From the IMG/VR virus record IMGVR_UViG_3300035661_000078, positions 1 through 55,442 of that record: a stretch of 55,442 bases of DNA; one strand, written 5' to 3'. Shown one piece after another: positions 1 to 55,442 of this stretch (within the stretch, counting starts at the first letter, position 1; each line of letters opens with the position of its first letter). The position numbers and the translations under genes were made by a program. The notes under the pieces are model-generated. The model saw only the letters and a list, made by a program, of their open reading frames with translations, had not been told where the DNA came from and ran no database searches. The DNA comes from a virus (lineage: Duplodnaviria; Caudoviricetes).

Positions 1-1
1 C

Positions 2-892
2 TACTACATGGAGGTCTGGAGCCGCAGTTTCAGTCTCTCGACGAAGTGCATCAGCGGCGTGACGGGGCCTATCGGGGCCAGCTATATTGACCACGCTGAG
101 GCGCTGGCCATGATGCCGCCTTCCCCCCACTGCACTCCCATCGAGCTGTGGGTCTGCGAGTTTGGCAGCGATACCAAATTGGGACATGGCATGGTCACGC
201 ATGTCTGGAGCGTCTTCTCGGCCTACTCGGAACCCGGAGTGTTGAACACGGGGGACACCGCGCTGTCGCCCCTGTACACCGCAGACTTCAGTCCATGGGT
301 GGGTATGGGAGCGCCCTGCGTGGTATCTGATAGTCCCTCTAGCTACGGCGCTGCTCCTGGTGGCTATGCCCCCAGCAGCTATTTTTGGGGGCCGTTTGCG
401 CTGGGTCGGCTGGGCATTGATGGAGACGACGCAGGCTTGGACGAATACAAAGTGGCGCCCCTTGGTTCCAGCGGGGACTATCTGCGAGCGGCCGGAGCAA
501 CCGCATCTACAAAGTGGCTACCCGCCAGCAATCTCCCGGATTTCCACAAGTGGAATGGCACCGAGCCCAATGAGGTCTCGGCCATGTCTCAGATCCAACC
601 TGCACCCAGCACCTATCCCACGCTGGCCCAGGCCCTCGACGCCACCACGGACTACCCCAGCATTCTGCTGAGCAGCACCGCCGCGCTCCCCCCGGCGGGG
701 GGTGTCATCATCGGCATGGAGGCGTTCACCTATGCTGGCACCAGTGGCGGGAACACGCCTACGGGTGTGACTCGCGGCGCGAATGGGACGACGCAGCACC
801 GGCACTTCGTCGGCGATGTTGTCAGCCCAGTGACCTGGTTCTTGAAGGTGAACAACGGCGCAATCTGCTGCGGCGTCAACAAGCCGGCGTGA
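2..892 (+). CDS. Tail-associated structural protein, 5'-truncated by window edge
   Basis: Frame is open from the window start. The C-terminal motif EAFTY..GNTPTGVTRGANGTT..H..GDVV is typical of phage tail/fibre proteins, and the window's other end is in the tail fibre region. Confidence 0.6.
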   Translation, partial: YYMEVWSRSFSLSTKCISGVTGPIGASYIDHAEALAMMPPSPHCTPIELWVCEFGSDTKLGHGMVTHVWSVFSAYSEPGVLNTGDTALSPLYTADFSPWVGMGAPCVVSDSPSSYGAAPGGYAPSSYFWGPFALGRLGIDGDDAGLDEYKVAPLGSSGDYLRAAGATASTKWLPASNLPDFHKWNGTEPNEVSAMSQIQPAPSTYPTLAQALDATTDYPSILLSSTAALPPAGGVIIGMEAFTYAGTSGGNTPTGVTRGANGTTQHRHFVGDVVSPVTWFLKVNNGAICCGVNKPA

Positions 893-895
893 CCC

Positions 896-1186
896 ATGGC
901 GACCCCTGTCAAGGCCATCACCTACCTGTCGGACGTCTACCCCCAGGCGCCCGCCCCGGTGCTCGCGCCGCGCCCCCTGCCCCTGGTGCCTCGGCAGGCG
1001 CTAGTCGTGCGCGTGGCCCCGGCATTGTGGAAGCCGCTCCGCTATCCCACCGTACAGGCACGGGGCCGCACCGTCCTCGTCCCTCGGCCCCTGGTTCTCC
1101 AGGCCCTGACGGCGCTGAAGATGACGCTGTTCTGGCGAAACGCGACCGCCTTCCGCAAAGGCCAGCAATTCCCTCTCACCCGGTAG
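896..1186 (+). CDS. Hypothetical protein (tail region)
   Basis: 96-aa ORF starting 3 bp after the previous stop. Confidence 0.5.
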   Translation: MATPVKAITYLSDVYPQAPAPVLAPRPLPLVPRQALVVRVAPALWKPLRYPTVQARGRTVLVPRPLVLQALTALKMTLFWRNATAFRKGQQFPLTR

Positions 1187-1407
1187 GGCCATCTGCTTGG
1201 TATGATGCTTGGTGTGACCATTCCCCCTGAGCCTCGAAGGGTTGTGCCAACTCTCCTTCACCCCACCCTAACCCGGTGGAACCAGGGCCAGAGCCAAGAA
1301 GAAAGGGACAGCTTCCGGGGGATGGTCACATTTTAGGGTTGCCCCTGGGGGGGTTGATCTTGGACCCTAATCATACCGGGCATCATCCCGGGGAAACGGG
1401 GTCCGGC

Positions 1408-1698
1408 ATGAAGGCAGCTGAACTGGTCCACGAGGAAACGAGTGGTTGGCGCCTGGACCGACGCATTTCACTGGACGTTCTTATCGCGGCCCTGACCCTG
1501 TTGGGCCTCGCCTGTGGGTACGCCATTAGCCAGGCTCGTTGGCAGGGAACGACCGAAACGCGCATCCAGAATCTGGAGGCGACCGATACGCGCATCATAG
1601 GTGACAACAAGGCGCAGAAGGAAGAACTCACGAAGCGGTTGGACCACATGGATGAGAAACTCGACCGCCTGCTCACCGTCTCTGCTTCGCGGAGGTAA
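1408..1698 (+). CDS. Holin-like membrane protein (one TM helix plus coiled coil)
   Basis: ISLDVLIAALTLLGLACGYAI TM segment, coiled-coil tail RLDHMDEKLDRLL, directly upstream of the endolysin. Confidence 0.55.
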   Translation: MKAAELVHEETSGWRLDRRISLDVLIAALTLLGLACGYAISQARWQGTTETRIQNLEATDTRIIGDNKAQKEELTKRLDHMDEKLDRLLTVSASRR

Positions 1699-1701
1699 TC
1701 C

Positions 1702-2214
1702 ATGGCCGAAGCGGTCGCCACCTGGCCCGAAGAACTCAGCGAGCATTGGTCCTTCCGGGAGGCCATTCATTCCGCCACGGCCGATGCGCTAGGCATCGAC
1801 AACACGCCGCCCATCAGCCTTCTGCCCAATGCCATGGCCCTCGTGGCCCTGGCTGAAGCGGCCCGCGCCCACCTGGGCAAGGTGTTCGGGCACGAGGTCG
1901 TCCTCGACACCGACTCTGGATTTCGCTGCATCCCCCTCAACGCGGCTGTGCATGGCTCCGGCGCCAAACCGGGCGAGAAACCATCGGCCCATACCCGGTT
2001 TCTGGCCTTTGATCTGCGTCCCCGTGGTATCGACCTGGCCCCGGCCTTCGCGGCCCTCAAGGCCTCGTCCGTGGCATTCGACAAGCTGATTCTGGAGACC
2101 AACGGGGTCACGACCTGGCTTCATCTTCAGGCAGCCGCTCCCGGCCAGGTGGCCCGCCGTCTCACCTACACCGGCACCAAGGGCCCCAACGGTTCGACCT
2201 TCCGGAGCGCCTGA
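1702..2214 (+). CDS. Endolysin, peptidase M15 family (Zn D-Ala-D-Ala carboxypeptidase-like)
   Basis: LSEHWSFREAIHSATA..GIDNTP, SGFRC..LN.AV.G, SAH....AFD and W.H motifs of M15_3 endolysins. Confidence 0.85.
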   Translation: MAEAVATWPEELSEHWSFREAIHSATADALGIDNTPPISLLPNAMALVALAEAARAHLGKVFGHEVVLDTDSGFRCIPLNAAVHGSGAKPGEKPSAHTRFLAFDLRPRGIDLAPAFAALKASSVAFDKLILETNGVTTWLHLQAAAPGQVARRLTYTGTKGPNGSTFRSA

Positions 2215-2681
2215 TGTCATCCGACGAGTCCCCACGTCCCCTTCCCATGCCGGTCCCAGGGATCAGCACCCTGTCGGACATGCTGGTGGCCAACCAGAAC
2301 CTCACCTCTCGTTCGCAGTCCCCGGGTTCCGTCAGCACTCGTATCGTCTCCTGGCTGCCCGAGACCTTGCCCGTGACGGGCGCCACCTTCCAGGCCATCA
2401 TCGGCCCGGACGATTGCGACCTGCCGGGCCGGCAGAAGTATTTCCGAGGGTTCAAGGCCTACGGGGAACCGGGTGGGATCCTGACCTACCTCGCCTTTGC
2501 GGATGGGGTCCAGGTGGCCACGGGCACCGTGCGGGTGGACGACGATGCGGCCCATGACAACCAGGCCAGCTTCCCAAGGGGCACCAGCGGCCTTGAGGTG
2601 ATCCTTCTCGTGAGCTGCACGGCCCGGCTGGACCGCATCGACAACCTCTATGACCCCATGGGAGCCATTGAGGAAGACTGA
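2214..2681 (+). CDS. Hypothetical, probably virion protein
   Basis: TGATG overlap with the endolysin stop; beta-rich composition. Confidence 0.55.
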   Translation: MSSDESPRPLPMPVPGISTLSDMLVANQNLTSRSQSPGSVSTRIVSWLPETLPVTGATFQAIIGPDDCDLPGRQKYFRGFKAYGEPGGILTYLAFADGVQVATGTVRVDDDAAHDNQASFPRGTSGLEVILLVSCTARLDRIDNLYDPMGAIEED

Positions 2682-2770
2682 AAAAAGGACTTCCCTGGGT
2701 CCATCACACCTTGTTTGCTAGAGAAAGGTCCGCCAATTCTCGGTTTGGGCCAACTCTCAAAGGAGGGGTC

Positions 2771-3373
2771 ATGTGGTGGGCAGCAATCCCCTTGGCCATC
2801 AGCGCCATCAGCGCCATCACGGGCAGTAAGGCCGCCGGAGAGGCCGCCGACCGGGCCGAGTCCTATGTGAACCAGGGCGCGGACCTGCAGAGCAAGAAGC
2901 TGGCCCTGGCCCAGTGGAATCTGGACGACTTCAAGAACAATATCCTGCCTCTGCGGAACAAGATGCTCACGGAGGCCATGAGCGCGGCCCCTACTGCTGC
3001 CTATGGCCGAGAGGCGGGGAGTTTCCAGCGCGGCATGGCCACGGCCCAGGAAAACATTCTGGGTTCGGATACCACTCCGTCCGGGTTGATGGACGCCAAC
3101 CTTGCCGGCCTCGGTATCGCCAAGGCCAAGGGCCTCGCTACCCTTCGGCTTCAGGATGACTCCCGCAAGCTGGATGAGCAGGGCAAGCTCCTCTCGCTCG
3201 GCTACCAGACTCCGGGCGCGGTGAGCGCCATGGGCCAGGCCTATGACGGGAGCACCAACTTCTTCGGGGGCTTGGCCAATAGCTACAACGCCCAGGCCGC
3301 CCAGGGGTATGCCGGCGTTGCAAATGCCCTGGGCGGCATGGCGGAACTCTACGCCAAGTACGGCGGGAAATAG
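2771..3373 (+). CDS. Internal virion / DNA ejection protein (P22 gp7-like pilot)
   Basis: RBS AAGGAGG; hydrophobic N-terminus MWWAAIPLAISAISAITGSKAA; Ala/Gly/Gln-rich; first of three genes of increasing size. Confidence 0.65.
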   Translation: MWWAAIPLAISAISAITGSKAAGEAADRAESYVNQGADLQSKKLALAQWNLDDFKNNILPLRNKMLTEAMSAAPTAAYGREAGSFQRGMATAQENILGSDTTPSGLMDANLAGLGIAKAKGLATLRLQDDSRKLDEQGKLLSLGYQTPGAVSAMGQAYDGSTNFFGGLANSYNAQAAQGYAGVANALGGMAELYAKYGGK

Positions 3374-3381
3374 GAGGGACC

Positions 3382-4896
3382 ATGATTCGCGGAATTGGCA
3401 TGGCGCAAATCGGGGCCGGGTTGATGCAGGGCACCAACCGAGGCCTGGATGAGCGGCGCATGATGGACCGGCAGGACCGGCAGGACGCCATGGTCAGCGA
3501 CGAGTTTCGACGCAGGCAGGCCCTGGAAGCAGGCCAGGATCAGGCCGTCTTCGACAAGTGGGACACCTTCTCCAAGGCCGACCTGGATGGCATCCAGTCC
3601 TACATCCCCGCAGATACCGTCTATACCCCCACCACGGGCGACCATGTGAACCCAGACGGCACCCTCCAGGCGCGACCGGACGTGCCACAGGATTTGCTTG
3701 CGGGCCCGGCGATTCCCGGCGCCCCGGCGCCCGCCCAAGCGGCGTCCGGGAGCCCGGTCAAGAAGGGTCTCGCGATCCCGGGTGGTGTTCCTCAGAAGAT
3801 CCTCAACCGGAACGCCTACTCGGCTCGAAGTATGGCCCTGGGCATCATGGGGCCCAGCTCGGCAATGATGAACACCGCCGATACCGAGGCCGGCTTCGAC
3901 ACCTTCAAGGAGCGCGCCCAGGGGGCCCTCTCCAGCCTTCAGGGACTCAAGAGCCAGATCAGCCAGATCATCGGCGGCCGGGATCCCAACACCATGGACG
4001 CGGCCACCCGCGCCCAGCTGGCATCCCGACTGAAGCCCCTCCTCGATGAGGCCGACTCGCAGACTCGGCTCCTCGCGGATTCCGTCCAGGCAGCGCACAC
4101 CACCAAGGATGCCTCCGAGGCCCGCCACGCCTTCCAACTCCTCGCCACCACGGGCGATCCCGGCCGTGTCGCGGACTTCATGGCCGCCAACGGCGCGCCC
4201 CCCGATACGGTGGCTAGCATGCGCCTGTCCAAGTACGACCCCCAGAGCAACCGGATCATCACCCAGAACGGGACCGTTCTGGATCCCGTCAGTTTTGGGA
4301 TCAGCAACGGCCTGGTGCCCTTGAATCCGAAGGAACAGGCCGACTTCATGATGCGGGCCGCGCAGTTCCAGGAAAAGCTTAGTGCCGCCAAACTGAATGA
4401 GCAACTCCGTGCCGACACGCGGATTCAGGCTGTGCTCAACGCAGGCGGTGCCAAGGCCACAGCCATGCAGCGATACCTGGATACGGTCGATCAGCTGGGC
4501 GCCTTGGAGCGCAACGGCCAGATGGACAGCGACAAGTATCAGCAGCTCCTCCACACCCGCGACCAGATCGCCCTGGCCCTACCTGTCTCCACCGGAGCGG
4601 GAAGGGAAGCCGCCAGGGGGACGCCTGCCGGACAGGAGGACCAACTCCAGCGCGACCTGGATCGGGCCGAGCGAGGCCTTGCCGCGGCGCAACGTGCGGG
4701 CATCGCTGCTGGGAACACCACGGACAAAGGCCTCCAAGCCAAGGCCGATGCCGATTACAGGGCCGCCAAGGCGGCGCGGGACGCCGCCAAGGCCGCCCTC
4801 GATGCCAGCCGGAGTCGCCGGGGCATTGGCCAGGTGGCCCCTGGGGCCGCGCCCGCCACGGCGCCTTCCGCGCCCACGGCCTTCTCTATCAACTAG
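3382..4896 (+). CDS. Internal virion / DNA ejection protein
   Basis: RBS GGAGG; 504 aa, helical, Ala/Gln-rich; sits between the small pilot and the giant protein. Confidence 0.6.
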   Translation: MIRGIGMAQIGAGLMQGTNRGLDERRMMDRQDRQDAMVSDEFRRRQALEAGQDQAVFDKWDTFSKADLDGIQSYIPADTVYTPTTGDHVNPDGTLQARPDVPQDLLAGPAIPGAPAPAQAASGSPVKKGLAIPGGVPQKILNRNAYSARSMALGIMGPSSAMMNTADTEAGFDTFKERAQGALSSLQGLKSQISQIIGGRDPNTMDAATRAQLASRLKPLLDEADSQTRLLADSVQAAHTTKDASEARHAFQLLATTGDPGRVADFMAANGAPPDTVASMRLSKYDPQSNRIITQNGTVLDPVSFGISNGLVPLNPKEQADFMMRAAQFQEKLSAAKLNEQLRADTRIQAVLNAGGAKATAMQRYLDTVDQLGALERNGQMDSDKYQQLLHTRDQIALALPVSTGAGREAARGTPAGQEDQLQRDLDRAERGLAAAQRAGIAAGNTTDKGLQAKADADYRAAKAARDAAKAALDASRSRRGIGQVAPGAAPATAPSAPTAFSIN

Positions 4897-4905
4897 GGGT
4901 TTCCC

Positions 4906-7900
4906 ATGCCGGATCTCTTCGACTTCGACCCGAATCAGGGACCGCTTCGCGTCGCCACCGTCAATGGCTTTGCAGGAGGCACCTTCCAGACGCCCCAGCG
5001 GCTCATGGATGGGGCGATCTGGTTGGATCGGGGCAAGACTGCCGACCCCAATCAGGTCTCAGGCTGGTACAAGTTGGGCAACGATGGTGCGACCTGGCAG
5101 GCGGCCGGGGATCACATTGAGCTCCCCAACGGCCAGGAGGAGCAGTTCGGCCAGGCTAAGACCTTCCGGCGTTCTGATGGTGCGATCTTCCTGCATCCGA
5201 AGTTCTTCGGGGGCGGCCCTGTCGCGGGCGTCCAGAAGCCGGGTTGGTACGAACAGGACGACAAGGGCAACCTCAAACCTGCCCCGGCGGAGGAGAGTTA
5301 TTCCCGTCGGGCCTGGGATGCTGTGGCCGGAACTGTCAAGGGCATCGGCTCTGGGATCGTCAACACCGCCAAGACTGAATTGGGCAAGGTGAGCAACTAC
5401 CTCGCCACGGGTGACAGCGAGACTTCTCCCGATGACGCAATCAAAGCCCAGATCGATGCCTCCTCGGATCCACTGGCGACCGCCCAGCAGATCGCGCAAC
5501 AGGCCCCTCAGATGGGTGGGACCGCCCTGGGCGCCGCGGCCGACGAGGCCCATCGCTTCCTCGTGGGGGCAGGTGAAAAGTTCCTGGGGTGGGGGCAGGC
5601 GGCGGGCGGCCTGGGCCTCAAGGCCATCGGATCCCTGACGGGAGATCCCGCCCTCAAGCGCGAGGCCAGCCAGCTTATCCATGATCCTGTGACCTTCGAC
5701 CACTCGAGGGAAAAGGCCCAGCGCGAGCTGGACCTGGAGGAGACCATCCGCCAGCTGAATGAGCAGAAGCTCACGGCCCAGATGTTGGCCAAGCAGGGGA
5801 GCATCATCGGGGACGCGCAGGGCAATCCCCAGGGCGTCACGGCCGAGGCCCGGGATCTTCTCACGGCCTACACCGCCAACCTCCACAAAGCCGTGGCCCT
5901 GGAACGCCAAGTCGGGCAGGACCGGGCCGTGACTTCCGGCGTGAAGAACTACCTCGCGGGCGCGGGCACCCTGGGCGGAGATACCTTCGACCTGGCAGCC
6001 CAACTGGCGCTCATGGAGGCCACAGGCGGGCTTGGCAACGCCGCCGCCCGTGAGGCCGCCGCAACCACCGCGCAGGCCGGGGCCCTGGCCACAGGCCAGA
6101 AGGCCGCCAGCACCCTTGCTCGGCTGGGACTCTCTGAGGAGCTGGCCGCCAAGGCCGGGAAAACCATCACCCAGGCGCTCACCACGGGTCAGACGGCCAT
6201 CCCCTCCGCCCTGGAGGCTGCCGCCGAGGCCGGAGGCAAGGCTGGTGCCGGACGTCTTCCCCGCATCGCCAACTGGATCGCGGATACGAGCCAGGCCGAG
6301 CAGGCCGGGGCCCTCTCCCGAGGCCTCGCGCATGCGGGCCAGGGCGTGGCCATGAGCCTGCCTGGTGCCGTCCAGGAGTTCACCGACCTCTATGGTGGGA
6401 ACGAAGACCAGGGGGCCCTGGGGGCCCTGTGGAAGGTCATCAAGGAGCAACCCAAAGTGGCGGCCGTCATGGTCCCCATGCTCTCCGAGCGTCTGCGGGC
6501 CATGACCACCCCTTTCGCCCAGACCACCGTGGCTGGCGCCGCCAAGAACGCCGCGGCCCGCACCCTCACCCTAGCGGGCACCTCTACCCTTGCGGACCTC
6601 CTGACCTCCGGGGGTGATCCCCAGGCAATTGGGAACCTGCCCGCCCACATCAAGGGCCTCCTGGGTCTGGAGCTTCTGGGCGCCGCCCGGGGCATTGGCT
6701 CCGCCCGTGAGACGGGCCGCCAGGCGGCCGACACCCGGGCCCTGGCCGAGGACCAGCTTGGCGAAGCAACGAAAGCCCTTCTTCAGGACCGTCCCGCCCT
6801 GGAACAGGTGGAGGCCATCCTCAAGCAGGCGGAGACCGAGGCCACCGGGAACCCCGAGCAACAGGCTCACCTCAAGGATCTGCGCGACGAGCTGGCCGCC
6901 CGTGTGGCCCAGCACGATCAGCGCGCCCAGGCCGCCGCAGAAGCCATCGCCCAGACCGACCAGGTGGCGAATGACCTGGGCGTGAAGCCCGAGGACCTGC
7001 CACGTCCCAAGGCCAGGAAGCTGGCGGATCCCGTGACGAGCATCCTGGGCAAGCCGACCGAACCCATCACCTCGGCTCCTACCCCTGTACCGCCCCCGGC
7101 TTCTGATCCGGTAGCCCGCCACGAGCGCGTGTTGGCCGGTCTGGACGACACCCGAAAGATCCTGGAGCGCCGCATCCTCGATGCCAAGGTGGCCGGGAAA
7201 GACACCACCGCCCTTGAGGACGACCTGGCCCAGACCAAGGCCGACATGCAGGCCCGCCAGGCCGTGGCCGCCGAGGATGCCGCGCCGCCCGCCCCGGCCA
7301 TCGCGTCCCCGGCGCCCGATCCCGCACTCGATCCCATCGCCCGCATGCAGGCCATCTCCGACGCCTTCGACGCGCCGGAGACTGCGAACCGCTGGCCCAA
7401 CCTGGGGCCCAATGAACAGCGGGCAATCTGGCTGGCACACGGCATGGACGACGCCACCAACCGCACCCCGGAAGGCGTGGCTGCCTACCACCTGGCCATG
7501 GACCGGGCCAACCGGAAAATCGAAGGCCGGCGTGGCCCCAGCGGCGATCCGGATCGTTCGGCCATGGATGCCATCGCGGCTCCCCAGATGATCCGCCCCG
7601 CCAAGGGTCTCGCCTCGGACGCCTCGGACGCCTCGGACGCCTCGGCTGCCCGCCCTGCCCTCGCGCCTCCAGACCTGTCCGGCGACACGAACGCCGTCAT
7701 GGACCACCCCGAACTGCGGAAGGCCGGGCTCTGGCAGGGCGTCAAGGGTCTTGCGGAATCCCTCAAGGGAAAGCTGGACAGCGCCATGGCCAAGGTGGCC
7801 GCCCAGAAGATCCTGGCCCGGGCCACAAAGGAGGGGGATGGCGATGCCACCCTGCCGACGAAGGCCCGCATCCTGGCCCAGGCCGCCCTCAAGACCCGGG

Positions 7901-10900
7901 ATCCCCTCAAGGTACTGACCGACCAGCTCGGCACGAGTGACCACCGCGACCTCGTGTTGCAGCTCGGTGAGATCCCCGCGGGCATGGAGGGGCAGGCCCG
8001 GGATGCCGCCGCCATGGACCTCATGTTCCAGGCCATGAAGGATCAGGACTTCGGGGGCAATACCAGCGACTTCCACACGGCCCTCCGAGACGCTTGGCGC
8101 GTCACGGAGAAGAAGCGCAGCGCCAAGGTTGACCCCTGGCAGCTGAAGCCCTTCGCGAATTTCTCGGACCTGGAACGCCATGTGCACCGGCTCACCCGGG
8201 GTCTGGATGCCCGGCTCCAGGCCACGAAGGAAGGCGCTGACACGACCCTCGACACCGTGGAGAAGCACCTCTCCGGCAAGAAGGCCGCCCTGGACCAGCT
8301 GCTTCCCGGCGCGCAGGGGCCAGCGAAGGAGGGCCTTGAGGCTAGAGCCGCCCAGATCCGTGCTCAACTGAGCAGGCTGGGGGCCCTTCGGCAGATCCGC
8401 GCAACTGATCCCGAGAACCTCTCCGGCTTCTCCCGGCGCCTGGGCGCTGAGATCCAGGGCTGGACCGAGGATCTTCGCACGGGCCACCAGCGGGGGCAGT
8501 CCCTTGTGGTCACGGATCCCACGGGCGCCAAGTCGGACGAGTACGAAGCCAGGACTGGAGCCATCCCGGTCGGGAAGGACGAGAACGGAGCACCCAGGAT
8601 GCTCGACACGGGCTTGGTGCACGTCTTCCCAAAGGGGGGCACTCTGCCGCTCCAACGGGGACTGGAAATGCGTGGGATCGTCAACCGGGCAACTCCCAAT
8701 GAGGAGCAACTTCGCGCCCTCTGGGAAGCCGACCACAAGCCAGGCGTCCCAGTCGGCGCCGAATTGCCGGATCGCCCCTTGCTGGTGCCGGGCACCTCAT
8801 TCGATTGGGTGCGCGTGGGCAACAAGATCCTCCCCCGGCCTCGTCCCGTGGCCTACACCGAGGAGAGTTTGGAGGCTGGCGAGAACAATGCCACCCGCAA
8901 CGCCGTCCAGAGTGTCGGGCACTATGACCTGGCTGGCTTCGCCCGACACACCAACGCCATCCTGGACAACGCGGGCCTGGAGCGTCTCCCCTGGCGAGAG
9001 ATCAAGGAGGCCCACGAACGAAACGTCACCCTTCCCGAGAGCCGGGAGGCCGAGGCCCAGCGACTCCGCGCCCAGGGCGCCCTGGTTCCCACCGAGGCTC
9101 ACTGGCGGGCTGGTGCCGCGCAGCGCGCCCCCGAACGCTCCCGGGAGGAGATCGCCCGGGAAGCTGCCAAGGCCGAGGAGACTCGTGCTCGCCTCGGGGA
9201 TCCCACCGTGCCACCCACTCCGGAAGAGATCCAGGCCGCCCGTGACAAGCAGAAGGCCCTGACGCCCACCGACGAACTGACCCGCCGCGAAGCCGCCAAT
9301 GAGCTTCGGCGCCTGGGGCCTGGGGCCCTGGCGCTCGCTCCTGACGCTCTGCTCCAGCGGATCCATGATCTTGGTGCTCAACCCATGGATGAGGAAACAA
9401 GGGGCGCCAACCAACTCATCCACGGGGAAACCGTGTTGAGCCACAGCGAATACCGGGCCCTCCTGGACTTTCTGGATAAGGACTTCTTCAACGACCGAAG
9501 CCAGGCCTGGAAGGAGAAGGCTCCCAACCGGGCAGGCGTCAGCGATTCCCTGGCGCGAGCCGCGGGCGTGGACCAGACGGACCTGTCCTCTCCGGCGCGG
9601 CGCGCCGCCGAGATCGAGGCCAGTTCCTTCGACAATCGGCGCGGAGCCGAGGTGTTGGCCGAGAAGAAGGCCGACGCCGACCGGCGCCGGGCCGTGCAGC
9701 TCCGCACCGCGAGCCGGGCCCTGGATCGTCTGCTCAAGGCGGGCATCCTGACCGGCGACGACTTCCTGCTCCCTGGCGCCAAGCCCCATGAGACGAGCCA
9801 GGGCGAGGATGGCGGGATCATCACCCATCGCAACGCAGAGTTCCGGCGCACCGTGCTGGACGCCCTGAATGACGTGGCCGACCTGGACCCCAGGGCCGGC
9901 GACATTGCTAGCGAGCTCTATGCCAAGGTCCAAGAGACCCGTGACACCCAGGGCGATGCGATCCCCGCGGGCCATTCTCCCGACACGAGCTTCTACCGCC
10001 GCGGGGGACGCTGGATCCCCAACCCGGAAAGTGTTGAATCGGAGCCGCTCTTCGATCATCGTCCGGCCGTAGCCGACATGAACCAGGCCACGGGCGCCGA
10101 ACGGAACAGCCTGCTGCACGCCCTGGGACAGAACCCCCACGTCCGTGCCAGCACCCAGCGCATGATGGCCCACGAGCAACTCATGGCCTTCGCGGATCAA
10201 GTCCGCCATGGCGCCACCTTCAAGGACTACCCGGAAGACCTCCGCACCAAGATCGCGGATCATCTGGAAACGAAGGCCGAGGGCCTCGTACATGAGGGGG
10301 ATTGGGCCCTGCGGGATCACCTGGAGAACCAGGGGCAGAGCTACTTCAAGCCCATCATGGAACCCCGGTCCCCCAATGAGGGTCAGCGAACCCTGCTGCG
10401 CGATGAGGACGCGGCGGCCCTGCTGAACCAGAACCACCCGCGCCACGAAGAAGTGCTCCACTGGTTCAACGGGGAGGAAGCGCCGGCCAACCGCTTCGCC
10501 GGGCTGCAGGAGATCCCCGATACCCAAGAGACCCCCGAACAGCGCATCCTCCAGACCCACCTCATCAAGGTGAATCCCACCGTGGATCCCGCCGTTGCCG
10601 TCAAGCAACTGGTGAACGACGCCATGACCTCCATTGGTGAGCTGAACACGACTGCGGACGTGACTGCTCGCGTCTCCCGCTGGGAGAAGTCTGCCGAACC
10701 CCTCCTCCAGGAGCGGGCGGCTACCTGGCACCGCAATCGAGACACCGTGCGGACCATGACGGCCAACGATCCCGAGCTCACGCGCCGGATCCTGGAGATC
10801 ACCGACCGCATGGACCCGGCTCTCTTCTCTGGCCTGACCATCGCCCCCGGCAACGCGGAGGGGAAGATGGGCACCTTCCACTTCGGGAAGAACCTCCTGG

Positions 10901-13900
10901 AATTGCAGACCGGCTTCCAGAACGCCGTGGCCACCCGGGCCACGGAAAAGGCCACGAGCACCTTCTTCCATGAGATGAGCCACTTCCTTTCGACCTGGAT
11001 GGATCCGGCCTTCCGGAGCCGCATCCAGCTGGCCTATGACGACCATGTGACCAAGATGACCCAGGAGGATCCCTTCCTTCGGGCCCTCTTCGGTGAGGGA
11101 AGCCCTGTGCATTGGCAGGGCCTCGATGCTGCCCAGCTCGAGGGCGAGAAGGCCACGTACCTGACGGAAGGCGACCGCGCCGCCCTGGAGAAGCGCCTCC
11201 GCGACATCCCTGGGGAACTGGATTACCTCCGGATGGAAAGCGGCAGCTCTGACCGGATTCTGAACCAGCTCTTCCGCCCGCTGGGGAAGGAGGAGGCCAA
11301 GGATGGCTTCCGTTACGCCCTGGACCTGCGTGAGATCAGCAAGAAAAGCGAGAACTTCCAGCGGTACTATCGCTTCCTGAATCCGGACGAGTGGTTTGCC
11401 GAGACCTTCGGAAACTTCACCCAGATGGCCTTTGGGGGCAACGCCTTCCAGAACGCCAGGGCCCGCTTCCAGGATCTGGTGGGCAACGACCAGCTCCAGA
11501 CCACGAGCGACATGCTGGCGGCCGTGAAGATGGTCCAGGCCATTGCCCCGGGCGAGCGTGGTCCGAGCGGCAGTCAACGACTTCGGGTACTGGGCGATGC
11601 GGTGAAGCTCATGCAGAACCGCGAGGCCCCTGGAATCGGCCGGTCCACCCAGATGAACCGCCCCCTCAGCCGTCCCTTGAGTCCCGTCCCCCGAGAGAAA
11701 CAGGCCCAGGCCCAGGCCGACCTTGAGAACGTGCGGGAAGACGGGCCCACAGCCCGACAGGCCAATGGCCTGCGCGATGGCCTGGACGACGTGGAGCGCC
11801 AGCTCTTCGCGCTGGCCCACCGGGCCGGAAAGGTAGTCGAGCGCCCCATCTCGAAACTCGTGGAACTCATCGCCAGCGATGCCCTCTCTCCGGCCTCCCG
11901 AAATTACAGCCATGTCCTCACCGAGATCCATGCGAAGGCTGGCGCCACCCGGGCCTATGACGAGGTGAAGGCCAACGAGGCCCGCCGAGCTATTGATGCC
12001 GCCTTCCGCCGGGAGAACTCGGATGCCTTCTTCCGGAGCGCCGAGGACCTGGTGAAGGCGGGACGCGCTACCGAGATCAGCAGCATCCAGAACCGTCAGG
12101 GAGTGCGGCTCTTCAAGGGAAAGATCGGGGAGGAACCCATCTGGATCAATACCAACCGGGGCGGGAAGGTACTCCAGGTGATGACCGACCGGCAGATGGA
12201 CGCCTATCGCTTCGTGGAATCCAATGGGGCCAGGGGAGGCCGCCTCCTGACTCCGGAACTTCGGGACCACCTGGCGGCTTGGCTCGAGACGAAGAAAGCC
12301 ATGGATCAGGAGCGAAAGGCTGATTTCCTCTCCATCCCCGGTGTGGACCAGAACCTCGCGGACTCCATGTGGGTAAACGATTACCTGCCCCACCTCTATC
12401 CCCGGTCGGGCTCGGGCCGCACCTTGGACCGGATCCTCGAGGAGCGCGACACAATCGCCAATCTGGATCGCTTCCAACGTCGCGTCTTCCAGGACTATGA
12501 CCACGCCCTGCGGGCGGGCGGCCTGCTCCCGCGGTTGTCGAACCCCGTGGACACCTACCTTCTGGGGGCCCGGGAATCCCAGCGCGCCATGGACCTTCGC
12601 CGCCTCCTCTCCTACATGGAGGAGCGGGGCCTGGCCCACTATGGCTATCGGGACGACCATCCGGACTACAAACGCCTGGAACTGGGCCCCAACGGCAGCT
12701 TGGCCATGAAGCGCCTGGGCTACCACCAGGAGGAACCCCTCGATCCCGGGCAGGAACCCATCAAGGCGCCCCAGAAGGACCTCTGGGTGCATCCAGAATT
12801 GGAGCCTCTGGTTCGGGCAGGCTTCGACTATGGCCTGGCGAAGACCCCCTTTGGCGCGCTGTACCGCACGGCCATGCTGGCGAATCATGTCCTGGCTCCG
12901 GCGAAGCTCACGCTCTCGGGATTCCACCTGGGCACCATTACGAAGCTCGGCGGCGTAGAGGCCATGCGTTCCGCCTATGCCAACTATTCCCGCCTGCGGG
13001 ACATGGGAGTGGATCACGGGGAGGCCCTCACCCGCAGTCTCGACGGGCTGGCTTCCCAGGCGGGCATCAAGGGCGCGCTGGACGAGGGGAAGCGCATGCG
13101 CGACCTCTTCGTGGAGCACGGCCGGAAGTCGGCAGAACAACTGGCCGACCTCAATCTGCCCGCCATGGACAAGGCCAAGATCCTCCTCCTGCGGGCGGGT
13201 GGCTACTCGCCCATGCTGGCCCCGGCACGGGAAAGCATGGAGCGCGAGGCGCTCGCCCAGGCCCTCTCCGAGGGCAAGGTGGCCAAGACGGTCTGGAAGA
13301 GCTACACGGGCCTGATGGAGTCCGTGCAAGACGCCTTGATGAACCACACCATCGCCCCCATCAAGACCGGCCACATCACCCTGGACATGGAACGCATGCT
13401 CCGGGCGAAGTACGGCGAGAATCCCGACCTTGAGAAACTCACCCAGGATCTCTATGCGGGCGCTGACAAGGCCATGCCGGGGCCCTACACCACCACCGAG
13501 CTCGGAGAGTACGCGCGGCAACTGACCGCGCATGCGGACAACGTGTTCGGCATGGTGAACTACAAGAACCTGATGATGCACCCGGTCCTGAAGGACCTGA
13601 TGCACCTGTGGAATCTCAGCTTCGGCTGGCGCCTGGGCACCATGCGAATCATGGGCAAGGCCGTGGATCAGGGCCTGAACGCAACCCCCGTGGTTGGGGC
13701 GGCCTACCGAGGCCTGAAGCGAGGCATGGGCGGAACCGGCATCCACGAGGCGGTAGAAGGTCGGGCCCCCCTGCAGTTCATGGCCGCGCATGGCATGGCC
13801 GACATGCTCACCACGCTGGCCCTGGGCGCCCTGGGCGCGGCGCAGTTCCCCAACTGGCGGAAGAAGAAGGACGAGCAGGGCAACCCCATCGAGGAACCCT

Positions 13901-14838
13901 TCGACTACCAGGCCTTCCGGGGACGGCTGGAGGACCTGGTGTTCCCGGCCCTCTCTGATCGGCTGAACCACAACAGCCTGCAGAACCGCTTCTCGCTGGG
14001 CTACGCCTACGACTTCTGGGATGCCCTGAAGAATCCCCGCGAATGGGCCACCGGGCACACCGCGGGCAACAGCCCGCTCACCCAGATCGCGGCCGAGGCC
14101 ATCACCGGCAAGGACGCCATCGGCAACGAGATCGGCAACCCCTACGACTACACCCCCGTTCTGCCCCAGGAATGGGCGCAGAAGATCGCCACCTGGATGG
14201 CCAATCCTGACTCCAGCGCCTTCCTTGTGGGCGCGGCCCAGCGGGCCCTGCAAGTTCCGAAGGAGTTCCTCCCGATCAGCCTCACCAACGGCTACCGCCT
14301 GGCAAAGGACGGGGAGAATCCTCTCGTGGCGCTGGGCACCTTCGGCGGCCTGCGAAAGGTTCCCGACTTCAAGGGCTTCGGGCAGTCGGACGCCACCCAG
14401 GCCTCCATGGAACTACTCAAAAAGGGGGCCCAGAACCAGCCGAAGACCGCCGACAAGCAGGCCGACAAGAACCTGCGGGACCAGGCTGTGGCCGCCGCCC
14501 TGAACCAACGGGACGCGGATCAGCTGGATCCTCTGGTGGGCAATGGCTACAAGGCGGAGGGCGTGAAGCGGCTGAAGAATGAGCTCTTCGCCCAGCTCGG
14601 CGGGAAGGGCGAGGACGTGCCCCGCGAAGCGGGAGAGCGGTTCTTCCTGCGGGCCCGCTTCGAGGATCGCCTGGCCATCCTGCAGCTGGCGCGCAAGGAC
14701 GAGTTCCAGCGACTCTGGCCCATCTTCGAGAAGGGCGCAGCCAAGGGGCTGCGGGATTTGAAGGACAAGGATCCTGTTTCGGCTCAGATGGCCCAGGACC
14801 GCATTGACCGCCTCAAGACGAAGTGGGGTCTCGAATGA
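4906..14838 (+). CDS. Giant (3310 aa) internal virion / large polyvalent protein with zincin-like metallopeptidase motif and LPD38-like C-terminus
   Basis: Uninterrupted 9.9-kb ORF. FFHEMSH (HExxH, nt 10969-10983) is followed by PDEWFAE. PLTQIAAEAITGKDAIGNEI resembles LPD38. Confidence 0.7.
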   Translation: MPDLFDFDPNQGPLRVATVNGFAGGTFQTPQRLMDGAIWLDRGKTADPNQVSGWYKLGNDGATWQAAGDHIELPNGQEEQFGQAKTFRRSDGAIFLHPKFFGGGPVAGVQKPGWYEQDDKGNLKPAPAEESYSRRAWDAVAGTVKGIGSGIVNTAKTELGKVSNYLATGDSETSPDDAIKAQIDASSDPLATAQQIAQQAPQMGGTALGAAADEAHRFLVGAGEKFLGWGQAAGGLGLKAIGSLTGDPALKREASQLIHDPVTFDHSREKAQRELDLEETIRQLNEQKLTAQMLAKQGSIIGDAQGNPQGVTAEARDLLTAYTANLHKAVALERQVGQDRAVTSGVKNYLAGAGTLGGDTFDLAAQLALMEATGGLGNAAAREAAATTAQAGALATGQKAASTLARLGLSEELAAKAGKTITQALTTGQTAIPSALEAAAEAGGKAGAGRLPRIANWIADTSQAEQAGALSRGLAHAGQGVAMSLPGAVQEFTDLYGGNEDQGALGALWKVIKEQPKVAAVMVPMLSERLRAMTTPFAQTTVAGAAKNAAARTLTLAGTSTLADLLTSGGDPQAIGNLPAHIKGLLGLELLGAARGIGSARETGRQAADTRALAEDQLGEATKALLQDRPALEQVEAILKQAETEATGNPEQQAHLKDLRDELAARVAQHDQRAQAAAEAIAQTDQVANDLGVKPEDLPRPKARKLADPVTSILGKPTEPITSAPTPVPPPASDPVARHERVLAGLDDTRKILERRILDAKVAGKDTTALEDDLAQTKADMQARQAVAAEDAAPPAPAIASPAPDPALDPIARMQAISDAFDAPETANRWPNLGPNEQRAIWLAHGMDDATNRTPEGVAAYHLAMDRANRKIEGRRGPSGDPDRSAMDAIAAPQMIRPAKGLASDASDASDASAARPALAPPDLSGDTNAVMDHPELRKAGLWQGVKGLAESLKGKLDSAMAKVAAQKILARATKEGDGDATLPTKARILAQAALKTRDPLKVLTDQLGTSDHRDLVLQLGEIPAGMEGQARDAAAMDLMFQAMKDQDFGGNTSDFHTALRDAWRVTEKKRSAKVDPWQLKPFANFSDLERHVHRLTRGLDARLQATKEGADTTLDTVEKHLSGKKAALDQLLPGAQGPAKEGLEARAAQIRAQLSRLGALRQIRATDPENLSGFSRRLGAEIQGWTEDLRTGHQRGQSLVVTDPTGAKSDEYEARTGAIPVGKDENGAPRMLDTGLVHVFPKGGTLPLQRGLEMRGIVNRATPNEEQLRALWEADHKPGVPVGAELPDRPLLVPGTSFDWVRVGNKILPRPRPVAYTEESLEAGENNATRNAVQSVGHYDLAGFARHTNAILDNAGLERLPWREIKEAHERNVTLPESREAEAQRLRAQGALVPTEAHWRAGAAQRAPERSREEIAREAAKAEETRARLGDPTVPPTPEEIQAARDKQKALTPTDELTRREAANELRRLGPGALALAPDALLQRIHDLGAQPMDEETRGANQLIHGETVLSHSEYRALLDFLDKDFFNDRSQAWKEKAPNRAGVSDSLARAAGVDQTDLSSPARRAAEIEASSFDNRRGAEVLAEKKADADRRRAVQLRTASRALDRLLKAGILTGDDFLLPGAKPHETSQGEDGGIITHRNAEFRRTVLDALNDVADLDPRAGDIASELYAKVQETRDTQGDAIPAGHSPDTSFYRRGGRWIPNPESVESEPLFDHRPAVADMNQATGAERNSLLHALGQNPHVRASTQRMMAHEQLMAFADQVRHGATFKDYPEDLRTKIADHLETKAEGLVHEGDWALRDHLENQGQSYFKPIMEPRSPNEGQRTLLRDEDAAALLNQNHPRHEEVLHWFNGEEAPANRFAGLQEIPDTQETPEQRILQTHLIKVNPTVDPAVAVKQLVNDAMTSIGELNTTADVTARVSRWEKSAEPLLQERAATWHRNRDTVRTMTANDPELTRRILEITDRMDPALFSGLTIAPGNAEGKMGTFHFGKNLLELQTGFQNAVATRATEKATSTFFHEMSHFLSTWMDPAFRSRIQLAYDDHVTKMTQEDPFLRALFGEGSPVHWQGLDAAQLEGEKATYLTEGDRAALEKRLRDIPGELDYLRMESGSSDRILNQLFRPLGKEEAKDGFRYALDLREISKKSENFQRYYRFLNPDEWFAETFGNFTQMAFGGNAFQNARARFQDLVGNDQLQTTSDMLAAVKMVQAIAPGERGPSGSQRLRVLGDAVKLMQNREAPGIGRSTQMNRPLSRPLSPVPREKQAQAQADLENVREDGPTARQANGLRDGLDDVERQLFALAHRAGKVVERPISKLVELIASDALSPASRNYSHVLTEIHAKAGATRAYDEVKANEARRAIDAAFRRENSDAFFRSAEDLVKAGRATEISSIQNRQGVRLFKGKIGEEPIWINTNRGGKVLQVMTDRQMDAYRFVESNGARGGRLLTPELRDHLAAWLETKKAMDQERKADFLSIPGVDQNLADSMWVNDYLPHLYPRSGSGRTLDRILEERDTIANLDRFQRRVFQDYDHALRAGGLLPRLSNPVDTYLLGARESQRAMDLRRLLSYMEERGLAHYGYRDDHPDYKRLELGPNGSLAMKRLGYHQEEPLDPGQEPIKAPQKDLWVHPELEPLVRAGFDYGLAKTPFGALYRTAMLANHVLAPAKLTLSGFHLGTITKLGGVEAMRSAYANYSRLRDMGVDHGEALTRSLDGLASQAGIKGALDEGKRMRDLFVEHGRKSAEQLADLNLPAMDKAKILLLRAGGYSPMLAPARESMEREALAQALSEGKVAKTVWKSYTGLMESVQDALMNHTIAPIKTGHITLDMERMLRAKYGENPDLEKLTQDLYAGADKAMPGPYTTTELGEYARQLTAHADNVFGMVNYKNLMMHPVLKDLMHLWNLSFGWRLGTMRIMGKAVDQGLNATPVVGAAYRGLKRGMGGTGIHEAVEGRAPLQFMAAHGMADMLTTLALGALGAAQFPNWRKKKDEQGNPIEEPFDYQAFRGRLEDLVFPALSDRLNHNSLQNRFSLGYAYDFWDALKNPREWATGHTAGNSPLTQIAAEAITGKDAIGNEIGNPYDYTPVLPQEWAQKIATWMANPDSSAFLVGAAQRALQVPKEFLPISLTNGYRLAKDGENPLVALGTFGGLRKVPDFKGFGQSDATQASMELLKKGAQNQPKTADKQADKNLRDQAVAAALNQRDADQLDPLVGNGYKAEGVKRLKNELFAQLGGKGEDVPREAGERFFLRARFEDRLAILQLARKDEFQRLWPIFEKGAAKGLRDLKDKDPVSAQMAQDRIDRLKTKWGLE
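7612..7644 (+). repeat. In-frame 9-bp tandem repeat (GCCTCGGAC)x3+ encoding ASDASDASDAS
   Basis: Read directly from the sequence. Confidence 0.9.
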
Positions 14839-15086
14839 GTGAAACATCCCAGCATGGCGAAGGCTTCCTCTGCGACAACGAGGGCAACCGCAGCACGGGG
14901 CGGGCCCTGGCCTGGCTCTGCGTTTTCGGGGCCCTTGCGTTCTTCTGGGCTGGCTACGTCCGGCCGGCGACCACCGCGGACCACGCTTACAAGTGTGGCG
15001 CGGCCCTGCTGGTAGCGGCGGCCGTCTTCTACAACGGAGGCAAGGGCCTCGAAAAGATCGAAGCAATCTGGGGGAGGGGACAATGA
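14835..15086 (+). CDS. Holin-like protein (two TM helices)
   Basis: ATGA overlap with the giant gene; FLCDNEGNRSTGR followed by two hydrophobic helices. Confidence 0.55.
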   Translation: MSETSQHGEGFLCDNEGNRSTGRALAWLCVFGALAFFWAGYVRPATTADHAYKCGAALLVAAAVFYNGGKGLEKIEAIWGRGQ

Positions 15087-15631
15087 TCCCGCGGTTTTGG
15101 AAACCCCTGTTGGCCCTGGGGGTCCTCGTCGTCGTGGGCCTCTGGGCCTGGGACTTCTTCGGCCCCGGGGCTACACGGCGCCAGGCCTTGAAGCAGGCGG
15201 AGCTGCACGACAAGACGGCCGAAGCCGCGAAGATGGACGCTCGGAGGGAGGGCGAGAAGGGCGATGCCATCGCGGATCAGATTGACCGACGCAGCCTTCC
15301 CATCCAGGAGAAGGCGGAGGCGGTTCTCGCGGCGGCCCCCGTGGTCGAGGCCCAGGCCCAGCTTCACCTGGTTACGCCGGAGGCGTTGGCCCTGGCGCGG
15401 GATGCGAGGGATCTGGCCAACCTGGTGTTGACCCAGGAGCGGGACATTCAAGCCCTGGAGGCCTCCCGGCAGGCCATGGCCGCGCATTACGAGATCGCCC
15501 TGGGCGAGAAGGACCAGGAAATTGCCATCCTCAAGATCGAGGCCAAGAAGCCACGGCTTACCCTGCCTCGGGCGGTGGGTCTCGTGGGACTAGGCGCGGT
15601 GCTGGCCCGGGGCCTGACCCTGCTGTTCTAG
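15083..15631 (+). CDS. Spanin-like (Rz/i-spanin) membrane-anchored coiled-coil protein
   Basis: N-terminal TM, long coiled coil, hydrophobic C-terminus; ATGA-coupled to the holin-like gene. Confidence 0.5.
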   Translation: MIPRFWKPLLALGVLVVVGLWAWDFFGPGATRRQALKQAELHDKTAEAAKMDARREGEKGDAIADQIDRRSLPIQEKAEAVLAAAPVVEAQAQLHLVTPEALALARDARDLANLVLTQERDIQALEASRQAMAAHYEIALGEKDQEIAILKIEAKKPRLTLPRAVGLVGLGAVLARGLTLLF

Positions 15632-16053
15632 TACGGCCACTTCACCGCGGGGCGGTCCTTCACCACCGGGGCCTCAGAGGATTCCGGTTCATCACCCACG
15701 GGGCGCACGTCCCAGGGATCTCCCTTGCGCGCGGGCTTTCGGATGAGCAGGACCGTCAGGGGATAGAGGGCCTGGAAGACCTTCAGCTTTACCCAGGCGT
15801 CTTCCTCCATGTGGCCCTTGACCTCATGGACTTCCAGGGTACCGTCCTTCCGCATCACCACGAAGTCGGGCGTGTACCAGAGGGCCTTGGCCTTGAGCCG
15901 CCACTTCCATTCCTCGAACCAGTACGCCAGGATCTCGCCGGCCATTTTCAGGGGTTCGAGGACCTCAGCGGCATAGGCGGCTTCGGTCTTGTTCATCATC
16001 CCCGGGGTGTGCCGCAGGGCTGGGTTGAATCGGGCTCTTACCTGGAAAGCCAT
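15628..16053 (-). CDS. DUF1064-like PD-(D/E)xK nuclease
   Basis: MNKTEAAYA...YTPDF.V....EVHEVKG motif. Confidence 0.75.
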   Translation of the reverse strand: MAFQVRARFNPALRHTPGMMNKTEAAYAAEVLEPLKMAGEILAYWFEEWKWRLKAKALWYTPDFVVMRKDGTLEVHEVKGHMEEDAWVKLKVFQALYPLTVLLIRKPARKGDPWDVRPVGDEPESSEAPVVKDRPAVKWPY

Positions 16054-16122
16054 GCTGACCCCATCTTTTTCCTTGTGGCCTCGGAAGCCTTATTTTAGGC
16101 TGAACGCATCCAGGAGGTAAGT

Positions 16123-16347
16123 ATGACAGATGCCCCGGGGAGGACCAAGAAACAGTTGGCGGCCGTGGAACAGGAGAAGGCCGTGGCCTTCCGCCAGGGG
16201 ATCGCCGCCTTCAAGGCTGGGCAGGGTGTCGAGTCAAACGCCTACCTGGAAGACCCGCGTGAGCACATGGCCCCGGCATGGCGGCGCGGTTGGGAGGCGG
16301 AGCACGTGCTCAGGACCCAGATCAACCCCCGGGAAAGGAGGGCCTGA
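16123..16347 (+). CDS. Rmf/CrpP-fold small protein (ribosome modulation factor-like)
   Basis: RBS AGGAGGT; pattern AFRQG.AA...G....N.Y......AW..GW. Confidence 0.6.
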   Translation: MTDAPGRTKKQLAAVEQEKAVAFRQGIAAFKAGQGVESNAYLEDPREHMAPAWRRGWEAEHVLRTQINPRERRA

Positions 16348-16622
16348 TGGCCAAGAAGAAGAAGGCTCGGCTGTGCCGGGCGGATCTCGTGAAGACAATC
16401 GCTGCCAACCACAACCTGACGCAGGCCGGGGCCCGGGAGATCCTGGGAGACCTCTTCAACGCAATCGCCATGACCGTGCAGGCGGGCGGGACCGTGACCG
16501 TGCGCGGCTTCGGCCAGTTCCTCGGCCGGGTCGGCGGTGGCTTCGAGCGCAATGGGAAAGTCATCCCCAAGCGTCGGCGTCTGGCCTTCCGGCCGAGCGT
16601 CTGCCAGAAAGAGGCCGTCTAG
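16347..16622 (+). CDS. HU/IHF-family DNA-binding protein
   Basis: RADLVKTIA...V.VRGFGQF...IP.RR.LAFRPS signature; TGATG coupling. Confidence 0.85.
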   Translation: MAKKKKARLCRADLVKTIAANHNLTQAGAREILGDLFNAIAMTVQAGGTVTVRGFGQFLGRVGGGFERNGKVIPKRRRLAFRPSVCQKEAV

Positions 16623-16629
16623 GTTTTGA

Positions 16630-16701
16630 TGCGGGGTAGCTCAATGGCAGAGCGCCGGTTTCATACGCCGGAGGTTGTGGGTTCAAGTCCCACCCCCGCC
16701 A
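16630..16701 (+). tRNA. tRNA with CAT anticodon (probably tRNA-Met)
   Basis: Cloverleaf: GCGGGG/CCCCGC acceptor, GCTC/GAGC D arm, CCGGT-TTCATAC-GCCGG anticodon arm, GTGGG-TTCAAGT-CCCAC T arm; CCA not encoded. Confidence 0.9.
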
Positions 16702-16737
16702 CCCCTCCCCAGGGCAGGAATCAGCGGAAGCCCAGTC

Positions 16738-17847
16738 ATGGCTCCTCCCGTCCGCGCCGCGCCTGAGCCGCTGAGTCGGGTTCGGCACCCTGGGGATACT
16801 TGGCTGGTCGTTGTTCACGGCGACAGGCCTCCTTTTTCGGGAGATTTTGTGGACCCCCTTGCTCTTTTTCAGGAAGTCTTTCGTGACGTCTTCCCCGACT
16901 ACCCCACGCGCTGGTTTCGAATGTCATGCAGGGATCAAGACACCTACCTGCTGGGCATCTACCCCCCGGGCCAGCCGCCCCTCGCCGTGCTTGAGAACCT
17001 TCGGCTTCGTGACGTGAACTCCAGAACTGCGGCCCATGCGGTCCTTCAGTCCTTGCGCGACAAAGTGGACCAGACGATGCAAGCCAAGACCCTTCCAGCT
17101 TCGTCTTCCACGAAAGCAGTTGGGTTCGGACACAGCGAGCGGAAGCTGGCCGATGTCTTTGCGGAAAGCGTCCGCGACCAATTCTCGGCCTTCTTTGGTG
17201 ACATGCCACTTCGTTGCCTTGACGTGGAAATCGTGAACCTCGTGGATCGCATCGGAAACGGCATTTGGGTCAACCTCGACTCAGGGGCGGCCTGCGTTTC
17301 GGTCATCACGGATGGCGCAACCATCTACCGCCATGGGATCAGACCCCAGGACGTGCTTGCGGCCCTCTACAACCTGATGAACCAGGCGCTGGGACTGAAA
17401 CCCGTCTTTCCCCCGAACGCGCAGGGCCTCACCTGTATCATCCACCGAGTCGGACCAGCCCTGGACCCGAAGGCACCGCAGGATCCGCCGACAGCCCATC
17501 CTGCCCCATCCCCCATCACCCTTGCGGAGTACGTCGCCTTCACGCGCACCACGGCCTGCAATCCTGGGGCCCTGAGCGCAAGGCGGGAGAACCTGAACTA
17601 CCTGGCCCTGGGCCTCTGCTCCGAGGCGGGCGAGGTGGCCGGCAAGCTCAAGAAGATCCTCCGGGGCGACCCGGACCGACCGACCAACCACGACATCATG
17701 CTGGAGCTGGGGGACGTACTCTGGTACGCCTTCCGCCTGGCTGATGACCTGGGTTACACCCCCGAGTGCGTGCTCTCCGCCAATCGCACCAAGCTCCAGG
17801 ACCGCAAGGTCCGCCAGGTGCTCAAGGGCTCCGGAGATGCGCGATGA
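16738..17847 (+). CDS. MazG-like NTP pyrophosphohydrolase with long unknown N-terminal region (start uncertain)
   Basis: C-terminal LGLCSEAGEVAGKLKK...ELGDVLWY...N..KL..R..R..LKGSGD.R. Confidence 0.8.
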   Translation: MAPPVRAAPEPLSRVRHPGDTWLVVVHGDRPPFSGDFVDPLALFQEVFRDVFPDYPTRWFRMSCRDQDTYLLGIYPPGQPPLAVLENLRLRDVNSRTAAHAVLQSLRDKVDQTMQAKTLPASSSTKAVGFGHSERKLADVFAESVRDQFSAFFGDMPLRCLDVEIVNLVDRIGNGIWVNLDSGAACVSVITDGATIYRHGIRPQDVLAALYNLMNQALGLKPVFPPNAQGLTCIIHRVGPALDPKAPQDPPTAHPAPSPITLAEYVAFTRTTACNPGALSARRENLNYLALGLCSEAGEVAGKLKKILRGDPDRPTNHDIMLELGDVLWYAFRLADDLGYTPECVLSANRTKLQDRKVRQVLKGSGDAR

Positions 17848-18068
17848 GCGCCCAGCGAATCACGGAAGGCGCGGCCGTTGTCGGTCTTGGCACCTGGCTG
17901 GTGGGCATCTTGGGCCACCTCTTGGATCAGGCCTTCCCGGCCCAGCGCGCGGAGGGTAGCCAAGGGGCGTATTGGGCCTGGTGGTATCTGCCCCTGGCCG
18001 TTACCTGGATCCTCACCCTGGTCTTCGGGCTCATTCGCATGGGTTCGGACGACAAGGGGCGGCCGTGA
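17844..18068 (+). CDS. Small membrane protein (two TM)
   Basis: ATGA overlap; two hydrophobic segments. Confidence 0.55.
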   Translation: MSAQRITEGAAVVGLGTWLVGILGHLLDQAFPAQRAEGSQGAYWAWWYLPLAVTWILTLVFGLIRMGSDDKGRP

Positions 18069-18190
18069 TGGGTGTCATCGCGCTGCTCTGGTTCGCCTAC
18101 TCGGTCGGGGTCTGCCTTTGGGACCTGGATCAGGAACAGACCCGGACCCGAGCTCTGACCCAAGGAGGTTCCCGTGCTTCAGCGAAGTGA
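18068..18190 (+). CDS. Small membrane protein
   Basis: TGATG overlap; MGVIALLWFAYSVGVCLW. Confidence 0.45.
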   Translation: MGVIALLWFAYSVGVCLWDLDQEQTRTRALTQGGSRASAK

Positions 18191-18554
18191 TCTTGGCGCC
18201 CATCATGTGCTCACCGTGCTGGGGAAGCCCCTGCCCTTCCCGGCCCTCGCGGTGGACACCTCGGGCCACGCCCTGCGCGTCCGGACCCTGGGCTACGTTC
18301 GGCATCCCAAGGTGCCCAGCCTTTCCGTGCTCCGGGTGGTCTGGGATGCCGACTGGCCTCGGCCCATGGCCTTTCAGGGCATGGTTCAGATCACGGATCC
18401 CAACCTCCAGGGCCTAGAGGAGGGCGCGGCCCAACTGGTGGGAGCCTTCCGGGCCCTGGCGCGGGCAGCCTTCCATGATTACCGGTTGGCCTTGCGCCCC
18501 ATGAGCCATCCCAAGTGGCTGCGTCGATCCCGCAAGCACCAGAGGAACCAGTGA
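18174..18554 (+). CDS. Hypothetical protein
   Basis: RBS AAGGAGGT before the GTG start. Confidence 0.55.
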   Translation: MLQRSDLGAHHVLTVLGKPLPFPALAVDTSGHALRVRTLGYVRHPKVPSLSVLRVVWDADWPRPMAFQGMVQITDPNLQGLEEGAAQLVGAFRALARAAFHDYRLALRPMSHPKWLRRSRKHQRNQ

Positions 18555-18689
18555 CCAAGCCGACCTTCTGCACCGCGACCTTCCCGGCGGGTACCCGGGC
18601 TACTGCCCAGAACTTCGACCGGAACTGCGCGCCCGCGTCTCCGGAGCCGCTGGCTCCCTTCGCGGACTGAGGCCGAGGTCGCCCAAGGC

Positions 18690-18711
18690 CAGGGCCCCTT
18701 GCGGGGCCCTG
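18690..18711. terminator. GC-rich hairpin between convergent genes
   Basis: CAGGGCCCC-TTGC-GGGGCCCTG perfect inverted repeat. Confidence 0.65.
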
Positions 18712-18712
18712 T

Positions 18713-18991
18713 TCATTCCAGCACGTCCACGGCCCGGTAGGCCTGCTGCTTGACGTCCCAGACCTGCAGCCGGTCCAGGAATTGCCAGGCCACGAAGCAA
18801 CCGAAGGTCTCGGCCAGGTAGCGATCCGGGAAGGTGGGCAGGTCGAAGTAGTCGCGCCCGGTGATGGGGATGGGCCAGTCCGCGGCTTCCATGAGGGTCG
18901 GGAAAACCCGCCAGCGTCCGTCCGGCTGCTGGACACAGGTGATCTCGAGGCTGTGATAGTCGCTGTCCCCGACGATCTCGGGGCTGCTCAC
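18713..18991 (-). CDS. Hypothetical protein
   Basis: 92-aa ORF, GTGA-coupled to the upstream gene. Confidence 0.55.
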   Translation of the reverse strand: MSSPEIVGDSDYHSLEITCVQQPDGRWRVFPTLMEAADWPIPITGRDYFDLPTFPDRYLAETFGCFVAWQFLDRLQVWDVKQQAYRAVDVLE

Positions 18992-19296
18992 CCCAGGTTC
19001 TCCCGGAGGGTGGCCCCATGGTGGGCCAGGGCCCGTTCGATGGTCTCCCGGTGTTCATCCAGGAGGAGGCCACGCTCGGTCTCCAGGGGGCTCAGGTGGT
19101 CCTCAAGGAGCTGATCGTCGTCATAGACGCGGACACGGATCACCCCCCCGTAGAGGGCCGGTGGCGCGCCAGGAAGGCGGGGAAAGCGGACGACCAGCTC
19201 CGACACGTCCGTCAGACGATGGATGGGGAGGTAGGGCTCGCCTTCTTCTTGGAGGCGGCGCAGGCGGGCGCCGGGGTTGAGGGGTTCGTCGGTCAT
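18988..19296 (-). CDS. Hypothetical protein
   Basis: RBS GAAAGGA before MTDEPLN; divergent from the integrase. Confidence 0.55.
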   Translation of the reverse strand: MTDEPLNPGARLRRLQEEGEPYLPIHRLTDVSELVVRFPRLPGAPPALYGGVIRVRVYDDDQLLEDHLSPLETERGLLLDEHRETIERALAHHGATLRENLG

Positions 19297-19539
19297 GGGG
19301 TTCCTTTCTGCTGACCCGGGACGGACCCGGAAGGGGTTTTCAGCGATGGCAAAAAAGAGCGCATTAGGTTGCAATTACTAGATGCTGACATTAAGCTGGC
19401 TTCGGAGGTGCATGAGATGGGAAATCTCACCAACTTGATCCGTAGTGCTTGACCGGAGGGCGGGATCGCCTAAATTGTCAATGGCTCCCACGCTTTGCTC
19501 AGCATGATTTTCTAACACGCCTGCAGCAAGGGGTAATTT

Positions 19540-20721
19540 ATGCCGAAGCTCACGAAGCGCCTGATCGAAGACCTCAGCACACCAGGCCCCCGGATCGAGC
19601 TCTGGGATACCCAGACCATTGGCCTCGGGGTCCGCGTCACGGCCCTGGGCAGGAAAACCTTCACCTACCGCTACACCTACCATGGTACTGGCTACCGGCG
19701 GACCCTGGGAGAATGGCCGGCCCTGAGTCTAGACGAAGCCCGGGAGAAGGCCACCGCCCTGCGCCTGAAGATCCTCCAGGGGGAGCCGCCCCACCTTGAG
19801 GGGGAGCCCTCGACCAAGGATTGCGTCTTCGTGGATCTGGCGGATCGTTTCCTACGCCACCACATCATGCCGAAGCTGGCCGCCTCCACGGTGAAGAGCT
19901 ACCGCTGGATCCTGAAGGGCGTCCTCATCCCCGCCTTTGGCCCCTTGCGTGTGGCGGAGATCGAGGCCCACCACGTTGAAGGGTTCCACGCCTCCTTGTC
20001 CGACTCGCCGCGCACGGCCAACCTGGCCGTGTCCGTCCTCTCGAAGATGATGGAACTGGCGGAACGCTGGGGGTATCGCCCCCGGAACTCGAATCCCTGT
20101 CTCTACCTGGACCGGAACCCCGAGAACCAGCGGGATCGGCACCTCTCCGAGGAGGAGTTGGCGCGCCTTTGGAAGACGCTGGATCAGATGGACGCCACGG
20201 GATCGGAGAGCATCTGGCTCACCGCGGCCGTGCGCTTCGCGTTGCTCACCGGCTGCCGAAAGAGCGAGATCGTCGGCCTCGAATGGCGCGACGTGGACCT
20301 GGGCGCTCACACCTACCGCCTCCGCAAGCACAAGACCGTGGGGGTGCTGGGCCCCGTGCTCAAGCACTTGTCGAAGCCAGCATGGGACCTGCTGCAGGCT
20401 CTTCCGCGAAAGCCTGGAGTGGCCCTCGTCTTTCCGGGCCAGCGGCCCGGATGCCGGGTCCACCTGGATGATGGCTGGTTCCGCATTCGAGCAGCAGCCA
20501 AGCTCCAGGATGTCCATTTCCATGACCTCCGGCACACCTTTGGCACCTTGGCTGGCAGCGAGGGACTCTCCCTGCATGCCATCGGAGGGGCCTTGAACCA
20601 GACCTCCCTACGGACCACCCAGCGGTACACCCACCGGGTCGCTGCCGACACCCAGGCCGTGAACGACAAGGTGGGCGCTGCCATCCTCAAGGCTGCGAGG
20701 AGCTCGGCAGGACAAGACTAG
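19540..20721 (+). CDS. int: Tyrosine recombinase / phage integrase with N-terminal arm-binding (DUF4102-like) domain
   Basis: KLTKRLIEDL..LWDT...GLGVRV....KTF.YRY arm domain; TGCRKSEI, HDLRHTF and TTQRY catalytic motifs. Confidence 0.92.
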   Translation: MPKLTKRLIEDLSTPGPRIELWDTQTIGLGVRVTALGRKTFTYRYTYHGTGYRRTLGEWPALSLDEAREKATALRLKILQGEPPHLEGEPSTKDCVFVDLADRFLRHHIMPKLAASTVKSYRWILKGVLIPAFGPLRVAEIEAHHVEGFHASLSDSPRTANLAVSVLSKMMELAERWGYRPRNSNPCLYLDRNPENQRDRHLSEEELARLWKTLDQMDATGSESIWLTAAVRFALLTGCRKSEIVGLEWRDVDLGAHTYRLRKHKTVGVLGPVLKHLSKPAWDLLQALPRKPGVALVFPGQRPGCRVHLDDGWFRIRAAAKLQDVHFHDLRHTFGTLAGSEGLSLHAIGGALNQTSLRTTQRYTHRVAADTQAVNDKVGAAILKAARSSAGQD

Positions 20722-20742
20722 ATGGTTTCAATCGAGCTACCG

Positions 20743-20771
20743 GGCGGGGCCGGTTAGCTCGGGTGTTAGTC
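20743..20771 (+). mobile_element. attC-like half site (L' and R' only)
   Basis: GGCGGGGCCGGTTAGC-TCGGGT-GTTAGTC resembles the right arm of the 20970-21069 site; its TTA is the stop codon of the minus-strand ORF. Confidence 0.7.
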
Positions 20772-21020
20772 GTTGATATACTTCTCGACCCACAGGTTAT
20801 GCGCGTAAATATCGGATTTGGCGCAAGGCGCGCTATGGTCCTTCGCATGGACGCACCGTTTGTCCCCACAGATCGGGCACACAATCATGCGGGCCAAATT
20901 CAACGGGATTCCGTCCACTCGAAGATCGTGGGTCTGTATGCAGGCAAGGCAGGTGCATGGCGAGGCCGCGCCTAACCCGTCATTCGACTCGGGCCCTGCC
21001 TCAGGTGTGTTCTGGTCCAT
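20766..21020 (-). CDS. Cys/His-rich hypothetical protein (cassette-like; start lies inside the attC loop)
   Basis: CTCLAC...MIVCPICGDKRC.HA..H...C; RBS GAAGGGA and ATG lie within the attC-like site. Confidence 0.7.
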   Translation of the reverse strand: MDQNTPEAGPESNDGLGAASPCTCLACIQTHDLRVDGIPLNLARMIVCPICGDKRCVHAKDHSAPCAKSDIYAHNLWVEKYIND

Positions 21021-21069
21021 GTCGTCCCTTCAGGCCCACGGCGGGACCGGTTAGCTTGGTTTGTTAGGC
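20970..21069 (+). mobile_element. Complete attC-like recombination site (100 bp)
   Basis: GCCTAAC (R'') ... ATTCGACTCGGGCCCTGCC / GGCGGGACCGGTTAGC imperfect stem ... GTTAGGC (R'). Confidence 0.85.
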
Positions 21070-21070
21070 G

Positions 21071-21235
21071 TCAATCATCCGACCCCATGCCGACCAGATC
21101 CAGATAACTATCCCGCTCCGCTTTGCGTTCAGCCATGTTCATCATGGCAAGTAGGTGCTTCGTAGTTAGAGGCTTGTCGCCGTTCTTCTTGATCGAATAT
21201 TCCAGGATTTCCTTCAGGCATTCCCACTCATCCAT
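21071..21235 (-). CDS. Small hypothetical protein (cassette-like)
   Basis: RBS AAGGAG; MDEWECLKEILEYSIKKNGDKPLT; TGA stop lies 1 bp from the attC core. Confidence 0.65.
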   Translation of the reverse strand: MDEWECLKEILEYSIKKNGDKPLTTKHLLAMMNMAERKAERDSYLDLVGMGSDD

Positions 21236-21261
21236 GTCTTCTCCTTTTGTTTTCATCCCGC

Positions 21262-21317
21262 GCCTAACCCGTCGTCCCAGTAGACCCCGTTGGGGCCGCT
21301 GAACTCGGGAGCTAGGT
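21262..21317 (+). mobile_element. Degenerate attC-like site (56 bp)
   Basis: GCCTAAC..GTCCCAGTAGACCCC-GTT-GGGGCCGCTGAAC..GCTAGGT; homologous to 22521-22577; core GTTAG reads GCTAG and is still a stop codon. Confidence 0.75.
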
Positions 21318-21548
21318 CGTTCGATAGTCCGTGGTGATGTGGGTGGCGAGGATAGATCTGGCCGCTTCCACCTGGCCAATCAGATACCCAAGATCACATT
21401 CCTCGTCCTCACGGTTCTTGATGGCTCCCAGTATTTCGCTCAAGTCTTTCAGGTTCTGGTGCGCGTCTAGCAGCAGCCTTCGTGCAACTGGTGCGTCGTC
21501 GCAAAGTGGATCGCCTTCAACAACGCATGAATAAATGGACTTGCTCAT
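21312..21548 (-). CDS. Small hypothetical protein (cassette-like)
   Basis: RBS GAAAGGGA before MSKSIYSC; TAG stop within the attC core. Confidence 0.65.
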   Translation of the reverse strand: MSKSIYSCVVEGDPLCDDAPVARRLLLDAHQNLKDLSEILGAIKNREDEECDLGYLIGQVEAARSILATHITTDYRTT

Positions 21549-21568
21549 ATCGTCCCTTTCACGCTTGC

Positions 21569-21622
21569 GCCTAACCGGGCGCTGCACTCGGACCCTGCCT
21601 CGGGTGCGTTCTAGTTCGTCAT
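21569..21622 (+). mobile_element. attC-like half site (R'', L'' and part of the loop)
   Basis: GCCTAACCGGGCGCTGCACTCGGACCCTGCCTCGGGTGCGTTCT aligns with the left half of 20970-21069; right arm absent. Confidence 0.7.
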
Positions 21623-21654
21623 CTCGCCCGATCTGTACTCAGAGGCGCGGGGAG

Positions 21655-22413
21655 TCATGACATCTCCTTCCTGTGTGCCTCAGCCATACGTAGCGCCTTG
21701 GCCCGCACAAACTCAAAGGCCGCCACGCGCTCCTCAGATTTCGCGCTACCGTCATCAGGGAACTCGCTGGGGTTGCTATTGCGGATGCCGATGGCGTCCC
21801 ACTCATCCACTGAGTGGAAGAGGCATCCCATGAGCACGTAGGGCGCGCCGTCAACACTGACCGCAGCCCAGCATTGGTACTTGTAGAGACCTGTGAGCAC
21901 CACGACTGCGGCCAGTTTCAGGTCCTCGTATCTTGCACCGGTGAGTTTCGCCCCGACAAGATTCGCTCCGGAGAGATCGGCCCCGGCGAGGTCCGCCTCA
22001 TCGAGATTCGCCCCGGAGAGGTTCGCACCGGCCAGTTTCGCCCCAGCCAGGCCTGCACCGTAGAGGCTCGTCCTGGCAAGGTTCGCGCCATAGAGATCAG
22101 CATCGGTAAGGTTTACCATGTCGAGGTTCGCTCCGGTGAGATTCGCACCTGCGAGGTCTGTGCCGTGGAGGTTCGCCCCGGCGAGTATCGCCTTTGTGAG
22201 GTTCGCACCGGAAAGGTCCGCGTCAGAGATGTCGGCACCGGCGAGATCCGACCCGGTGAGATCGACACCGGAGAGATCGGCCCCATAAAGGTCCGCCCTG
22301 GAGTCTTCGTCACCCGCAAGCCATTTCTTGTGATTAGCCAAGACGGTCTGGAGCTTTGCGGGGGTATATCGTTGCAACGTCATCGGAGTTTCCTTCTTGG
22401 TGGTTCGGGTCAT
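21655..22413 (-). CDS. Pentapeptide-repeat protein
   Basis: Long run of A(D/N)LxG repeats followed by a non-repeat C-terminal domain; alternative start at 22383. Confidence 0.92.
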   Translation of the reverse strand: MTRTTKKETPMTLQRYTPAKLQTVLANHKKWLAGDEDSRADLYGADLSGVDLTGSDLAGADISDADLSGANLTKAILAGANLHGTDLAGANLTGANLDMVNLTDADLYGANLARTSLYGAGLAGAKLAGANLSGANLDEADLAGADLSGANLVGAKLTGARYEDLKLAAVVVLTGLYKYQCWAAVSVDGAPYVLMGCLFHSVDEWDAIGIRNSNPSEFPDDGSAKSEERVAAFEFVRAKALRMAEAHRKEMS

Positions 22414-22520
22414 GGGTTCGATCCGTGGAGTTGGGTTGGGTGTCTCTCAATCACTGTTCCGCGCTTATCGAAGATGATGAATTTCGTGTTTCTCGTGGTT
22501 CTCCTTTTGTTGGTTGATCG

Positions 22521-22577
22521 CCCTAACCAGTCGTTCCAGCGGACCCCGTTGGGGCCGCCGAGCTTGGGTCGTTAGGC
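22521..22577 (+). mobile_element. Complete attC-like site (57 bp, 59-base-element type)
   Basis: CCCTAAC CAGTC GTTC(C)AGCGG(A)CCCC GTT GGGGCCGCCGAGC TTGGGTC GTTAGGC; the unpaired C and A on the + strand correspond to the canonical extrahelical G and T on the bottom strand. Confidence 0.88.
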
Positions 22578-22579
22578 GC

Positions 22580-22894
22580 TCAATTACGCTTCAACCATTC
22601 ATAGAGTTTGCCTTTGATGTGGTCTGTCATCTTTGTTCCGAACGGACAAGTTTTGGCCCACTCGTTGGTCAATCCTCCGCTGTGGCAGATGAACTTCTCC
22701 AGTTTGTTGATGCGCGTTTGTAGGTGGGCCTCCCGCGCCGTGTAGCGTTCCCGTTCCTCAGCCCTGCCAGCCTCAAAAATAGCTCTCACCATATCGTTGA
22801 AGCTGAGGGGCATCCTTCGAAACACGTCGCATTCATCGTCCGTCAAGCGCCTAACCTGTCGCTCAAGTCGGACGTTGTCATCTTCCTCTCTCAT
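22580..22894 (-). CDS. Hypothetical protein with attC-derived N-terminus
   Basis: RBS GAAAGGAG; MREEDDNVRLERQVRR, where VRLERQVR is the attC arm read on the bottom strand; TGA lies 2 bp from the next attC. Confidence 0.7.
   Translation of the reverse strand: MREEDDNVRLERQVRRLTDDECDVFRRMPLSFNDMVRAIFEAGRAEERERYTAREAHLQTRINKLEKFICHSGGLTNEWAKTCPFGTKMTDHIKGKLYEWLKRN
22849..22874 (+). mobile_element. attC-like half site (R'' and L'') embedded in a CDS
   Basis: GCCTAACCTGTCGCTCAAGTCGGACG matches a classical attC left arm. Confidence 0.7.
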
Positions 22895-22911
22895 GCTTCT
22901 CCTTTCATGCG

Positions 22912-23244
22912 TCACTGCTCCATTAGCAGGTTGTATTCGAGGTTTCGCTTGGCTCGATCTGAACTGGCGCATTTCGAGCACAGGTTGGTATTCGGCGTGA
23001 TGCTGTGGTCATGCCCGTTGTCGGCAGGACCACCACACCATGGGCATTTGCTCGACCCGGGCCCTTGGGGCTGTGCATGTTCTCGGAGTTGAGAGCAGTT
23101 TTCTTCGTCGTGCTTTTCGGAGGGGAAGAACCAGCGGAGGCATTTTGGGCACTTCCGCTGCTTGTTCCCAGCCTTGATCTGAGCCTCTGCCCAGTCATGC
23201 CATGTGATATATCCTGCGGGGGATGGGCCGAATCGACGCTTCAT
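22912..23244 (-). CDS. Zn-finger-like hypothetical protein
   Basis: CPKC, CPWC and CSKC motifs. Confidence 0.6.
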   Translation of the reverse strand: MKRRFGPSPAGYITWHDWAEAQIKAGNKQRKCPKCLRWFFPSEKHDEENCSQLREHAQPQGPGSSKCPWCGGPADNGHDHSITPNTNLCSKCASSDRAKRNLEYNLLMEQ

Positions 23245-23251
23245 GGTTCCA

Positions 23252-23446
23252 CTAGGTGGACATTGGTGGATTTTCGATGAAGAACGGGCAGTAGAACGGC
23301 GGTGCTGTGGGGCTCAGGTCGGCAAAGATGAGGTGTCCAAGCCCCCTGCCATCGTCTGCCTCACAGTCCATGAAACAGGCGCAGGTATCGCGCTTGCCGC
23401 AGGTCGTTCCGATACACCGGTAAACATCGCGAGAAAGCTGGCTCAT
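23252..23446 (-). CDS. Small Cys-rich hypothetical protein
   Basis: DVYRC.G..C.KR.TC...CPFFI; ATGA coupling. Confidence 0.6.
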   Translation of the reverse strand: MSQLSRDVYRCIGTTCGKRDTCACFMDCEADDGRGLGHLIFADLSPTAPPFYCPFFIENPPMST

Positions 23447-23673
23447 GCCGTCCTCGCCGCCAGTTCCTTGCAGTACTCGATCAGTTCGTCCTGCATCCGC
23501 TTACCGTTGTCGCCAAGGGCAAACCTGATACGGGAGATCAGGTCGAAGGCGCTGGCGTTGTCCTTCCTGGCTTGTTCCAAGTCATCCCGCAGGGAATCCA
23601 GGGCGGGACGCCATACGGACTCGGGGGCATCACAGGTCAGCAGGCATTGTTCGAGGGTTGAAAGGTCAGTCAT
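23443..23673 (-). CDS. Hypothetical protein
   Basis: 76-aa ORF within the leftward operon. Confidence 0.6.
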   Translation of the reverse strand: MTDLSTLEQCLLTCDAPESVWRPALDSLRDDLEQARKDNASAFDLISRIRFALGDNGKRMQDELIEYCKELAARTA

Positions 23674-23695
23674 GTGGGGTGCCTCTGGGCATCTA

Positions 23696-23715
23696 CAGCT
23701 TGGTGTTTGTTAGAC
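23696..23715 (+). mobile_element. Possible attC remnant (R' and part of L')
   Basis: CAGCTTGGTGTTTGTTAGAC compared with TAGCTTGGTTTGTTAGGC of the 20970-21069 site; its TTA is the stop of the DUF551 gene. Confidence 0.5.
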
Positions 23716-24081
23716 GGTCGGGGGTTCAGGGAGGGGCATCCAGTGGGTCGGCTGGCAACCGTCCTCGATGGGCGCATTGGCATCGGCTTCCCAATCACGG
23801 GACCACTCATCACCTTCCCCGGTGTATGTGGCGATGGTGATGAGGCTGGTGTATCCAAGTTCGAGCATGCCGCCTTCGTTCTCATCCAGATAGATCAGCA
23901 CTTCCTGACCCTTCTCGGGGAGGCGGTCAGCGCAGGGAATCCAGCCTTTCAACTTTCGCTCCTTCTCTAGTGCGTCGAGGACATCATCTAAGACCTGGGC
24001 TGTTTCGGGGTCTGTGTTCGGCATAAACTTCTCCAGGCTGAACCCGCCTTCCATCGGTGTCTTTGCGGGGTGGATCGTCAT
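23710..24081 (-). CDS. DUF551-domain phage protein
   Basis: GWIPCADRLPE...VL....PTHWMPLPEPP. Confidence 0.85.
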   Translation of the reverse strand: MTIHPAKTPMEGGFSLEKFMPNTDPETAQVLDDVLDALEKERKLKGWIPCADRLPEKGQEVLIYLDENEGGMLELGYTSLITIATYTGEGDEWSRDWEADANAPIEDGCQPTHWMPLPEPPTV

Positions 24082-24224
24082 GGCATCCTCCGGGTCTTGG
24101 TGGTGTCGTGGGTGCGAGGCCCGCTGCGCCGCTCGTCGGGCGGGGGTAGCAGCAGGATCGTCACCAGGCCGAGGATGAAGAGGAAGAAGAGGCAGAGCTG
24201 ATATTCGAAGTTGGCGTCAAGCAT
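24078..24224 (-). CDS. Small membrane protein
   Basis: LCLFFLFILGLVTILLL TM helix. Confidence 0.5.
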   Translation of the reverse strand: MLDANFEYQLCLFFLFILGLVTILLLPPPDERRSGPRTHDTTKTRRMP

Positions 24225-24387
24225 TGGGCGCCTCATCTGTAGGCAATGGTTCCAGGTCTTCGATCCGGTAGGATGCGATCTCACCAGACCTCATCGCGCA
24301 GGCCACCGGGGCTAGGTCAACCATGACGAGCAGGAAGAACAACGTGACGAGTACCGCTTCCAGGTGGCGCGGGTTGATCCTTGGCAT
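24217..24387 (-). CDS. Small membrane protein (not in ORF track)
   Basis: Manually translated: MPRINPRHLEAVLVTLFFLLVMVDLAPV..., 56 aa, fills the operon gap. Confidence 0.45.
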   Translation of the reverse strand: MPRINPRHLEAVLVTLFFLLVMVDLAPVACAMRSGEIASYRIEDLEPLPTDEAPNA

Positions 24388-24389
24388 GC

Positions 24390-24572
24390 CTACTCTCCAA
24401 AGATGATTTCGTGCAGCGTGGCTGGCAGGGTCACGAGTACGGTGGGAGTCTCAAGGATCTGGAGGTAGATGCGCTCCCGCTCCTCGTTGCGGAGCTGCTT
24501 CAGCTCCTTGTCCTGGCGCTCCACCACGCGGCGGAGCTGGTGTTCGTTCATGTCTTCGATTTCGGAAAGCAT
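24390..24572 (-). CDS. Small coiled-coil protein
   Basis: RBS AGGAG; 60 aa. Confidence 0.55.
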   Translation of the reverse strand: MLSEIEDMNEHQLRRVVERQDKELKQLRNEERERIYLQILETPTVLVTLPATLHEIIFGE

Positions 24573-24581
24573 GCGGTGCTC

Positions 24582-25028
24582 CTAGGCAGCAGAGGGTTGG
24601 CGGGTCTTTGTGGCGAGCCGGTAGGCCTGGCTCTTCCGGCGGTGGTAGGCGCAGCGACTGAAGCCCTGGGCCCGCTCCTCGGGCGTCAGGTGGGTGGAAC
24701 AGCGGGTGCAGATGCCCCGCTTGCGATTGTTGGCCCGGTGCCGCAGCGTGATCTCGGCCTGCGCCTCGGCACAGGCGGCACAGGTCAACCTCCCCTCGAC
24801 GGGCTCACGATCGAAGCACACGGCACACCACCCCTTGGCGATGGCCTCCCGTCGCTTCTCGTGGAGTATGCGGGCGTTGTACTCCGAGCGTTTCTTTCCG
24901 CAACTCCGGCAGGTCTGCCGGTCTCGGCGATCCTCCTCCCGGGTTCCGCCACAATCCCGGCAGCGGCCCGACGCAAGGATGCGCTGGACACTCTGGGCAT
25001 TGCCGCGTCTTTTCGCTTTGGTGCTCAT
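24582..25028 (-). CDS. Basic multi-CxxC (Zn-finger) protein
   Basis: RBS GGAGG; three tandem G.CxxC...CxxC/H units. Confidence 0.7.
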   Translation of the reverse strand: MSTKAKRRGNAQSVQRILASGRCRDCGGTREEDRRDRQTCRSCGKKRSEYNARILHEKRREAIAKGWCAVCFDREPVEGRLTCAACAEAQAEITLRHRANNRKRGICTRCSTHLTPEERAQGFSRCAYHRRKSQAYRLATKTRQPSAA

Positions 25029-25181
25029 GGGAACCTCCCGAACAAAGTATTGCAAATCACACCGACTTTCAACGAAAAACGGTTGAGTTCATTAACAAGT
25101 TAAAACTATCCATTACAGGGGGTCATAACTTCTGTGTTGACATGGTGATATAAAGCCATCAACACACGCGAAGGTGGCCCC

Positions 25182-25841
25182 ATGACGCTCAAAGCGAATC
25201 CTTTTGTCACGGCTGTTGCCAACTACAAGGGCGGCGTGGGCAAGTCCACCGTGGCCGTCCACCTGGCGGCGCACCTGGGCGCCAGCCTCATTGACCTGGA
25301 TCAGAACGGGGACAGCGCCCGCTTCGGCCTGCGGGCAGGCCTCGACACCCATCGAATGCACGACGCCAGCCCGGAGGAGGTCTTCGATCTGGTGGCTCAG
25401 CTCCGCAAGGACGGCCGCAGCGTGGTGCTGGATTGTCCGCCAGGCTCCAGTTACCTGACCCAGGTTGCCCTCCTGACCTGCGACGCCGTGCTGTGCCCCA
25501 CGCGCCCCGGTCCCAACGATGTCTACGCCATCGGTCGCGTGAACCTCGCGGTGAAGGACGCGAGTTCGGCCCGCCAGGAGCCCATCCCCCTGCTCTACAT
25601 TTGCAACTTCTTCCGGAATACCGAGGTCGCCAAAATCTTCGTGGGCACACTTCAATCCTCCGACAAGGGGGAGTACATCGGCCGCATGTGGGAGCGGAAG
25701 GAATACGCCGAGGCGGTGGAGGCGGGCGTCCCGGTCTGGGACTTCGCCCCGAAGTCAACAGGTGCCGAGGAAATGCGGAACCTGGTTTGCTTCCTGGAGG
25801 CCACCCGCGGCTCCCGGGAGAAGGTGCGGCGACATGCCTAA
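25182..25841 (+). CDS. parA: ParA-family partition ATPase (short, type Ib-like)
   Basis: Deviant Walker A NYKGGVGKST, IDLDQNG and VLDCPP motifs; no N-terminal HTH. Confidence 0.9.
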   Translation: MTLKANPFVTAVANYKGGVGKSTVAVHLAAHLGASLIDLDQNGDSARFGLRAGLDTHRMHDASPEEVFDLVAQLRKDGRSVVLDCPPGSSYLTQVALLTCDAVLCPTRPGPNDVYAIGRVNLAVKDASSARQEPIPLLYICNFFRNTEVAKIFVGTLQSSDKGEYIGRMWERKEYAEAVEAGVPVWDFAPKSTGAEEMRNLVCFLEATRGSREKVRRHA

Positions 25842-26274
25842 GGAGACCTTCGAGGAGAAACGGGCCCGACTCATGGCCCATGTCCGGGAGGGGGAGCTGG
25901 ACTTCGCGGCCACCATGCGGCGGACAATCCCCGCGCCCGCCCCCGCGGAGGCGCAAGCTCCTTTGCCGGCCGCGCCCCTCCAGGCGGCCTCCCCTCGAGA
26001 CGAGGAGCCCCGAAATGCGTCCCCAGCCCTGCCAGAGCCCTTCCGGTTTTCCGAGGGGCGCAGCGCCAAGGGAGCCTCGCTCCGGGCCCGGGGCTGGCTC
26101 CCGGGAAACAGCCTCTATGATCCCGTGGTTCGGTCGGCGGCCATGCAGTTGGCGGACGACATGGGGATTCATTTTGCCGAGCTCCAGAACATCGCCCTGG
26201 GCCTCATCGTGGATCCCACCCTCCGGCCCCAGAAGGCCGAGGAAATGCTCCAACGGCTGCGCGACCGGCACTAA
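25834..26274 (+). CDS. Putative partition adaptor (disordered N-terminus, small helical C-terminal domain)
   Basis: Overlaps the parA stop; architecture resembles type Ib centromere-binding proteins (positional inference). Confidence 0.5.
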   Translation: MPKETFEEKRARLMAHVREGELDFAATMRRTIPAPAPAEAQAPLPAAPLQAASPRDEEPRNASPALPEPFRFSEGRSAKGASLRARGWLPGNSLYDPVVRSAAMQLADDMGIHFAELQNIALGLIVDPTLRPQKAEEMLQRLRDRH

Positions 26275-26296
26275 GGGGCCAGTCCGGCTGCCATCA

Positions 26297-26406
26297 ACAT
26301 GAGCGCATGTACGCATGGGTGTGTGTGCGTACGTGCGTACGCACGTCCATGTGTACGTCTCTCCACGGAGACACACACGCGCACGTCTCTGCGTACGTGC
26401 GTGTGA
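26297..26406. repeat. Alternating purine-pyrimidine degenerate repeat tract; candidate centromere
   Basis: CGCATGTACGCAT..GTGTGTGTGCGTACGTGCGTACGCACGT..ACACACACGCGCACGT..TGCGTACGTGCGTGTG, immediately after the par genes. Confidence 0.65.
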
Positions 26407-26625
26407 TGGTTCATCCACACGGAAAGCAGAGAAGCCCGGCTGGGCTTGCTTTCAGGATTGCTTGACAGACTGACCCCGTAGCCGTAGGCTTGCCATTGCC
26501 TACCCGGTACAGGGCGAGGGCGCCAGTTGGCTCTGGCCCCTCTGTGGCGGCGAGATTCTGCTGACGACAGACCTCCAACCGCGCAGACAGTGTGCCGTCC
26601 AAATCCCCCTTTGACAAGGGAAACC

Positions 26626-27600
26626 ATGAATCTGAAAAATCTCTACGCCTTCCTGGGGGAACCCGACCTGGCGGCGGCCCCCCTTCCGGTTCAAGCCCTG
26701 GTGCTTCGCTGCCGAGCGGGCTACCTGCGCCACGGCTACCTGCCGAACGATCCTCGCGCCGCGGCGGCGCTGGCCCAGGCCCAGGCCTCGGACATGGTTC
26801 GCTGGTGGGACCAGGTGCAAGGCTTCTTCACAGCCATCGGGGAGAGCCTCACCGATTCCACCCTCGAGGCGCTCCTCTTCCAGCAGGAAAAAGCCGATGA
26901 TGCTCGCCGGGCAAATGGAGCCCGGGGTGGTCGTCCCGCGAAACCTGGAAAGAACCTAGACGAAACCGGCCAGGTTCCATCCAGGTTAGCTCCAGGTTTC
27001 GTCCAGGTTTCCGAGCCCCTCGCGCATGATCTGGAACCCGCGCGTGACGCGCGCCCTCGCGCGTACGGAGTAAGTACTTCTAGTACAAAAGAAAAAGCTT
27101 CTTTCAGCCCCCCCTCTGGCGAGGGGGTTCTGGCTGCTGCTGGGGACCGGGTGAAGAAACCACGGAAGTCGCGGGTCATCACGCCAGCCCAGGCCCGGGA
27201 GCTGTCCATCGCGGAGTTCGACTGGACCCATGACCACGAGGCGCAGATGCAAGCCGCCCGGAAGGGCTATCCGAGCAACGCCCTGCGGCGGCACCGGGAT
27301 GGCTCGTCGTCACGCTGCCTGCCAGGCACTCCTGAGCAAACACGAAGGGCCTGGAAGGAGATCCTTCTGGATCACCCGGAGCTGACCCCCCGCATCCTGA
27401 AGACCTGTCTCTTCGTGTATCTGGATCAACAGGAACGCGATCAGGAGCAGAACATCACCTCCGGCATCGTGAACCTGCCGAAGTTCTGGAGTGCTGAGCT
27501 CAAGATGTGGGAGGAGTACGTTCCGGCCGCCCGGGAACGGGTCAATTCAGCTGTGGCCGAGGAAACGGGCGCGCTGCTGGCGGAGGCCCTCCATGGCTGA
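26626..27600 (+). CDS. Replication initiator (YdaU/DUF1376-like N-terminus)
   Basis: G.LPND....A.LA....W..V..FF...R.NG.RGGRP pattern; internal iterons; directly upstream of dnaB. Confidence 0.7.
   Translation: MNLKNLYAFLGEPDLAAAPLPVQALVLRCRAGYLRHGYLPNDPRAAAALAQAQASDMVRWWDQVQGFFTAIGESLTDSTLEALLFQQEKADDARRANGARGGRPAKPGKNLDETGQVPSRLAPGFVQVSEPLAHDLEPARDARPRAYGVSTSSTKEKASFSPPSGEGVLAAAGDRVKKPRKSRVITPAQARELSIAEFDWTHDHEAQMQAARKGYPSNALRRHRDGSSSRCLPGTPEQTRRAWKEILLDHPELTPRILKTCLFVYLDQQERDQEQNITSGIVNLPKFWSAELKMWEEYVPAARERVNSAVAEETGALLAEALHG
26941..27104. promoter_or_regulatory. Putative replication origin: iterons plus AT-rich tract inside the initiator gene
   Basis: CCAGGTT x4 at about 11-bp spacing (26970-27009), preceded by inverted AACCTGG/AACCTAG/AACCGG; AT-rich tract at 27070-27104. 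Confidence 0.7.
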
Positions 27601-28963
27601 GTGGCTGCCTGAACGCTTACCAGAGGATCTGGACGCCGAGCGATCCTTCCTGGCGACCTGCTGCGCCCCGGGCGCCGAGGCCCTGGCCGCGGAGTGCTGC
27701 CTGGACATGACGCCCGAGGTCTTCGTCCATCCGGCCCACCGGGCCGTCTTTGAGGCCCTGCTACACCTCCTGGGGCGAGGGGAGGAGGTCAACTCCCTCA
27801 CCCTGAAGATCGCCCTGGAGAACCAGGGCAAGATGGATCTGGTGGGGGGGTACCCCGGCCTGGTGGAGCTGCTGGCCGGGGAGGACGTGGGACGGCCACA
27901 TCGGCTGGGGGAGCATCTTCGGGAGAAGGCCAGCTTCCGTCGGCTTGTCCACCTGGGCATGGAGCTGGCGCGCCGTGCGGCAGCGGAGGACCTGGCCCCG
28001 GCCGCCCTCGTGGAAGAGGCCTCCCGGGGGCTTACCGCCCTCGTCCAGACACGGAGCAAGGGGAACCTCCAGGAGGTCTACGAGTTCGCAGACGACTGGA
28101 TGGCGGACCTGGTGGCACGGATGGATGGCCGGACCCCCAAGGGGTTGATGACGGGGTTCAGTCGTTTTGACCGGATGACCCAGGGCTTCAAACCTGGGAA
28201 CCTCATTGTCCTGGCGGCCCGGCCCGGCATTGGCAAGACCGCCCTCCTCCTGAATTGGCTGCTATACATGGCGCAGCGGGGGAACCGTTGCGCCGCCTTC
28301 ATCCTGGAAATGTCGAAGGAGGAGGTTCTTGGCCGACTGGTCTCAACGCATGGCCAGATCAACCTGAAGGAAGCCATCGCCAACGGGTACGACCAGGACG
28401 TAGTAGATCGGATTGCCCAGGCCAAGGCCGAGGTGGCGGATCTGCCTATCTTCATCGCGGATCGAGCCACCATCACGGTACGGGAGATCCGTGCCCAGGC
28501 GGAACGGATCATCGCCAAGGAGGGGCGCCTGGACTTCGTGGCCGTGGACTACCTGCAACTGCTGTCCTCCCCGGAGCGGGGTAAGGTCCAGAACGAGGCG
28601 GTCCGGATCGGAGAAATCACCCGTGGCCTGAAGCTGCTAGCGAAGGACCTGGGCCTCCCGGTTCTCCTGCTCTCCCAGATGAACCGGGAGGTGGAGCATC
28701 GCCAGAATGGCCGCCCCCAGCTGTCCGACCTGCGGGATTCCGGTACCATCGAACAGGATGCCGACCTGGTGGCCTTCATTCATCGGCGCATGGTCGCGCT
28801 GCGGGAAGGCGAGGCCGAGGATTCAGCCGCCGAGCTCATCGTGGCCAAGCAGCGGGATGGCCGCCTCGGCAGCATCAATCTGCACTTTGACGGTCCCTCG
28901 TTCCGCTACCGGGAAATGGACCGGACGACCGCAGCGGCCCCTCAGCTCACGCGAAGAGCCTAG
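27593..28963 (+). CDS. dnaB: Replicative DNA helicase
   Basis: LAARPGIGKT, EMS, VDYLQL, LSQMNR and LSDLRDSGTIEQDAD motifs. Confidence 0.95.
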   Translation: MAEWLPERLPEDLDAERSFLATCCAPGAEALAAECCLDMTPEVFVHPAHRAVFEALLHLLGRGEEVNSLTLKIALENQGKMDLVGGYPGLVELLAGEDVGRPHRLGEHLREKASFRRLVHLGMELARRAAAEDLAPAALVEEASRGLTALVQTRSKGNLQEVYEFADDWMADLVARMDGRTPKGLMTGFSRFDRMTQGFKPGNLIVLAARPGIGKTALLLNWLLYMAQRGNRCAAFILEMSKEEVLGRLVSTHGQINLKEAIANGYDQDVVDRIAQAKAEVADLPIFIADRATITVREIRAQAERIIAKEGRLDFVAVDYLQLLSSPERGKVQNEAVRIGEITRGLKLLAKDLGLPVLLLSQMNREVEHRQNGRPQLSDLRDSGTIEQDADLVAFIHRRMVALREGEAEDSAAELIVAKQRDGRLGSINLHFDGPSFRYREMDRTTAAAPQLTRRA

Positions 28964-29217
28964 TCCTGGGTCGCGCCCAGGCTGGTCGGCCGGTAGAGGT
29001 TGGGGAACACCGATACGGCGTTTCCCAGCCTCTCCAGGCAGGCGCGGCAACGTGCCTCCATCAACGGGGGGCGCATCATGGGTGGTCGTTCAGGGATGAA
29101 TCCACAGAGGGCCCCGTCCTCACCCATCACCCGAGCATGCGCCTTCTCCCAGCCCTCATCCCAATGCCAGGTCACTCGGGCAGGCTGCACTCCTCGAGGT
29201 CCAATCGCGCTTGCCAT
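28960..29217 (-). CDS. Hypothetical protein (H..LCG..CxxC)
   Basis: RBS GGAGG before MASAIG. Confidence 0.5.
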   Translation of the reverse strand: MASAIGPRGVQPARVTWHWDEGWEKAHARVMGEDGALCGFIPERPPMMRPPLMEARCRACLERLGNAVSVFPNLYRPTSLGATQD

Positions 29218-29486
29218 GGTTCCTCCGGAACGGGTGGTCCATTGTATTCCTGCTCCAGCCGGCAGCGCACGCACTCCAGCCTTGCGGAAAGCACTTCCTC
29301 GCCTACGGGGAAAGCCAGGAGCACCTCCAGGCCCGCCCGTTCCGTGACGGTCTTCGTGTTCAGGGGCTTGCCCTCTTGGATCAAGGCCTTCGCGGCGATC
29401 AGGGCTGCCTTCGCCTGCTGATGGGGAAGAAGGTGGATGGGAAACTTCAGGATCTGGATCCGATCCGCAGGCCCCGGGGAAGACAT
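29172..29486 (-). CDS. Hypothetical protein (start uncertain)
   Basis: GC-rich coding-like part of ORF 29172-29609; the upstream part is AT-richer and promoter-like. Confidence 0.45.
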   Translation of the reverse strand: MSSPGPADRIQILKFPIHLLPHQQAKAALIAAKALIQEGKPLNTKTVTERAGLEVLLAFPVGEEVLSARLECVRCRLEQEYNGPPVPEEPWQARLDLEECSLPE

Positions 29487-29726
29487 AACCAAGGTCACTA
29501 GAGTTTTAACGAGGTGGTCAATTGACCCATGCGCAAAAAAACAGTTCACGGGGGTGATGGTGTTCCCAACCAGCGCAAGCAAGATCCCTCCAGGCATTAC
29601 GATTTTCAAAGCTAATCATACACATGCACCCAATGGTAGATTGAAAAACTGGATGTGATGAACCGCACTTGTTCGGGGAAGGATCACCCCGTTCGGAGGT
29701 GACCCTTCCCGTTGGCCCACCCATTG

Positions 29727-31067
29727 CTACCGTTCGGCCAGCGCCAATCGGTTCAGCCGGTCGCGTCCATCGGAAGCCAGTTTCCAGGCGAAGGCGAAGG
29801 CGTTTTCTTCCGTGGCCTTGCACATGAACTCCCAGGCCTTGGTCTGGATCTCCATGTTCCGGCGCGGGTTCTTCTCGCTCTTGCCGAGCTCTGTGATGGC
29901 GTTCGACCAATGCCACACGCTGTCCTGGCGATACTTCTCCAGCTTGAAGGCTCGGAAGTTATTGCGCTCACCCATGGTCATGCCCGCCCAGGCGCCGATC
30001 CCCTGGATGAGCTCCTCCTCGTTGAATCCCATGGTGATCTCCTGGGCCCGCTCGATGCGCCCAAAGGCGTTCTCCGCCGTGCTGAACATCCCGTCCTCGT
30101 CCGGAACCATGTCCAGCACTTTCGCCGGGAGGTGGGCCATGGCCAGCGCCTCTTCTGCGATGCGCCGGCCGCGGTGGACCATCTTCGTGGAAACGATGCT
30201 CTGCATCGGCAGGAGCAAGCCGTTGAGGCAAGCCAGGCGAAGGATCTCGACGGACCACCGCAGGCTGCCGCCCCCGTCCTCGCTGTTGCTGCCGGTGAGG
30301 GCAACCATCAGGCGGTCGCCGCCCACCATCCGGGCGCTCTCCCGGTGCACCAGGCTCCAGCTCGAGAAGCTCGGGTCCGCGAAGTGCAGGTTCCTGGCTC
30401 CCCAGGCGTCGGGATCCAGGGTGGAGAGCATGGGGCCGAGGATGATGCGGTTGTCCATTCGGAGATAGCTGGGCGACAGGGCCGCGAAGACGCCGCCCTC
30501 CGTGGCCCGGAAGAGGGTCTCCTCGGGGCCCTGCCTCGCGGCCTTGTCGAAGATCCGGGCCAGTTCTTCCGTGGCGCCAATGCCCCGCAGCTTCTCGGGC
30601 AGGGCAGAGGGCAGACCGAACCGGCTGGCCAGTTGACGCTCCGCCTTGCTGAAGGGGTCCAGGATGAGGGTCTTGTCCCGCATCGTGCGGCCGTCATGCA
30701 CCAGGAGCTGACCGCGGTCATCCAGTTCAAAATGCGGGTTGATGAAGATGCTGTCCTCGTAGGGCCGCCAGGTCTCGCTCTCCTCTTGGAGCTTGGTGAT
30801 GGGCTTCAGCTTGCGCAGCCACTCCCGGAAGGCGCCCTCCGTTTCTGGAGGGGCATCGCCTGGGCCATTGACCTGGTGCTGATGGACCCGCGTGTCCAAG
30901 GTCGAGGTTTGGGGTGCCTCTTCCCTTGCGCACACCTGGACGCGGGCCTCGGGGTTCAGGGAGACGGAGCGGGGCTCGCCCAGGATCACGTTCTCGGGCG
31001 GGTCGGCCATGGCTACCACTGGCTTGGGGTTCTCGTTGCGGCGGATCAGGTTGGAAAAGGTGTGCAT
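29727..31067 (-). CDS. DUF932-family protein
   Basis: LS..Y...DN, SNSEDG.GS and RLACLNGL motifs; RBS AAGGAG. Confidence 0.7.
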   Translation of the reverse strand: MHTFSNLIRRNENPKPVVAMADPPENVILGEPRSVSLNPEARVQVCAREEAPQTSTLDTRVHQHQVNGPGDAPPETEGAFREWLRKLKPITKLQEESETWRPYEDSIFINPHFELDDRGQLLVHDGRTMRDKTLILDPFSKAERQLASRFGLPSALPEKLRGIGATEELARIFDKAARQGPEETLFRATEGGVFAALSPSYLRMDNRIILGPMLSTLDPDAWGARNLHFADPSFSSWSLVHRESARMVGGDRLMVALTGSNSEDGGGSLRWSVEILRLACLNGLLLPMQSIVSTKMVHRGRRIAEEALAMAHLPAKVLDMVPDEDGMFSTAENAFGRIERAQEITMGFNEEELIQGIGAWAGMTMGERNNFRAFKLEKYRQDSVWHWSNAITELGKSEKNPRRNMEIQTKAWEFMCKATEENAFAFAWKLASDGRDRLNRLALAER

Positions 31068-31096
31068 GGTGTCTCCTTGCAGGGTGGTGTGGATGC

Positions 31097-31561
31097 TTAG
31101 TTGAACTCTTCAGGGAAAAGGGCGAAGCTGGCCATGACCTTGCGGTCGTGGGCTTCGAGAATCCAGGCGAGGTGTTTCGTGATTTCATCCGAGGACATGC
31201 AGCTGGCCATGGCGCCGCCCGTGTGGCGGCCTGCCTCGCCGGCAACATGGGACTCGTAGATGTGGATGGCGCTCTCGTCAACCTCCACCATGAGGCCGGG
31301 GTATCCCCGCTGATCGACCGCGCACATCCAGGGCGAGGGGAGCTTCTCCCGCTCCACCAGGTCGCCCCGCAGGGTGTGGACCCCCACGGGAAGATTCAGC
31401 CTGGCCAGGTGGCGCAGCAGCTTCTCGGGCACGTTCTTCCCGCAGGTCGTGACAGGCTTCTCTCCGGCCTTCCAGGCGATGGGCACGAAAGGTTCTGGCT
31501 CTGGCTCATCCTCACATTCGAGGCCACAGACCTCTTCCTCTGGGGGCTCAATCGTGGTCAT
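31097..31561 (-). CDS. Hypothetical protein
   Basis: ATGA coupling; RBS GGAGG. Confidence 0.6.
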   Translation of the reverse strand: MTTIEPPEEEVCGLECEDEPEPEPFVPIAWKAGEKPVTTCGKNVPEKLLRHLARLNLPVGVHTLRGDLVEREKLPSPWMCAVDQRGYPGLMVEVDESAIHIYESHVAGEAGRHTGGAMASCMSSDEITKHLAWILEAHDRKVMASFALFPEEFN

Positions 31562-31983
31562 GGCGCCTCCACCACTTCGATAAGCACGTCTACGTCCGAC
31601 CACTCGTAGGTGTCCCCCGTGAATCCGTTGTCCCAATCCACCATGAAGTCAGCCTCGGGGCCAAGACCCATCGCCTTGACGGTACCCTCGACTCCTTTGG
31701 GAACATTAAGGGTTCCAGGCGCGAGACGGCGGAGTCGGACGCCTTGGTCCATGTGGGGATCAGGGGTGGCCTCGGGCTGTTCTTTCTTCTCTTCGGCATG
31801 GTGGGCATAGCCTCGGCGCAAGGCTTCCTCGAAGTCCACGCCCAGGGCGTCGGCTCCGTGCATGAGGTCCGCCAGATAGTCGCCCAGGGTTGTCTCGAAG
31901 TCTTCTTCGGGATCGTCGTGGGTCTTGCGATAGGCCTCGATGAGGGCCTTTCCATCTTCGGTGTGGATCGCCAACTCGCTCAT
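31558..31983 (-). CDS. Hypothetical two-domain protein; C-terminus DUF4314-like
   Basis: DYLADLMH...DFEEAL helical domain plus VPKG.EGTV.....VDWDNG. Confidence 0.6.
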   Translation of the reverse strand: MSELAIHTEDGKALIEAYRKTHDDPEEDFETTLGDYLADLMHGADALGVDFEEALRRGYAHHAEEKKEQPEATPDPHMDQGVRLRRLAPGTLNVPKGVEGTVKAMGLGPEADFMVDWDNGFTGDTYEWSDVDVLIEVVEAP

Positions 31984-32252
31984 TCGTTCTCCGCTTTGGG
32001 AAGGGCGCCCTTGATGAACTGGTGCACCGGATAGAGTCTCGGCTCGAAATCGGACAACCGGCAGACCAGGACGCTCATGCTGTTCCAGCGCAGGGCCAGG
32101 AGGTCCTCTGCATGCAGGTCGGTGCCCTCACCAGGGCGATCTACCGCTTCGGAATAGGAATACTGCGCGGGATTGTCCTGAAAGGCCAGGGCGGCCCGTT
32201 TGGCGAAATCCGTCAGGTCTTGCTCTTCGGCAATGCGGACGATGCGCTTCAT
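31980..32252 (-). CDS. Hypothetical protein
   Basis: RBS AAGGAG. Confidence 0.6.
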   Translation of the reverse strand: MKRIVRIAEEQDLTDFAKRAALAFQDNPAQYSYSEAVDRPGEGTDLHAEDLLALRWNSMSVLVCRLSDFEPRLYPVHQFIKGALPKAENE

Positions 32253-32263
32253 GCGTTCTCCTT

Positions 32264-32287
32264 AAAAACGGGCCCCCGAAGGGGCCC
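32264..32287 (-). terminator. Rho-independent terminator
   Basis: GGGCCCC-TTCG-GGGGCCC-GTTTTT on the minus strand. Confidence 0.75.
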
Positions 32288-32403
32288 ATGATTCACGGTG
32301 TTCAGCCCTTACCTCCAGAGCCATTCCCAGAGGGCCCGGACTTCGATGTAGAAGATCCGGGGAAGGAGGTGTTTCCTGCGACGCTCTTGCATGCTGGCCT
32401 CCC

Positions 32404-32847
32404 TCAGAACGGGATGTCGTCGTCGAGGAAGGAACTAGTGCTGGCCGCGGGGAGCATGCCGTCCTGGTCGTCGGCAGGGTGGCCGTACTGGCGCTGGGCG
32501 CCCTCGCCTTCGGGCTTCCGGTCCAGCATCACGAAGTTGTCGCATCGAATGTCGCAGGCGGTCTTCTTCACGCCAGCCTTGTCGGTGTATTCGCGGTACT
32601 GGATGCGACCTTCGACGTGAACGAGGCTGCCCTTGTGGAGGTAATTCCCGGCCACCTCGGCCTGCTTGCCCCAGACCACGACGTTGTGCCATTCGGTCTT
32701 GGTCTGCTTCTCGCCTTTCTGATCCTTCCAGCTCTCCGTGGTGGCTACGGAAAAGCGGCACACGGTCTGCCCGCTGGGTGTTGACTTTACTTCGGGTATT
32801 CGCCCGAGGTTGCCAATGAGAAGGACCTTGTTCAAACTGCCGGCCAT
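32404..32847 (-). CDS. ssb: Single-stranded DNA-binding protein
   Basis: SLNKVLLIGNLG...TEWHNVVVWGK; acidic tail DDDIPF. Confidence 0.97.
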   Translation of the reverse strand: MAGSLNKVLLIGNLGRIPEVKSTPSGQTVCRFSVATTESWKDQKGEKQTKTEWHNVVVWGKQAEVAGNYLHKGSLVHVEGRIQYREYTDKAGVKKTACDIRCDNFVMLDRKPEGEGAQRQYGHPADDQDGMLPAASTSSFLDDDIPF

Positions 32848-32886
32848 GATGGCCTCCCTGGTTGCCCCTCCGCCTGGAGGGGGGGG

Positions 32887-33165
32887 TTAAAGGGTGACGG
32901 TGGTTCCCGTCCCCCGAAGAGACACGACTTCCAGGGCGCGATCCAGGGCCTCCCGGTCGTCCTCGTTCAGTTCCTCGATCCGGGCCTTCAAGATCTTCAC
33001 CTTAGGGAGGATCCAGTCCCCCCCGCGGACGTTGCGGATCCGCACGAAGTCCGGGGTCGTCTCGAGGGGCTGGATTGGGGATTCCTCCGCTGGGTAGGTG
33101 GCGATAACCGGGCGATCCTGGTCCTCGATCCAGAGCCTGATTTTCTTGAAATGCTTCGTGCTCAT
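32887..33165 (-). CDS. Hypothetical protein
   Basis: ATGA-coupled ORF in the operon. Confidence 0.55.
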   Translation of the reverse strand: MSTKHFKKIRLWIEDQDRPVIATYPAEESPIQPLETTPDFVRIRNVRGGDWILPKVKILKARIEELNEDDREALDRALEVVSLRGTGTTVTL

Positions 33166-33473
33166 AGAAGTTCTCCGAGTTTCCGGAGCTGTTTCTGCTG
33201 CTTCGCTTCCGCTTTCTGGCGCTCTCGCCTCTGAGCTTCATCAATTCGGGCCCAGATGCGTTCCATTTCGGGTCTCAGGAAGCGTGCAGTTTCTGCGTCC
33301 ATGCACTCTATGCGCCCACAGGTGGTTCGCGGGCGGTTGGTTGGCTGGATCACATGCTCCGGATCTTCGGGCCTGCGGAAGGTCAAGAAGATCCGGTTGC
33401 AGACCGGGCAGACGCCCTTCGCATCTCTCACCATTCCGAAGTTTTTATCCCTCGGGGGATTCGGTTCGCTCAT
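33162..33473 (-). CDS. Zn-binding hypothetical protein
   Basis: CPVC...TCG..EC motifs; RBS GAGGA. Confidence 0.6.
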   Translation of the reverse strand: MSEPNPPRDKNFGMVRDAKGVCPVCNRIFLTFRRPEDPEHVIQPTNRPRTTCGRIECMDAETARFLRPEMERIWARIDEAQRRERQKAEAKQQKQLRKLGELL

Positions 33474-33882
33474 GGGAATGTCCTCGTGTGGTTGGTTCGA
33501 TCTCCTGGCGATGCGCCCGGAAGAGGGTTGGGATTGGAACCTGCGGCTTGTCGGAAGGCAAGATCAGCTGGAAGGCACGGGCCGCCAGGGTGTGCCGGTC
33601 GAAAGACGTGGTGGCCCCCCGCGGGGTCCAGGCATGGCTCTCGTACTCGCCACGAACCATGACGACCGCCCCTTCCCATGCTTTCGAGAAGAAGCGGTCG
33701 GCAGGGCTCACCTCGACTTCATGGAAGTCGTATCCCGGCTGGAAACCCTTGGGGGTAGCCACCACCTTGCGCGTGACCAGCCTGAACCAGGCCGTGGCGC
33801 TGCCGTCGGACCATTGAATCCGTTGGCATCGCGCCACTTTGCCGATGAGCGTGACCTGGTTCAGGCTGGGCCAATCCTTCAT
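33445..33882 (-). CDS. Divergent SSB/OB-fold protein lacking the acidic tail
   Basis: SLNQVTLIGKV...F.L.T...FH.V.V...G..V.V.G. Confidence 0.7.
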   Translation of the reverse strand: MKDWPSLNQVTLIGKVARCQRIQWSDGSATAWFRLVTRKVVATPKGFQPGYDFHEVEVSPADRFFSKAWEGAVVMVRGEYESHAWTPRGATTSFDRHTLAARAFQLILPSDKPQVPIPTLFRAHRQEIEPTTRGHSHERTESPEG

Positions 33883-33883
33883 G

Positions 33884-34537
33884 CTAGGCCCGGTTCACGA
33901 TGGCCATCATGGCCGCGATGAGGAGTTCCGCGCGCTTGGCGGGATCCTTCTCCTGCTCGGCCGTGGCGCTCTCGATGTTGCCGAGGTGCTCCCGGGCCGT
34001 GGGCTCGTCCATGGTCGTCAGGAGTTTGGCGAAGGCCTTCTCCTTGGCTTCCTTGTAGCGTTCCTTGGCGGCAGCCAGGGCCGACGGCGGAGGCAGAGGA
34101 ATCGCGGGCCTTACCTGCTGCCCGGATCCGCCCTTCGCGGCATTGCCCACGGCGCTGTTGCCATCGTCGTCCTCCTGGGCAACGCCCGTCAGGGCGGCCA
34201 GGGCGTAGCGGCGGCAGTAGGTGATGGCCGAGCCTACTCCCTGGGCGTCATGCTTGCTCACGGGCGCGGAACAGTCGGAGGCCATCCACTCTCCGCTCTT
34301 GTGGGAGAGAAGTGTCGTCACCGTGACCACCCCGTTGTCCAGCTGCGGGTGCTGGGTGATGGCGATGCCGTGCTTCGAGAAGACCGGCCGAACCGTGTTG
34401 AGCACTTCTGCCAGATCGGCGTACTTGGACTTGAAGGCCGGGTTCACCGAGCCCTTCGTGGCGTTCTCCACTTCGGCCTGGGCGAGCGCGATGGCCTCGC
34501 TGAGTGCGGCGATGCTTTCGGTGTGCTGGAGCATCAT
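33884..34537 (-). CDS. erf: ERF-family single-strand annealing protein
   Basis: NPAFKSKYADL...HKSGEW...QGVGSAITYCRRYAL..EDDDGN. Confidence 0.92.
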   Translation of the reverse strand: MMLQHTESIAALSEAIALAQAEVENATKGSVNPAFKSKYADLAEVLNTVRPVFSKHGIAITQHPQLDNGVVTVTTLLSHKSGEWMASDCSAPVSKHDAQGVGSAITYCRRYALAALTGVAQEDDDGNSAVGNAAKGGSGQQVRPAIPLPPPSALAAAKERYKEAKEKAFAKLLTTMDEPTAREHLGNIESATAEQEKDPAKRAELLIAAMMAIVNRA

Positions 34538-35556
34538 GCCTCCTTTTTCTTGGATGGGATCCAGCGCGAATAGCCGGACCCATAGGTGATGAAGTTCGGC
34601 TCCAGGGAGCGGACCTCGGGGTTGAGTTCGGGATGCTTGAGGACGATGGCGTTCAACAGGCCTTCGTTGTCCACCTTCATCGCCCCGGCGGTGAACGACC
34701 GGGACACGGCGTTGCCGCCGCCCAGGAACTTCTTGGCATCGGGATAGAGGGCCACCAGTTGGTCCTCGATCTCCTTCCTCTGGGCCTTGTAGGCCTTGGC
34801 CTGCTCCTCGTGTTCGTCGGCCAGGCGCTTCTTTTCGAACCAGGCGCTCACCAGTTGGTCATCACTCACGCTCTGGGTGAGCTCCGGCTTGGGGCTGGGC
34901 ATCTGCTCGGGCAGCGGCGCCCCGAAGAGGATGTGGTTCTCATACCAGACGTGATAACGCTGGGCGTGAGCTTCGAGGTCCTCCACCGCGAAGGAGAAGG
35001 GATAGGTCTCGATGGCGCCCAGGCCCTCCAGGCTGAGGGGCTGGCCCAGGGCGGCCCGGACCAGGATCTCCTCCTGGGCCTCCTCGGGCACATGAAGGTG
35101 AGCGATGAAGCCCTTGCTGGCTTCTCCCAGCACGGCCTGATGCTTCACCTGGAGGAGCACCCGGGCCGGGATCTCCCGCCAGTTGTTCATGGAGGTCTTG
35201 ATCTCCAGAATCAGGCGGTCTTCGCCCTGAAGGAAGAGCCCATCCGGCGTAGCCGCCAGGTGACGGGCGTCGTCGCAGTAGATCCGTTCGCCCTGGCTCT
35301 CCCAGGCCTGCACGTCGTATTTCCGGGCGAACTCCGCCCGGATGAGCGGCTCCAGGAGGTTGCCGATGGCCATGGCCCGGTTGCCCGGCTTTCTGGGCAG
35401 GAGGCCCTTCTTGTCAAGCAGAACCTCGTGGGCGCTGGCGAAGGACGACAGGCCCTCGATGGCCACGACGTCCGTAGCGGTGATGTACTGGCGCCGAACG
35501 GCCAGCCAGGCCTCCCGGTTGTTGGGGATGAAGCTGTGGATCATGGTGTTCCTCAT
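34534..35556 (-). CDS. YqaJ-like viral recombination exonuclease
   Basis: WL..RR..ITATD..G..LEP...ATPDG...LEIKT...Q..HQ. Confidence 0.9.
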   Translation of the reverse strand: MRNTMIHSFIPNNREAWLAVRRQYITATDVVAIEGLSSFASAHEVLLDKKGLLPRKPGNRAMAIGNLLEPLIRAEFARKYDVQAWESQGERIYCDDARHLAATPDGLFLQGEDRLILEIKTSMNNWREIPARVLLQVKHQAVLGEASKGFIAHLHVPEEAQEEILVRAALGQPLSLEGLGAIETYPFSFAVEDLEAHAQRYHVWYENHILFGAPLPEQMPSPKPELTQSVSDDQLVSAWFEKKRLADEHEEQAKAYKAQRKEIEDQLVALYPDAKKFLGGGNAVSRSFTAGAMKVDNEGLLNAIVLKHPELNPEVRSLEPNFITYGSGYSRWIPSKKKEA

Positions 35557-35699
35557 GGGGTGGGGCCGACGAGGCCCAAGTAGAAGGCAGAGGCGGCCAG
35601 AAGCCCCAGCGCCAGCCCCAGAAGGGGCCGACGCTTGAGGGTTCCAGCAAGGAAAAACACCACGGCAATCGTGGTCATGACGAGGTAGGGCGGCATCAT
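35553..35699 (-). CDS. Small membrane protein
   Basis: Two hydrophobic segments; ATGA-coupled at both ends. Confidence 0.55.
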   Translation of the reverse strand: MMPPYLVMTTIAVVFFLAGTLKRRPLLGLALGLLAASAFYLGLVGPTP

Positions 35700-36124
35700 T
35701 TCCTCGCCGGCGCGAAGGCCTGGGCCACGGCTGTCTTGCCGCGGCTCTCCTTCGGGACGACCAGGAGATCCATGACTTCCGCTAGGGCGTAGTCGCGACA
35801 ATAGGTGATGGCTGAACCCACCCCTTGGACGTCGTGCTTGCTCACAGGCGCAGAGCATTCCGAGGCGATCCACTCCCCGCCCTTGTGGGAGAGGAGTATC
35901 CTTACCGTGACCACTCCGTTGTCCATCTGTGGGTTCTGGGTGATGGAGATACCATGCTTCAAGAAGACTGGCTGAACCGTGTTGAACACCTCTGTCGGGT
36001 CGGCATACTTGGACTTGAAGGCCGGGTTCACAGAACCCTTCGTGGTTTTCTTCGCTTCGGCCTGGGCCTGGGAGATCGCCTCGCTGAGTGCGGCGATGCT
36101 TTCGGTGTGTTTGAGCATCGTCAT
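35696..36124 (-). CDS. Second ERF-family paralogue, shortened and lacking the DDDG motif
   Basis: Highly similar to 33884-34537 over about 115 aa; TYCRRY becomes TYCRDY and the sequence then diverges. Confidence 0.8.
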   Translation of the reverse strand: MTMLKHTESIAALSEAISQAQAEAKKTTKGSVNPAFKSKYADPTEVFNTVQPVFLKHGISITQNPQMDNGVVTVRILLSHKGGEWIASECSAPVSKHDVQGVGSAITYCRDYALAEVMDLLVVPKESRGKTAVAQAFAPARK

Positions 36125-36501
36125 GCCTCGACCGTGATCTTGGGGCGTTCGCCCTTGACGTGCTGAACCGTGGGCAACTCGGCCAGGGCCAGATGGGTCT
36201 GCACCTCGAGCAGGTCCTGCTTCTTCTTCAGGTCGGCGTAGAGCTTCTCTACCGCCTTCATCCAGAGCTTCATGCCCACCTCGCTTTCGGTGGTGAACGT
36301 CTGCGCGTCCATGACCTCCAGGATGGACACCTCTTTGCCCAGGTTGACGGAGGCGTGGCCGCTGGCCAGCTCTTCCTCGATGCCATCGTCAACCACGAGG
36401 GAGGCGATCACATGGATGCGGGCCCCCTTGAGGTAGTCCCCGCCAGCCGATTCGATCCTGACCCAGCGGGTCAGCTTGATTTTGGTTTCCTCGGAACCCA
36501 T
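36121..36501 (-). CDS. Hypothetical protein
   Basis: RBS AAGGAGG. Confidence 0.65.
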   Translation of the reverse strand: MGSEETKIKLTRWVRIESAGGDYLKGARIHVIASLVVDDGIEEELASGHASVNLGKEVSILEVMDAQTFTTESEVGMKLWMKAVEKLYADLKKKQDLLEVQTHLALAELPTVQHVKGERPKITVEA

Positions 36502-36613
36502 GGGTTCCTCCTTTTTAAGTGGGTATGACGCCCAGGCAGGGCAATCATACGGACAAAAAATACCGGATGCCAGAGATTTTCCAGCATCCGGTTGCGTACT
36601 TCTTCGTCAGGGG

Positions 36614-36748
36614 TCAGCGGCGCCAGCGGGTCAGGCGAAAATACTGCTTCACGGCAGGATCTTTCACGATGAGGGTGACGATCACGGCCAGGCCTAGCGA
36701 GGCCCAAACGATGCCGAGGAAGATGAGGGCGTCCTCAACTGCGTTCAT
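36614..36748 (-). CDS. Small membrane protein (not in ORF track)
   Basis: TAATG overlap with radC; MNAVEDALIFLGIVWASLGLAVIVTLIVKD..., 44 aa. Confidence 0.5.
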   Translation of the reverse strand: MNAVEDALIFLGIVWASLGLAVIVTLIVKDPAVKQYFRLTRWRR

Positions 36749-37335
36749 TACGACTCCCGGTCCCAGCCCTCGGCGGCCCGAAAGCTGAAGTAGCGGTTGT
36801 TGCCGAGAACGAGGTGGTCCGACAGGGGCACACCCAGGGAATCGCCGGCCGTCCGAAGACGACGGGTGAGCTTCCGGTCTTCGTCGCTGGGGGTTGGATC
36901 TCCGCTGGGGTGGTTGTGGAAGGCTAGGGCCGTGGTGGCGCCGTGGCGCAGGGCCTCCCGGAAGAACTCGCGGGGGCTAATCATGGTGGCCGTGGCCGTG
37001 CCCCTGGAAAGGATGCGATCCGCCAGCAGGTCGCCCTTGGCGTTCAGGGCCAGCAAGCCGAAGCGTTCCTCGGTCCAGCCCTGAGTCTTGGGCAGCAGGT
37101 AGTCGCCTGCGGCCCGGGGGCTAGTGATGCGCTGCGGCTTCTCCCAGGCGCGGGGCGTCCGGATGAGCTGGGCCAGGGCCTCGGCCTTGATCTGAGCTTC
37201 CGGCGGCATCCCGGCGGTGTTGCCAGCCATCACGTCCACGATGCCGTAGGGCTCGGGGATGCCGAGGACTCGAAGCAGGTCTTCCGTCTTCACGCTGTCC
37301 GCTCCGTAGAGCCGGACGGTCTCCCGGATGAGCAT
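36748..37335 (-). CDS. radC: RadC-like JAB-domain protein
   Basis: PREFFREAL...AFHNHPSGDPTPS.ED...L.DHLV. Confidence 0.92.
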   Translation of the reverse strand: MLIRETVRLYGADSVKTEDLLRVLGIPEPYGIVDVMAGNTAGMPPEAQIKAEALAQLIRTPRAWEKPQRITSPRAAGDYLLPKTQGWTEERFGLLALNAKGDLLADRILSRGTATATMISPREFFREALRHGATTALAFHNHPSGDPTPSDEDRKLTRRLRTAGDSLGVPLSDHLVLGNNRYFSFRAAEGWDRES

Positions 37336-37440
37336 GGTTCCTCCTTCATGGGGACTTGGGCCCGGCGGCTCCCCCAGCCAGGACGATTCCTGGCGGGCGT
37401 CGGGCCCCCCGATCACACCCCTTGGTGATCGGTACACGCC

Positions 37441-37460
37441 GAAAGGGGGCCGAAGCCCCC
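37441..37460 (-). terminator. Probable rho-independent terminator
   Basis: GGGGGC-TTCG-GCCCCC-TTTC on the minus strand. Confidence 0.65.
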
Positions 37461-37481
37461 TCCCGGTGGTCCCTCCAGTCC

Positions 37482-38018
37482 TCAGAAGGGGACCTCTTCC
37501 TTCTTCTCCGCCTTGGCGTGACGGATGGCCTTCAGCTCGGCGGCCAGCTGGTCCATGTTGGCCAGGGCCTCCTCCACCGTGCTGCCGAACGCGCCGCCGC
37601 GGATCCTGCCCTGGGTCACGGGTTCCGGGGTCTTTTCCATGACCTCGCCGGTCTCATCGTTCACCACCTCGTAGGCCTTGCCCTGGAACTTCTCGCTGTC
37701 CAGCTGGACCCAGCAGGCCAGGTAGTACTGCTTGCTGGCGAAGGGGTCCAGCCCGCCCGTGGAGCTGATGGGCGTGTCCTCGAAGAACCGCAGGCGGACG
37801 TTCTCGCCCTTGGTGATGCCCAGGGCCGCGCCCTTCTCCGCGTCCATCTCCGCGATGCGGGCGCGGAAGGTGACGAAGGGGTTCCCGTTTTCCGGGGTGA
37901 ACACCTTCCGGGAGTTCTTCCAGACCTGGCAGACCATGGCGATGCGGTGCTGCTGGCCCTCCTGGCGGTTCCGGGCGGCGACGGCCTGCTGTGTGAAGAA
38001 TCCGTTGATGATGGCCAT
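37482..38018 (-). CDS. Hypothetical protein with SSB-like C-terminal tip (EEVPF)
   Basis: RBS AAGGAGG; beta-rich core; followed by a terminator. Confidence 0.65.
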   Translation of the reverse strand: MAIINGFFTQQAVAARNRQEGQQHRIAMVCQVWKNSRKVFTPENGNPFVTFRARIAEMDAEKGAALGITKGENVRLRFFEDTPISSTGGLDPFASKQYYLACWVQLDSEKFQGKAYEVVNDETGEVMEKTPEPVTQGRIRGGAFGSTVEEALANMDQLAAELKAIRHAKAEKKEEVPF

Positions 38019-38109
38019 GATGGCCTCCTTGAAAGCTCCGGTTGGAGCATGAACGTGCATCGGCCTGGAACGGCAGGCCGGGACCGTGCCCTGAATGGGC
38101 GAGGGAGTT

Positions 38110-38154
38110 GGACTCATCCCCTCCCCTCAAGCGAAGCGGGGGAGGGGTGAGTCC
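38110..38154. repeat. Hairpin repeat element, copy 1
   Basis: GGACTCATCCCCTCCCCTCAAGCGAAGCGGGGGAGGGGTGAGTCC; 37-bp core identical to copy 2. Confidence 0.9.
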
Positions 38155-38169
38155 CGATGGGGTGGGTTA

Positions 38170-38412
38170 CTACACGAGAACGAGGGCGGGGATCCTTCGG
38201 ATCTCAGCCAGGAGGTCCGCCACCTCTCGGGCCTGCACACAGGTCGGGCACCACCCGGTCACGACCTGGCGCAGATCACCAGGCGTCAGGGAAGGCGCAG
38301 CCTTTCGCGGTGGGATGGTCTTCGTCCTCAGGGCCCGCAGTTCCTCGAACGGGACGAAGACCTGAGCCTTCATCCCGCAACCCGGACACGCCGGGGTCTC
38401 AACCCTTGCCAT
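38170..38412 (-). CDS. Zn-ribbon small protein (paralogue of 38649-38915)
   Basis: RBS GGAGG; CPGCG...PGD....TGWCPTC. Confidence 0.6.
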   Translation of the reverse strand: MARVETPACPGCGMKAQVFVPFEELRALRTKTIPPRKAAPSLTPGDLRQVVTGWCPTCVQAREVADLLAEIRRIPALVLV

Positions 38413-38648
38413 GGCTGCCTCCATCCGGCTCCGTGCCGGTACAGCCTGAAAGCCCAGCCGAAGCTGGGCCATCAAGCATCCGGCACCATTTGTCGCCATG
38501 GTGGGGTGGCGCCCTTCCGGTCGGGCTGTCCCGTTCTTTTTCGTCGGTGGTGATCGGTCCACCGTCACAGCTTTGGCTCTCTCATTGCCGGGCGCTGCAC
38601 AGCCTAATGCCAGTTTAGGGCTGGAGGCAAGGGCCGAAGCCCCTCCCC

Positions 38649-38915
38649 TCAGTCCTGCCCGCGGCTTTCCTGAATCGCCTCGGCGTCATCGCTCAGGCCG
38701 TCGTCCTCTGCGTCCGGTCCCTTGAAGATGGCCTCCCAGCAGGCCGGGTGTGTGCCGGTGATGAGCATCTCCCGGTCGCCTGGCGCCATGTCAGGGAAAG
38801 CCCGCTGCACCAGCTCGCCAGCTTGACGCCGCTGCCACTGGCTTTCCTCCACCTCCAACACGCTGCTCTCGCCGCAATGAATACAGCGCGGACACTGAAC
38901 CCTGATCTTTGCCAT
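38649..38915 (-). CDS. Zn-ribbon small protein
   Basis: CIHCG...VQRAFP.M.PGDREMLITGTHPACW. Confidence 0.65.
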   Translation of the reverse strand: MAKIRVQCPRCIHCGESSVLEVEESQWQRRQAGELVQRAFPDMAPGDREMLITGTHPACWEAIFKGPDAEDDGLSDDAEAIQESRGQD

Positions 38916-38967
38916 GGAACCCCTCGATGCTGGCCCAGGCATGGCCCGGGAAATGGATGGGCAGGGA

Positions 38968-39010
38968 GGATCATCCCCTCCCCTCAAGCGAAGCGGGGGA
39001 GGGGTGATCC
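38968..39010. repeat. Hairpin repeat element, copy 2
   Basis: GGATCATCCCCTCCCCTCAAGCGAAGCGGGGGAGGGGTGATCC. Confidence 0.9.
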
Positions 39011-39090
39011 ACGATGGAGTGGGTCGGCGGCATGACGGGGACACGAGACCTGGGTCGCCCCTCACCGAGCAGCACGAACCAGGGAAGGAG

Positions 39091-39176
39091 GAGGACGGTG
39101 GGGAGCCGAGAAGCTGGGAAGCAGGGAGGACGGTGGGGAGCTGAGAAGTCGGAAAGCGGTGAGGACGGTGGGGAGC
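39091..39176. repeat. Three direct repeats of GAGGACGGTGGGGAGC with exact 35-bp period
   Basis: Copies start at 39091, 39126 and 39161. Confidence 0.9.
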
Positions 39177-39718
39177 GTTCACTTCGCCGCCGCCCCTTAT
39201 CTGGCCGCGCGCCTGAGTCGGCAGCCGCCCGCTGCATGCTGCCGGGCAAAACGTTTCCCTCCCGGCTGGTCGTGCGGGTTCCTGTTTGTGCTGCCGTGCC
39301 GCCCCGTGCCCTGCCGGGCCGTGGGTGCGGGGGCAGGGTCGGGGAGCGGGAGGCGGTGCCCTGCCTGGCGAGGAACGAGCAGGCAGGCAAAGCCGCGATG
39401 GAGTGGGTCGAGGCCATTGGGGGGGGAAGACACATGCCACCCCCCGGTTTGGAGGAATACTCCCTTGTGAGCAGAGCCCACGCACACGGCCCTTCCTCTT
39501 CGCCCGGCCACGAGAACGCCTCGCCCTGGGCCTGGGAGGGGTCCAGGGGGCGTCCTGGTTCAGGGGGCAGAGGGATAGGGCGGGGTCGTCATGGGAGCCT
39601 GTTCAGAGGGCAGAAGTCTGGGAAGGAGATAGATCATAGAAGAGGGAGATCACAGAAAATCAGGGTAGATGAGATTATTGATGAGTTATCTCGCCAGGGG
39701 AATTGGCCACCGTGGGAA

Positions 39719-39761
39719 TGTCAGTGTTTTTGACACCCCTTGGCTGTCATGATCTCTGACA
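39719..39761. promoter_or_regulatory. Tandem palindromic operator-like sites TGTCA-N7-TGACA
   Basis: 39719-39735 and 39745-39761, upstream of the HTH gene and late operon. Confidence 0.6.
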
Positions 39762-39817
39762 GTTATTCCCGAGAGGTTGTGGGAATTACCTGTTGAGGCA
39801 TGGAATTTGGAGGCGGC

Positions 39818-40231
39818 ATGGAGCGGTTCGTGGTGGCCTACCCGGAGAATCTGCGGGTGGCGTGGGACCTGGTGGGGACAAGATCGTTTCGGGCGCTGTT
39901 GCATCTGGCTGATGGCCTGAAGAACGGAAATACGGTGGATTGGACCGCCGCGGACCTGGCGAAGGTGATGCGGGTGAGCGAGCGGACGGCCTACCGCTAT
40001 CTGACCCGGCTGAAAGAAAAGGGATTGATCGCAAGAACGGGCCGCCTTTGGATGGTAAATGGCAGGGTGTTTTACCGTGGGCGGCTGTCCGAGCGCGGCG
40101 ACAACCTGCGCTACTTCGAGGAAACCCTTCTCTATGCAGGCGCCAGCGAAGAATGCGATGCGGGCACGGACCTTGGTGGAGAAGGCCCGGACGGCCTTGC
40201 GCCTGCGGCATCGGCTGGAGGGCCCGGATGA
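39818..40231 (+). CDS. Winged-helix HTH protein (RepL-like)
   Basis: RBS GGAGG; T.ADLAK.M.VS.RT.YR.L..LKEKGLI.....W.VN...FY.G. Confidence 0.65.
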   Translation: MERFVVAYPENLRVAWDLVGTRSFRALLHLADGLKNGNTVDWTAADLAKVMRVSERTAYRYLTRLKEKGLIARTGRLWMVNGRVFYRGRLSERGDNLRYFEETLLYAGASEECDAGTDLGGEGPDGLAPAASAGGPG

Positions 40232-40847
40232 CCTGACCCTAGCCCAGCGGCTGGACCGCCGGGAGCTGGGCGGAAAGACCTGGACGGTGGAGGGGAAGAC
40301 CCTGACCAAGAACCAGGTGGTGGCCTATGCCCTGGACGCCCTGGCCACAGGCGAACGAGGACTCCCATTCATTTGCGCGAAGCCCGGGATGCCCAGCCTT
40401 CCGACCCTGGTGGGCTGGATCAACCACAACCCGGAATGGCAGAAGGCCAGGAAGCTGGCCGAGGAATGCCAGGCCCTGGTCATGGCGGACAACGCCCAGG
40501 CCCGGGCCCGGAGCGCAGGCGGGGGCGACATGGTTGGGGTGAAGGGCGACGAGCTCTACATCAAGCAATGCAACTGGATGGCCGAACGGCTGGACCGGAA
40601 GAAGTGGTCCGAGAAGGGGGAGACGCCAGACCTGGCGGATCCGCTGGCCAACGCCAGCGAGCGGGACCTCATCAACCGCATCGTCGCTGGGCTCCTCGCC
40701 GCACCGGCCATGATGGAGCAGCTGGCCCCTCGCCTGAAGCAGATCCTCCCGCCCGAGAAGGTGGCCGAAGTGCAGGCCATGGTCCTCGCCGCCCGGCAGC
40801 AGCAGGCCATCGAGGGCGAGCTGGCAGCCGTCGAGGCGGACACTTGA
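40134..40847 (+). CDS. terS: Terminase small subunit (Sf6-like; start uncertain)
   Basis: ICAKPGMPSLPTLVGW....EW....AEE.QA...AD...W.AERL..KKW. Confidence 0.8.
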   Translation: MQAPAKNAMRARTLVEKARTALRLRHRLEGPDDLTLAQRLDRRELGGKTWTVEGKTLTKNQVVAYALDALATGERGLPFICAKPGMPSLPTLVGWINHNPEWQKARKLAEECQALVMADNAQARARSAGGGDMVGVKGDELYIKQCNWMAERLDRKKWSEKGETPDLADPLANASERDLINRIVAGLLAAPAMMEQLAPRLKQILPPEKVAEVQAMVLAARQQQAIEGELAAVEADT

Positions 40848-40999
40848 GGCCCCTGCAGGACAACCACCGGGCCGCATGGTTGGCTCAGGAGCGGCGAAGG
40901 AAGCAGCGGATCCTCTTCCTGGTGGAGATGACGGCCCTTTGGCTGGGCACGACCTGGTTCCTCTTCGTGGGGCTGTTGCTTCTCGGGGGTGCCCGGTGA
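40844..40999 (+). CDS. Small membrane protein between terS and terL
   Basis: TTGA and GTGA overlaps at the two ends; hydrophobic C-terminal half. Confidence 0.45.
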   Translation: MRPLQDNHRAAWLAQERRRKQRILFLVEMTALWLGTTWFLFVGLLLLGGAR

Positions 41000-42444
41000 G
41001 CATCGAGATTCTCCAGGAGACCGTGGAGGCCATGGCGGAACTGGAGCGCCGACGGGAGGACCAGGCCCTCGTTTATTGGCCCACGATCTACCCCTCCCAG
41101 AAGGACGCATGCCAGAGCTCCCATCAGATCACCGCGCTTTTCGGGGCGAACCAGGCGGGAAAATCCGTCACCGGCCTGCGGCGCATGGCCTGGGATCTGA
41201 CGGGCATCTACCCCGAATGGTATGAGGGCCCCCGCACCCTGACGGCCATCAATGCCTGGATCGTGGGTGAGACCTCGGACTTGACCCGAGACGGCCTGCA
41301 GAAGAAGCTCCTGGGACCAGACCTGTACAACCCCGGCAAGGGCGGCATCCTCTCCCGACGCTACCTGAAATCGAAGCCCGTGTACAAGCAGAACGGCGGT
41401 GGGGCCATCGACTACTTCCTGGTGCCCCATGTGTCCGGTGGCACGTCAGCCTGTGCCTTCAAGAACTACGCCCAGGGCCGCGTCGGCCTCCAGTCCGCCA
41501 CCATCCAGCGCCTCCTGATTGACGAGGAGCCACCCTGGGAGGAGTGGCAGGAATTGATGATGCGTATTTCGGAGGCCGCCGAGAAGGGGGACGGCTACAC
41601 GACAATCTGCTTCACCCCCCTGAAGGGCAAGACGAAGGTGGTCAAGACCCTCTGGGAAGACAACCCGGACGTGGGTGTGTTCCTCTTGTCGGCCGAGGAG
41701 GCGACCCACCTGGGCCCAGGCCACATCGAGAAGTGGAAGCGGCTCCTCAAGAACGACCCGGCCGCCCTCAAGGCGCGCCTCTATGGCCTGCCGGATGTGA
41801 ACACAGGCCTCGTCTGGAACGCGAATTGGAGCGAGTTCCGAATCCCTCGGTTCGAGATCCCCCCAGCCTGGCCCCGCCTTGGCGCCATTGACTACGGCTG
41901 GACGCATCCCACATGCCTCGTGATCCTGGCCAAGGATCCCCGCACGGACGATGTGTTCGTGGAGCGAGCCTGGCGTTTCACCGAGACGAAGTACTGGCAG
42001 ATCGTCAAGATCATGCGGCCCTGGTGGGAGAAGGGGATCCAGTTCTTCGGGGATCCCTCTGCGGAACAGCCAGACCGAGCCAATGGCGAGAAGCTCCTGC
42101 ACACGTATCTGAATGACCTGCATCCAGGCTGGGAATCCGTCCCCCCCGAGGAGCGCGCCATCGTGAACGCTCCCCGGACGCCCCAGATCCGCAACGACAT
42201 GGTGCAGAAGCGCCTGGATGAAGGAACCCTCTGGTTCTTCGATGACCTGGACCCCGTGCTTTTCGAGGAGGTCCAGGGCTACGCCTACACGAAGAAGGGG
42301 AAGCTGCCCGAAGTGAACGACGACTACCCCGACACGCTGGGCTACGGAATCCAAATGCTCTCCCGCGCTCGCCCGCCCTCCGCTTTCCGCCGCCCGGTTG
42401 TCGTTAAGACCTTCCACCTCAAGACCTGCATGAAGGGGTTCTAG
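40996..42444 (+). CDS. terL: Terminase large subunit (P22-like)
   Basis: Walker A GANQAGKS, Walker B LLIDEEP, nuclease IDYGWTHP and DD.PD motifs. Confidence 0.93.
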   Translation: MSIEILQETVEAMAELERRREDQALVYWPTIYPSQKDACQSSHQITALFGANQAGKSVTGLRRMAWDLTGIYPEWYEGPRTLTAINAWIVGETSDLTRDGLQKKLLGPDLYNPGKGGILSRRYLKSKPVYKQNGGGAIDYFLVPHVSGGTSACAFKNYAQGRVGLQSATIQRLLIDEEPPWEEWQELMMRISEAAEKGDGYTTICFTPLKGKTKVVKTLWEDNPDVGVFLLSAEEATHLGPGHIEKWKRLLKNDPAALKARLYGLPDVNTGLVWNANWSEFRIPRFEIPPAWPRLGAIDYGWTHPTCLVILAKDPRTDDVFVERAWRFTETKYWQIVKIMRPWWEKGIQFFGDPSAEQPDRANGEKLLHTYLNDLHPGWESVPPEERAIVNAPRTPQIRNDMVQKRLDEGTLWFFDDLDPVLFEEVQGYAYTKKGKLPEVNDDYPDTLGYGIQMLSRARPPSAFRRPVVVKTFHLKTCMKGF

Positions 42445-42446
42445 CC

Positions 42447-44657
42447 ATGCTTGTTCAAATCCGACCCGGGAAACCCGACATTCTCCTGGCCCCCCAGGCT
42501 CCCAAGGTGGAAGCACCCCAGGCGGACCCAACCCTCGTCCTGCTCTCCCGCGCCCCGGGCCTCGCCGGCTTCGTGGAGGAGGAGTTCGCCTTTTTCAAGA
42601 CCTGCATGACGCCCCTGCATAAGCGGTGGGTGCGCTTCAGGCGGCACTTCCTGGGCATCTATGGCGAGGAGTTCACGGCCCAGGAAGGCCAGTCGGACCT
42701 GTTCATCAAGCGAACCCGAGAGCGCGTGAGCACGGCCTTCACCAAGCTGATGAAGCTGATCCTGCCCATGGTGGGCGATCCCTGGGATCTTCGCGTCAGC
42801 CCCAGGCCCCAGAACCCCTTCGGAACCGATCCCAAACAAGCCGTGGCTGGGATGCGCCAGGCGATCCGGGATCACCTGGCCAACATGCAGTTCAACAAGA
42901 CCCTGCGTTATGTGGTCTGGGATGAGTGCCTCTTCGGAACTGGCATCACCTACGGCCCCGTAGGCGTGACCGACCCCAATCCGGCATGGGCCCGAATCCG
43001 CGGCATCACCCTTCCACAGGAGGTTCGCCCCGACATTCAGCATGTTCCAATCTGGGAGCTCTATACCGACCCCATGGTGGCCAAGAAGGAGCGGGTAGCC
43101 TCTGCGATCTGGCGCCGCGTCCTGAACCGGAAGCAGCTGGTGGAGTTGGGTCGCGTCCAGGGATTCGACCCCACGCAGATTGACCTTCTTCTCCAGGCCT
43201 TGCCGAAGGGGAACTACGTCCGCGAGTACTGGGAAACCGAGCTGGCATTCCAAACGCCCAAGGAACCCCGCTGGGCGGTGTACGAGCGGTGGGGTCTCGT
43301 GGACCAGGACAAGCAGGAGGAATGGGGCCTCGACGAGACGACCACGGGCTTCGTCTCCAGCTGGACCTGCGGCCCCTTCACGCTGGCGCTCTTCGTGGAT
43401 CCCATGTATGAGCACGAGCTTCCGTTCGACTGGATCCCCTATGAACAGGCGGACGGGTCAATCTATGGCTCCGGCGTGGCTGAGCACGTAGAAGACATTC
43501 AGATCATGGAGAATGCCCTGGGCCGGGCTCTCCACAACAACCTGGCGGACTCCTCGATTCCCCAGGTGGAACTGGACATGACCCAGCTGGATCCCGGGAC
43601 CGACCCCCGCTGGAAAGCCGGGAAGACCTGGCTGAAGCGTCCGAACGAACTGGCCAAGGGCATGCGGGCGGTGGACTTCTACCTCCCCCCCAACAATTCC
43701 GGCCAGATCCTGCAGGCCTGGCAGCTCTTCGAGAGCCTGATGCCGGTGGTGTCCAGCATGCCGGTGGTGGAGAACCCGGGCGCCATGGGCAGCGGGGTAC
43801 GGACGGACGGCATGCAAACCCGGGCCTACTCCACAGCCGAAGGGTTCATCCGGAATGTGGTGGGGAACAACGATGAGTTCGGTTGGGTGGTCTGGATCGG
43901 CCGCCTCTTCAACTGGGAAATGGGGTACGGGAAGGACGACTCCGTGAAGGGCGACCTGCAGCCGGTGGCCTTGGGCGTCTATGGTGCGGTGCGGCGGGAA
44001 CAGATTGCACAGAACGCTGGCCTCCTGCGGCAACTCGCGGGAGACCCAGAGCTGGCGCCCTACCTAAACAACCCCAAGATCCTCTATGACATTCTTCCTG
44101 CCCTGGGCCTGGAGGACGAGGGGTACGTGTTGAGCCCAGACCAGGTGGCCGCGAAGATGCAGCTGGAGAGCCAGCACGAAGCCATGAAGGCCGGCATGAC
44201 CACCCTGGCTGAACAAGCCGTGAGCCACGGCATCCGAGCCAGCGCCAGCCGCGCCGATGCGCTTCTCACCATCCTCCGATCCATCAAGGACGACAGCAAC
44301 CCTGCATGGGGTCCCACCTTCCAGCAGGCCATGGAGGCGCAAGGCGCCATGACGCCGGCGATCTACATCGCCCTTCAGGCCTGGGCCCTGAACATGCAGG
44401 CCGACGTGCTGGCCAAGGGTGGGGCCGGCATGGGCCAGGAGTGGTCTGCCGTGATGCAGAGCTTCCACCCACAAAAGATCCTCGACCTGGACCCCGACTA
44501 CCGTCCCCGCGGGGCCAACATGGCCCTGCCCGGTCAGGACGGCCAGCCCGCCCTTGGAATGGGGCCTCAATCCGATGGAGCGAGTCCGAACGAGAAGCCC
44601 GAAACCCAAACCCTCGCTCCGGATGCCACCCGGCTTTCGGGCCAGGAAGGAGAATAG
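42447..44657 (+). CDS. Portal protein
   Basis: 736 aa directly after terL; LPF....YE....SIYG.GV..H.EDIQ...N...R...NN pattern of podoviral portals. Confidence 0.85.
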   Translation: MLVQIRPGKPDILLAPQAPKVEAPQADPTLVLLSRAPGLAGFVEEEFAFFKTCMTPLHKRWVRFRRHFLGIYGEEFTAQEGQSDLFIKRTRERVSTAFTKLMKLILPMVGDPWDLRVSPRPQNPFGTDPKQAVAGMRQAIRDHLANMQFNKTLRYVVWDECLFGTGITYGPVGVTDPNPAWARIRGITLPQEVRPDIQHVPIWELYTDPMVAKKERVASAIWRRVLNRKQLVELGRVQGFDPTQIDLLLQALPKGNYVREYWETELAFQTPKEPRWAVYERWGLVDQDKQEEWGLDETTTGFVSSWTCGPFTLALFVDPMYEHELPFDWIPYEQADGSIYGSGVAEHVEDIQIMENALGRALHNNLADSSIPQVELDMTQLDPGTDPRWKAGKTWLKRPNELAKGMRAVDFYLPPNNSGQILQAWQLFESLMPVVSSMPVVENPGAMGSGVRTDGMQTRAYSTAEGFIRNVVGNNDEFGWVVWIGRLFNWEMGYGKDDSVKGDLQPVALGVYGAVRREQIAQNAGLLRQLAGDPELAPYLNNPKILYDILPALGLEDEGYVLSPDQVAAKMQLESQHEAMKAGMTTLAEQAVSHGIRASASRADALLTILRSIKDDSNPAWGPTFQQAMEAQGAMTPAIYIALQAWALNMQADVLAKGGAGMGQEWSAVMQSFHPQKILDLDPDYRPRGANMALPGQDGQPALGMGPQSDGASPNEKPETQTLAPDATRLSGQEGE

Positions 44658-44660
44658 CAA

Positions 44661-44903
44661 ATGGATTACGAAGCCAAACCATCCCTCATCGAAATATCGT
44701 TTGATGCCCACCAGAACATCGTCACGCAGTACGAAGAACGTGCGAAGAGCGTAGGCTTGCATCCCGATGTGAGAAGTTATTTGTATGAGCGCATGATCTC
44801 GCATCGGATGGATTGCGCCCAGGCTTCCGACATGACCCAGATTGATAGGATCAAGGGAAGATTCTTGGAAATCCAATCACTTTTGGACTTGTTCAAGGTG
44901 TGA
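44661..44903 (+). CDS. Small head-associated hypothetical protein
   Basis: Lies between portal and scaffold; RBS AAGGAG. Confidence 0.6.
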   Translation: MDYEAKPSLIEISFDAHQNIVTQYEERAKSVGLHPDVRSYLYERMISHRMDCAQASDMTQIDRIKGRFLEIQSLLDLFKV

Positions 44904-44907
44904 TGAG

Positions 44908-46035
44908 ATGCAAAAACAGGGACAGGCGGTCCCTCGCTGGGACAACTCGCCAAGGGAGGCTCCTGTGGATGCGCGCGAAGAGAACCGAAAGCGATTGAAA
45001 GACCTGGGCGTTATCCCCGACGAGCACGGGAACTTCAATCTGACGCCGGAGGCTCAGGCGAAACTCGGCGGCAACCCGAACCCCAGCATGGGCCAGCCCT
45101 CTTCGTCGCCCGACCCTGCTGCCGCCCCCGCCGCCCCCGCCGCCCCCGCCGCCCCCGCTCCTGCCCCTGCCGCCACCCCCGCCGCCCCCGCCGAACCCGC
45201 AGCTCCCGCTCCGGCGGCCCCCCTGGCGCCCGAGGCCCCCCCGCCGGCCCCTGCCACCATGCAGGACCAGCGGATCCTTCGCCGAGAAGAGGGCGTCCGC
45301 GAAGAGCAGCGCAAGCTCTCCGCCCTGCAGACCAAGCTCCATGGCGAGATCGCCAGGGTGCAGGAACTCAGCAAGCAGCTTGAGGCGCGCCTGGCAGAAA
45401 CCGCCGCCCCTCCTGCCAAGCCGGTCCAGGCCGCGCCTTCCATCGCCTCGGAGCGAGTGGAGGCCCTGCGGAAAGCCAGCCCTGATCTTTATGAGGCCAT
45501 GATCGCCATGGTTCAGGAGCAGGCTGGCCAGCTGGTCAACCAGGCCGTTCAGCCGATTCACGAACTCAAGCAGACCTTTGAGGGGATGCGGGCTTCGACA
45601 GCCGAGGCGGACTACGAAAATCGCTATGAACGGGTCTTGGCTGCGGTGAAGGCCAAGTATCCGGACGTGGAAGCCAGGACTTCGGACCCCAAGTTCCAGG
45701 CCTGGCTGAATGCCAAACCGCCCGTGCTACGGGAAGGGGCAATCCGCGACATTTTCCAGGACTCTGCCAACGCGGACCCCGCTTCGATCATCTACGTGCT
45801 CGACCTCTACAACCAGGAGACGACGCCTCCAGCGCCGGCCGCTCCTCCTGCTCCACGAGTCGCCCCCAGCCTGGGCCCCTCGGGTGTGGGAGGAGGCCAG
45901 ATGGACCCCGCCGCCCTGGCTCCCCTGAGCGAACAGGAACAAATGGACTTCTCCCGCATGAAGGCGGCCGTTGCCCACGATCCGGTTGCGCTCGGAAAGC
46001 TGATGCGCCGCGTGGCGCTGACGCTCAACCCCTAA
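44908..46035 (+). CDS. Scaffolding protein (probable)
   Basis: Pro/Ala-rich repeats (GCCGCCCCC x4 at 45121-45156), coiled coil, YPD......KFQAWL; precedes the capsid genes. Confidence 0.7.
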   Translation: MQKQGQAVPRWDNSPREAPVDAREENRKRLKDLGVIPDEHGNFNLTPEAQAKLGGNPNPSMGQPSSSPDPAAAPAAPAAPAAPAPAPAATPAAPAEPAAPAPAAPLAPEAPPPAPATMQDQRILRREEGVREEQRKLSALQTKLHGEIARVQELSKQLEARLAETAAPPAKPVQAAPSIASERVEALRKASPDLYEAMIAMVQEQAGQLVNQAVQPIHELKQTFEGMRASTAEADYENRYERVLAAVKAKYPDVEARTSDPKFQAWLNAKPPVLREGAIRDIFQDSANADPASIIYVLDLYNQETTPPAPAAPPAPRVAPSLGPSGVGGGQMDPAALAPLSEQEQMDFSRMKAAVAHDPVALGKLMRRVALTLNP

Positions 46036-46059
46036 CCCTCAACCTGAAAGGAGACCCCG

Positions 46060-46623
46060 ATGGCGAGCATTTCTCTCATCGGCCCCCTGACCGGGTACAC
46101 CGCTGCCGCTTCGGGCTCATACAAGCCCACGATCCAGCATGACCCGATCAACGCGGTGATGAAAGTCACCGTGGACATCGCCAAGGCGTTGGCGGCCTTC
46201 AAGGCTTCCAATTCTGGCGTCGGCATCACCGCCACCGACAAGATCGCCATTTGCCCCCTCAGCCGAGGCATGAACCTCCTGTCGGGCAAGATCATGGCGA
46301 ACAAGCTCGGCAGCACCGCAACCGCCAAGACCACCGGCCAGGTGTTCACCCTGGGCGACACGACCACCGCGACGAAGTTTGCCGCGGCGGGCACGATCAA
46401 GATGCAGGCCTCTGGCGGCACCGTTTCTACGGTGCTCACCCCGGTGGCCCTGAGCGGAACGCCCGTGTCGTATGACACGGCCGACGACGCCCTGATCCTT
46501 GGCTTCGTGGCCGTGGATGCGGCCAACGACCTCCCTGTGGACGGCATCTTCGAGGTCATCATTCCCTTCACCAACATGCTGCCCGAGCTCAAAGCGAGCT
46601 TGGCCAACGGCTCTCTGATCTAG
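46060..46623 (+). CDS. Capsid decoration / minor structural protein (probable)
   Basis: Strong RBS AAAGGAG; Ala/Thr/Gly-rich beta protein adjacent to the capsid gene. Confidence 0.55.
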   Translation: MASISLIGPLTGYTAAASGSYKPTIQHDPINAVMKVTVDIAKALAAFKASNSGVGITATDKIAICPLSRGMNLLSGKIMANKLGSTATAKTTGQVFTLGDTTTATKFAAAGTIKMQASGGTVSTVLTPVALSGTPVSYDTADDALILGFVAVDAANDLPVDGIFEVIIPFTNMLPELKASLANGSLI

Positions 46624-46633
46624 GAGGCGCGAC

Positions 46634-47548
46634 ATGACGATTGCACGCACGAATCCCGCCTCTCTCTTGAATCAGGATTCTTGGATCGAGGAGGTCTGGG
46701 ACGGGATGTTCCTCGAGCGTTGGTACGCCGAGAGCCCCCTGCCCCGAATCACCAACACCCGCACCCTGGACAAGATCAAGAACGTCGGCCAGATCATCAA
46801 CTTCCGCATCGAGCCCGAAGCCACGGTTGTCCCGCACATCAAGGACCAGCCTATCGCCTGGCAGTCCATGAAGGGCGACAAACGGCAGATCAGCGTGGAC
46901 TTCGCGTACAGCGCGGCCCACCGGCTCGACAGGATGGACAAGGCCCAGCTGGGCAGCCTGCCCGTGATGCAGCGCATCGCAGACAGCATCACAAAGAAGC
47001 ATGCAGAGAAGGAGGCTGAGGTCTTCTTCAACGTCATGCCCTTGATGACGATGAACCCCCTCAACATGATCGACCTCACCGGAACCGGCGCCATCACGGG
47101 CACCCGGGGTTCTGCGACCTACGCCATCGCGCAGATCGCCAAGCTCCGCACCGCCTTCAACCGGCGCCGCGCCCCCAAGAAGGGCCGCTTCCTGGTGGTC
47201 CCGCCCGAGGTGGAGGAGATCCTGATTCAGTCCGATCAGGCCACCTTCTCCATCAATGGCGAGGGCAACAAGAAGGCCATCGAGGATGGTGAGTGGGGCG
47301 TCAAGGTCTGCGGCTTCGACATCGTTGTGTCGGAGTTCGTCCCCGGCGATGGCCTCTCCACTGCCTCCGCCTTCAAGTGCCTGGCCGGCTTCAACGGCGC
47401 CATCGGCTTCGGTCGCCAGGTCACGGAAATGGAGTCCGGCATCAAGCTGCAGGACTACTACGGCGACGGTATCCGCGCCCTGAACACCTTCGGCTTCGGC
47501 CCGCTCTACCCGGATGGCATCGGCCTCTGGACCTGCAAGATCGCCTAG
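46634..47548 (+). CDS. Major capsid protein
   Basis: I.EVW....L....ITN....IKN.G..I...P..GR.LVV.P...G...GFDI..S...GD.IR.L..FG; followed by a strong hairpin. Confidence 0.85.
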   Translation: MTIARTNPASLLNQDSWIEEVWDGMFLERWYAESPLPRITNTRTLDKIKNVGQIINFRIEPEATVVPHIKDQPIAWQSMKGDKRQISVDFAYSAAHRLDRMDKAQLGSLPVMQRIADSITKKHAEKEAEVFFNVMPLMTMNPLNMIDLTGTGAITGTRGSATYAIAQIAKLRTAFNRRRAPKKGRFLVVPPEVEEILIQSDQATFSINGEGNKKAIEDGEWGVKVCGFDIVVSEFVPGDGLSTASAFKCLAGFNGAIGFGRQVTEMESGIKLQDYYGDGIRALNTFGFGPLYPDGIGLWTCKIA

Positions 47549-47557
47549 ACGTGAGCT

Positions 47558-47581
47558 GCGGGGGGGCTTCGGCCCCCCCGC
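47558..47581 (+). terminator. Stem-loop after the capsid gene (cUUCGg loop, no U tract)
   Basis: GCGGGGGGGC-TTCG-GCCCCCCCGC. Confidence 0.65.
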
Positions 47582-47606
47582 CCCTCCCATCTCCATCGGA
47601 GAAACC

Positions 47607-48062
47607 ATGCCCATTGACGACGGGATGCCGGACCTCGGCAACCTCCCCGCGCGCACCAAGGCCATCCGCAACAAAATCACGGGTCTCGTGATGACCCCGG
47701 AATCTCTCGCCATTGGGCAGATGGAGCCCGGCGAGGAGGACCCCTGGAGCCGCCACGTCCGTTATGCCTACGCCCACCAGGACCAGATGGAACTGCTGGA
47801 CCACGACCCCCGCGAGGTCAAGGATCCTGTAAAGGGCAAGGGTGGCGACAAGGAATCCAGTGTGCCCACCCTCAAGGATGGGCAGCCCATGACGCGGGAG
47901 TCGCTTGAGGCGCTCCACTACCAGACCCTCCGCGCCCTGGCGAAGAGCTACCAGGTGGTCGTGGACGGCAAGACGCGCCTCCAGGTCACAGAGGCCCTCC
48001 TGACCGCGGCCTATGCTGATGCCGGCCTGGCCGCGCCGTTGGCGCTGGACCCCCGGGAGTAG
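47607..48062 (+). CDS. Hypothetical protein (possible Rho-N-like helical C-terminal domain)
   Basis: RBS GGAG; LEAL.YQ.LR.LAK.Y. Confidence 0.55.
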   Translation: MPIDDGMPDLGNLPARTKAIRNKITGLVMTPESLAIGQMEPGEEDPWSRHVRYAYAHQDQMELLDHDPREVKDPVKGKGGDKESSVPTLKDGQPMTRESLEALHYQTLRALAKSYQVVVDGKTRLQVTEALLTAAYADAGLAAPLALDPRE

Positions 48063-48064
48063 AC

Positions 48065-48805
48065 ATGAAGCTCCAACCCTTCCTTGCCGAGGTCCTGGGG
48101 CAGCGCCCGGACCTGACCGCCGATAGTCGGCGCGTGACCTTGCTGGTGCAGAAGGCGGCAAGGCGGGTGATTCGAGAGACGCACCTCCTCACCATGCCCA
48201 TCGTCCAGACCGTGGTGGCCAGCCAGATCGCAACCGGCCCCTACGGGGATTGTCGCTTCCTGCCTGGGCCCCTTACGGCCGGGATTGCCCAGGGCTGGGA
48301 CAAGGACGTGAATCTGGAGGTGCTTCGCTGGGAGGGCCTTTCCCTCCGCAAGAACGGGGATGCCACCGTGCCCCCCGTCATCCTCAAAGCCAAGTCCGGT
48401 CTGGATTACCAGGACTACCTTCTCCTCCTGGCCCGAGGCGGCATCGCAGATCCCGGAACTCCCGAGATCTACTCGGATCGGATGGGAAACCTCTTCCTGG
48501 CTCCGAGCTGGGACCTAGTGGCCCGAGATCAACTGGTGGCCACCGCCGTCGTGGCGCCGACCGCTGATAGCGAGTTCATGGAGATCCCCGACCTGCCTGC
48601 TGATTCCGAGGATGCCCTCCTGGCCATGGCCCTGTCTGAAGTTCTGGACGCCCAGGGCCGCGGGCGGGATCCGGGCCGTGCCGTGGCTCAGCGTTCGGCA
48701 GCCCTCAACCTCTGTGGCCGCCTCAAGGGCCAGAACCGGATCGGCCAGTTGGGCGACCTTGGCGGCCGGATGGGGTCCAACCCTTTCAACTTCCGGGTGA
48801 GGTGA
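48065..48805 (+). CDS. Head-tail adaptor-like protein
   Basis: Position after the capsid; G.P..Y.....L.LAP...ALL..AL pattern. Confidence 0.55.
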   Translation: MKLQPFLAEVLGQRPDLTADSRRVTLLVQKAARRVIRETHLLTMPIVQTVVASQIATGPYGDCRFLPGPLTAGIAQGWDKDVNLEVLRWEGLSLRKNGDATVPPVILKAKSGLDYQDYLLLLARGGIADPGTPEIYSDRMGNLFLAPSWDLVARDQLVATAVVAPTADSEFMEIPDLPADSEDALLAMALSEVLDAQGRGRDPGRAVAQRSAALNLCGRLKGQNRIGQLGDLGGRMGSNPFNFRVR

Positions 48806-48808
48806 ACC

Positions 48809-49051
48809 ATGCTTGCCCCGGCCACCCTCGGAGAACTCAGGGCTGAACTGCGGAAGACGATTGGGGATCCCCTCATCAAGCGGTTCGCTGATGAGAACCT
48901 GAACCAGGCGATTCGGTGGGCCCTGACGGAGGCTTGCCGCATGGCTGCCCTGACTACGGCTGAACATGTGGGAACCGTGCCTGCCGGAACCAATCTGGTG
49001 GTGCTCGCCGATCCTGGCCTTGGACTTCATCGCTTCTCGCTGGAGGTCTGA
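48809..49051 (+). CDS. Small adaptor-like protein
   Basis: TL.ELR..LR..IGDP...RF.DE.L...I..A..E. Confidence 0.55.
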   Translation: MLAPATLGELRAELRKTIGDPLIKRFADENLNQAIRWALTEACRMAALTTAEHVGTVPAGTNLVVLADPGLGLHRFSLEV

Positions 49052-49641
49052 TGCTGGTGGGTGAGGTGCTGCAACGCACGACCTTCCAGGCCGAGGGCCT
49101 GGGCTGGCCCGGCCAGTGGAGCCGGGCCGACTACTGTGAGGCCTTGGACCGGGCCTCCCAGAAGGCGGCCATGTTGCTTCGCTTCTGCTCGAACTGGACC
49201 GCTGACGTGACGTTGCCCTCTGGGACTTCGGGCCTGCTCCTGACCCCGACCCCGCTGCTCGTCCTGAATGTGAGGAACACCATGACCCTGTCTCGCCTGC
49301 TTCCCACGACCGAGGCCTTTGAGGACCTGATGAATCCAGCCTGGCGCGATGCCATGGGGATTCCGACTGGCTGGTTCCAGGAGTCCGGGAACATGCTCCG
49401 CCTCAATCGGCGTGTCCCGGCCGACACCACGTACAGCGCCCAGGTGATCGAGGCGCCTCTGCCGATGGGGCAGGACACGGACCCCGTGGATCCACGCATC
49501 CCGGCCAGTGTTCTTCAGGCCTTGCACCTTGGCGCCACGGGGTATCTCTTCCTTCAGGCCAGCGACAACCAGGATCTCGGGAAGGCCACCGCCTACCTCA
49601 AGCAATTCGAGGAAGCCGTGAAGGGGAGCCCCAATGTCTAA
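49051..49641 (+). CDS. Head-tail adaptor-like protein
   Basis: W...G.P..W.....L.L....P.IP.....AL...A....A..Y...F. Confidence 0.55.
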   Translation: MLVGEVLQRTTFQAEGLGWPGQWSRADYCEALDRASQKAAMLLRFCSNWTADVTLPSGTSGLLLTPTPLLVLNVRNTMTLSRLLPTTEAFEDLMNPAWRDAMGIPTGWFQESGNMLRLNRRVPADTTYSAQVIEAPLPMGQDTDPVDPRIPASVLQALHLGATGYLFLQASDNQDLGKATAYLKQFEEAVKGSPNV

Positions 49642-50434
49642 TCCCTACGCACCTCTGGAAATGCCGGACTTCCGCGAGGGGGCTTCGGTTGATGGTGAAC
49701 CCGTGGCCACCATGAACGACCTGGCGGAACTTCGTCGGTTCTTCCTGGACACGATTGGTCTGCGGATCCAAGAGCTCGTCTTCAACAATGGCGCCATCGT
49801 GCCCGGTAGCGGCAGCGGTGGCGTGGTGATGCCCAGCGACCTATACAACCAAGTGGCCCTTCACACGAAGTCGATCTACCACACCTATCTTGGGGACGCA
49901 GCCCTCGGGACGAACTTCCCGGTCTTCACGTCCCAGGCTGAGGCCGACGACTTCCACTTCTTGGACTCCATGACCTCGGTCATCACCAACTTCGGGACCA
50001 CGAACCAGGATACGTCCAAGATCCGGATGGCCGGACTTACCAGCAAAAAGATTGTTCGGCGCTGGGTGCTAGTGACCGTCACCTCTACGGTTCCCACGAC
50101 GACCACTAGCTACAACTACTGCGAGACGGTTCTCAACTTCACCCTCAACGCGGATAAGGTTTCCTACGCCACCACCCTTGACTATTCCCGCTGGTTGAAT
50201 AACCCGTGTCCATCGAATCCCCTCGTGTCTGGAGCCTCCTCCGACAACGTCAACTGGGCCACTGATCTTCGCCAGATTCCTACAAAAAGTCCCGATCAAC
50301 ACTTTGTGGGACAAATCAACCTTGACCTCGTGCTGTCGGACATCAACATCGCCCTGGGACCACAGCCTACAATCACCAAGGAGCAAATACTTCTGCCGTT
50401 TTCGATGGGGTATTACGCCCTGGCGGTGAGGTAG
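49634..50434 (+). CDS. Tail-associated protein
   Basis: Thr/Ser-rich; N-terminus resembles that of the next gene. Confidence 0.55.
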   Translation: MSNPYAPLEMPDFREGASVDGEPVATMNDLAELRRFFLDTIGLRIQELVFNNGAIVPGSGSGGVVMPSDLYNQVALHTKSIYHTYLGDAALGTNFPVFTSQAEADDFHFLDSMTSVITNFGTTNQDTSKIRMAGLTSKKIVRRWVLVTVTSTVPTTTTSYNYCETVLNFTLNADKVSYATTLDYSRWLNNPCPSNPLVSGASSDNVNWATDLRQIPTKSPDQHFVGQINLDLVLSDINIALGPQPTITKEQILLPFSMGYYALAVR

Positions 50435-50438
50435 CGCC

Positions 50439-51347
50439 ATGGCCTTCAGCCCCATCCTCCGGCCCAACTTCCAGCGCGGCGCCCTCATTGAGGGGGTTCC
50501 CGTTGTACTTCGGGCAGACCTGAACGCTTTGCGCCGGGACATGGATGCCGCCCTTCAGCAGTCGGTCATGGCGCGAATCTTTGGGATGACGCTCTCTCCC
50601 GACAATACGGTTCCGGTGAACAATGCCTCGGGGAAACCCATGGCTCAACGGATCGCCTTTCGGGTAGTGGAAATGCCCATCACCCTCACGGAGGCCACGG
50701 CTCTTTTCACACCCGACGGTCTTGCGCTACTCCCCACCGACGACGACTTCAAGTTCACCGATGGAACGCCGGTCATCGCCAACGGCAAGATGCTTTTTAT
50801 GGGGTTCGTTTCGGGAACCATCTGGCGCTCCCGCTGGATCGAGGTCCTTCTCGATGGTGGAGTCTGGAAAAGGGTCGCTTATGAGGCAGAGATAGTCTTC
50901 GGGTCTTCCACCCCCAAGGGTACGGTTGGCGTCGTCAACATGCGCCTTCGGACCTGGGGCGGACTCAGTTTTTTCACCAAGGACAACTGGAAATACCCTG
51001 CCACCTACTCTGCGCTAACTCCCCCTACTCCGATCAACTGGATCAACAAGGATTCCACCTTCCCTGAGCCGTATCCGGGGTGGGAATCGAGCTGGACGGA
51101 CCGGAACCCAGATGGAAACTGGCAAGCCCAACCCACCGGAAAAGCGTCGTTCAGTGACACGGCTTCCCGCGATCCCTTGGCATTCATGGCCGCCTTGAAT
51201 CCCTCATATGGGCTCCCGACTGACCCCCGCCCCCAAAGCAACGCCCTGAGCAATGCCTTTGGCGCGTTCATGTTGCAAACAGACGCGCCCGACTACCAGG
51301 CCTTTCCGCCCCCAAGCCTCATTGTCGCCTTTCTTGCCGTCCAGTAG
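50439..51347 (+). CDS. Tail-associated protein
   Basis: Position in the tail block; shared N-terminal module. Confidence 0.55.
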   Translation: MAFSPILRPNFQRGALIEGVPVVLRADLNALRRDMDAALQQSVMARIFGMTLSPDNTVPVNNASGKPMAQRIAFRVVEMPITLTEATALFTPDGLALLPTDDDFKFTDGTPVIANGKMLFMGFVSGTIWRSRWIEVLLDGGVWKRVAYEAEIVFGSSTPKGTVGVVNMRLRTWGGLSFFTKDNWKYPATYSALTPPTPINWINKDSTFPEPYPGWESSWTDRNPDGNWQAQPTGKASFSDTASRDPLAFMAALNPSYGLPTDPRPQSNALSNAFGAFMLQTDAPDYQAFPPPSLIVAFLAVQ

Positions 51348-51355
51348 GAGGTCCC

Positions 51356-54034
51356 ATGCGTGTTTCCAGGTGGACATTCGCGGCGGGTGGACGGTTCCTT
51401 GGGCGTCCCGAGCGGGGCGAGGCCCGGTTGCTCAACGATGCGGTCTTCGTGCACAACAAGATCCGGCCCTGTGCCCTGCCCGATGTGGACCATGGAGACC
51501 TGGCGCCCCTTGCAGCCAGACACCTGTGGCGATACCGGGGGCGCAACCACCTGGCGGCTGGTTGGCGGAACTATGCGATCTCCCATCAGGGGGTCGATCA
51601 AGTCATTGCCTGGACCGAGGAGGGGGCCGGCCCACGGAAACTCGTGGGCCGGAGGAACCTTCCTTTGGGGTTGGCCAAGCCCCTCAAGGCGCCCAAAGCG
51701 GGCACGGCCAACCTCCTGAATATCACCCTCACGACGAAGACTGGAAGTACCGCCTTCCCGGCCGGAAAGACCTACTACTACCGCTTCGTCTTCATCAGCC
51801 CCTTCGGCACCTTCGCCCCTTCCCGGTCCTACCGGGTGGACACCCCGGCGACTGAGGGCTGCTACATCGAGATCGCCTTCACGCGGGGCAGCTTCAGCCT
51901 GCCCATCCAAGGCGTGATGATCTTCCGTGATGAGGCGATGGGCAAGGAGCGGCTCATTGGCACCTCGAATCAGGTCTTCGTCTTTCAGGACTACAATCTG
52001 CCCGAGGGAACCGAACTGGCCGCCGATTACGAACCCATCGCAAAGGCCTGCCAGTATCTCTACACCTTCAAGGCGGACGGTTTCGAGAGTGGCCCCTCGG
52101 CGGTGAGCGACCCCATTCCTACTGTGGGCGCCACCCTCCTCAAGTTCGACATTCTCAACGATGGGTTCTGGGAACAGCCCGGGCTTCTCCGCCTGGATGG
52201 CCTCAGCGCGACCTACGTCAGGGGCCCCCTGGTGGCCTCCAGGAAGCCCAACCTTCGGTCGGATGTCTTCCCCCTCACCCCTACGGCCCAGCAGGCCTCA
52301 CGGACCATGCACGGCGGATTGTGCTCGATCTGGCAAACGATGCCCTACCTGGGCAGCCAGGGGGTCTCTTTCTATGCGGGGACGAGTCTCTTCGGGAAAT
52401 ACCGCCTGGCCTGGACGCGGGATGGCGTGGTCGATCAGGCACGGCCCGTGGCCCAGATCCTCGACTCGGCAGACTTCCCCTTGGACGTGACTTCGGTTGC
52501 GATGGTGAACGGGGGTGTCGTGGCCGGCTTCTCCTTCGACGCGATCAAGGGGGGGCTCAATGTGGACCTTGGCCCCAACTCGGTCGGGACCGGGCAGAAG
52601 ATCCTTTTCATGCAACTGGATGCCCCAGGTGGGACCACTGTCACCAACCGCTGCGTCCTGGATTCCTTCCGGTCCAACCTGGTCGGCAACTTCGCCTGGT
52701 TCACGGGGGAAATGAGGTGGGCCTGGGCGGCTGGGCAGACCATCGCCTGGGCCCCCGAAGGCCTCATTCTGGGGCTGACCTGGGAGCAGGCCTGGGCCCT
52801 TCGGGACATTGAGGATGGGACCTTTGTTCGGTTCTCTCACCCCGCCTTTGGGGACGTGAAGCGCTACGGCCGCGCCTTCCTCTCTCCAGCAACCCTCTTC
52901 ATTCAGACCGACACGAATGGCCTTGAGAACCTGGATTTGGCCACGGGTATCTCGGGCCTGAGCCTCGACTACTACCCCATGAACAACGGCATCCGGGCGC
53001 GCGCCGTCTACCGCGTAGGGGACACGGGAGAGTTCCTTTCGGTCGGAGAAGCCGACCTTGCCGCAGACCTCTTCTGCGACTCCGCTTCGACCACCACCCT
53101 CGGCGCGCCGCCCACCAGCATCACCACCTCTCCCTCGGGCATGGAGATCATCGACATGCCACCTCCTCCGGGGCTCAAGGGGTTGGTCCTGCACGAGCAG
53201 TTCCTCGCTGGCATCAAGGGCAACACCGTGCGCTGGACCCGAAGGGGTGCGCCAAATGCCTGGCCTGAACAATTCCAGGCCATGGTTCCATCCCCCCGGG
53301 CCCTCTGCAGCACCGAAATGGGACTCCTCGTTCTTACCTCGACAGGAGGCATGCGCCTGGACGGAGGCGATCCGTTCTCCCTGACCCTCCAGAAGACCGA
53401 GATCGAGGAGGGCATCCTGGCCCCACGCAGCGTGGTGAACACGCCCTACGGGGTGGCCTACCTGGGTTCTCGCGGGGTTGTCCTCACCAATGGCCACACC
53501 TCGAAGAACATCACCGAAGAGCGCATGCGGGCTTGGCACTTCTTTCCCAAGCGTCAGGCCGGTCCCGATGGCTTGACCCTTGGGGGCCTTTTCTTGCCGG
53601 ATGGCCGGATCCTGGATTCCAGCGCCGGGAAGGGCATGGCCTGGGTTGCCTTCATGGAGTCAGCCTCGGTCCAGGGGGCCCTGGCTCAAGATGGACTCTT
53701 CGGCCTCGTGGATGAGGGCGATACCGTCTACGCCAGCAGGGCCGTGGGCGCCTTCGTTCAGGGGAAATACCTGCTCTTTGTGCCAGCGCACGAGGCACCA
53801 GAGGCCTTTGGCACATGGTCCATTGACCTGAAGACTGGCGCCATTCTCCACTTGGGGTTGCAGCCCTATGCCATCACGAGCGAGGGGGGAGACATTTACC
53901 TGCTTCTTCCGAGTTCGGTTCGAGCCGAGGCCGATCCACCGAGCCTCATCCCGGCGGTGAGCTCCCCCTACACCAACACGCACCCCATCGTGGTCTTCGT
54001 GGACCGCCCAGCTCCCGGCACGCTTCCCGCCTAA
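51356..54034 (+). CDS. Tail nozzle / packaged-DNA stabilisation protein (probable)
   Basis: YYYRFVF....G..PS, YLYTF....ESGPS and PPPGL.GLV....LAG..GN.V.W....P.AWP patterns; 892 aa. Confidence 0.65.
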   Translation: MRVSRWTFAAGGRFLGRPERGEARLLNDAVFVHNKIRPCALPDVDHGDLAPLAARHLWRYRGRNHLAAGWRNYAISHQGVDQVIAWTEEGAGPRKLVGRRNLPLGLAKPLKAPKAGTANLLNITLTTKTGSTAFPAGKTYYYRFVFISPFGTFAPSRSYRVDTPATEGCYIEIAFTRGSFSLPIQGVMIFRDEAMGKERLIGTSNQVFVFQDYNLPEGTELAADYEPIAKACQYLYTFKADGFESGPSAVSDPIPTVGATLLKFDILNDGFWEQPGLLRLDGLSATYVRGPLVASRKPNLRSDVFPLTPTAQQASRTMHGGLCSIWQTMPYLGSQGVSFYAGTSLFGKYRLAWTRDGVVDQARPVAQILDSADFPLDVTSVAMVNGGVVAGFSFDAIKGGLNVDLGPNSVGTGQKILFMQLDAPGGTTVTNRCVLDSFRSNLVGNFAWFTGEMRWAWAAGQTIAWAPEGLILGLTWEQAWALRDIEDGTFVRFSHPAFGDVKRYGRAFLSPATLFIQTDTNGLENLDLATGISGLSLDYYPMNNGIRARAVYRVGDTGEFLSVGEADLAADLFCDSASTTTLGAPPTSITTSPSGMEIIDMPPPPGLKGLVLHEQFLAGIKGNTVRWTRRGAPNAWPEQFQAMVPSPRALCSTEMGLLVLTSTGGMRLDGGDPFSLTLQKTEIEEGILAPRSVVNTPYGVAYLGSRGVVLTNGHTSKNITEERMRAWHFFPKRQAGPDGLTLGGLFLPDGRILDSSAGKGMAWVAFMESASVQGALAQDGLFGLVDEGDTVYASRAVGAFVQGKYLLFVPAHEAPEAFGTWSIDLKTGAILHLGLQPYAITSEGGDIYLLLPSSVRAEADPPSLIPAVSSPYTNTHPIVVFVDRPAPGTLPA

Positions 54035-54046
54035 CCCTGGACCATC

Positions 54047-55442
54047 ATGCGCCTACCTGGTTCCCTTGATCTTGCCGCCATCCGATCCGCCTTCATGGAG
54101 CTGGACCAGGCGATTGCCGCCCTCAAGACCAACAAGGGGCCATCGAAGGCCATCAGCTACCAGATCAAACAGGCGGCCGTGGAGGCCGTGGCGGACAGCG
54201 GGGGCGGAACAGGTGGGGGAGGCGGAACCACAACGATCATCAACACCGCCGCCAAGGGTCGGAAGCACGTCCTAGCCACCACGCCCAGTCTGGGGTTCTA
54301 CGCCACGGCCAACCTGGATGTGGCCTTCAGCGAGTCCTGTGACCTCATCAAAAGCACGGTGGATCATGAGTGCTGGATCCGAATCTACGGAAGCGCCGCG
54401 GCCCGTGCTGCTGATGCCCTCCGCACACCCACGCAGCCTCCTCTCCCCGGGAAGGGGCTCTTTGGTCAGGCATGGCCCTACCCGCCTGATGATCTCACCA
54501 CCTCCTGGTCGCCCGTGCCGTTCTTCGACAACCTGGATGACATCCTTGGCCCTACGGCCTACCTCGCCGTCACTAACATGGAGAATGGCTACTCTGGCCC
54601 GATCAACCTGGATTTCGAGATTCTTCCCCAGGAGCAGGTGACGCCCAGTGGGATACAGGGGCCCACTGGCCTGGACGGTCACACCATCCTGACCCTGGCT
54701 CGGGATCCGGTGTCCACCGACGGCAAGGATGGCGACATCGCGATCAACACCGTGGCCTGGACAGTCTTTGCGCCGAAGGCGGCGGGCGTGTGGCCTTCTG
54801 GCGTGTCGCTGGTGGGGCCTCAAGGCGCTCCTGGAACACCTGGAACCAATGGAACCAATGGAACCAATGGAACCAATGGAACCAATGGAACCAATGGCCT
54901 GGACGGGAAAACCATCCGCTACGGCGCTGCGGATCCCACGGCGACGGATGGCGTGGATGGGGACTTCTGGATCAACACGACGAGCCACTACCTCTTTGGC
55001 CCCAAGACGGCAGGTGTGTGGCCTGCGGGGACTTCGCTGGTGGGGCCCCAGGGCGCACCCGGCACACCTGGAACCAACGGCACCAACGGCCTGGACGGGA
55101 AAACCATCCGCTACGGCGCTGCGGATCCCACGGCGACGGATGGCGTGGATGGCGATTTCTACATCAACACCACGAGTCACTTCATTTTCGGCCCCAAAGC
55201 GGCGGGCACGTGGCCTGCGGGGACTTCGCTGGTGGGTCCTGCCGGAAGCGGGGGCGGGAAAGTCGTCAACGAAACCATGGTGGTCCTATCTACTGTCGTC
55301 AGTGGGACAGTCCAAATCCCAAACGATAATACGATTCCACAGATAACCGAGGGATTCCAGGTATTAACTACGTCCTACACGCCGAAAAGCGCAACCAATA
55401 TATTGATCGTAGAAAGTTTGATGAACGTCTATTGTGGTGTGA
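54047..55442 (+). CDS. Collagen-like tail fibre protein, 3'-truncated (not in ORF track)
   Basis: Manually translated and open to the window end: MRLPGSLDL...GPQGAPGTP(GTN)6GLDGKTIRYGAADPT..G.DGDFWINT...FGPK..G.W, repeated. Confidence 0.85.
   Translation, partial: MRLPGSLDLAAIRSAFMELDQAIAALKTNKGPSKAISYQIKQAAVEAVADSGGGTGGGGGTTTIINTAAKGRKHVLATTPSLGFYATANLDVAFSESCDLIKSTVDHECWIRIYGSAAARAADALRTPTQPPLPGKGLFGQAWPYPPDDLTTSWSPVPFFDNLDDILGPTAYLAVTNMENGYSGPINLDFEILPQEQVTPSGIQGPTGLDGHTILTLARDPVSTDGKDGDIAINTVAWTVFAPKAAGVWPSGVSLVGPQGAPGTPGTNGTNGTNGTNGTNGTNGLDGKTIRYGAADPTATDGVDGDFWINTTSHYLFGPKTAGVWPAGTSLVGPQGAPGTPGTNGTNGLDGKTIRYGAADPTATDGVDGDFYINTTSHFIFGPKAAGTWPAGTSLVGPAGSGGGKVVNETMVVLSTVVSGTVQIPNDNTIPQITEGFQVLTTSYTPKSATNILIVESLMNVYCGV
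54842..54895 (+). repeat. Perfect (GGAACCAAT)x6 in-frame tandem repeat
   Basis: Read directly; encodes Gly-Thr-Asn triplets. Confidence 0.95.

Follow-up and report, generated by a model that had tools for sequence, protein, structure and literature searches.

A row of integron-type attC sites was found in a phage genome, with every gene of the row on the attC bottom strand and no IntI detected beside it. We consider it probable that this phage carries a CALIN (an attC cluster that lacks an integron integrase), with inverted cassettes that a host IntI moves in trans and that general recombination has eroded. The window, by which we mean the whole stretch of 55,442 nucleotides that was analysed, comes from a real, temperate phage with a P4-type integrase. 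The array forms the distal end of the early operon, which runs leftward, and is convergent with the integrase gene; 17 nt separate the end of that gene from the first element (20738). For site scoring, 36 attC sites, all beside intI and all from two chromosomal integrons (the G002 and G003 arrays), were the sole input for a covariance model (R1). The whole 55 kb was searched on both strands with filters off; R1 comes from two genomes only (effective sequence number 2.18), and the E-values given below are rough. The features of the region are as follows.

19540..20721, + strand: phage tyrosine integrase, P4-type, with arm-binding domain (Pfam Phage_integrase 6.6e-20, Arm-DNA-bind_3 2.3e-13; phrog_1 integrase 4.6e-63)
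20738..20771, + strand: attC right half with stem, L' GGTTAGC, spacer and R' GTTAGTC at 20765-20771 (pattern match 20755-20769)
20766..21020, - strand: cassette gene c84, 84 aa, Cys-rich (ORF list)
20970..21069, + strand: complete attC, 100 nt, long variable loop, R'' GCCTAAC, R' GTTAGGC (R1 38.6 bits, E 5.4e-8)
21071..21235, - strand: cassette gene c54, 54 aa, with AAGGAG ribosome-binding site (sequence and ORFs)
21262..21317, + strand: degenerate attC, 56 nt, R' GCTAGGT (R1 21.1 bits, E 0.0034)
21312..21548, - strand: cassette gene c78, 78 aa (ORFs)
21567..21600, + strand: attC left half with R'' GCCTAAC, spacer and L'' arm (pattern match 21569-21592, 1 mismatch)
21655..22413, - strand: pentapeptide-repeat protein, 252 aa (Pfam Pentapeptide 3.5e-39)
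22521..22577, + strand: complete short attC, 57 nt, R'' CCTAAC, R' GTTAGGC (R1 33.7 bits, E 1.2e-6)
22580..22894, - strand: cassette gene c104, 104 aa (ORFs)
22847..22875, + strand: attC left half inside the 5' end of c104 (exact pattern match 22849-22872)
22912..23673, - strand: c110 (22912-23244), c64 (23252-23446) and c76 (23443-23673), tightly packed, no intervening sites (ORFs)
23693..23715, + strand: degenerate attC right half (CAGC for TAGC), R' GTTAGAC at 23709-23715 kept (sequence)
23710..24081, - strand: DUF551 gene, TAA stop inside R' (Pfam DUF551 3.4e-16)

Organization of the array

The seven attC-like elements that the sequence-only reading had placed within 3 kb all lie where it put them. 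Its account of the genes also held: every gene is on the minus strand, and five ORFs (stops at 20766, 21071, 21312, 22580 and 23710) end in or at most 2 bp after an R' seven-mer with the GTTAG core. The pentapeptide-repeat and DUF551 matches are on the minus strand. The stop of c84 is inside R' of the element at 20738..20771 and its start is inside the loop of attC 20970-21069; c54 and c104 each stop 2 bp after the R' of 20970-21069 and 22521-22577, respectively, and the TAG within R' of 21262..21317 is the stop codon of c78. The element at 20738..20771 forms the left end of the array and lacks its left half; it matches the right half at 21043-21066 at 71%. Metagenome contigs from three of four runs have a complete site here, with a left arm, 40 other letters and then the sequence from 20738 onwards.

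No Pfam or PHROG match was obtained for c84, c54, c78, c110, c64 or c76. A homologue of c84 occurs in viral locus L065 (37.5% identity), and over its last 45 residues c110 matches a gene of L033 at 78% identity. The first 16 codons of c104 cross the left half at 22847; its C-terminal half is 82% identical to an L074 cassette that lies between two attC sites, and c104 shows 61.5% identity to a gene in L033. The pentapeptide-repeat gene, flanked by a left half without a following right half (21567..21600) and by a complete site, does not form a clean cassette; its homologues are found in G001 (66% identity, outside the array), L064 and L082. The DUF551 protein has relatives in L088 (96% identity) and L049 (72%), and its gene is present or absent among related phages, with one contig of run X3 skipping 23712-24075.

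Identity of the sites

R1 found exactly three sites in the window, all on the + strand: the two that had been read as complete, 20970-21069 and 22521-22577, and also 21262-21317, each at the coordinates first assigned. The next-best score anywhere in the window, on either strand, was 14.5 bits (rough E 0.22). When read on the minus strand, 20970-21069 scored 9.4 bits; three model pairs in this site were flagged as non-standard. The left-half pattern GCCTAACCNNNCRYTCNANNCGGA, with up to 2 mismatches, matched the window only at 20970, 21569 and 22849, all on the + strand, and had no match in 100 shuffles. The exact 10-mer GCGCCTAACC occurs four times, all within 20968-22856, and the right-half pattern TAGCN{5,10}GTTAG matched 20755-20769, 21052-21067 and one unrelated place (54573, minus strand). 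The elements belong to real repeat families: 20968-21016 and 21567-21615 agree at 80%, and 21263-21309 and 22522-22568 at 85%.

Bacterial genomes contain at least 175 matches to the left-arm pattern of the window, many of them in long arrays. All five such genomes tested encode an IntI over the NCBIfam cut-off (458-495 bits), and in G002 and G003 intI is divergent and just upstream of the array. The integrons of G002 (Rhodanobacter sp. Col0626), G003 (a betaproteobacterial MAG) and Geothrix/Holophagaceae are sedentary chromosomal integrons of the same attC family as the phage arrays. Common to both are R'' GCCTAACC, an L'' with extra C, CGG and extra A, an L' of GGTTAGC or GCTTAAC, R' GTTAGGC and the strand asymmetry. 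Sequence comparison supports the assignment of the window sites to the attC family of real integrons, with the + strand as the attC top strand and all genes on the bottom strand.

The three complete window sites show imperfect arm pairing and score 21-39 bits, compared to 32-52 in G001 and up to 68 elsewhere. Folding of the sites as ssDNA, a check named in the sequence-only reading, gave energies no better than those of shuffles (z -1.2 to +0.4). The attC site 22521-22577, which is 93% identical to a G001 site (L028:4017-4072), carries the extra C and A on its left arm. Once the C and A are taken out, this arm (GTTC-C-AGCGG-A-CCCC) pairs perfectly with the right arm of 21262 (GGGGCCGCTGAAC), as had been noticed; the fit suggests that crossing-over took place within the central hairpin and not at R'. 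The complete window sites, all three, are chimeric, and the window's own sites, worn in look, may be poor IntI substrates today.

Anatomy and gene orientation across phage arrays

The sites of other phages were taken from viral loci found with a pattern from this window, and the counts given here are not frequencies among phages. In an alignment that was fitted to the model, 94.6% of cells in 149 phage sites were paired, compared to 73.9% in shuffles, none of 500 of which reached 94.6%; changes on both sides were seen in 28 of 29 pairs, compared to 26-39% for slid controls. The AAC/GTT triplets are kept in 146-148 of the 149 sites. The extra C (138/149) and the extra A (142/149) are both on the 5' arm with nothing opposite, and the 5' spacer is 5 nt in 139 sites and the 3' spacer 5-7 nt in 142.

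A bottom-strand ribosome-binding site and start codon with an ORF of at least 40 codons were present in or beside 143 of 191 viral sites, and the same signals on the top strand at 10 of 191. Where a bottom-strand ORF had an upstream site, it stopped in the R' core of that site in 68 of 115 cases. The 274 chromosomal sites examined included 18 of the bottom-strand and 74 of the top-strand type. Orientation was also judged by homology, using 129 cassettes of other viral contigs, outside the window. PHROGs matches were obtained for 28 of 125 bottom-strand ORFs but for none of 100 top-strand ORFs, and Pfam likewise matched none of the 100; in the two IntI-linked chromosomal arrays, Pfam matched 18 of 60 top-strand and none of 47 bottom-strand ORFs. 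Gene inversion is general among these phage arrays. The Rhodanobacter, betaproteobacterial and Geothrix integrons have intI, long homogeneous arrays, top-strand genes and bacterial cargo (GNAT, glyoxalase, immunity proteins), whereas the phage arrays are short and heterogeneous with bottom-strand genes.

Cassette differences between phages

Related phages have the same sites with different cargo, as had been anticipated: sites found in both the window and G001 enclose different genes. Loci L066 and L067 have one 472 nt unit in common (99.6% identity) between unrelated flanks. The unit begins at the R' core of its upstream site, a different one of unequal length in each locus, and extends to GTTA in the site that belongs to it; both of its ends lie no more than a few bases from G|TT. 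A cassette common to G001 and G024 (92.7%) begins at R', and the homology of the window begins at the G of R' (23709) with G024 (95.5%) and at 23697 with G056 (92%). Loose contig ends at 23709 and 23712 have at least three different left contexts. Contigs of four metagenome runs branch at 21567, 22523 and 23709-23712, and in all four they diverge at 21567 and 21599; cassette bins in these runs reach 5-15 times the backbone depth, and in run X1 the contigs over c78 sum to a depth 5 to 6 times as high as the phage backbone.

The expectation that breakpoints between related phages fall at the cores was borne out in part. Some common cassettes end exactly at R', but the window junctions at 22580 and 22909 (versus G057) and at 24076, the right end of the DUF551 indel, are away from cores. 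R' overlaps a stop codon, so any breakpoint there coincides with the end of a gene, a position that ordinary mosaicism of phages would favour as well. In L088, a left half and two genes are followed by a right half of another type. Considering the off-core junctions, the truncation of four of the seven window elements to halves and the chimeric complete sites, general recombination has therefore also shaped the window array.

We propose that the region is a CALIN in which each gene has its stop codon within or immediately behind the R' core of one site and its start next to, or within the variable loop of, the following one, such that read-through from the phage early promoter would express the whole inverted row. 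When the phage replicates in an integron-bearing host, the host IntI would fold and cut the bottom strands at G|TT; SOS control is frequent for IntI, as it is for prophage induction. Cassettes would thereby be excised, inserted and swapped between phage arrays, and phage general recombination (Erf, RecE-like exonuclease) would cross over in the conserved sites and generate chimeric and half sites. IntI is presumably the acting enzyme, and the degraded sites of the window might still be in use. An inverted array of early genes suggests a pool of exchangeable gene cassettes that phages maintain for themselves.

We think it rather unlikely, though deserving of weight, that the sites are of integron descent but no longer acted on by IntI, being kept as intergenic blocks (stop, ribosome-binding site, start) and serving as short homologies for module swapping of the Erf/RecE type. 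Mosaic temperate phages have short conserved boundary or linker sequences between modules where gene content differs. Genes for two Erf-like proteins and a RecE-like exonuclease are present in the window, whose three complete sites are chimeric and which has half sites at 20743, 21567, 22847 and 23696; L088 has mixed halves. Some junctions fall at gene starts or ends without a core, and start codons lie inside the site in 49 of the 143 viral sites with a bottom-strand start. However, selection for a linker or hairpin fails to explain features that serve IntI in 149 diverged phage sites, namely the triplets, the two unpaired spacers of fixed length and the one-arm extra C and A. It also sits poorly with the ends of the L066/L067 cassette near G|TT beside upstream sites of unequal length. 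Boundary sequences of mosaic phages are likewise short, conserved and intergenic, but they lack the structure of single-strand recombination sites, and integrons contain no relatives of them.

Origin of the array and the recombinase

It is improbable that the array is a passive passenger, acquired in a single event (imprecise excision, for instance) from an integron in a host chromosome and simply decaying since. The array adjoins the integrase gene near the expected attP, many of its sites are truncated and the site family is abundant in bacterial chromosomes. Nevertheless, its gene direction is opposite to that of chromosomal arrays and the cargo of phage arrays is of phage type (DUF551, Mom-like and Lar-like proteins, methyltransferases). 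The architecture also recurs in integrase-free records bounded by direct terminal repeats and in phages built differently (tailed, with or without tape measure), and the window capsid protein has no relative in 29 of the array-bearing viral records.

The sequence-only reading had attributed shuffling to a host IntI or to the phage's own recombinases, and the second part is not supported. Recombination of the sites by the phage's tyrosine integrase (19540-20721) is very doubtful, even though its gene abuts the array and the available text of Cury et al. 2016 (PMC4889954) describes phage-like integrases beside a few attC sites. The best match to the IntI profile TIGR02249 in the window, a record 78% complete, is this protein, which is no integron integrase, at 17.6 bits against a cut-off of 265, consistent with the earlier observation that no intI is present. 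It has an arm-binding domain, as integrases with double-stranded att substrates typically do. Furthermore, a tyrosine recombinase is present in 5 and absent from 24 of 29 other array-bearing viral records, and none was found in the 63% complete record of G001, the closest array. An IntI above the cut-off was found in 1 of 50 array-bearing viral records.

That the elements are unrelated repeats (terminators, REP-like elements or RNA stability hairpins) resembling attC by chance is scarcely credible and, as far as sequence analysis goes, refuted: they are GC-rich imperfect palindromes between genes and have no Rfam match, but they were found on one strand only by a model trained solely on IntI-linked attC sites, show no terminator-like match on the transcribed strand at any site, and have fixed unpaired spacers and one-sided extra bases.

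Relation to known systems

Chromosomal integrons also contain some reverse-oriented cassettes, such as the toxin-antitoxin cassettes of the Vibrio superintegron; these are outnumbered by the forward ones around them and presumably rely on promoters of their own. They likewise have the gene on the bottom strand, whereas in the phages whole arrays are inverted and would be read through from the phage operon. Integrons with an inverted integrase, e.g. in Treponema, are also unusual in orientation in the available text of Cury et al. 2016 (PMC4889954), but in them it is intI that is reversed, with the cassette genes still on the attC top strand, while the window array has no intI and turned genes.

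Seven GenBank phage records matched the window region, all within the pentapeptide-repeat gene and none at a site. The literature, as far as its text was accessible, yielded no report of an inverted-cassette class, although phage CALINs themselves are known. The accessible part of Qi et al. 2023 (PMC9892861) reports 17 among 10,705 GenBank phage genomes; it contains no report of systematic bottom-strand genes, starts in the site loop or metagenomic phages, and describes the cassettes of two virulent phages as having the orientation typical of bacterial arrays. Those CALINs resemble the window in having attC sites in a phage with no IntI nearby, and some carry methyltransferase cargo. In the attC x attI1 assay described there (Qi et al. 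2023, PMC9892861, Front Microbiol), IntI1 recombined five of six phage-borne attC sites.

The window phage and its array region

The window record, rated as 78% of a virus, carries structural and packaging genes for the small and large terminase, a portal/adaptor, the major head protein, an internal virion protein and an endolysin. Its recombination genes encode two Erf-like annealing proteins, a RecE-like exonuclease and an SSB, and genes for DnaB, ParA and a tyrosine integrase with an arm-binding domain are also present. This gene content indicates that the window is a temperate phage and not a fragment of a bacterial chromosome. The array region is made up of small genes that are all encoded on the minus strand; together they are the distal part of a leftward operon whose start is near 25.1 kb. 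The small array proteins of the window showed no family matches in Pfam or PHROGs. The integrase gene and the complete sites are arranged as follows:

19540-20721, plus strand: tyrosine integrase, after which the array region comes
20970-21069, plus strand: complete attC site
21262-21317, plus strand: complete attC site with a degenerate R' box
22521-22577, plus strand: complete attC site

Other features of the window were observed outside the array. A single ORF of 3310 aa (4906-14838, plus strand) had no PHROG match at an E-value of 1e-5 or better; its neighbours are other unannotated ORFs, with the endolysin gene upstream, and it may encode a giant virion or injected protein. A complete tRNA-Met gene (16630-16703, plus strand) overlaps the start of a 390 aa ORF (16675-17847) that has a MazG-like C-terminus; the tRNA gene is 2.8 kb upstream of the integrase gene and could relate to an attachment site. 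The two Erf-like genes (33884-34537 and 35696-36124, both minus strand) flank the RecE-like exonuclease gene (34534-35556), which is an unusual duplication of the recombination module.

The window sites belong to the attC family of chromosomal integrons

A sequence-only reading had described the repeats of the array region as complete and half attC-like elements. The repeats are real and fall into two families of 47-49 nt with 80-85% identity. The left-arm pattern GCCTAACCNNNCRYTCNANNCGGA with up to two mismatches matched solely at 20970, 21569 and 22849 and in none of 100 shuffles, and a right-arm pattern matched at 20755 and 21052. A common head, GCGCCTAACC, is present in four copies that are confined to the array region. 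As had been claimed, the left arm of 22521 exactly complements the right arm of 21262 after the removal of one C and one A. The ends of 20970-21069 (GCCTAAC...GTTAGGC) and 22521-22577 (CCTAAC...GTTAGGC) show R'' (RYYYAAC) and R' (GTTRRRY) with the conserved AAC/GTT of attC; the ends of 21262-21317 are GCCTAAC...GCTAGGT, with R' degenerate.

The left-arm pattern was searched over one genome per prokaryotic species and was found in at least 175 places. Among the matches listed, many were in long same-strand arrays of Rhodanobacter, Geothrix/Holophagaceae and betaproteobacterial MAGs. In two of these genomes, Rhodanobacter sp. Col0626 (G002) and a betaproteobacterial MAG (G003), intI is divergent from the array and immediately upstream, the classical arrangement. 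All five genomes of this kind that were tested have an IntI above the NCBIfam cut-off.

An attC covariance model, R1, was built from 36 sites in the arrays beside intI in G002 and G003 alone, which were given the canonical structure; the model draws on two genomes and gives approximate E-values. With filters off and both strands of the whole window searched, R1 recovered exactly the three complete sites, all on the plus strand, at 38.6 bits (20970-21069), 33.7 bits (22521-22577) and 21.1 bits (21262-21317). The highest score elsewhere in the window was 14.5 bits; on its minus strand, the best site reached 9.4 bits. These results indicate that the window sites, including both of those first described as complete, belong to the attC family of real integrons and that the plus strand is their top strand. 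An Rfam scan of 19000-26000 with E-values up to 10 gave four chance-level matches only and no attC family.

To describe the anatomy of the sites, 149 of them from 35 sources (the window and other viral loci) were aligned by fitting to the R1 model, a procedure that favours structure. In this model-fitted alignment, 94.6% of the cells were paired compared with 73.9% in shuffles, and changes on both sides were seen in 28 of 29 pairs; slid controls gave 26-39%. The AAC/GTT pairs are standard in 146-148 of the 149 sites. An extra C (138/149) and an extra A (142/149) are found on the 5' arm of the top strand only, with nothing opposite them in 145-146 sites. The 5' spacer is 5 nt in 139 sites, the 3' spacer is 5-7 nt in 142, and the sites range from 53 to 132 nt in length. 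The phage sites therefore form imperfect hairpins with L''/L' boxes, extrahelical bases on the L'' arm only, unpaired central spacers and a variable terminal structure, as attC sites do. These unpaired elements are the three to which the accessible text of Nivina et al. (2016, PMC5027507) attributes the choice of strand by IntI. The window site 22521-22577 has both the extra C and the extra A, and the arms of all three complete sites contain mismatched pairs. Folding of single-stranded DNA, which had been proposed as a check, did not distinguish the sites: z ranged from -1.2 to +0.4 over both strands of the three complete sites, no better than shuffles, and folding energy alone does not mark them.

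We considered whether the seven elements could be intrinsic terminators of the minus-strand genes. A scan of 20400-25600 found no minus-strand terminator-like match at any of them, and the sole such match lies inside the small gene at 23252-23446 (c64, minus strand). When 20700-24100 was compared by blastn with the GenBank phages in INPHARED, seven records were matched, all through the pentapeptide gene only and none at a site. The 17-mer GACCCCGTTGGGGCCGC was present at seven loci in viral contigs, of which six are chance matches within genes and one, in the closest viral array (L010 of record G001), is a real site.

Genes in phage arrays are on the bottom strand

Genes in the window array had been described as lying exclusively on the bottom strand, and this holds: the minus strand carries all genes between and beside the sites, as well as the pentapeptide and DUF551 matches and all ribosome-binding sites. 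These inverted genes are read through from the phage early operon. The five ORF stops earlier placed at the site cores (20766, 21071, 21312, 22580 and 23710, all minus strand) are indeed within the R' seven-mer with its GTTAG core or at most 2 bp after it.

The orientation of genes was then surveyed with R1 over 61 viral loci (212 matches) and 55 genome loci (283 matches); the viral loci were picked by a pattern from the window itself and their counts do not give prevalence among phages. Calling orientation by ORF coverage and GC3 was too noisy in GC-rich DNA and miscalled even the window, and it was replaced by two tests. The first required a ribosome-binding site, an ATG or GTG and at least 40 codons, and its viral set included the three window sites and was cleared of four duplicate loci (L073, L081, L084 and L089) and of overlapping rows of L083. 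A bottom-strand start in or just beside the site was found for 143 of 191 viral sites, and a top-strand start after R' for 10 of 191. The start was inside the site itself in 49 of the 143, and 68 of the 115 bottom-strand viral ORFs that have an upstream site stop within the R' core of that site. For the 274 chromosomal sites (46 loci), a top-strand arrangement was called in 74 and a bottom-strand arrangement in 18.

The second test compared the longest ORF on each strand of 129 viral cassettes, with loci L083 and L038 and the window left out, to PHROGs at an E-value of 1e-5 or below. Matches were obtained for 28 of 125 bottom-strand ORFs, while none of 100 top-strand ORFs matched PHROGs and none matched Pfam. 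Two IntI-linked arrays (60 cassettes) served as a mirror control, in which Pfam matches were found for 18 of 60 top-strand versus 0 of 47 bottom-strand ORFs. Since the two tests agree, the inversion is a general feature of the phage arrays.

The window array is a CALIN

A CALIN is defined in the available description of IntegronFinder (Cury et al. 2016) as a group of attC sites on one strand, less than 4 kb apart, without intI. The window has three R1 matches on the plus strand within 1.6 kb and no IntI in its 55,442 nt, the record being 78% complete. The absence of IntI, noted earlier from sequence, was confirmed with TIGR02249, whose best score of 17.6 bits, on the phage integrase, is compared with a cut-off of 265. 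The array is not a complete integron on this ground, nor on that of cassette genes on the top strand transcribed from a promoter at the attI end, as its genes are on the minus, or bottom, strand.

The window array is thus a phage-borne CALIN, an already known kind of element. The first report of attC sites in phages, as rare finds, was that of Qi et al. (2023, PMC9892861); in its accessible text, 17 CALINs were present among 10,705 GenBank phage genomes, and IntI1 recombined five of six phage attC sites. Such clusters were therefore already known from phages. The direction of the cassettes described there is typical and inverted genes are not reported in that text, whereas arrays of the window class are inverted. 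Phage-like integrases beside a few attC sites are mentioned in the available part of Cury et al. (2016, PMC4889954). What is new here is the bottom-strand position of the genes, the starts within the site and the recurrence across unrelated metagenomic phages. A full-text search of the literature outside subscription journals returned nothing on inverted cassette arrays in phages.

Phage arrays differ by cassettes

Between the window and G001, the closest viral array, the sites are common at 79-93% identity and the genes between them are not, while the backbone right of the array is common. Two other viral loci, L066 and L067, share a unit of 472 nt at 99.6% identity with unrelated flanks; it extends from the R' core of two different upstream sites, through a gene and a whole site, to GTTA. 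A cassette common to G001 and record G024 (92.7%) begins at R'. Homology of the window with G024 (95.5%) begins at 23709, the G of R', and that with record G056 (92%) begins at 23697. All-against-all blastn of the viral loci showed that the shared stretches are mostly the sites themselves, with few shared cassettes.

The array was also compared with assembled contigs from four metagenome runs (X1-X4, two of microbial mat and two of sediment), one of which may be the source sample. Contigs branched over the array at 21567, 21599, 22523, 23709 and 23712. Some of this branching is at R'' and R', which, like the shared cassettes that end at R', is only indirect evidence for recombination of the folded bottom strand at G|TT by an integron integrase. 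One contig skips the DUF551 gene, and three runs have a complete site where the window has a right half only (20738). No weight was given to a joint between 21599 and 22552, each of whose sides is only 20-24 letters long. The summed contig depth in X1 was about 33 on the backbone and up to 496 over the cassettes, highest at the DUF551 gene. Across the four runs, the depth over several cassettes (21309-21710 and 22515-24122) was 5-15 times that of the phage backbone, which indicates that those genes sit in many other genomes of the same metagenomes.

Crossovers within sites

Breakpoints among related phages had been predicted at the site cores. This was so in part: some shared cassettes end at R', but the junctions at 22580 and 22909, both relative to record G057, and at 24076, the right end of the DUF551 indel, are off the core. 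Since the stop codon is part of R', a break there also falls at the end of a gene. Half sites make up four of the seven window elements, and at another viral locus (L088) a left half and two genes precede a right half that belongs to a different type of site. Well-paired versions of the mismatched complete sites of the window exist in G001. Crossovers inside conserved sites have evidently reshaped the window array, and the Erf/RecE functions of the phage are the likely cause. The window's own sites may now be weak substrates.

The arrays occur in different phages without a common recombinase

IntI above the cut-off was found in one of 50 array-bearing viral records (G014), and any tyrosine recombinase in 5 of 29. 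PF02914, the Mu-type transposase, had no match in the 29 viral records and likewise none in the control genomes. Some array-bearing records have direct terminal repeats and are rated 100% complete. Four of these were annotated around the array and proved to be phages of different build, varying in tape measure, tail spike, head-tail adaptor, primase and exonuclease genes, with the arrays within or at the end of early/replication operons. The major head protein of the window has no relative in the 29 records, which shows only that these phages are not close kin of the window phage. Thus the sites are tied neither to one phage lineage nor to a phage-borne recombinase, and the parsimonious interpretation is that the host would supply the enzyme.

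Searches of candidate host groups gave few phage matches. TerL had three matches only, at 30-35% identity, in 401 genomes of the class of G003 and one, at 32%, in 133 genomes of the order of G005; the major head protein had none in 401 genomes of the order of G003.

Several individual records deserve mention. In G014, rated a 100% complete virus, IntI (13600-14544, plus strand, 461.7 bits; contig of L038) is divergent from attC sites at about 12394-12780 (minus strand), and this record represents either a complete integron carried by a phage or a chromosomal integron misclassified as viral. Loci L074 and L081, 35,310 nt apart in one record of 55,216 nt (G045), have identical model matches at identical offsets, so that the record appears to be a concatemer whose unit genome measures about 35.3 kb. 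Chromosomal attC sites of Geothrix/Holophagaceae (Acidobacteriota; L144, L161, L101, L122 and others) are unusually long, about 124 nt, with a loop conserved within and between genomes; the viral locus L086 is of the same type and may be a lead to hosts. In a Holophaga MAG (G006), the pattern matches at 814854-825477 are 72-83 kb from the only full intI (742470-743411), as would be the case for either one very long array or a distinct CALIN.

A proposed exchange system and its cargo

Integrons are known as bacterial devices. Here, the site family of chromosomal integrons in soil and sediment bacteria is also found in many metagenomic phages with a consistently opposite design, in which the genes are on the strand cut by IntI, the starts are embedded in the site and the integrase is absent. 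As the most likely mechanism, we propose that a host IntI would cut the folded bottom strands at G|TT and would excise, insert and exchange cassettes among phage genomes in one cell. According to the accessible part of a review (PMC8946536), many integrons have an SOS-regulated IntI, and the lagging-strand template favours the folding of attC; both fit a replicating, induced phage.

In its fullest form the proposal is tentative; taken jointly, its parts are possible and somewhat improbable. Phages of several unrelated lineages would keep a mirror-image integron, a cassette pool with genes on the recombinogenic bottom strand. The attC site would act as the 5' leader of one gene, with the ribosome-binding site and start in the loop, and would hold the stop of the preceding gene. 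Expression of such cassettes would be limited to phage early operons; in a bacterial integron they would be silent, just as bacterial cassettes would be in a phage. Arrays without their own integrase would borrow the host IntI; where this is SOS-induced, its level would increase as prophages are induced. If transcription and replication are co-directional, the bottom strand would be both the lagging-strand template and the non-template strand, an orientation that would favour folding.

If a host IntI does move these cassettes, phages would be able to trade early accessory genes by a site-specific route, and some of these genes resemble anti-restriction functions. Integrons and phages would then use one recombination machinery for separate, mutually silent gene pools, and the strand rule relating orientation to transcription and replication could be tested in a natural inverted system. 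The arrangement also bears on the origin of cassettes and attC, with the site here as the 5' leader of a gene and not its 3' tail.

Among the genes annotated in other arrays are those for two DNA methyltransferases, three Mom-like proteins and one Lar-like protein, together with genes for a DHH phosphoesterase and a PAPS reductase. These annotations suggest that the cargo includes counter-defence genes; the pool may store counter-defence functions, as a counterpart to the defence cassettes found in chromosomal integrons.

One further PHROG family, the functionally uncharacterised phrog_12600 (E-values of 1e-60 to 1e-65), is carried in or near the arrays of three different phages, at L276:5303-6061, L028:3379-4002 (a locus of G001) and L067:1206-1967.

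Follow-up and report, generated by a model that had tools for sequence, protein, structure and literature searches.

The gene of a small Cys-rich protein carried by a phage very probably starts inside the attC site that heads its own cassette. This cassette is written back to front and lies in a phage CALIN (an attC cluster without an integron integrase), and its attC would not be a start module lent to neighboring genes. An earlier note on this DNA had proposed such a module, the recombination site doubling as a portable translation-initiation unit to whose leader any gene joined in frame at the core would be fused. That portable-start interpretation is, as a whole, partly supported by the analysis reported here, which was performed on an IMG/VR virus record taken over its whole length of 55,442 bases (the window).

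The window belongs to a temperate phage, and its phage genes include those for an integrase, ParA, DnaB, the small and large terminase subunits, a portal/adaptor protein, the major head protein, a tail fibre and an endolysin. Small genes on the minus strand point toward the 3' end of the integrase gene, and repeats of the form GCCTAAC...GGTTAGGC (minus strand) separate them. The features of this early region are as follows, R1 being a covariance model of the attC family described further on:

19540 to 20721, plus strand: phage tyrosine integrase (Pfam Arm-DNA-bind_3 and Phage_integrase; phrog_1)
20725 to 20771, minus strand: half-site made of an R' box GACTAAC, whose TAA is the stop codon of the Cys-rich gene, and a 5' arm; perfect hairpin (fold z -3.93)
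20766 to 21020, minus strand: 84-aa Cys-rich protein (MDQNTPEAGPESNDGLGAASPCTC...), with residues 1-20 as attC-encoded leader and 21-84 as conserved domain (delimited from homologues and AF2)
20970 to 21069, minus strand: attC site with a 47-nt loop insert, head of the Cys-rich gene cassette (R1 27.1 bits, E 5.4e-5)
21071 to 21235, minus strand: 54-aa cassette gene (ORF list)
21262 to 21317, minus strand: attC, head of the 54-aa gene cassette (R1 19.5 bits, E 0.005)
21312 to 21548, minus strand: 78-aa gene, unrelated to the Cys-rich gene, with its own GAAAGGGACGAT-ATG after the decayed head
21567 to 21622, minus strand: decayed head copy (80% identical to 20968-21016 over 49 nt)
21655 to 22413, minus strand: pentapeptide-repeat protein (Pfam PF00805, E 3.5e-39; phrog_7713, E 7.8e-43)
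22520 to 22577, minus strand: best-preserved attC of the array (R1 36.6 bits, E 1.7e-7; DNA fold z -2.38)
22580 to 22894, minus strand: 104-aa ORF (AAAGGAG at 22905-22899, ATG at 22894-22892, GTTAGGC at 22855-22849)

The array ends at the half-site 20725-20771, directly adjoining the stop codon of the gene for the phage integrase. Against TIGR02249, the integron integrase model, this integrase scores 17.6 bits for a cut-off of 265; it was the sole match of that search, and an integron integrase is thus absent from the window. Since the contig is about 78% complete as estimated by CheckV, the phage might still carry an IntI elsewhere. Three R1 sites, all on the minus strand, lie within 1.6 kb on a contig that has no integron integrase, and the early-region cassette cluster of the phage is a CALIN. 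Searching for related phages through the phage integrase returned none, and a promoter scan of 20600-25300 gave 0 sites.

The site at the head of the Cys-rich gene comprises the following elements, all read from the sequence:

21063 to 21069, minus strand: R' box GCCTAAC, 1 nt after the TGA stop codon of the upstream gene (21073-21071)
21025 to 21031, minus strand: Shine-Dalgarno-like GAAGGGA in the loop, 4 nt ahead of the ATG
21018 to 21020, minus strand: ATG start codon of the Cys-rich ORF (also in the ORF list)
20970 to 20976, minus strand: R'' box GTTAGGC, which together with the preceding GG encodes Gly15-Leu16-Gly17

The two boxes, GCCTAAC at 21069-21063 and GTTAGGC at 20976-20970, agree with the attC consensus (R' RYYYAAC, R'' GTTRRRY). 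The minus-strand letters given in the earlier note for 20970-21069 are exact, from the RBS in the loop and the ATG to GGG TTA GGC (20978-20970) and the ORF that runs on into the Cys-rich gene. The GAAGGGA motif (21031-21025) resembles the GAAAGGGACGAT-ATG preceding the gene that begins at 21548. An in-frame TGA is found at 21032-21030, ahead of the ATG, and no in-frame ATG, GTG or TTG occurs between ATG 21020 and the codon of Cys22 (20957). ATG 21020 is the sole possible start for a protein that retains the conserved CxCxxC motif, and the frame that it opens runs for 84 codons to a TAA at 20768-20766. Sequence logic and gene calls both point to translation from this codon. As the earlier note held, the site would then supply the RBS, the start codon and some 17-20 N-terminal residues of the Cys-rich protein.

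The identity of the repeats was established from outside the phage. In metagenome contigs, the homologues of the Cys-rich protein are surrounded by densely packed copies of this repeat, and a pattern derived from these arrays was searched in bacterial genomes and viral contigs. It was found in at least 145 places in bacterial genomes, labelled mostly as Betaproteobacteria and Acidobacteriota, and in 30 in viral contigs. In three bacterial arrays, an IntI gene (478-487 bits against TIGR02249, cut-off 265) adjoins sites of the same attC family. One of the three, the L258 integron, has 81-nt sites whose 5' arm is one letter off positions 21069-21047 of the window. The covariance model R1 was built on an alignment of 46 sites from bacterial genomes only, for which an attC-like structure was written; this structure is 96% paired, six of its pairs have changed on both sides, and the covariation score of the alignment was reached by none of 500 shuffles. 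When the window was searched with R1, with the filters off and E values allowed up to 10, three matches were obtained, 22520-22577, 20970-21069 and 21262-21317, all of them on the minus strand. The match at 20970-21069 covers the full length of the model, and on the plus strand the same stretch gets only 10.4 bits (E 1.3). An initial reading of these repeats as phage “start-associated sequences” or terminator repeats was given up in view of R1, the IntI-linked arrays and the breakpoints in R' described below.

The state of preservation of the sites differs. The alignment to R1 places the RBS and the ATG of 20970-21069 in a terminal-loop insert of 47 nt, keeps the extrahelical G, has a C at the position of the extrahelical T and includes four non-standard pairs. 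The fold of this stretch is no better than that of shuffled sequences (z +0.33 as DNA, -0.25 as RNA). This copy looks degraded, and its ability to recombine may be lost. Gating of translation by hairpin folding, which the earlier note had suggested as well, would be a hypothetical role for a copy that has no fold above chance. The site at 22577-22520 reads GCCTAAC...GGGG T CCGCTG G AAC GACTG GTTAGGG, with the extrahelical T and G both present, 6 bases apart in the 3' arm. Among 11 sites folded from related contigs, including one attC of the L258 integron, ten gave z values of -3.2 to -5.4, the exception being L063:2390-2492 (z -0.01). In the predicted folds, the Shine-Dalgarno motif and the ATG lie in an open loop for L063:941, L064:1260, L064:1613, L072, L074:855 and L061, and the ATG falls in the stem for the L067 site.

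Two of the five junctions of the array are half-sites. One of them concerns the 104-aa ORF, where the earlier note had seen the same design recur at 22894-22849. The RBS, the ATG and the core are indeed there, but the hairpin is not: the ORF reads through a relic R'' arm (22847-22873), only the gene-proximal arm survives, no R1 site is obtained at E values up to 10, and the stretch folds no better than expected by chance (z -0.64). The 104-aa protein looks chimeric from its relatives, as its first 45 residues recur in P0012 and the remainder in the related phage L262, whose homologue has a different N-terminus and no attC. In L263, a viral-contig relative of this protein, one weak attC match was obtained. 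The attC at 21262-21317 is followed by an RBS and an ATG that belong to the 54-aa gene itself, and the product of this gene (21071-21235) has no family match in Pfam or PHROG. The decayed head at 21567-21622 has no R1 match and lacks the 5' arm; it consists of an ATG (21622-21620) followed by a TAG (21613-21611; ATG ACG AAC TAG), the R'' arm and a GTTAGGC at 21575-21569. This copy is the one hint that heads can reach other genes, and to judge from its letters it is not used as a start there.

Which strand carries the genes decides how the cassettes are to be drawn. It was reported that the bottom strand of an attC site is the one cleaved, at the AAC of R' (5'-RYYYAAC-3'), that the extrahelical bases (the G in L'' and the T) are on the arm opposite the AAC triplet, that IntI1 needs a 6-bp stem from the first to the last extrahelical base, and that top strands recombine too, less often (Nivina 2016, PMC5027507). 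The gene-sense strand in the window has this bottom-strand layout, with AAC in R' and the extrahelical G/T on the opposite arm. In all three integrons with IntI, the strand described by the model is the one that encodes intI, and in the L258 integron Pfam matched 7 of 16 top-strand ORFs vs none of 11 on the bottom strand, intI itself being set aside. The layout, the intI strand and the L258 counts together indicate that the cassette genes of the window occupy the attC bottom strand. The minus strand is anchored as coding strand by the pentapeptide-repeat protein and by the Cys-rich domain, the latter with homologues at 57 viral loci. In a canonical cassette, the ORF is on the strand complementary to the bottom strand; the genes for the pentapeptide-repeat and Cys-rich proteins are on the bottom strand itself. 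When a gene lies on the bottom strand, the attC becomes the 5' part of the cassette of that same gene.

The position of the crossover is consistent with this arrangement. From the position of the AAC triplet (Nivina 2016, PMC5027507) and the breakpoints of relatives, the crossover would fall between 21064 and 21063 (AA/C of R'), 43 nt upstream of the beginning of the Cys-rich ORF. L065/L066, L067 and L074 share a Cys cassette that shows no difference between them from the box ..YAAC, across head and gene, to ..GCCTAAC; its upstream flanks are unrelated in three contexts and its downstream flanks in two. When all contigs were compared with one another, 10 of 16 homology ends away from contig edges were at most 10 nt from R', none was that close to R'', and 6 were elsewhere; several of the ten represent the same events in near-identical contigs, which leaves approximately four independent ones. 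The homology of related contigs ends between GCCTAA and C, directly past the upstream stop codon, and not at GGG TTA GGC. Since the breaks occur at the far box and not at the gene-proximal one, the leader belongs to the cassette of the gene, and these sequences indicate that leader and gene travel together. The earlier expectation that any gene joined in frame at the core would become a fusion is not supported by these counts (0/16 ends at the gene-proximal box, 10/16 at the far box): the notion of a portable module fused at the core does not hold up, head and gene being parts of a single cassette written back to front. Present-day mobility of the cassettes is presumed, and no excision product was seen. 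Contigs from four DNA runs were also compared with 20300-24200, and the assemblies break at attC arms. The arm 21567-21599 is common to 5-7 contigs per run, which go on into unlike sequence. As the sides of the joints 21599>22552, 21078>22841 and 21308>23709 are only 20-32 nt long, nothing was concluded from them.

Relatives of the Cys-rich protein comprise 8 from a clustered protein search, 57 viral loci and 16 metagenome loci. In 47 of the 57 viral homologues, similarity begins at residue 18 of the query or later, as predicted by the homologue alignment proposed in the earlier note, and stand-alone viral forms begin 2-10 residues ahead of CxC (e.g., L038, L053). The 5' end of the gene is visible at 15 metagenome loci, of which 10 begin at an ATG upstream of the GTTAGGC core, with six different versions of the leader. 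According to R1, a complete attC surrounds the start in 9 of these 10 core-bearing loci, and L069 has a half-site. The other five loci (L059, L060, L068, L070 and L071) are without the core and have their own short N-termini; the same N-terminus without an attC, which would have spoken against the proposed role of the site, was not seen at these five loci. The residues GLG are kept in P0001, P0003, P0004 and P0005, and are replaced by GLC in P0002 and by WLG in P0006. One in-frame indel separates the Cys-rich protein of the window from P0001. Cys24 and Cys27 are kept in at least 90% of 39 sequences, CxCxxC being nearly invariant; in P0008 this motif is absent and the remainder of the domain is kept. 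AF2, run with the 39-row alignment, gave pLDDT values of 46-47 for residues 1-20 and of 90-95 for residues 21-80. In this model, the attC-encoded leader (...SNDGLG) behaves as a disordered appendage to a zinc-finger-like domain. Neither Foldseek against the PDB (E values up to 10) nor VIA-align (Z of at least 2) gave a match for the AF2 model.

How general the arrangement is was assessed in a census of 106 R1 sites on 29 viral contigs, which excluded sites below 27 bits as well as contig L243, since it duplicates L238. A site was scored as positive when it contained an ATG together with a Shine-Dalgarno-like motif and this ATG opened an ORF that extends at least 40 codons beyond the site:

Viral sites of at least 93 nt: bottom strand 19/29, top strand 0/29
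Viral sites of intermediate length: bottom strand 2/24, top strand 0/24
Viral short sites: bottom strand 1/53, top strand 0/53

The top strand thus has the feature in 0 of 106 viral sites of all lengths. On these counts, the long phage attCs of this family would be long because their loop holds the RBS, the start codon and the first codons of the gene. A parallel census covered 250 bacterial sites at 71 loci (E of at most 1e-6), of which 14 are at least 93 nt long. Only one of these 14 has the feature, and this lone site, L089, is near-identical to the attC that precedes the Cys-rich gene in L063. The remaining 13 are long inverted repeats, i.e., they have longer stems, and are without such a start. 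The idea that long bacterial attCs are long for the same reason as the viral ones was therefore rejected.

The orientation of the genes was counted as well, by taking from every stretch between two sites the longest ORF of either strand, with a threshold of E 1e-5. The libraries differ between the two sets, PHROGs for viral and Pfam for bacterial arrays, and most ORFs have no match:

Viral arrays, PHROG-matched ORFs: bottom strand 15/72, top strand 0/61
Bacterial arrays of the same attC family, Pfam-matched ORFs: bottom strand 0/67, top strand 36/70

The bacterial ORFs come from the best 150 R1 matches, at 64 loci. Family matches on the “wrong” strand were found neither in the viral nor in the bacterial set. 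On the evidence of these sequences, bottom-strand genes and starts in the loop are general in viral arrays of this attC family.

Other explanations have to be weighed against a start inside the head of the gene's own cassette. It is very improbable that joining takes place between G and TTAGGC, so that newcomers in frame would be fused to the attC-encoded leader of a neighbor. Such joining would need the crossover at the gene-proximal box, where top-strand recombination would put it; recombination of top strands does occur, at lower frequency (Nivina 2016, PMC5027507). The gene-sense strand, however, is the bottom strand, with the cleaved AAC in the far box; the homology ends are at that far box in 10 of 16 cases and never at the gene-proximal one, and the Cys cassette retains its own head in three different contexts. 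The copy of the head at 21567-21622 does precede an unrelated gene of 78 aa, and its 80% identity over 49 nt includes loop letters that are outside the attC consensus, but the TAG interrupts its ORF, and past the core the gene is provided with an RBS and an ATG of its own. The leader might also be untranslated, the Cys-rich ORF being dead or a start-less remnant, or giving a shorter protein from GTG (Val35) or ATG (Met45). This is highly improbable. In-frame GTG, TTG and ATG codons are present downstream, P0008 has lost CxCxxC and yet kept the rest of the domain, and the attC copy is degraded. Against these points, CxCxxC is nearly invariant (C24 and C27 in at least 90% of 39 sequences), residues 21-80 make up a single, confidently predicted unit in the AF2 model, no purine-rich tract precedes the internal ATG, and the frame from the loop ATG is open at 10 loci with six leaders, with P0001 differing by an in-frame indel.

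A further alternative, which we consider quite improbable, holds that the repeats only resemble attCs. They could, for example, be RNA hairpins involved in processing, termination or coupling, which homologous or illegitimate recombination would have spread and on which an integron integrase would not act; the loop start would then be a mere feature of a 5' UTR. The contig has no integron integrase, the site 20970-21069 has no fold above chance and two junctions are half-sites, all of which would fit; in addition, off-target homologous or illegitimate recombination has been raised as a route of entry into phages (Qi 2023, PMC9892861). However, the repeats score up to 36.6 bits against a model built from bacterial sites only, they have arm sequence in common with attCs beside IntI, and homology ends in their R' box. 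The site 22520-22577 keeps the 6-base spacing of the extrahelical T and G that IntI1 requires. Moreover, 5 of 6 phage attCs recombined with IntI1 (Qi 2023, PMC9892861).

The preferred reading, a start inside the head of a back-to-front cassette, shares features with several known systems. Phage CALINs have been described that likewise have co-oriented attCs, no IntI and small genes of unknown function between the sites (Qi, Rajabal, Ghaly, Tetu and Gillings 2023, PMC9892861). In that study two phage arrays are called typical of bacterial ones, whereas the genes here are on the bottom strand; in its main text, no mention of bottom-strand genes or of start codons inside attC was found. Canonical attCs have the same R'/R'' boxes (Nivina 2016, PMC5027507). 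They also have L boxes, an unpaired spacer in the center, an extrahelical G 6 bp from an extrahelical T, and a variable terminal structure to which their differences in length are due (Nivina 2016, PMC5027507), a layout that the phage sites appear to share and that is best preserved at 22520-22577. A canonical cassette has its attC 3' of a top-strand gene that is expressed from Pc (Nivina 2016, PMC5027507); here the gene is on the bottom strand, the attC is on its 5' side, and the terminal loop is used for the RBS and the ATG.

A recombination site that provides start signals is known from attI1, where the neighboring cassette gene makes use of a Shine-Dalgarno motif and an ATG belonging to ORF-11, ORF-18 and ORF-17, much as here; approximately 20% of cassettes have no translation initiation region of their own (PMC8876359). 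Those ORFs belong to attI and extend across the crossover; they terminate inside the arriving cassette or close to it, and they work through translational coupling (PMC8876359). The Cys-rich ORF, in contrast, has its start within the attC of its own cassette, past the expected crossover, and runs on through the whole protein, and thus differs from coupling of the ORF-11 type. The combination of attC structure and protein coding in one DNA has a precedent in synthetic attCs placed in coding sequence, which were engineered as linkers or within lacZ (Nivina 2020, PMC7439510); the present one is natural, N-terminal and includes the initiation signals. Phage attCs and CALINs, the structure of attC, start signals in attI and engineered attCs in coding sequence are thus already published. 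No description of the mirrored layout or of loop-borne starts was found in the openly accessible literature, supplements left out, and we did not find a report of back-to-front phage cassettes of this attC family or of loop-borne starts in its long attCs.

In the proposed arrangement, the phage cassettes would mirror those of bacteria, since it is the bottom strand of the attC on which every gene is written. In the sense of the gene, a cassette would consist of the C of R', the 5' arm, the loop, the 3' arm with the extrahelical bases, GTTAGGC, the gene, its stop codon and GCCTAA, and the attC would be the 5' leader of that gene. The terminal loop, which is variable, would have grown by about 47 nt in the Cys-rich cassette, and this insert would hold the RBS and the ATG. 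Translation of the 3' arm and of the R'' box would yield a disordered leader of approximately 17-20 residues before the Cys-rich domain. An integron integrase supplied by the host would cut between AA and C in R', directly past the upstream stop codon, and head and gene would then be mobilized as a single unit. What the sequences themselves show of this arrangement is which kind of site it is and on which strand, where the start codon lies, that the orientation is mirrored, and where the breakpoints of relatives fall.

A wider reading, which we regard as doubtful, is that phages maintain a separate pool of mirror-image cassettes with the attC as 5' leader, in which expression is coupled to shuffling and heads are rarely exchanged at R''. 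The recombinogenic bottom strand doubles as sense strand, so that the early operon, when transcribed, would leave it single-stranded, and expression would thereby be coupled to the shuffling of cassettes. Phage cassettes would be silent in a bacterial integron, as they would be antisense to Pc. A rare exchange at the R'' box would hand the head, with its RBS, ATG and leader, to another gene; in such an event the portable start module would be real, and the decayed head at 21567-21622 hints at it.

If the preferred reading of a start inside the gene's own mirrored cassette is true, one natural stretch of DNA acts as a recombination hairpin, a 5' UTR and a coding sequence at once. The cassette pools of phages and bacteria would be set apart by expression, though not by recombination. 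Tools which assume that the attC is 3' of the gene would misdraw both the boundaries of phage cassettes and the starts of their genes. Finally, the Cys-rich family, whose members occur with and without an attC head, would bear on the question of how cassettes are made.

In the attC sites of viral contigs the added length lies in the loop, unlike the long inverted repeats of bacterial arrays. Four bacterial loci (L099, L079, L095 and L092) have attCs of 115-129 nt, whose printed sequences are long inverted repeats. A Shine-Dalgarno-like motif and ATG with a downstream ORF were absent from 13 of the 14 long attCs of bacterial arrays. At two places some 35 kb apart in one viral contig (L238 and L243), the matches to R1, the covariance model built from 46 bacterial-genome attC sites, were identical in coordinates and scores; the cassette array is therefore present twice in that contig, or the contig is misassembled.

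Judged by sequence comparison, the 104-aa protein (22580-22894, minus strand) appears to be a mosaic: the first 45 residues are also found in P0012, a protein of 59 aa, and the C-terminal part recurs in a gene at positions 4998-5276 of L262, a related phage of 57 kb without an attC array. A strong AAAGGAG motif (22507-22501, minus strand) lies downstream of the attC at 22520-22577, and 4 nt after it comes ACG, not ATG. The 28-codon frame that comes next overlaps the start of the pentapeptide gene at its end, as ATGA. Motif and frame together occupy 22410-22507 (minus strand), and the frame may represent a short ORF whose start codon has mutated.

By its sequence, the frame of the decayed head (21545-21622, minus strand), a degraded copy of the attC head of the Cys-rich gene, resembles the remnant of a leader or coupling ORF. 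It opens with ATG at 21622 and meets a TAG at 21613-21611; if this stop is ignored, the frame ends at the TGA at 21547-21545, which overlaps the start codon of the 78-aa gene as ATGA.

The Cys-rich domain itself (20766-20957, minus strand), with the motif CxCxxC...CPxCG[DN]KRCxH...H...C, is widespread, being carried by 57 viral-contig loci (L002-L058). Its fold was predicted confidently by AF2 (pLDDT 90-95). It belongs to no Pfam or PHROG family, and neither Foldseek against the PDB nor VIA-align at Z ≥2 gave a match.

The DUF551 gene (23709-24081, minus strand) is possibly a module that varies on its own and has no attC sites. Contigs from four metagenome runs have loose ends on both sides of it, and a single weak joint among them skips it. 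One further feature had no PHROG match at E ≤1e-5:

4906-14838, plus strand, ORF of 3310 aa

Stop codons of the upstream genes lie inside the R' box, the attC box with the inferred crossover, or 1-3 nt ahead of it (20765-20771, 21311-21317, 21063-21073 and 22571-22582, minus strand); those within the box are the TAA of GACTAAC and the TAG of ACCTAGC. The cassette's own stop therefore closes the cassette at the crossover box.
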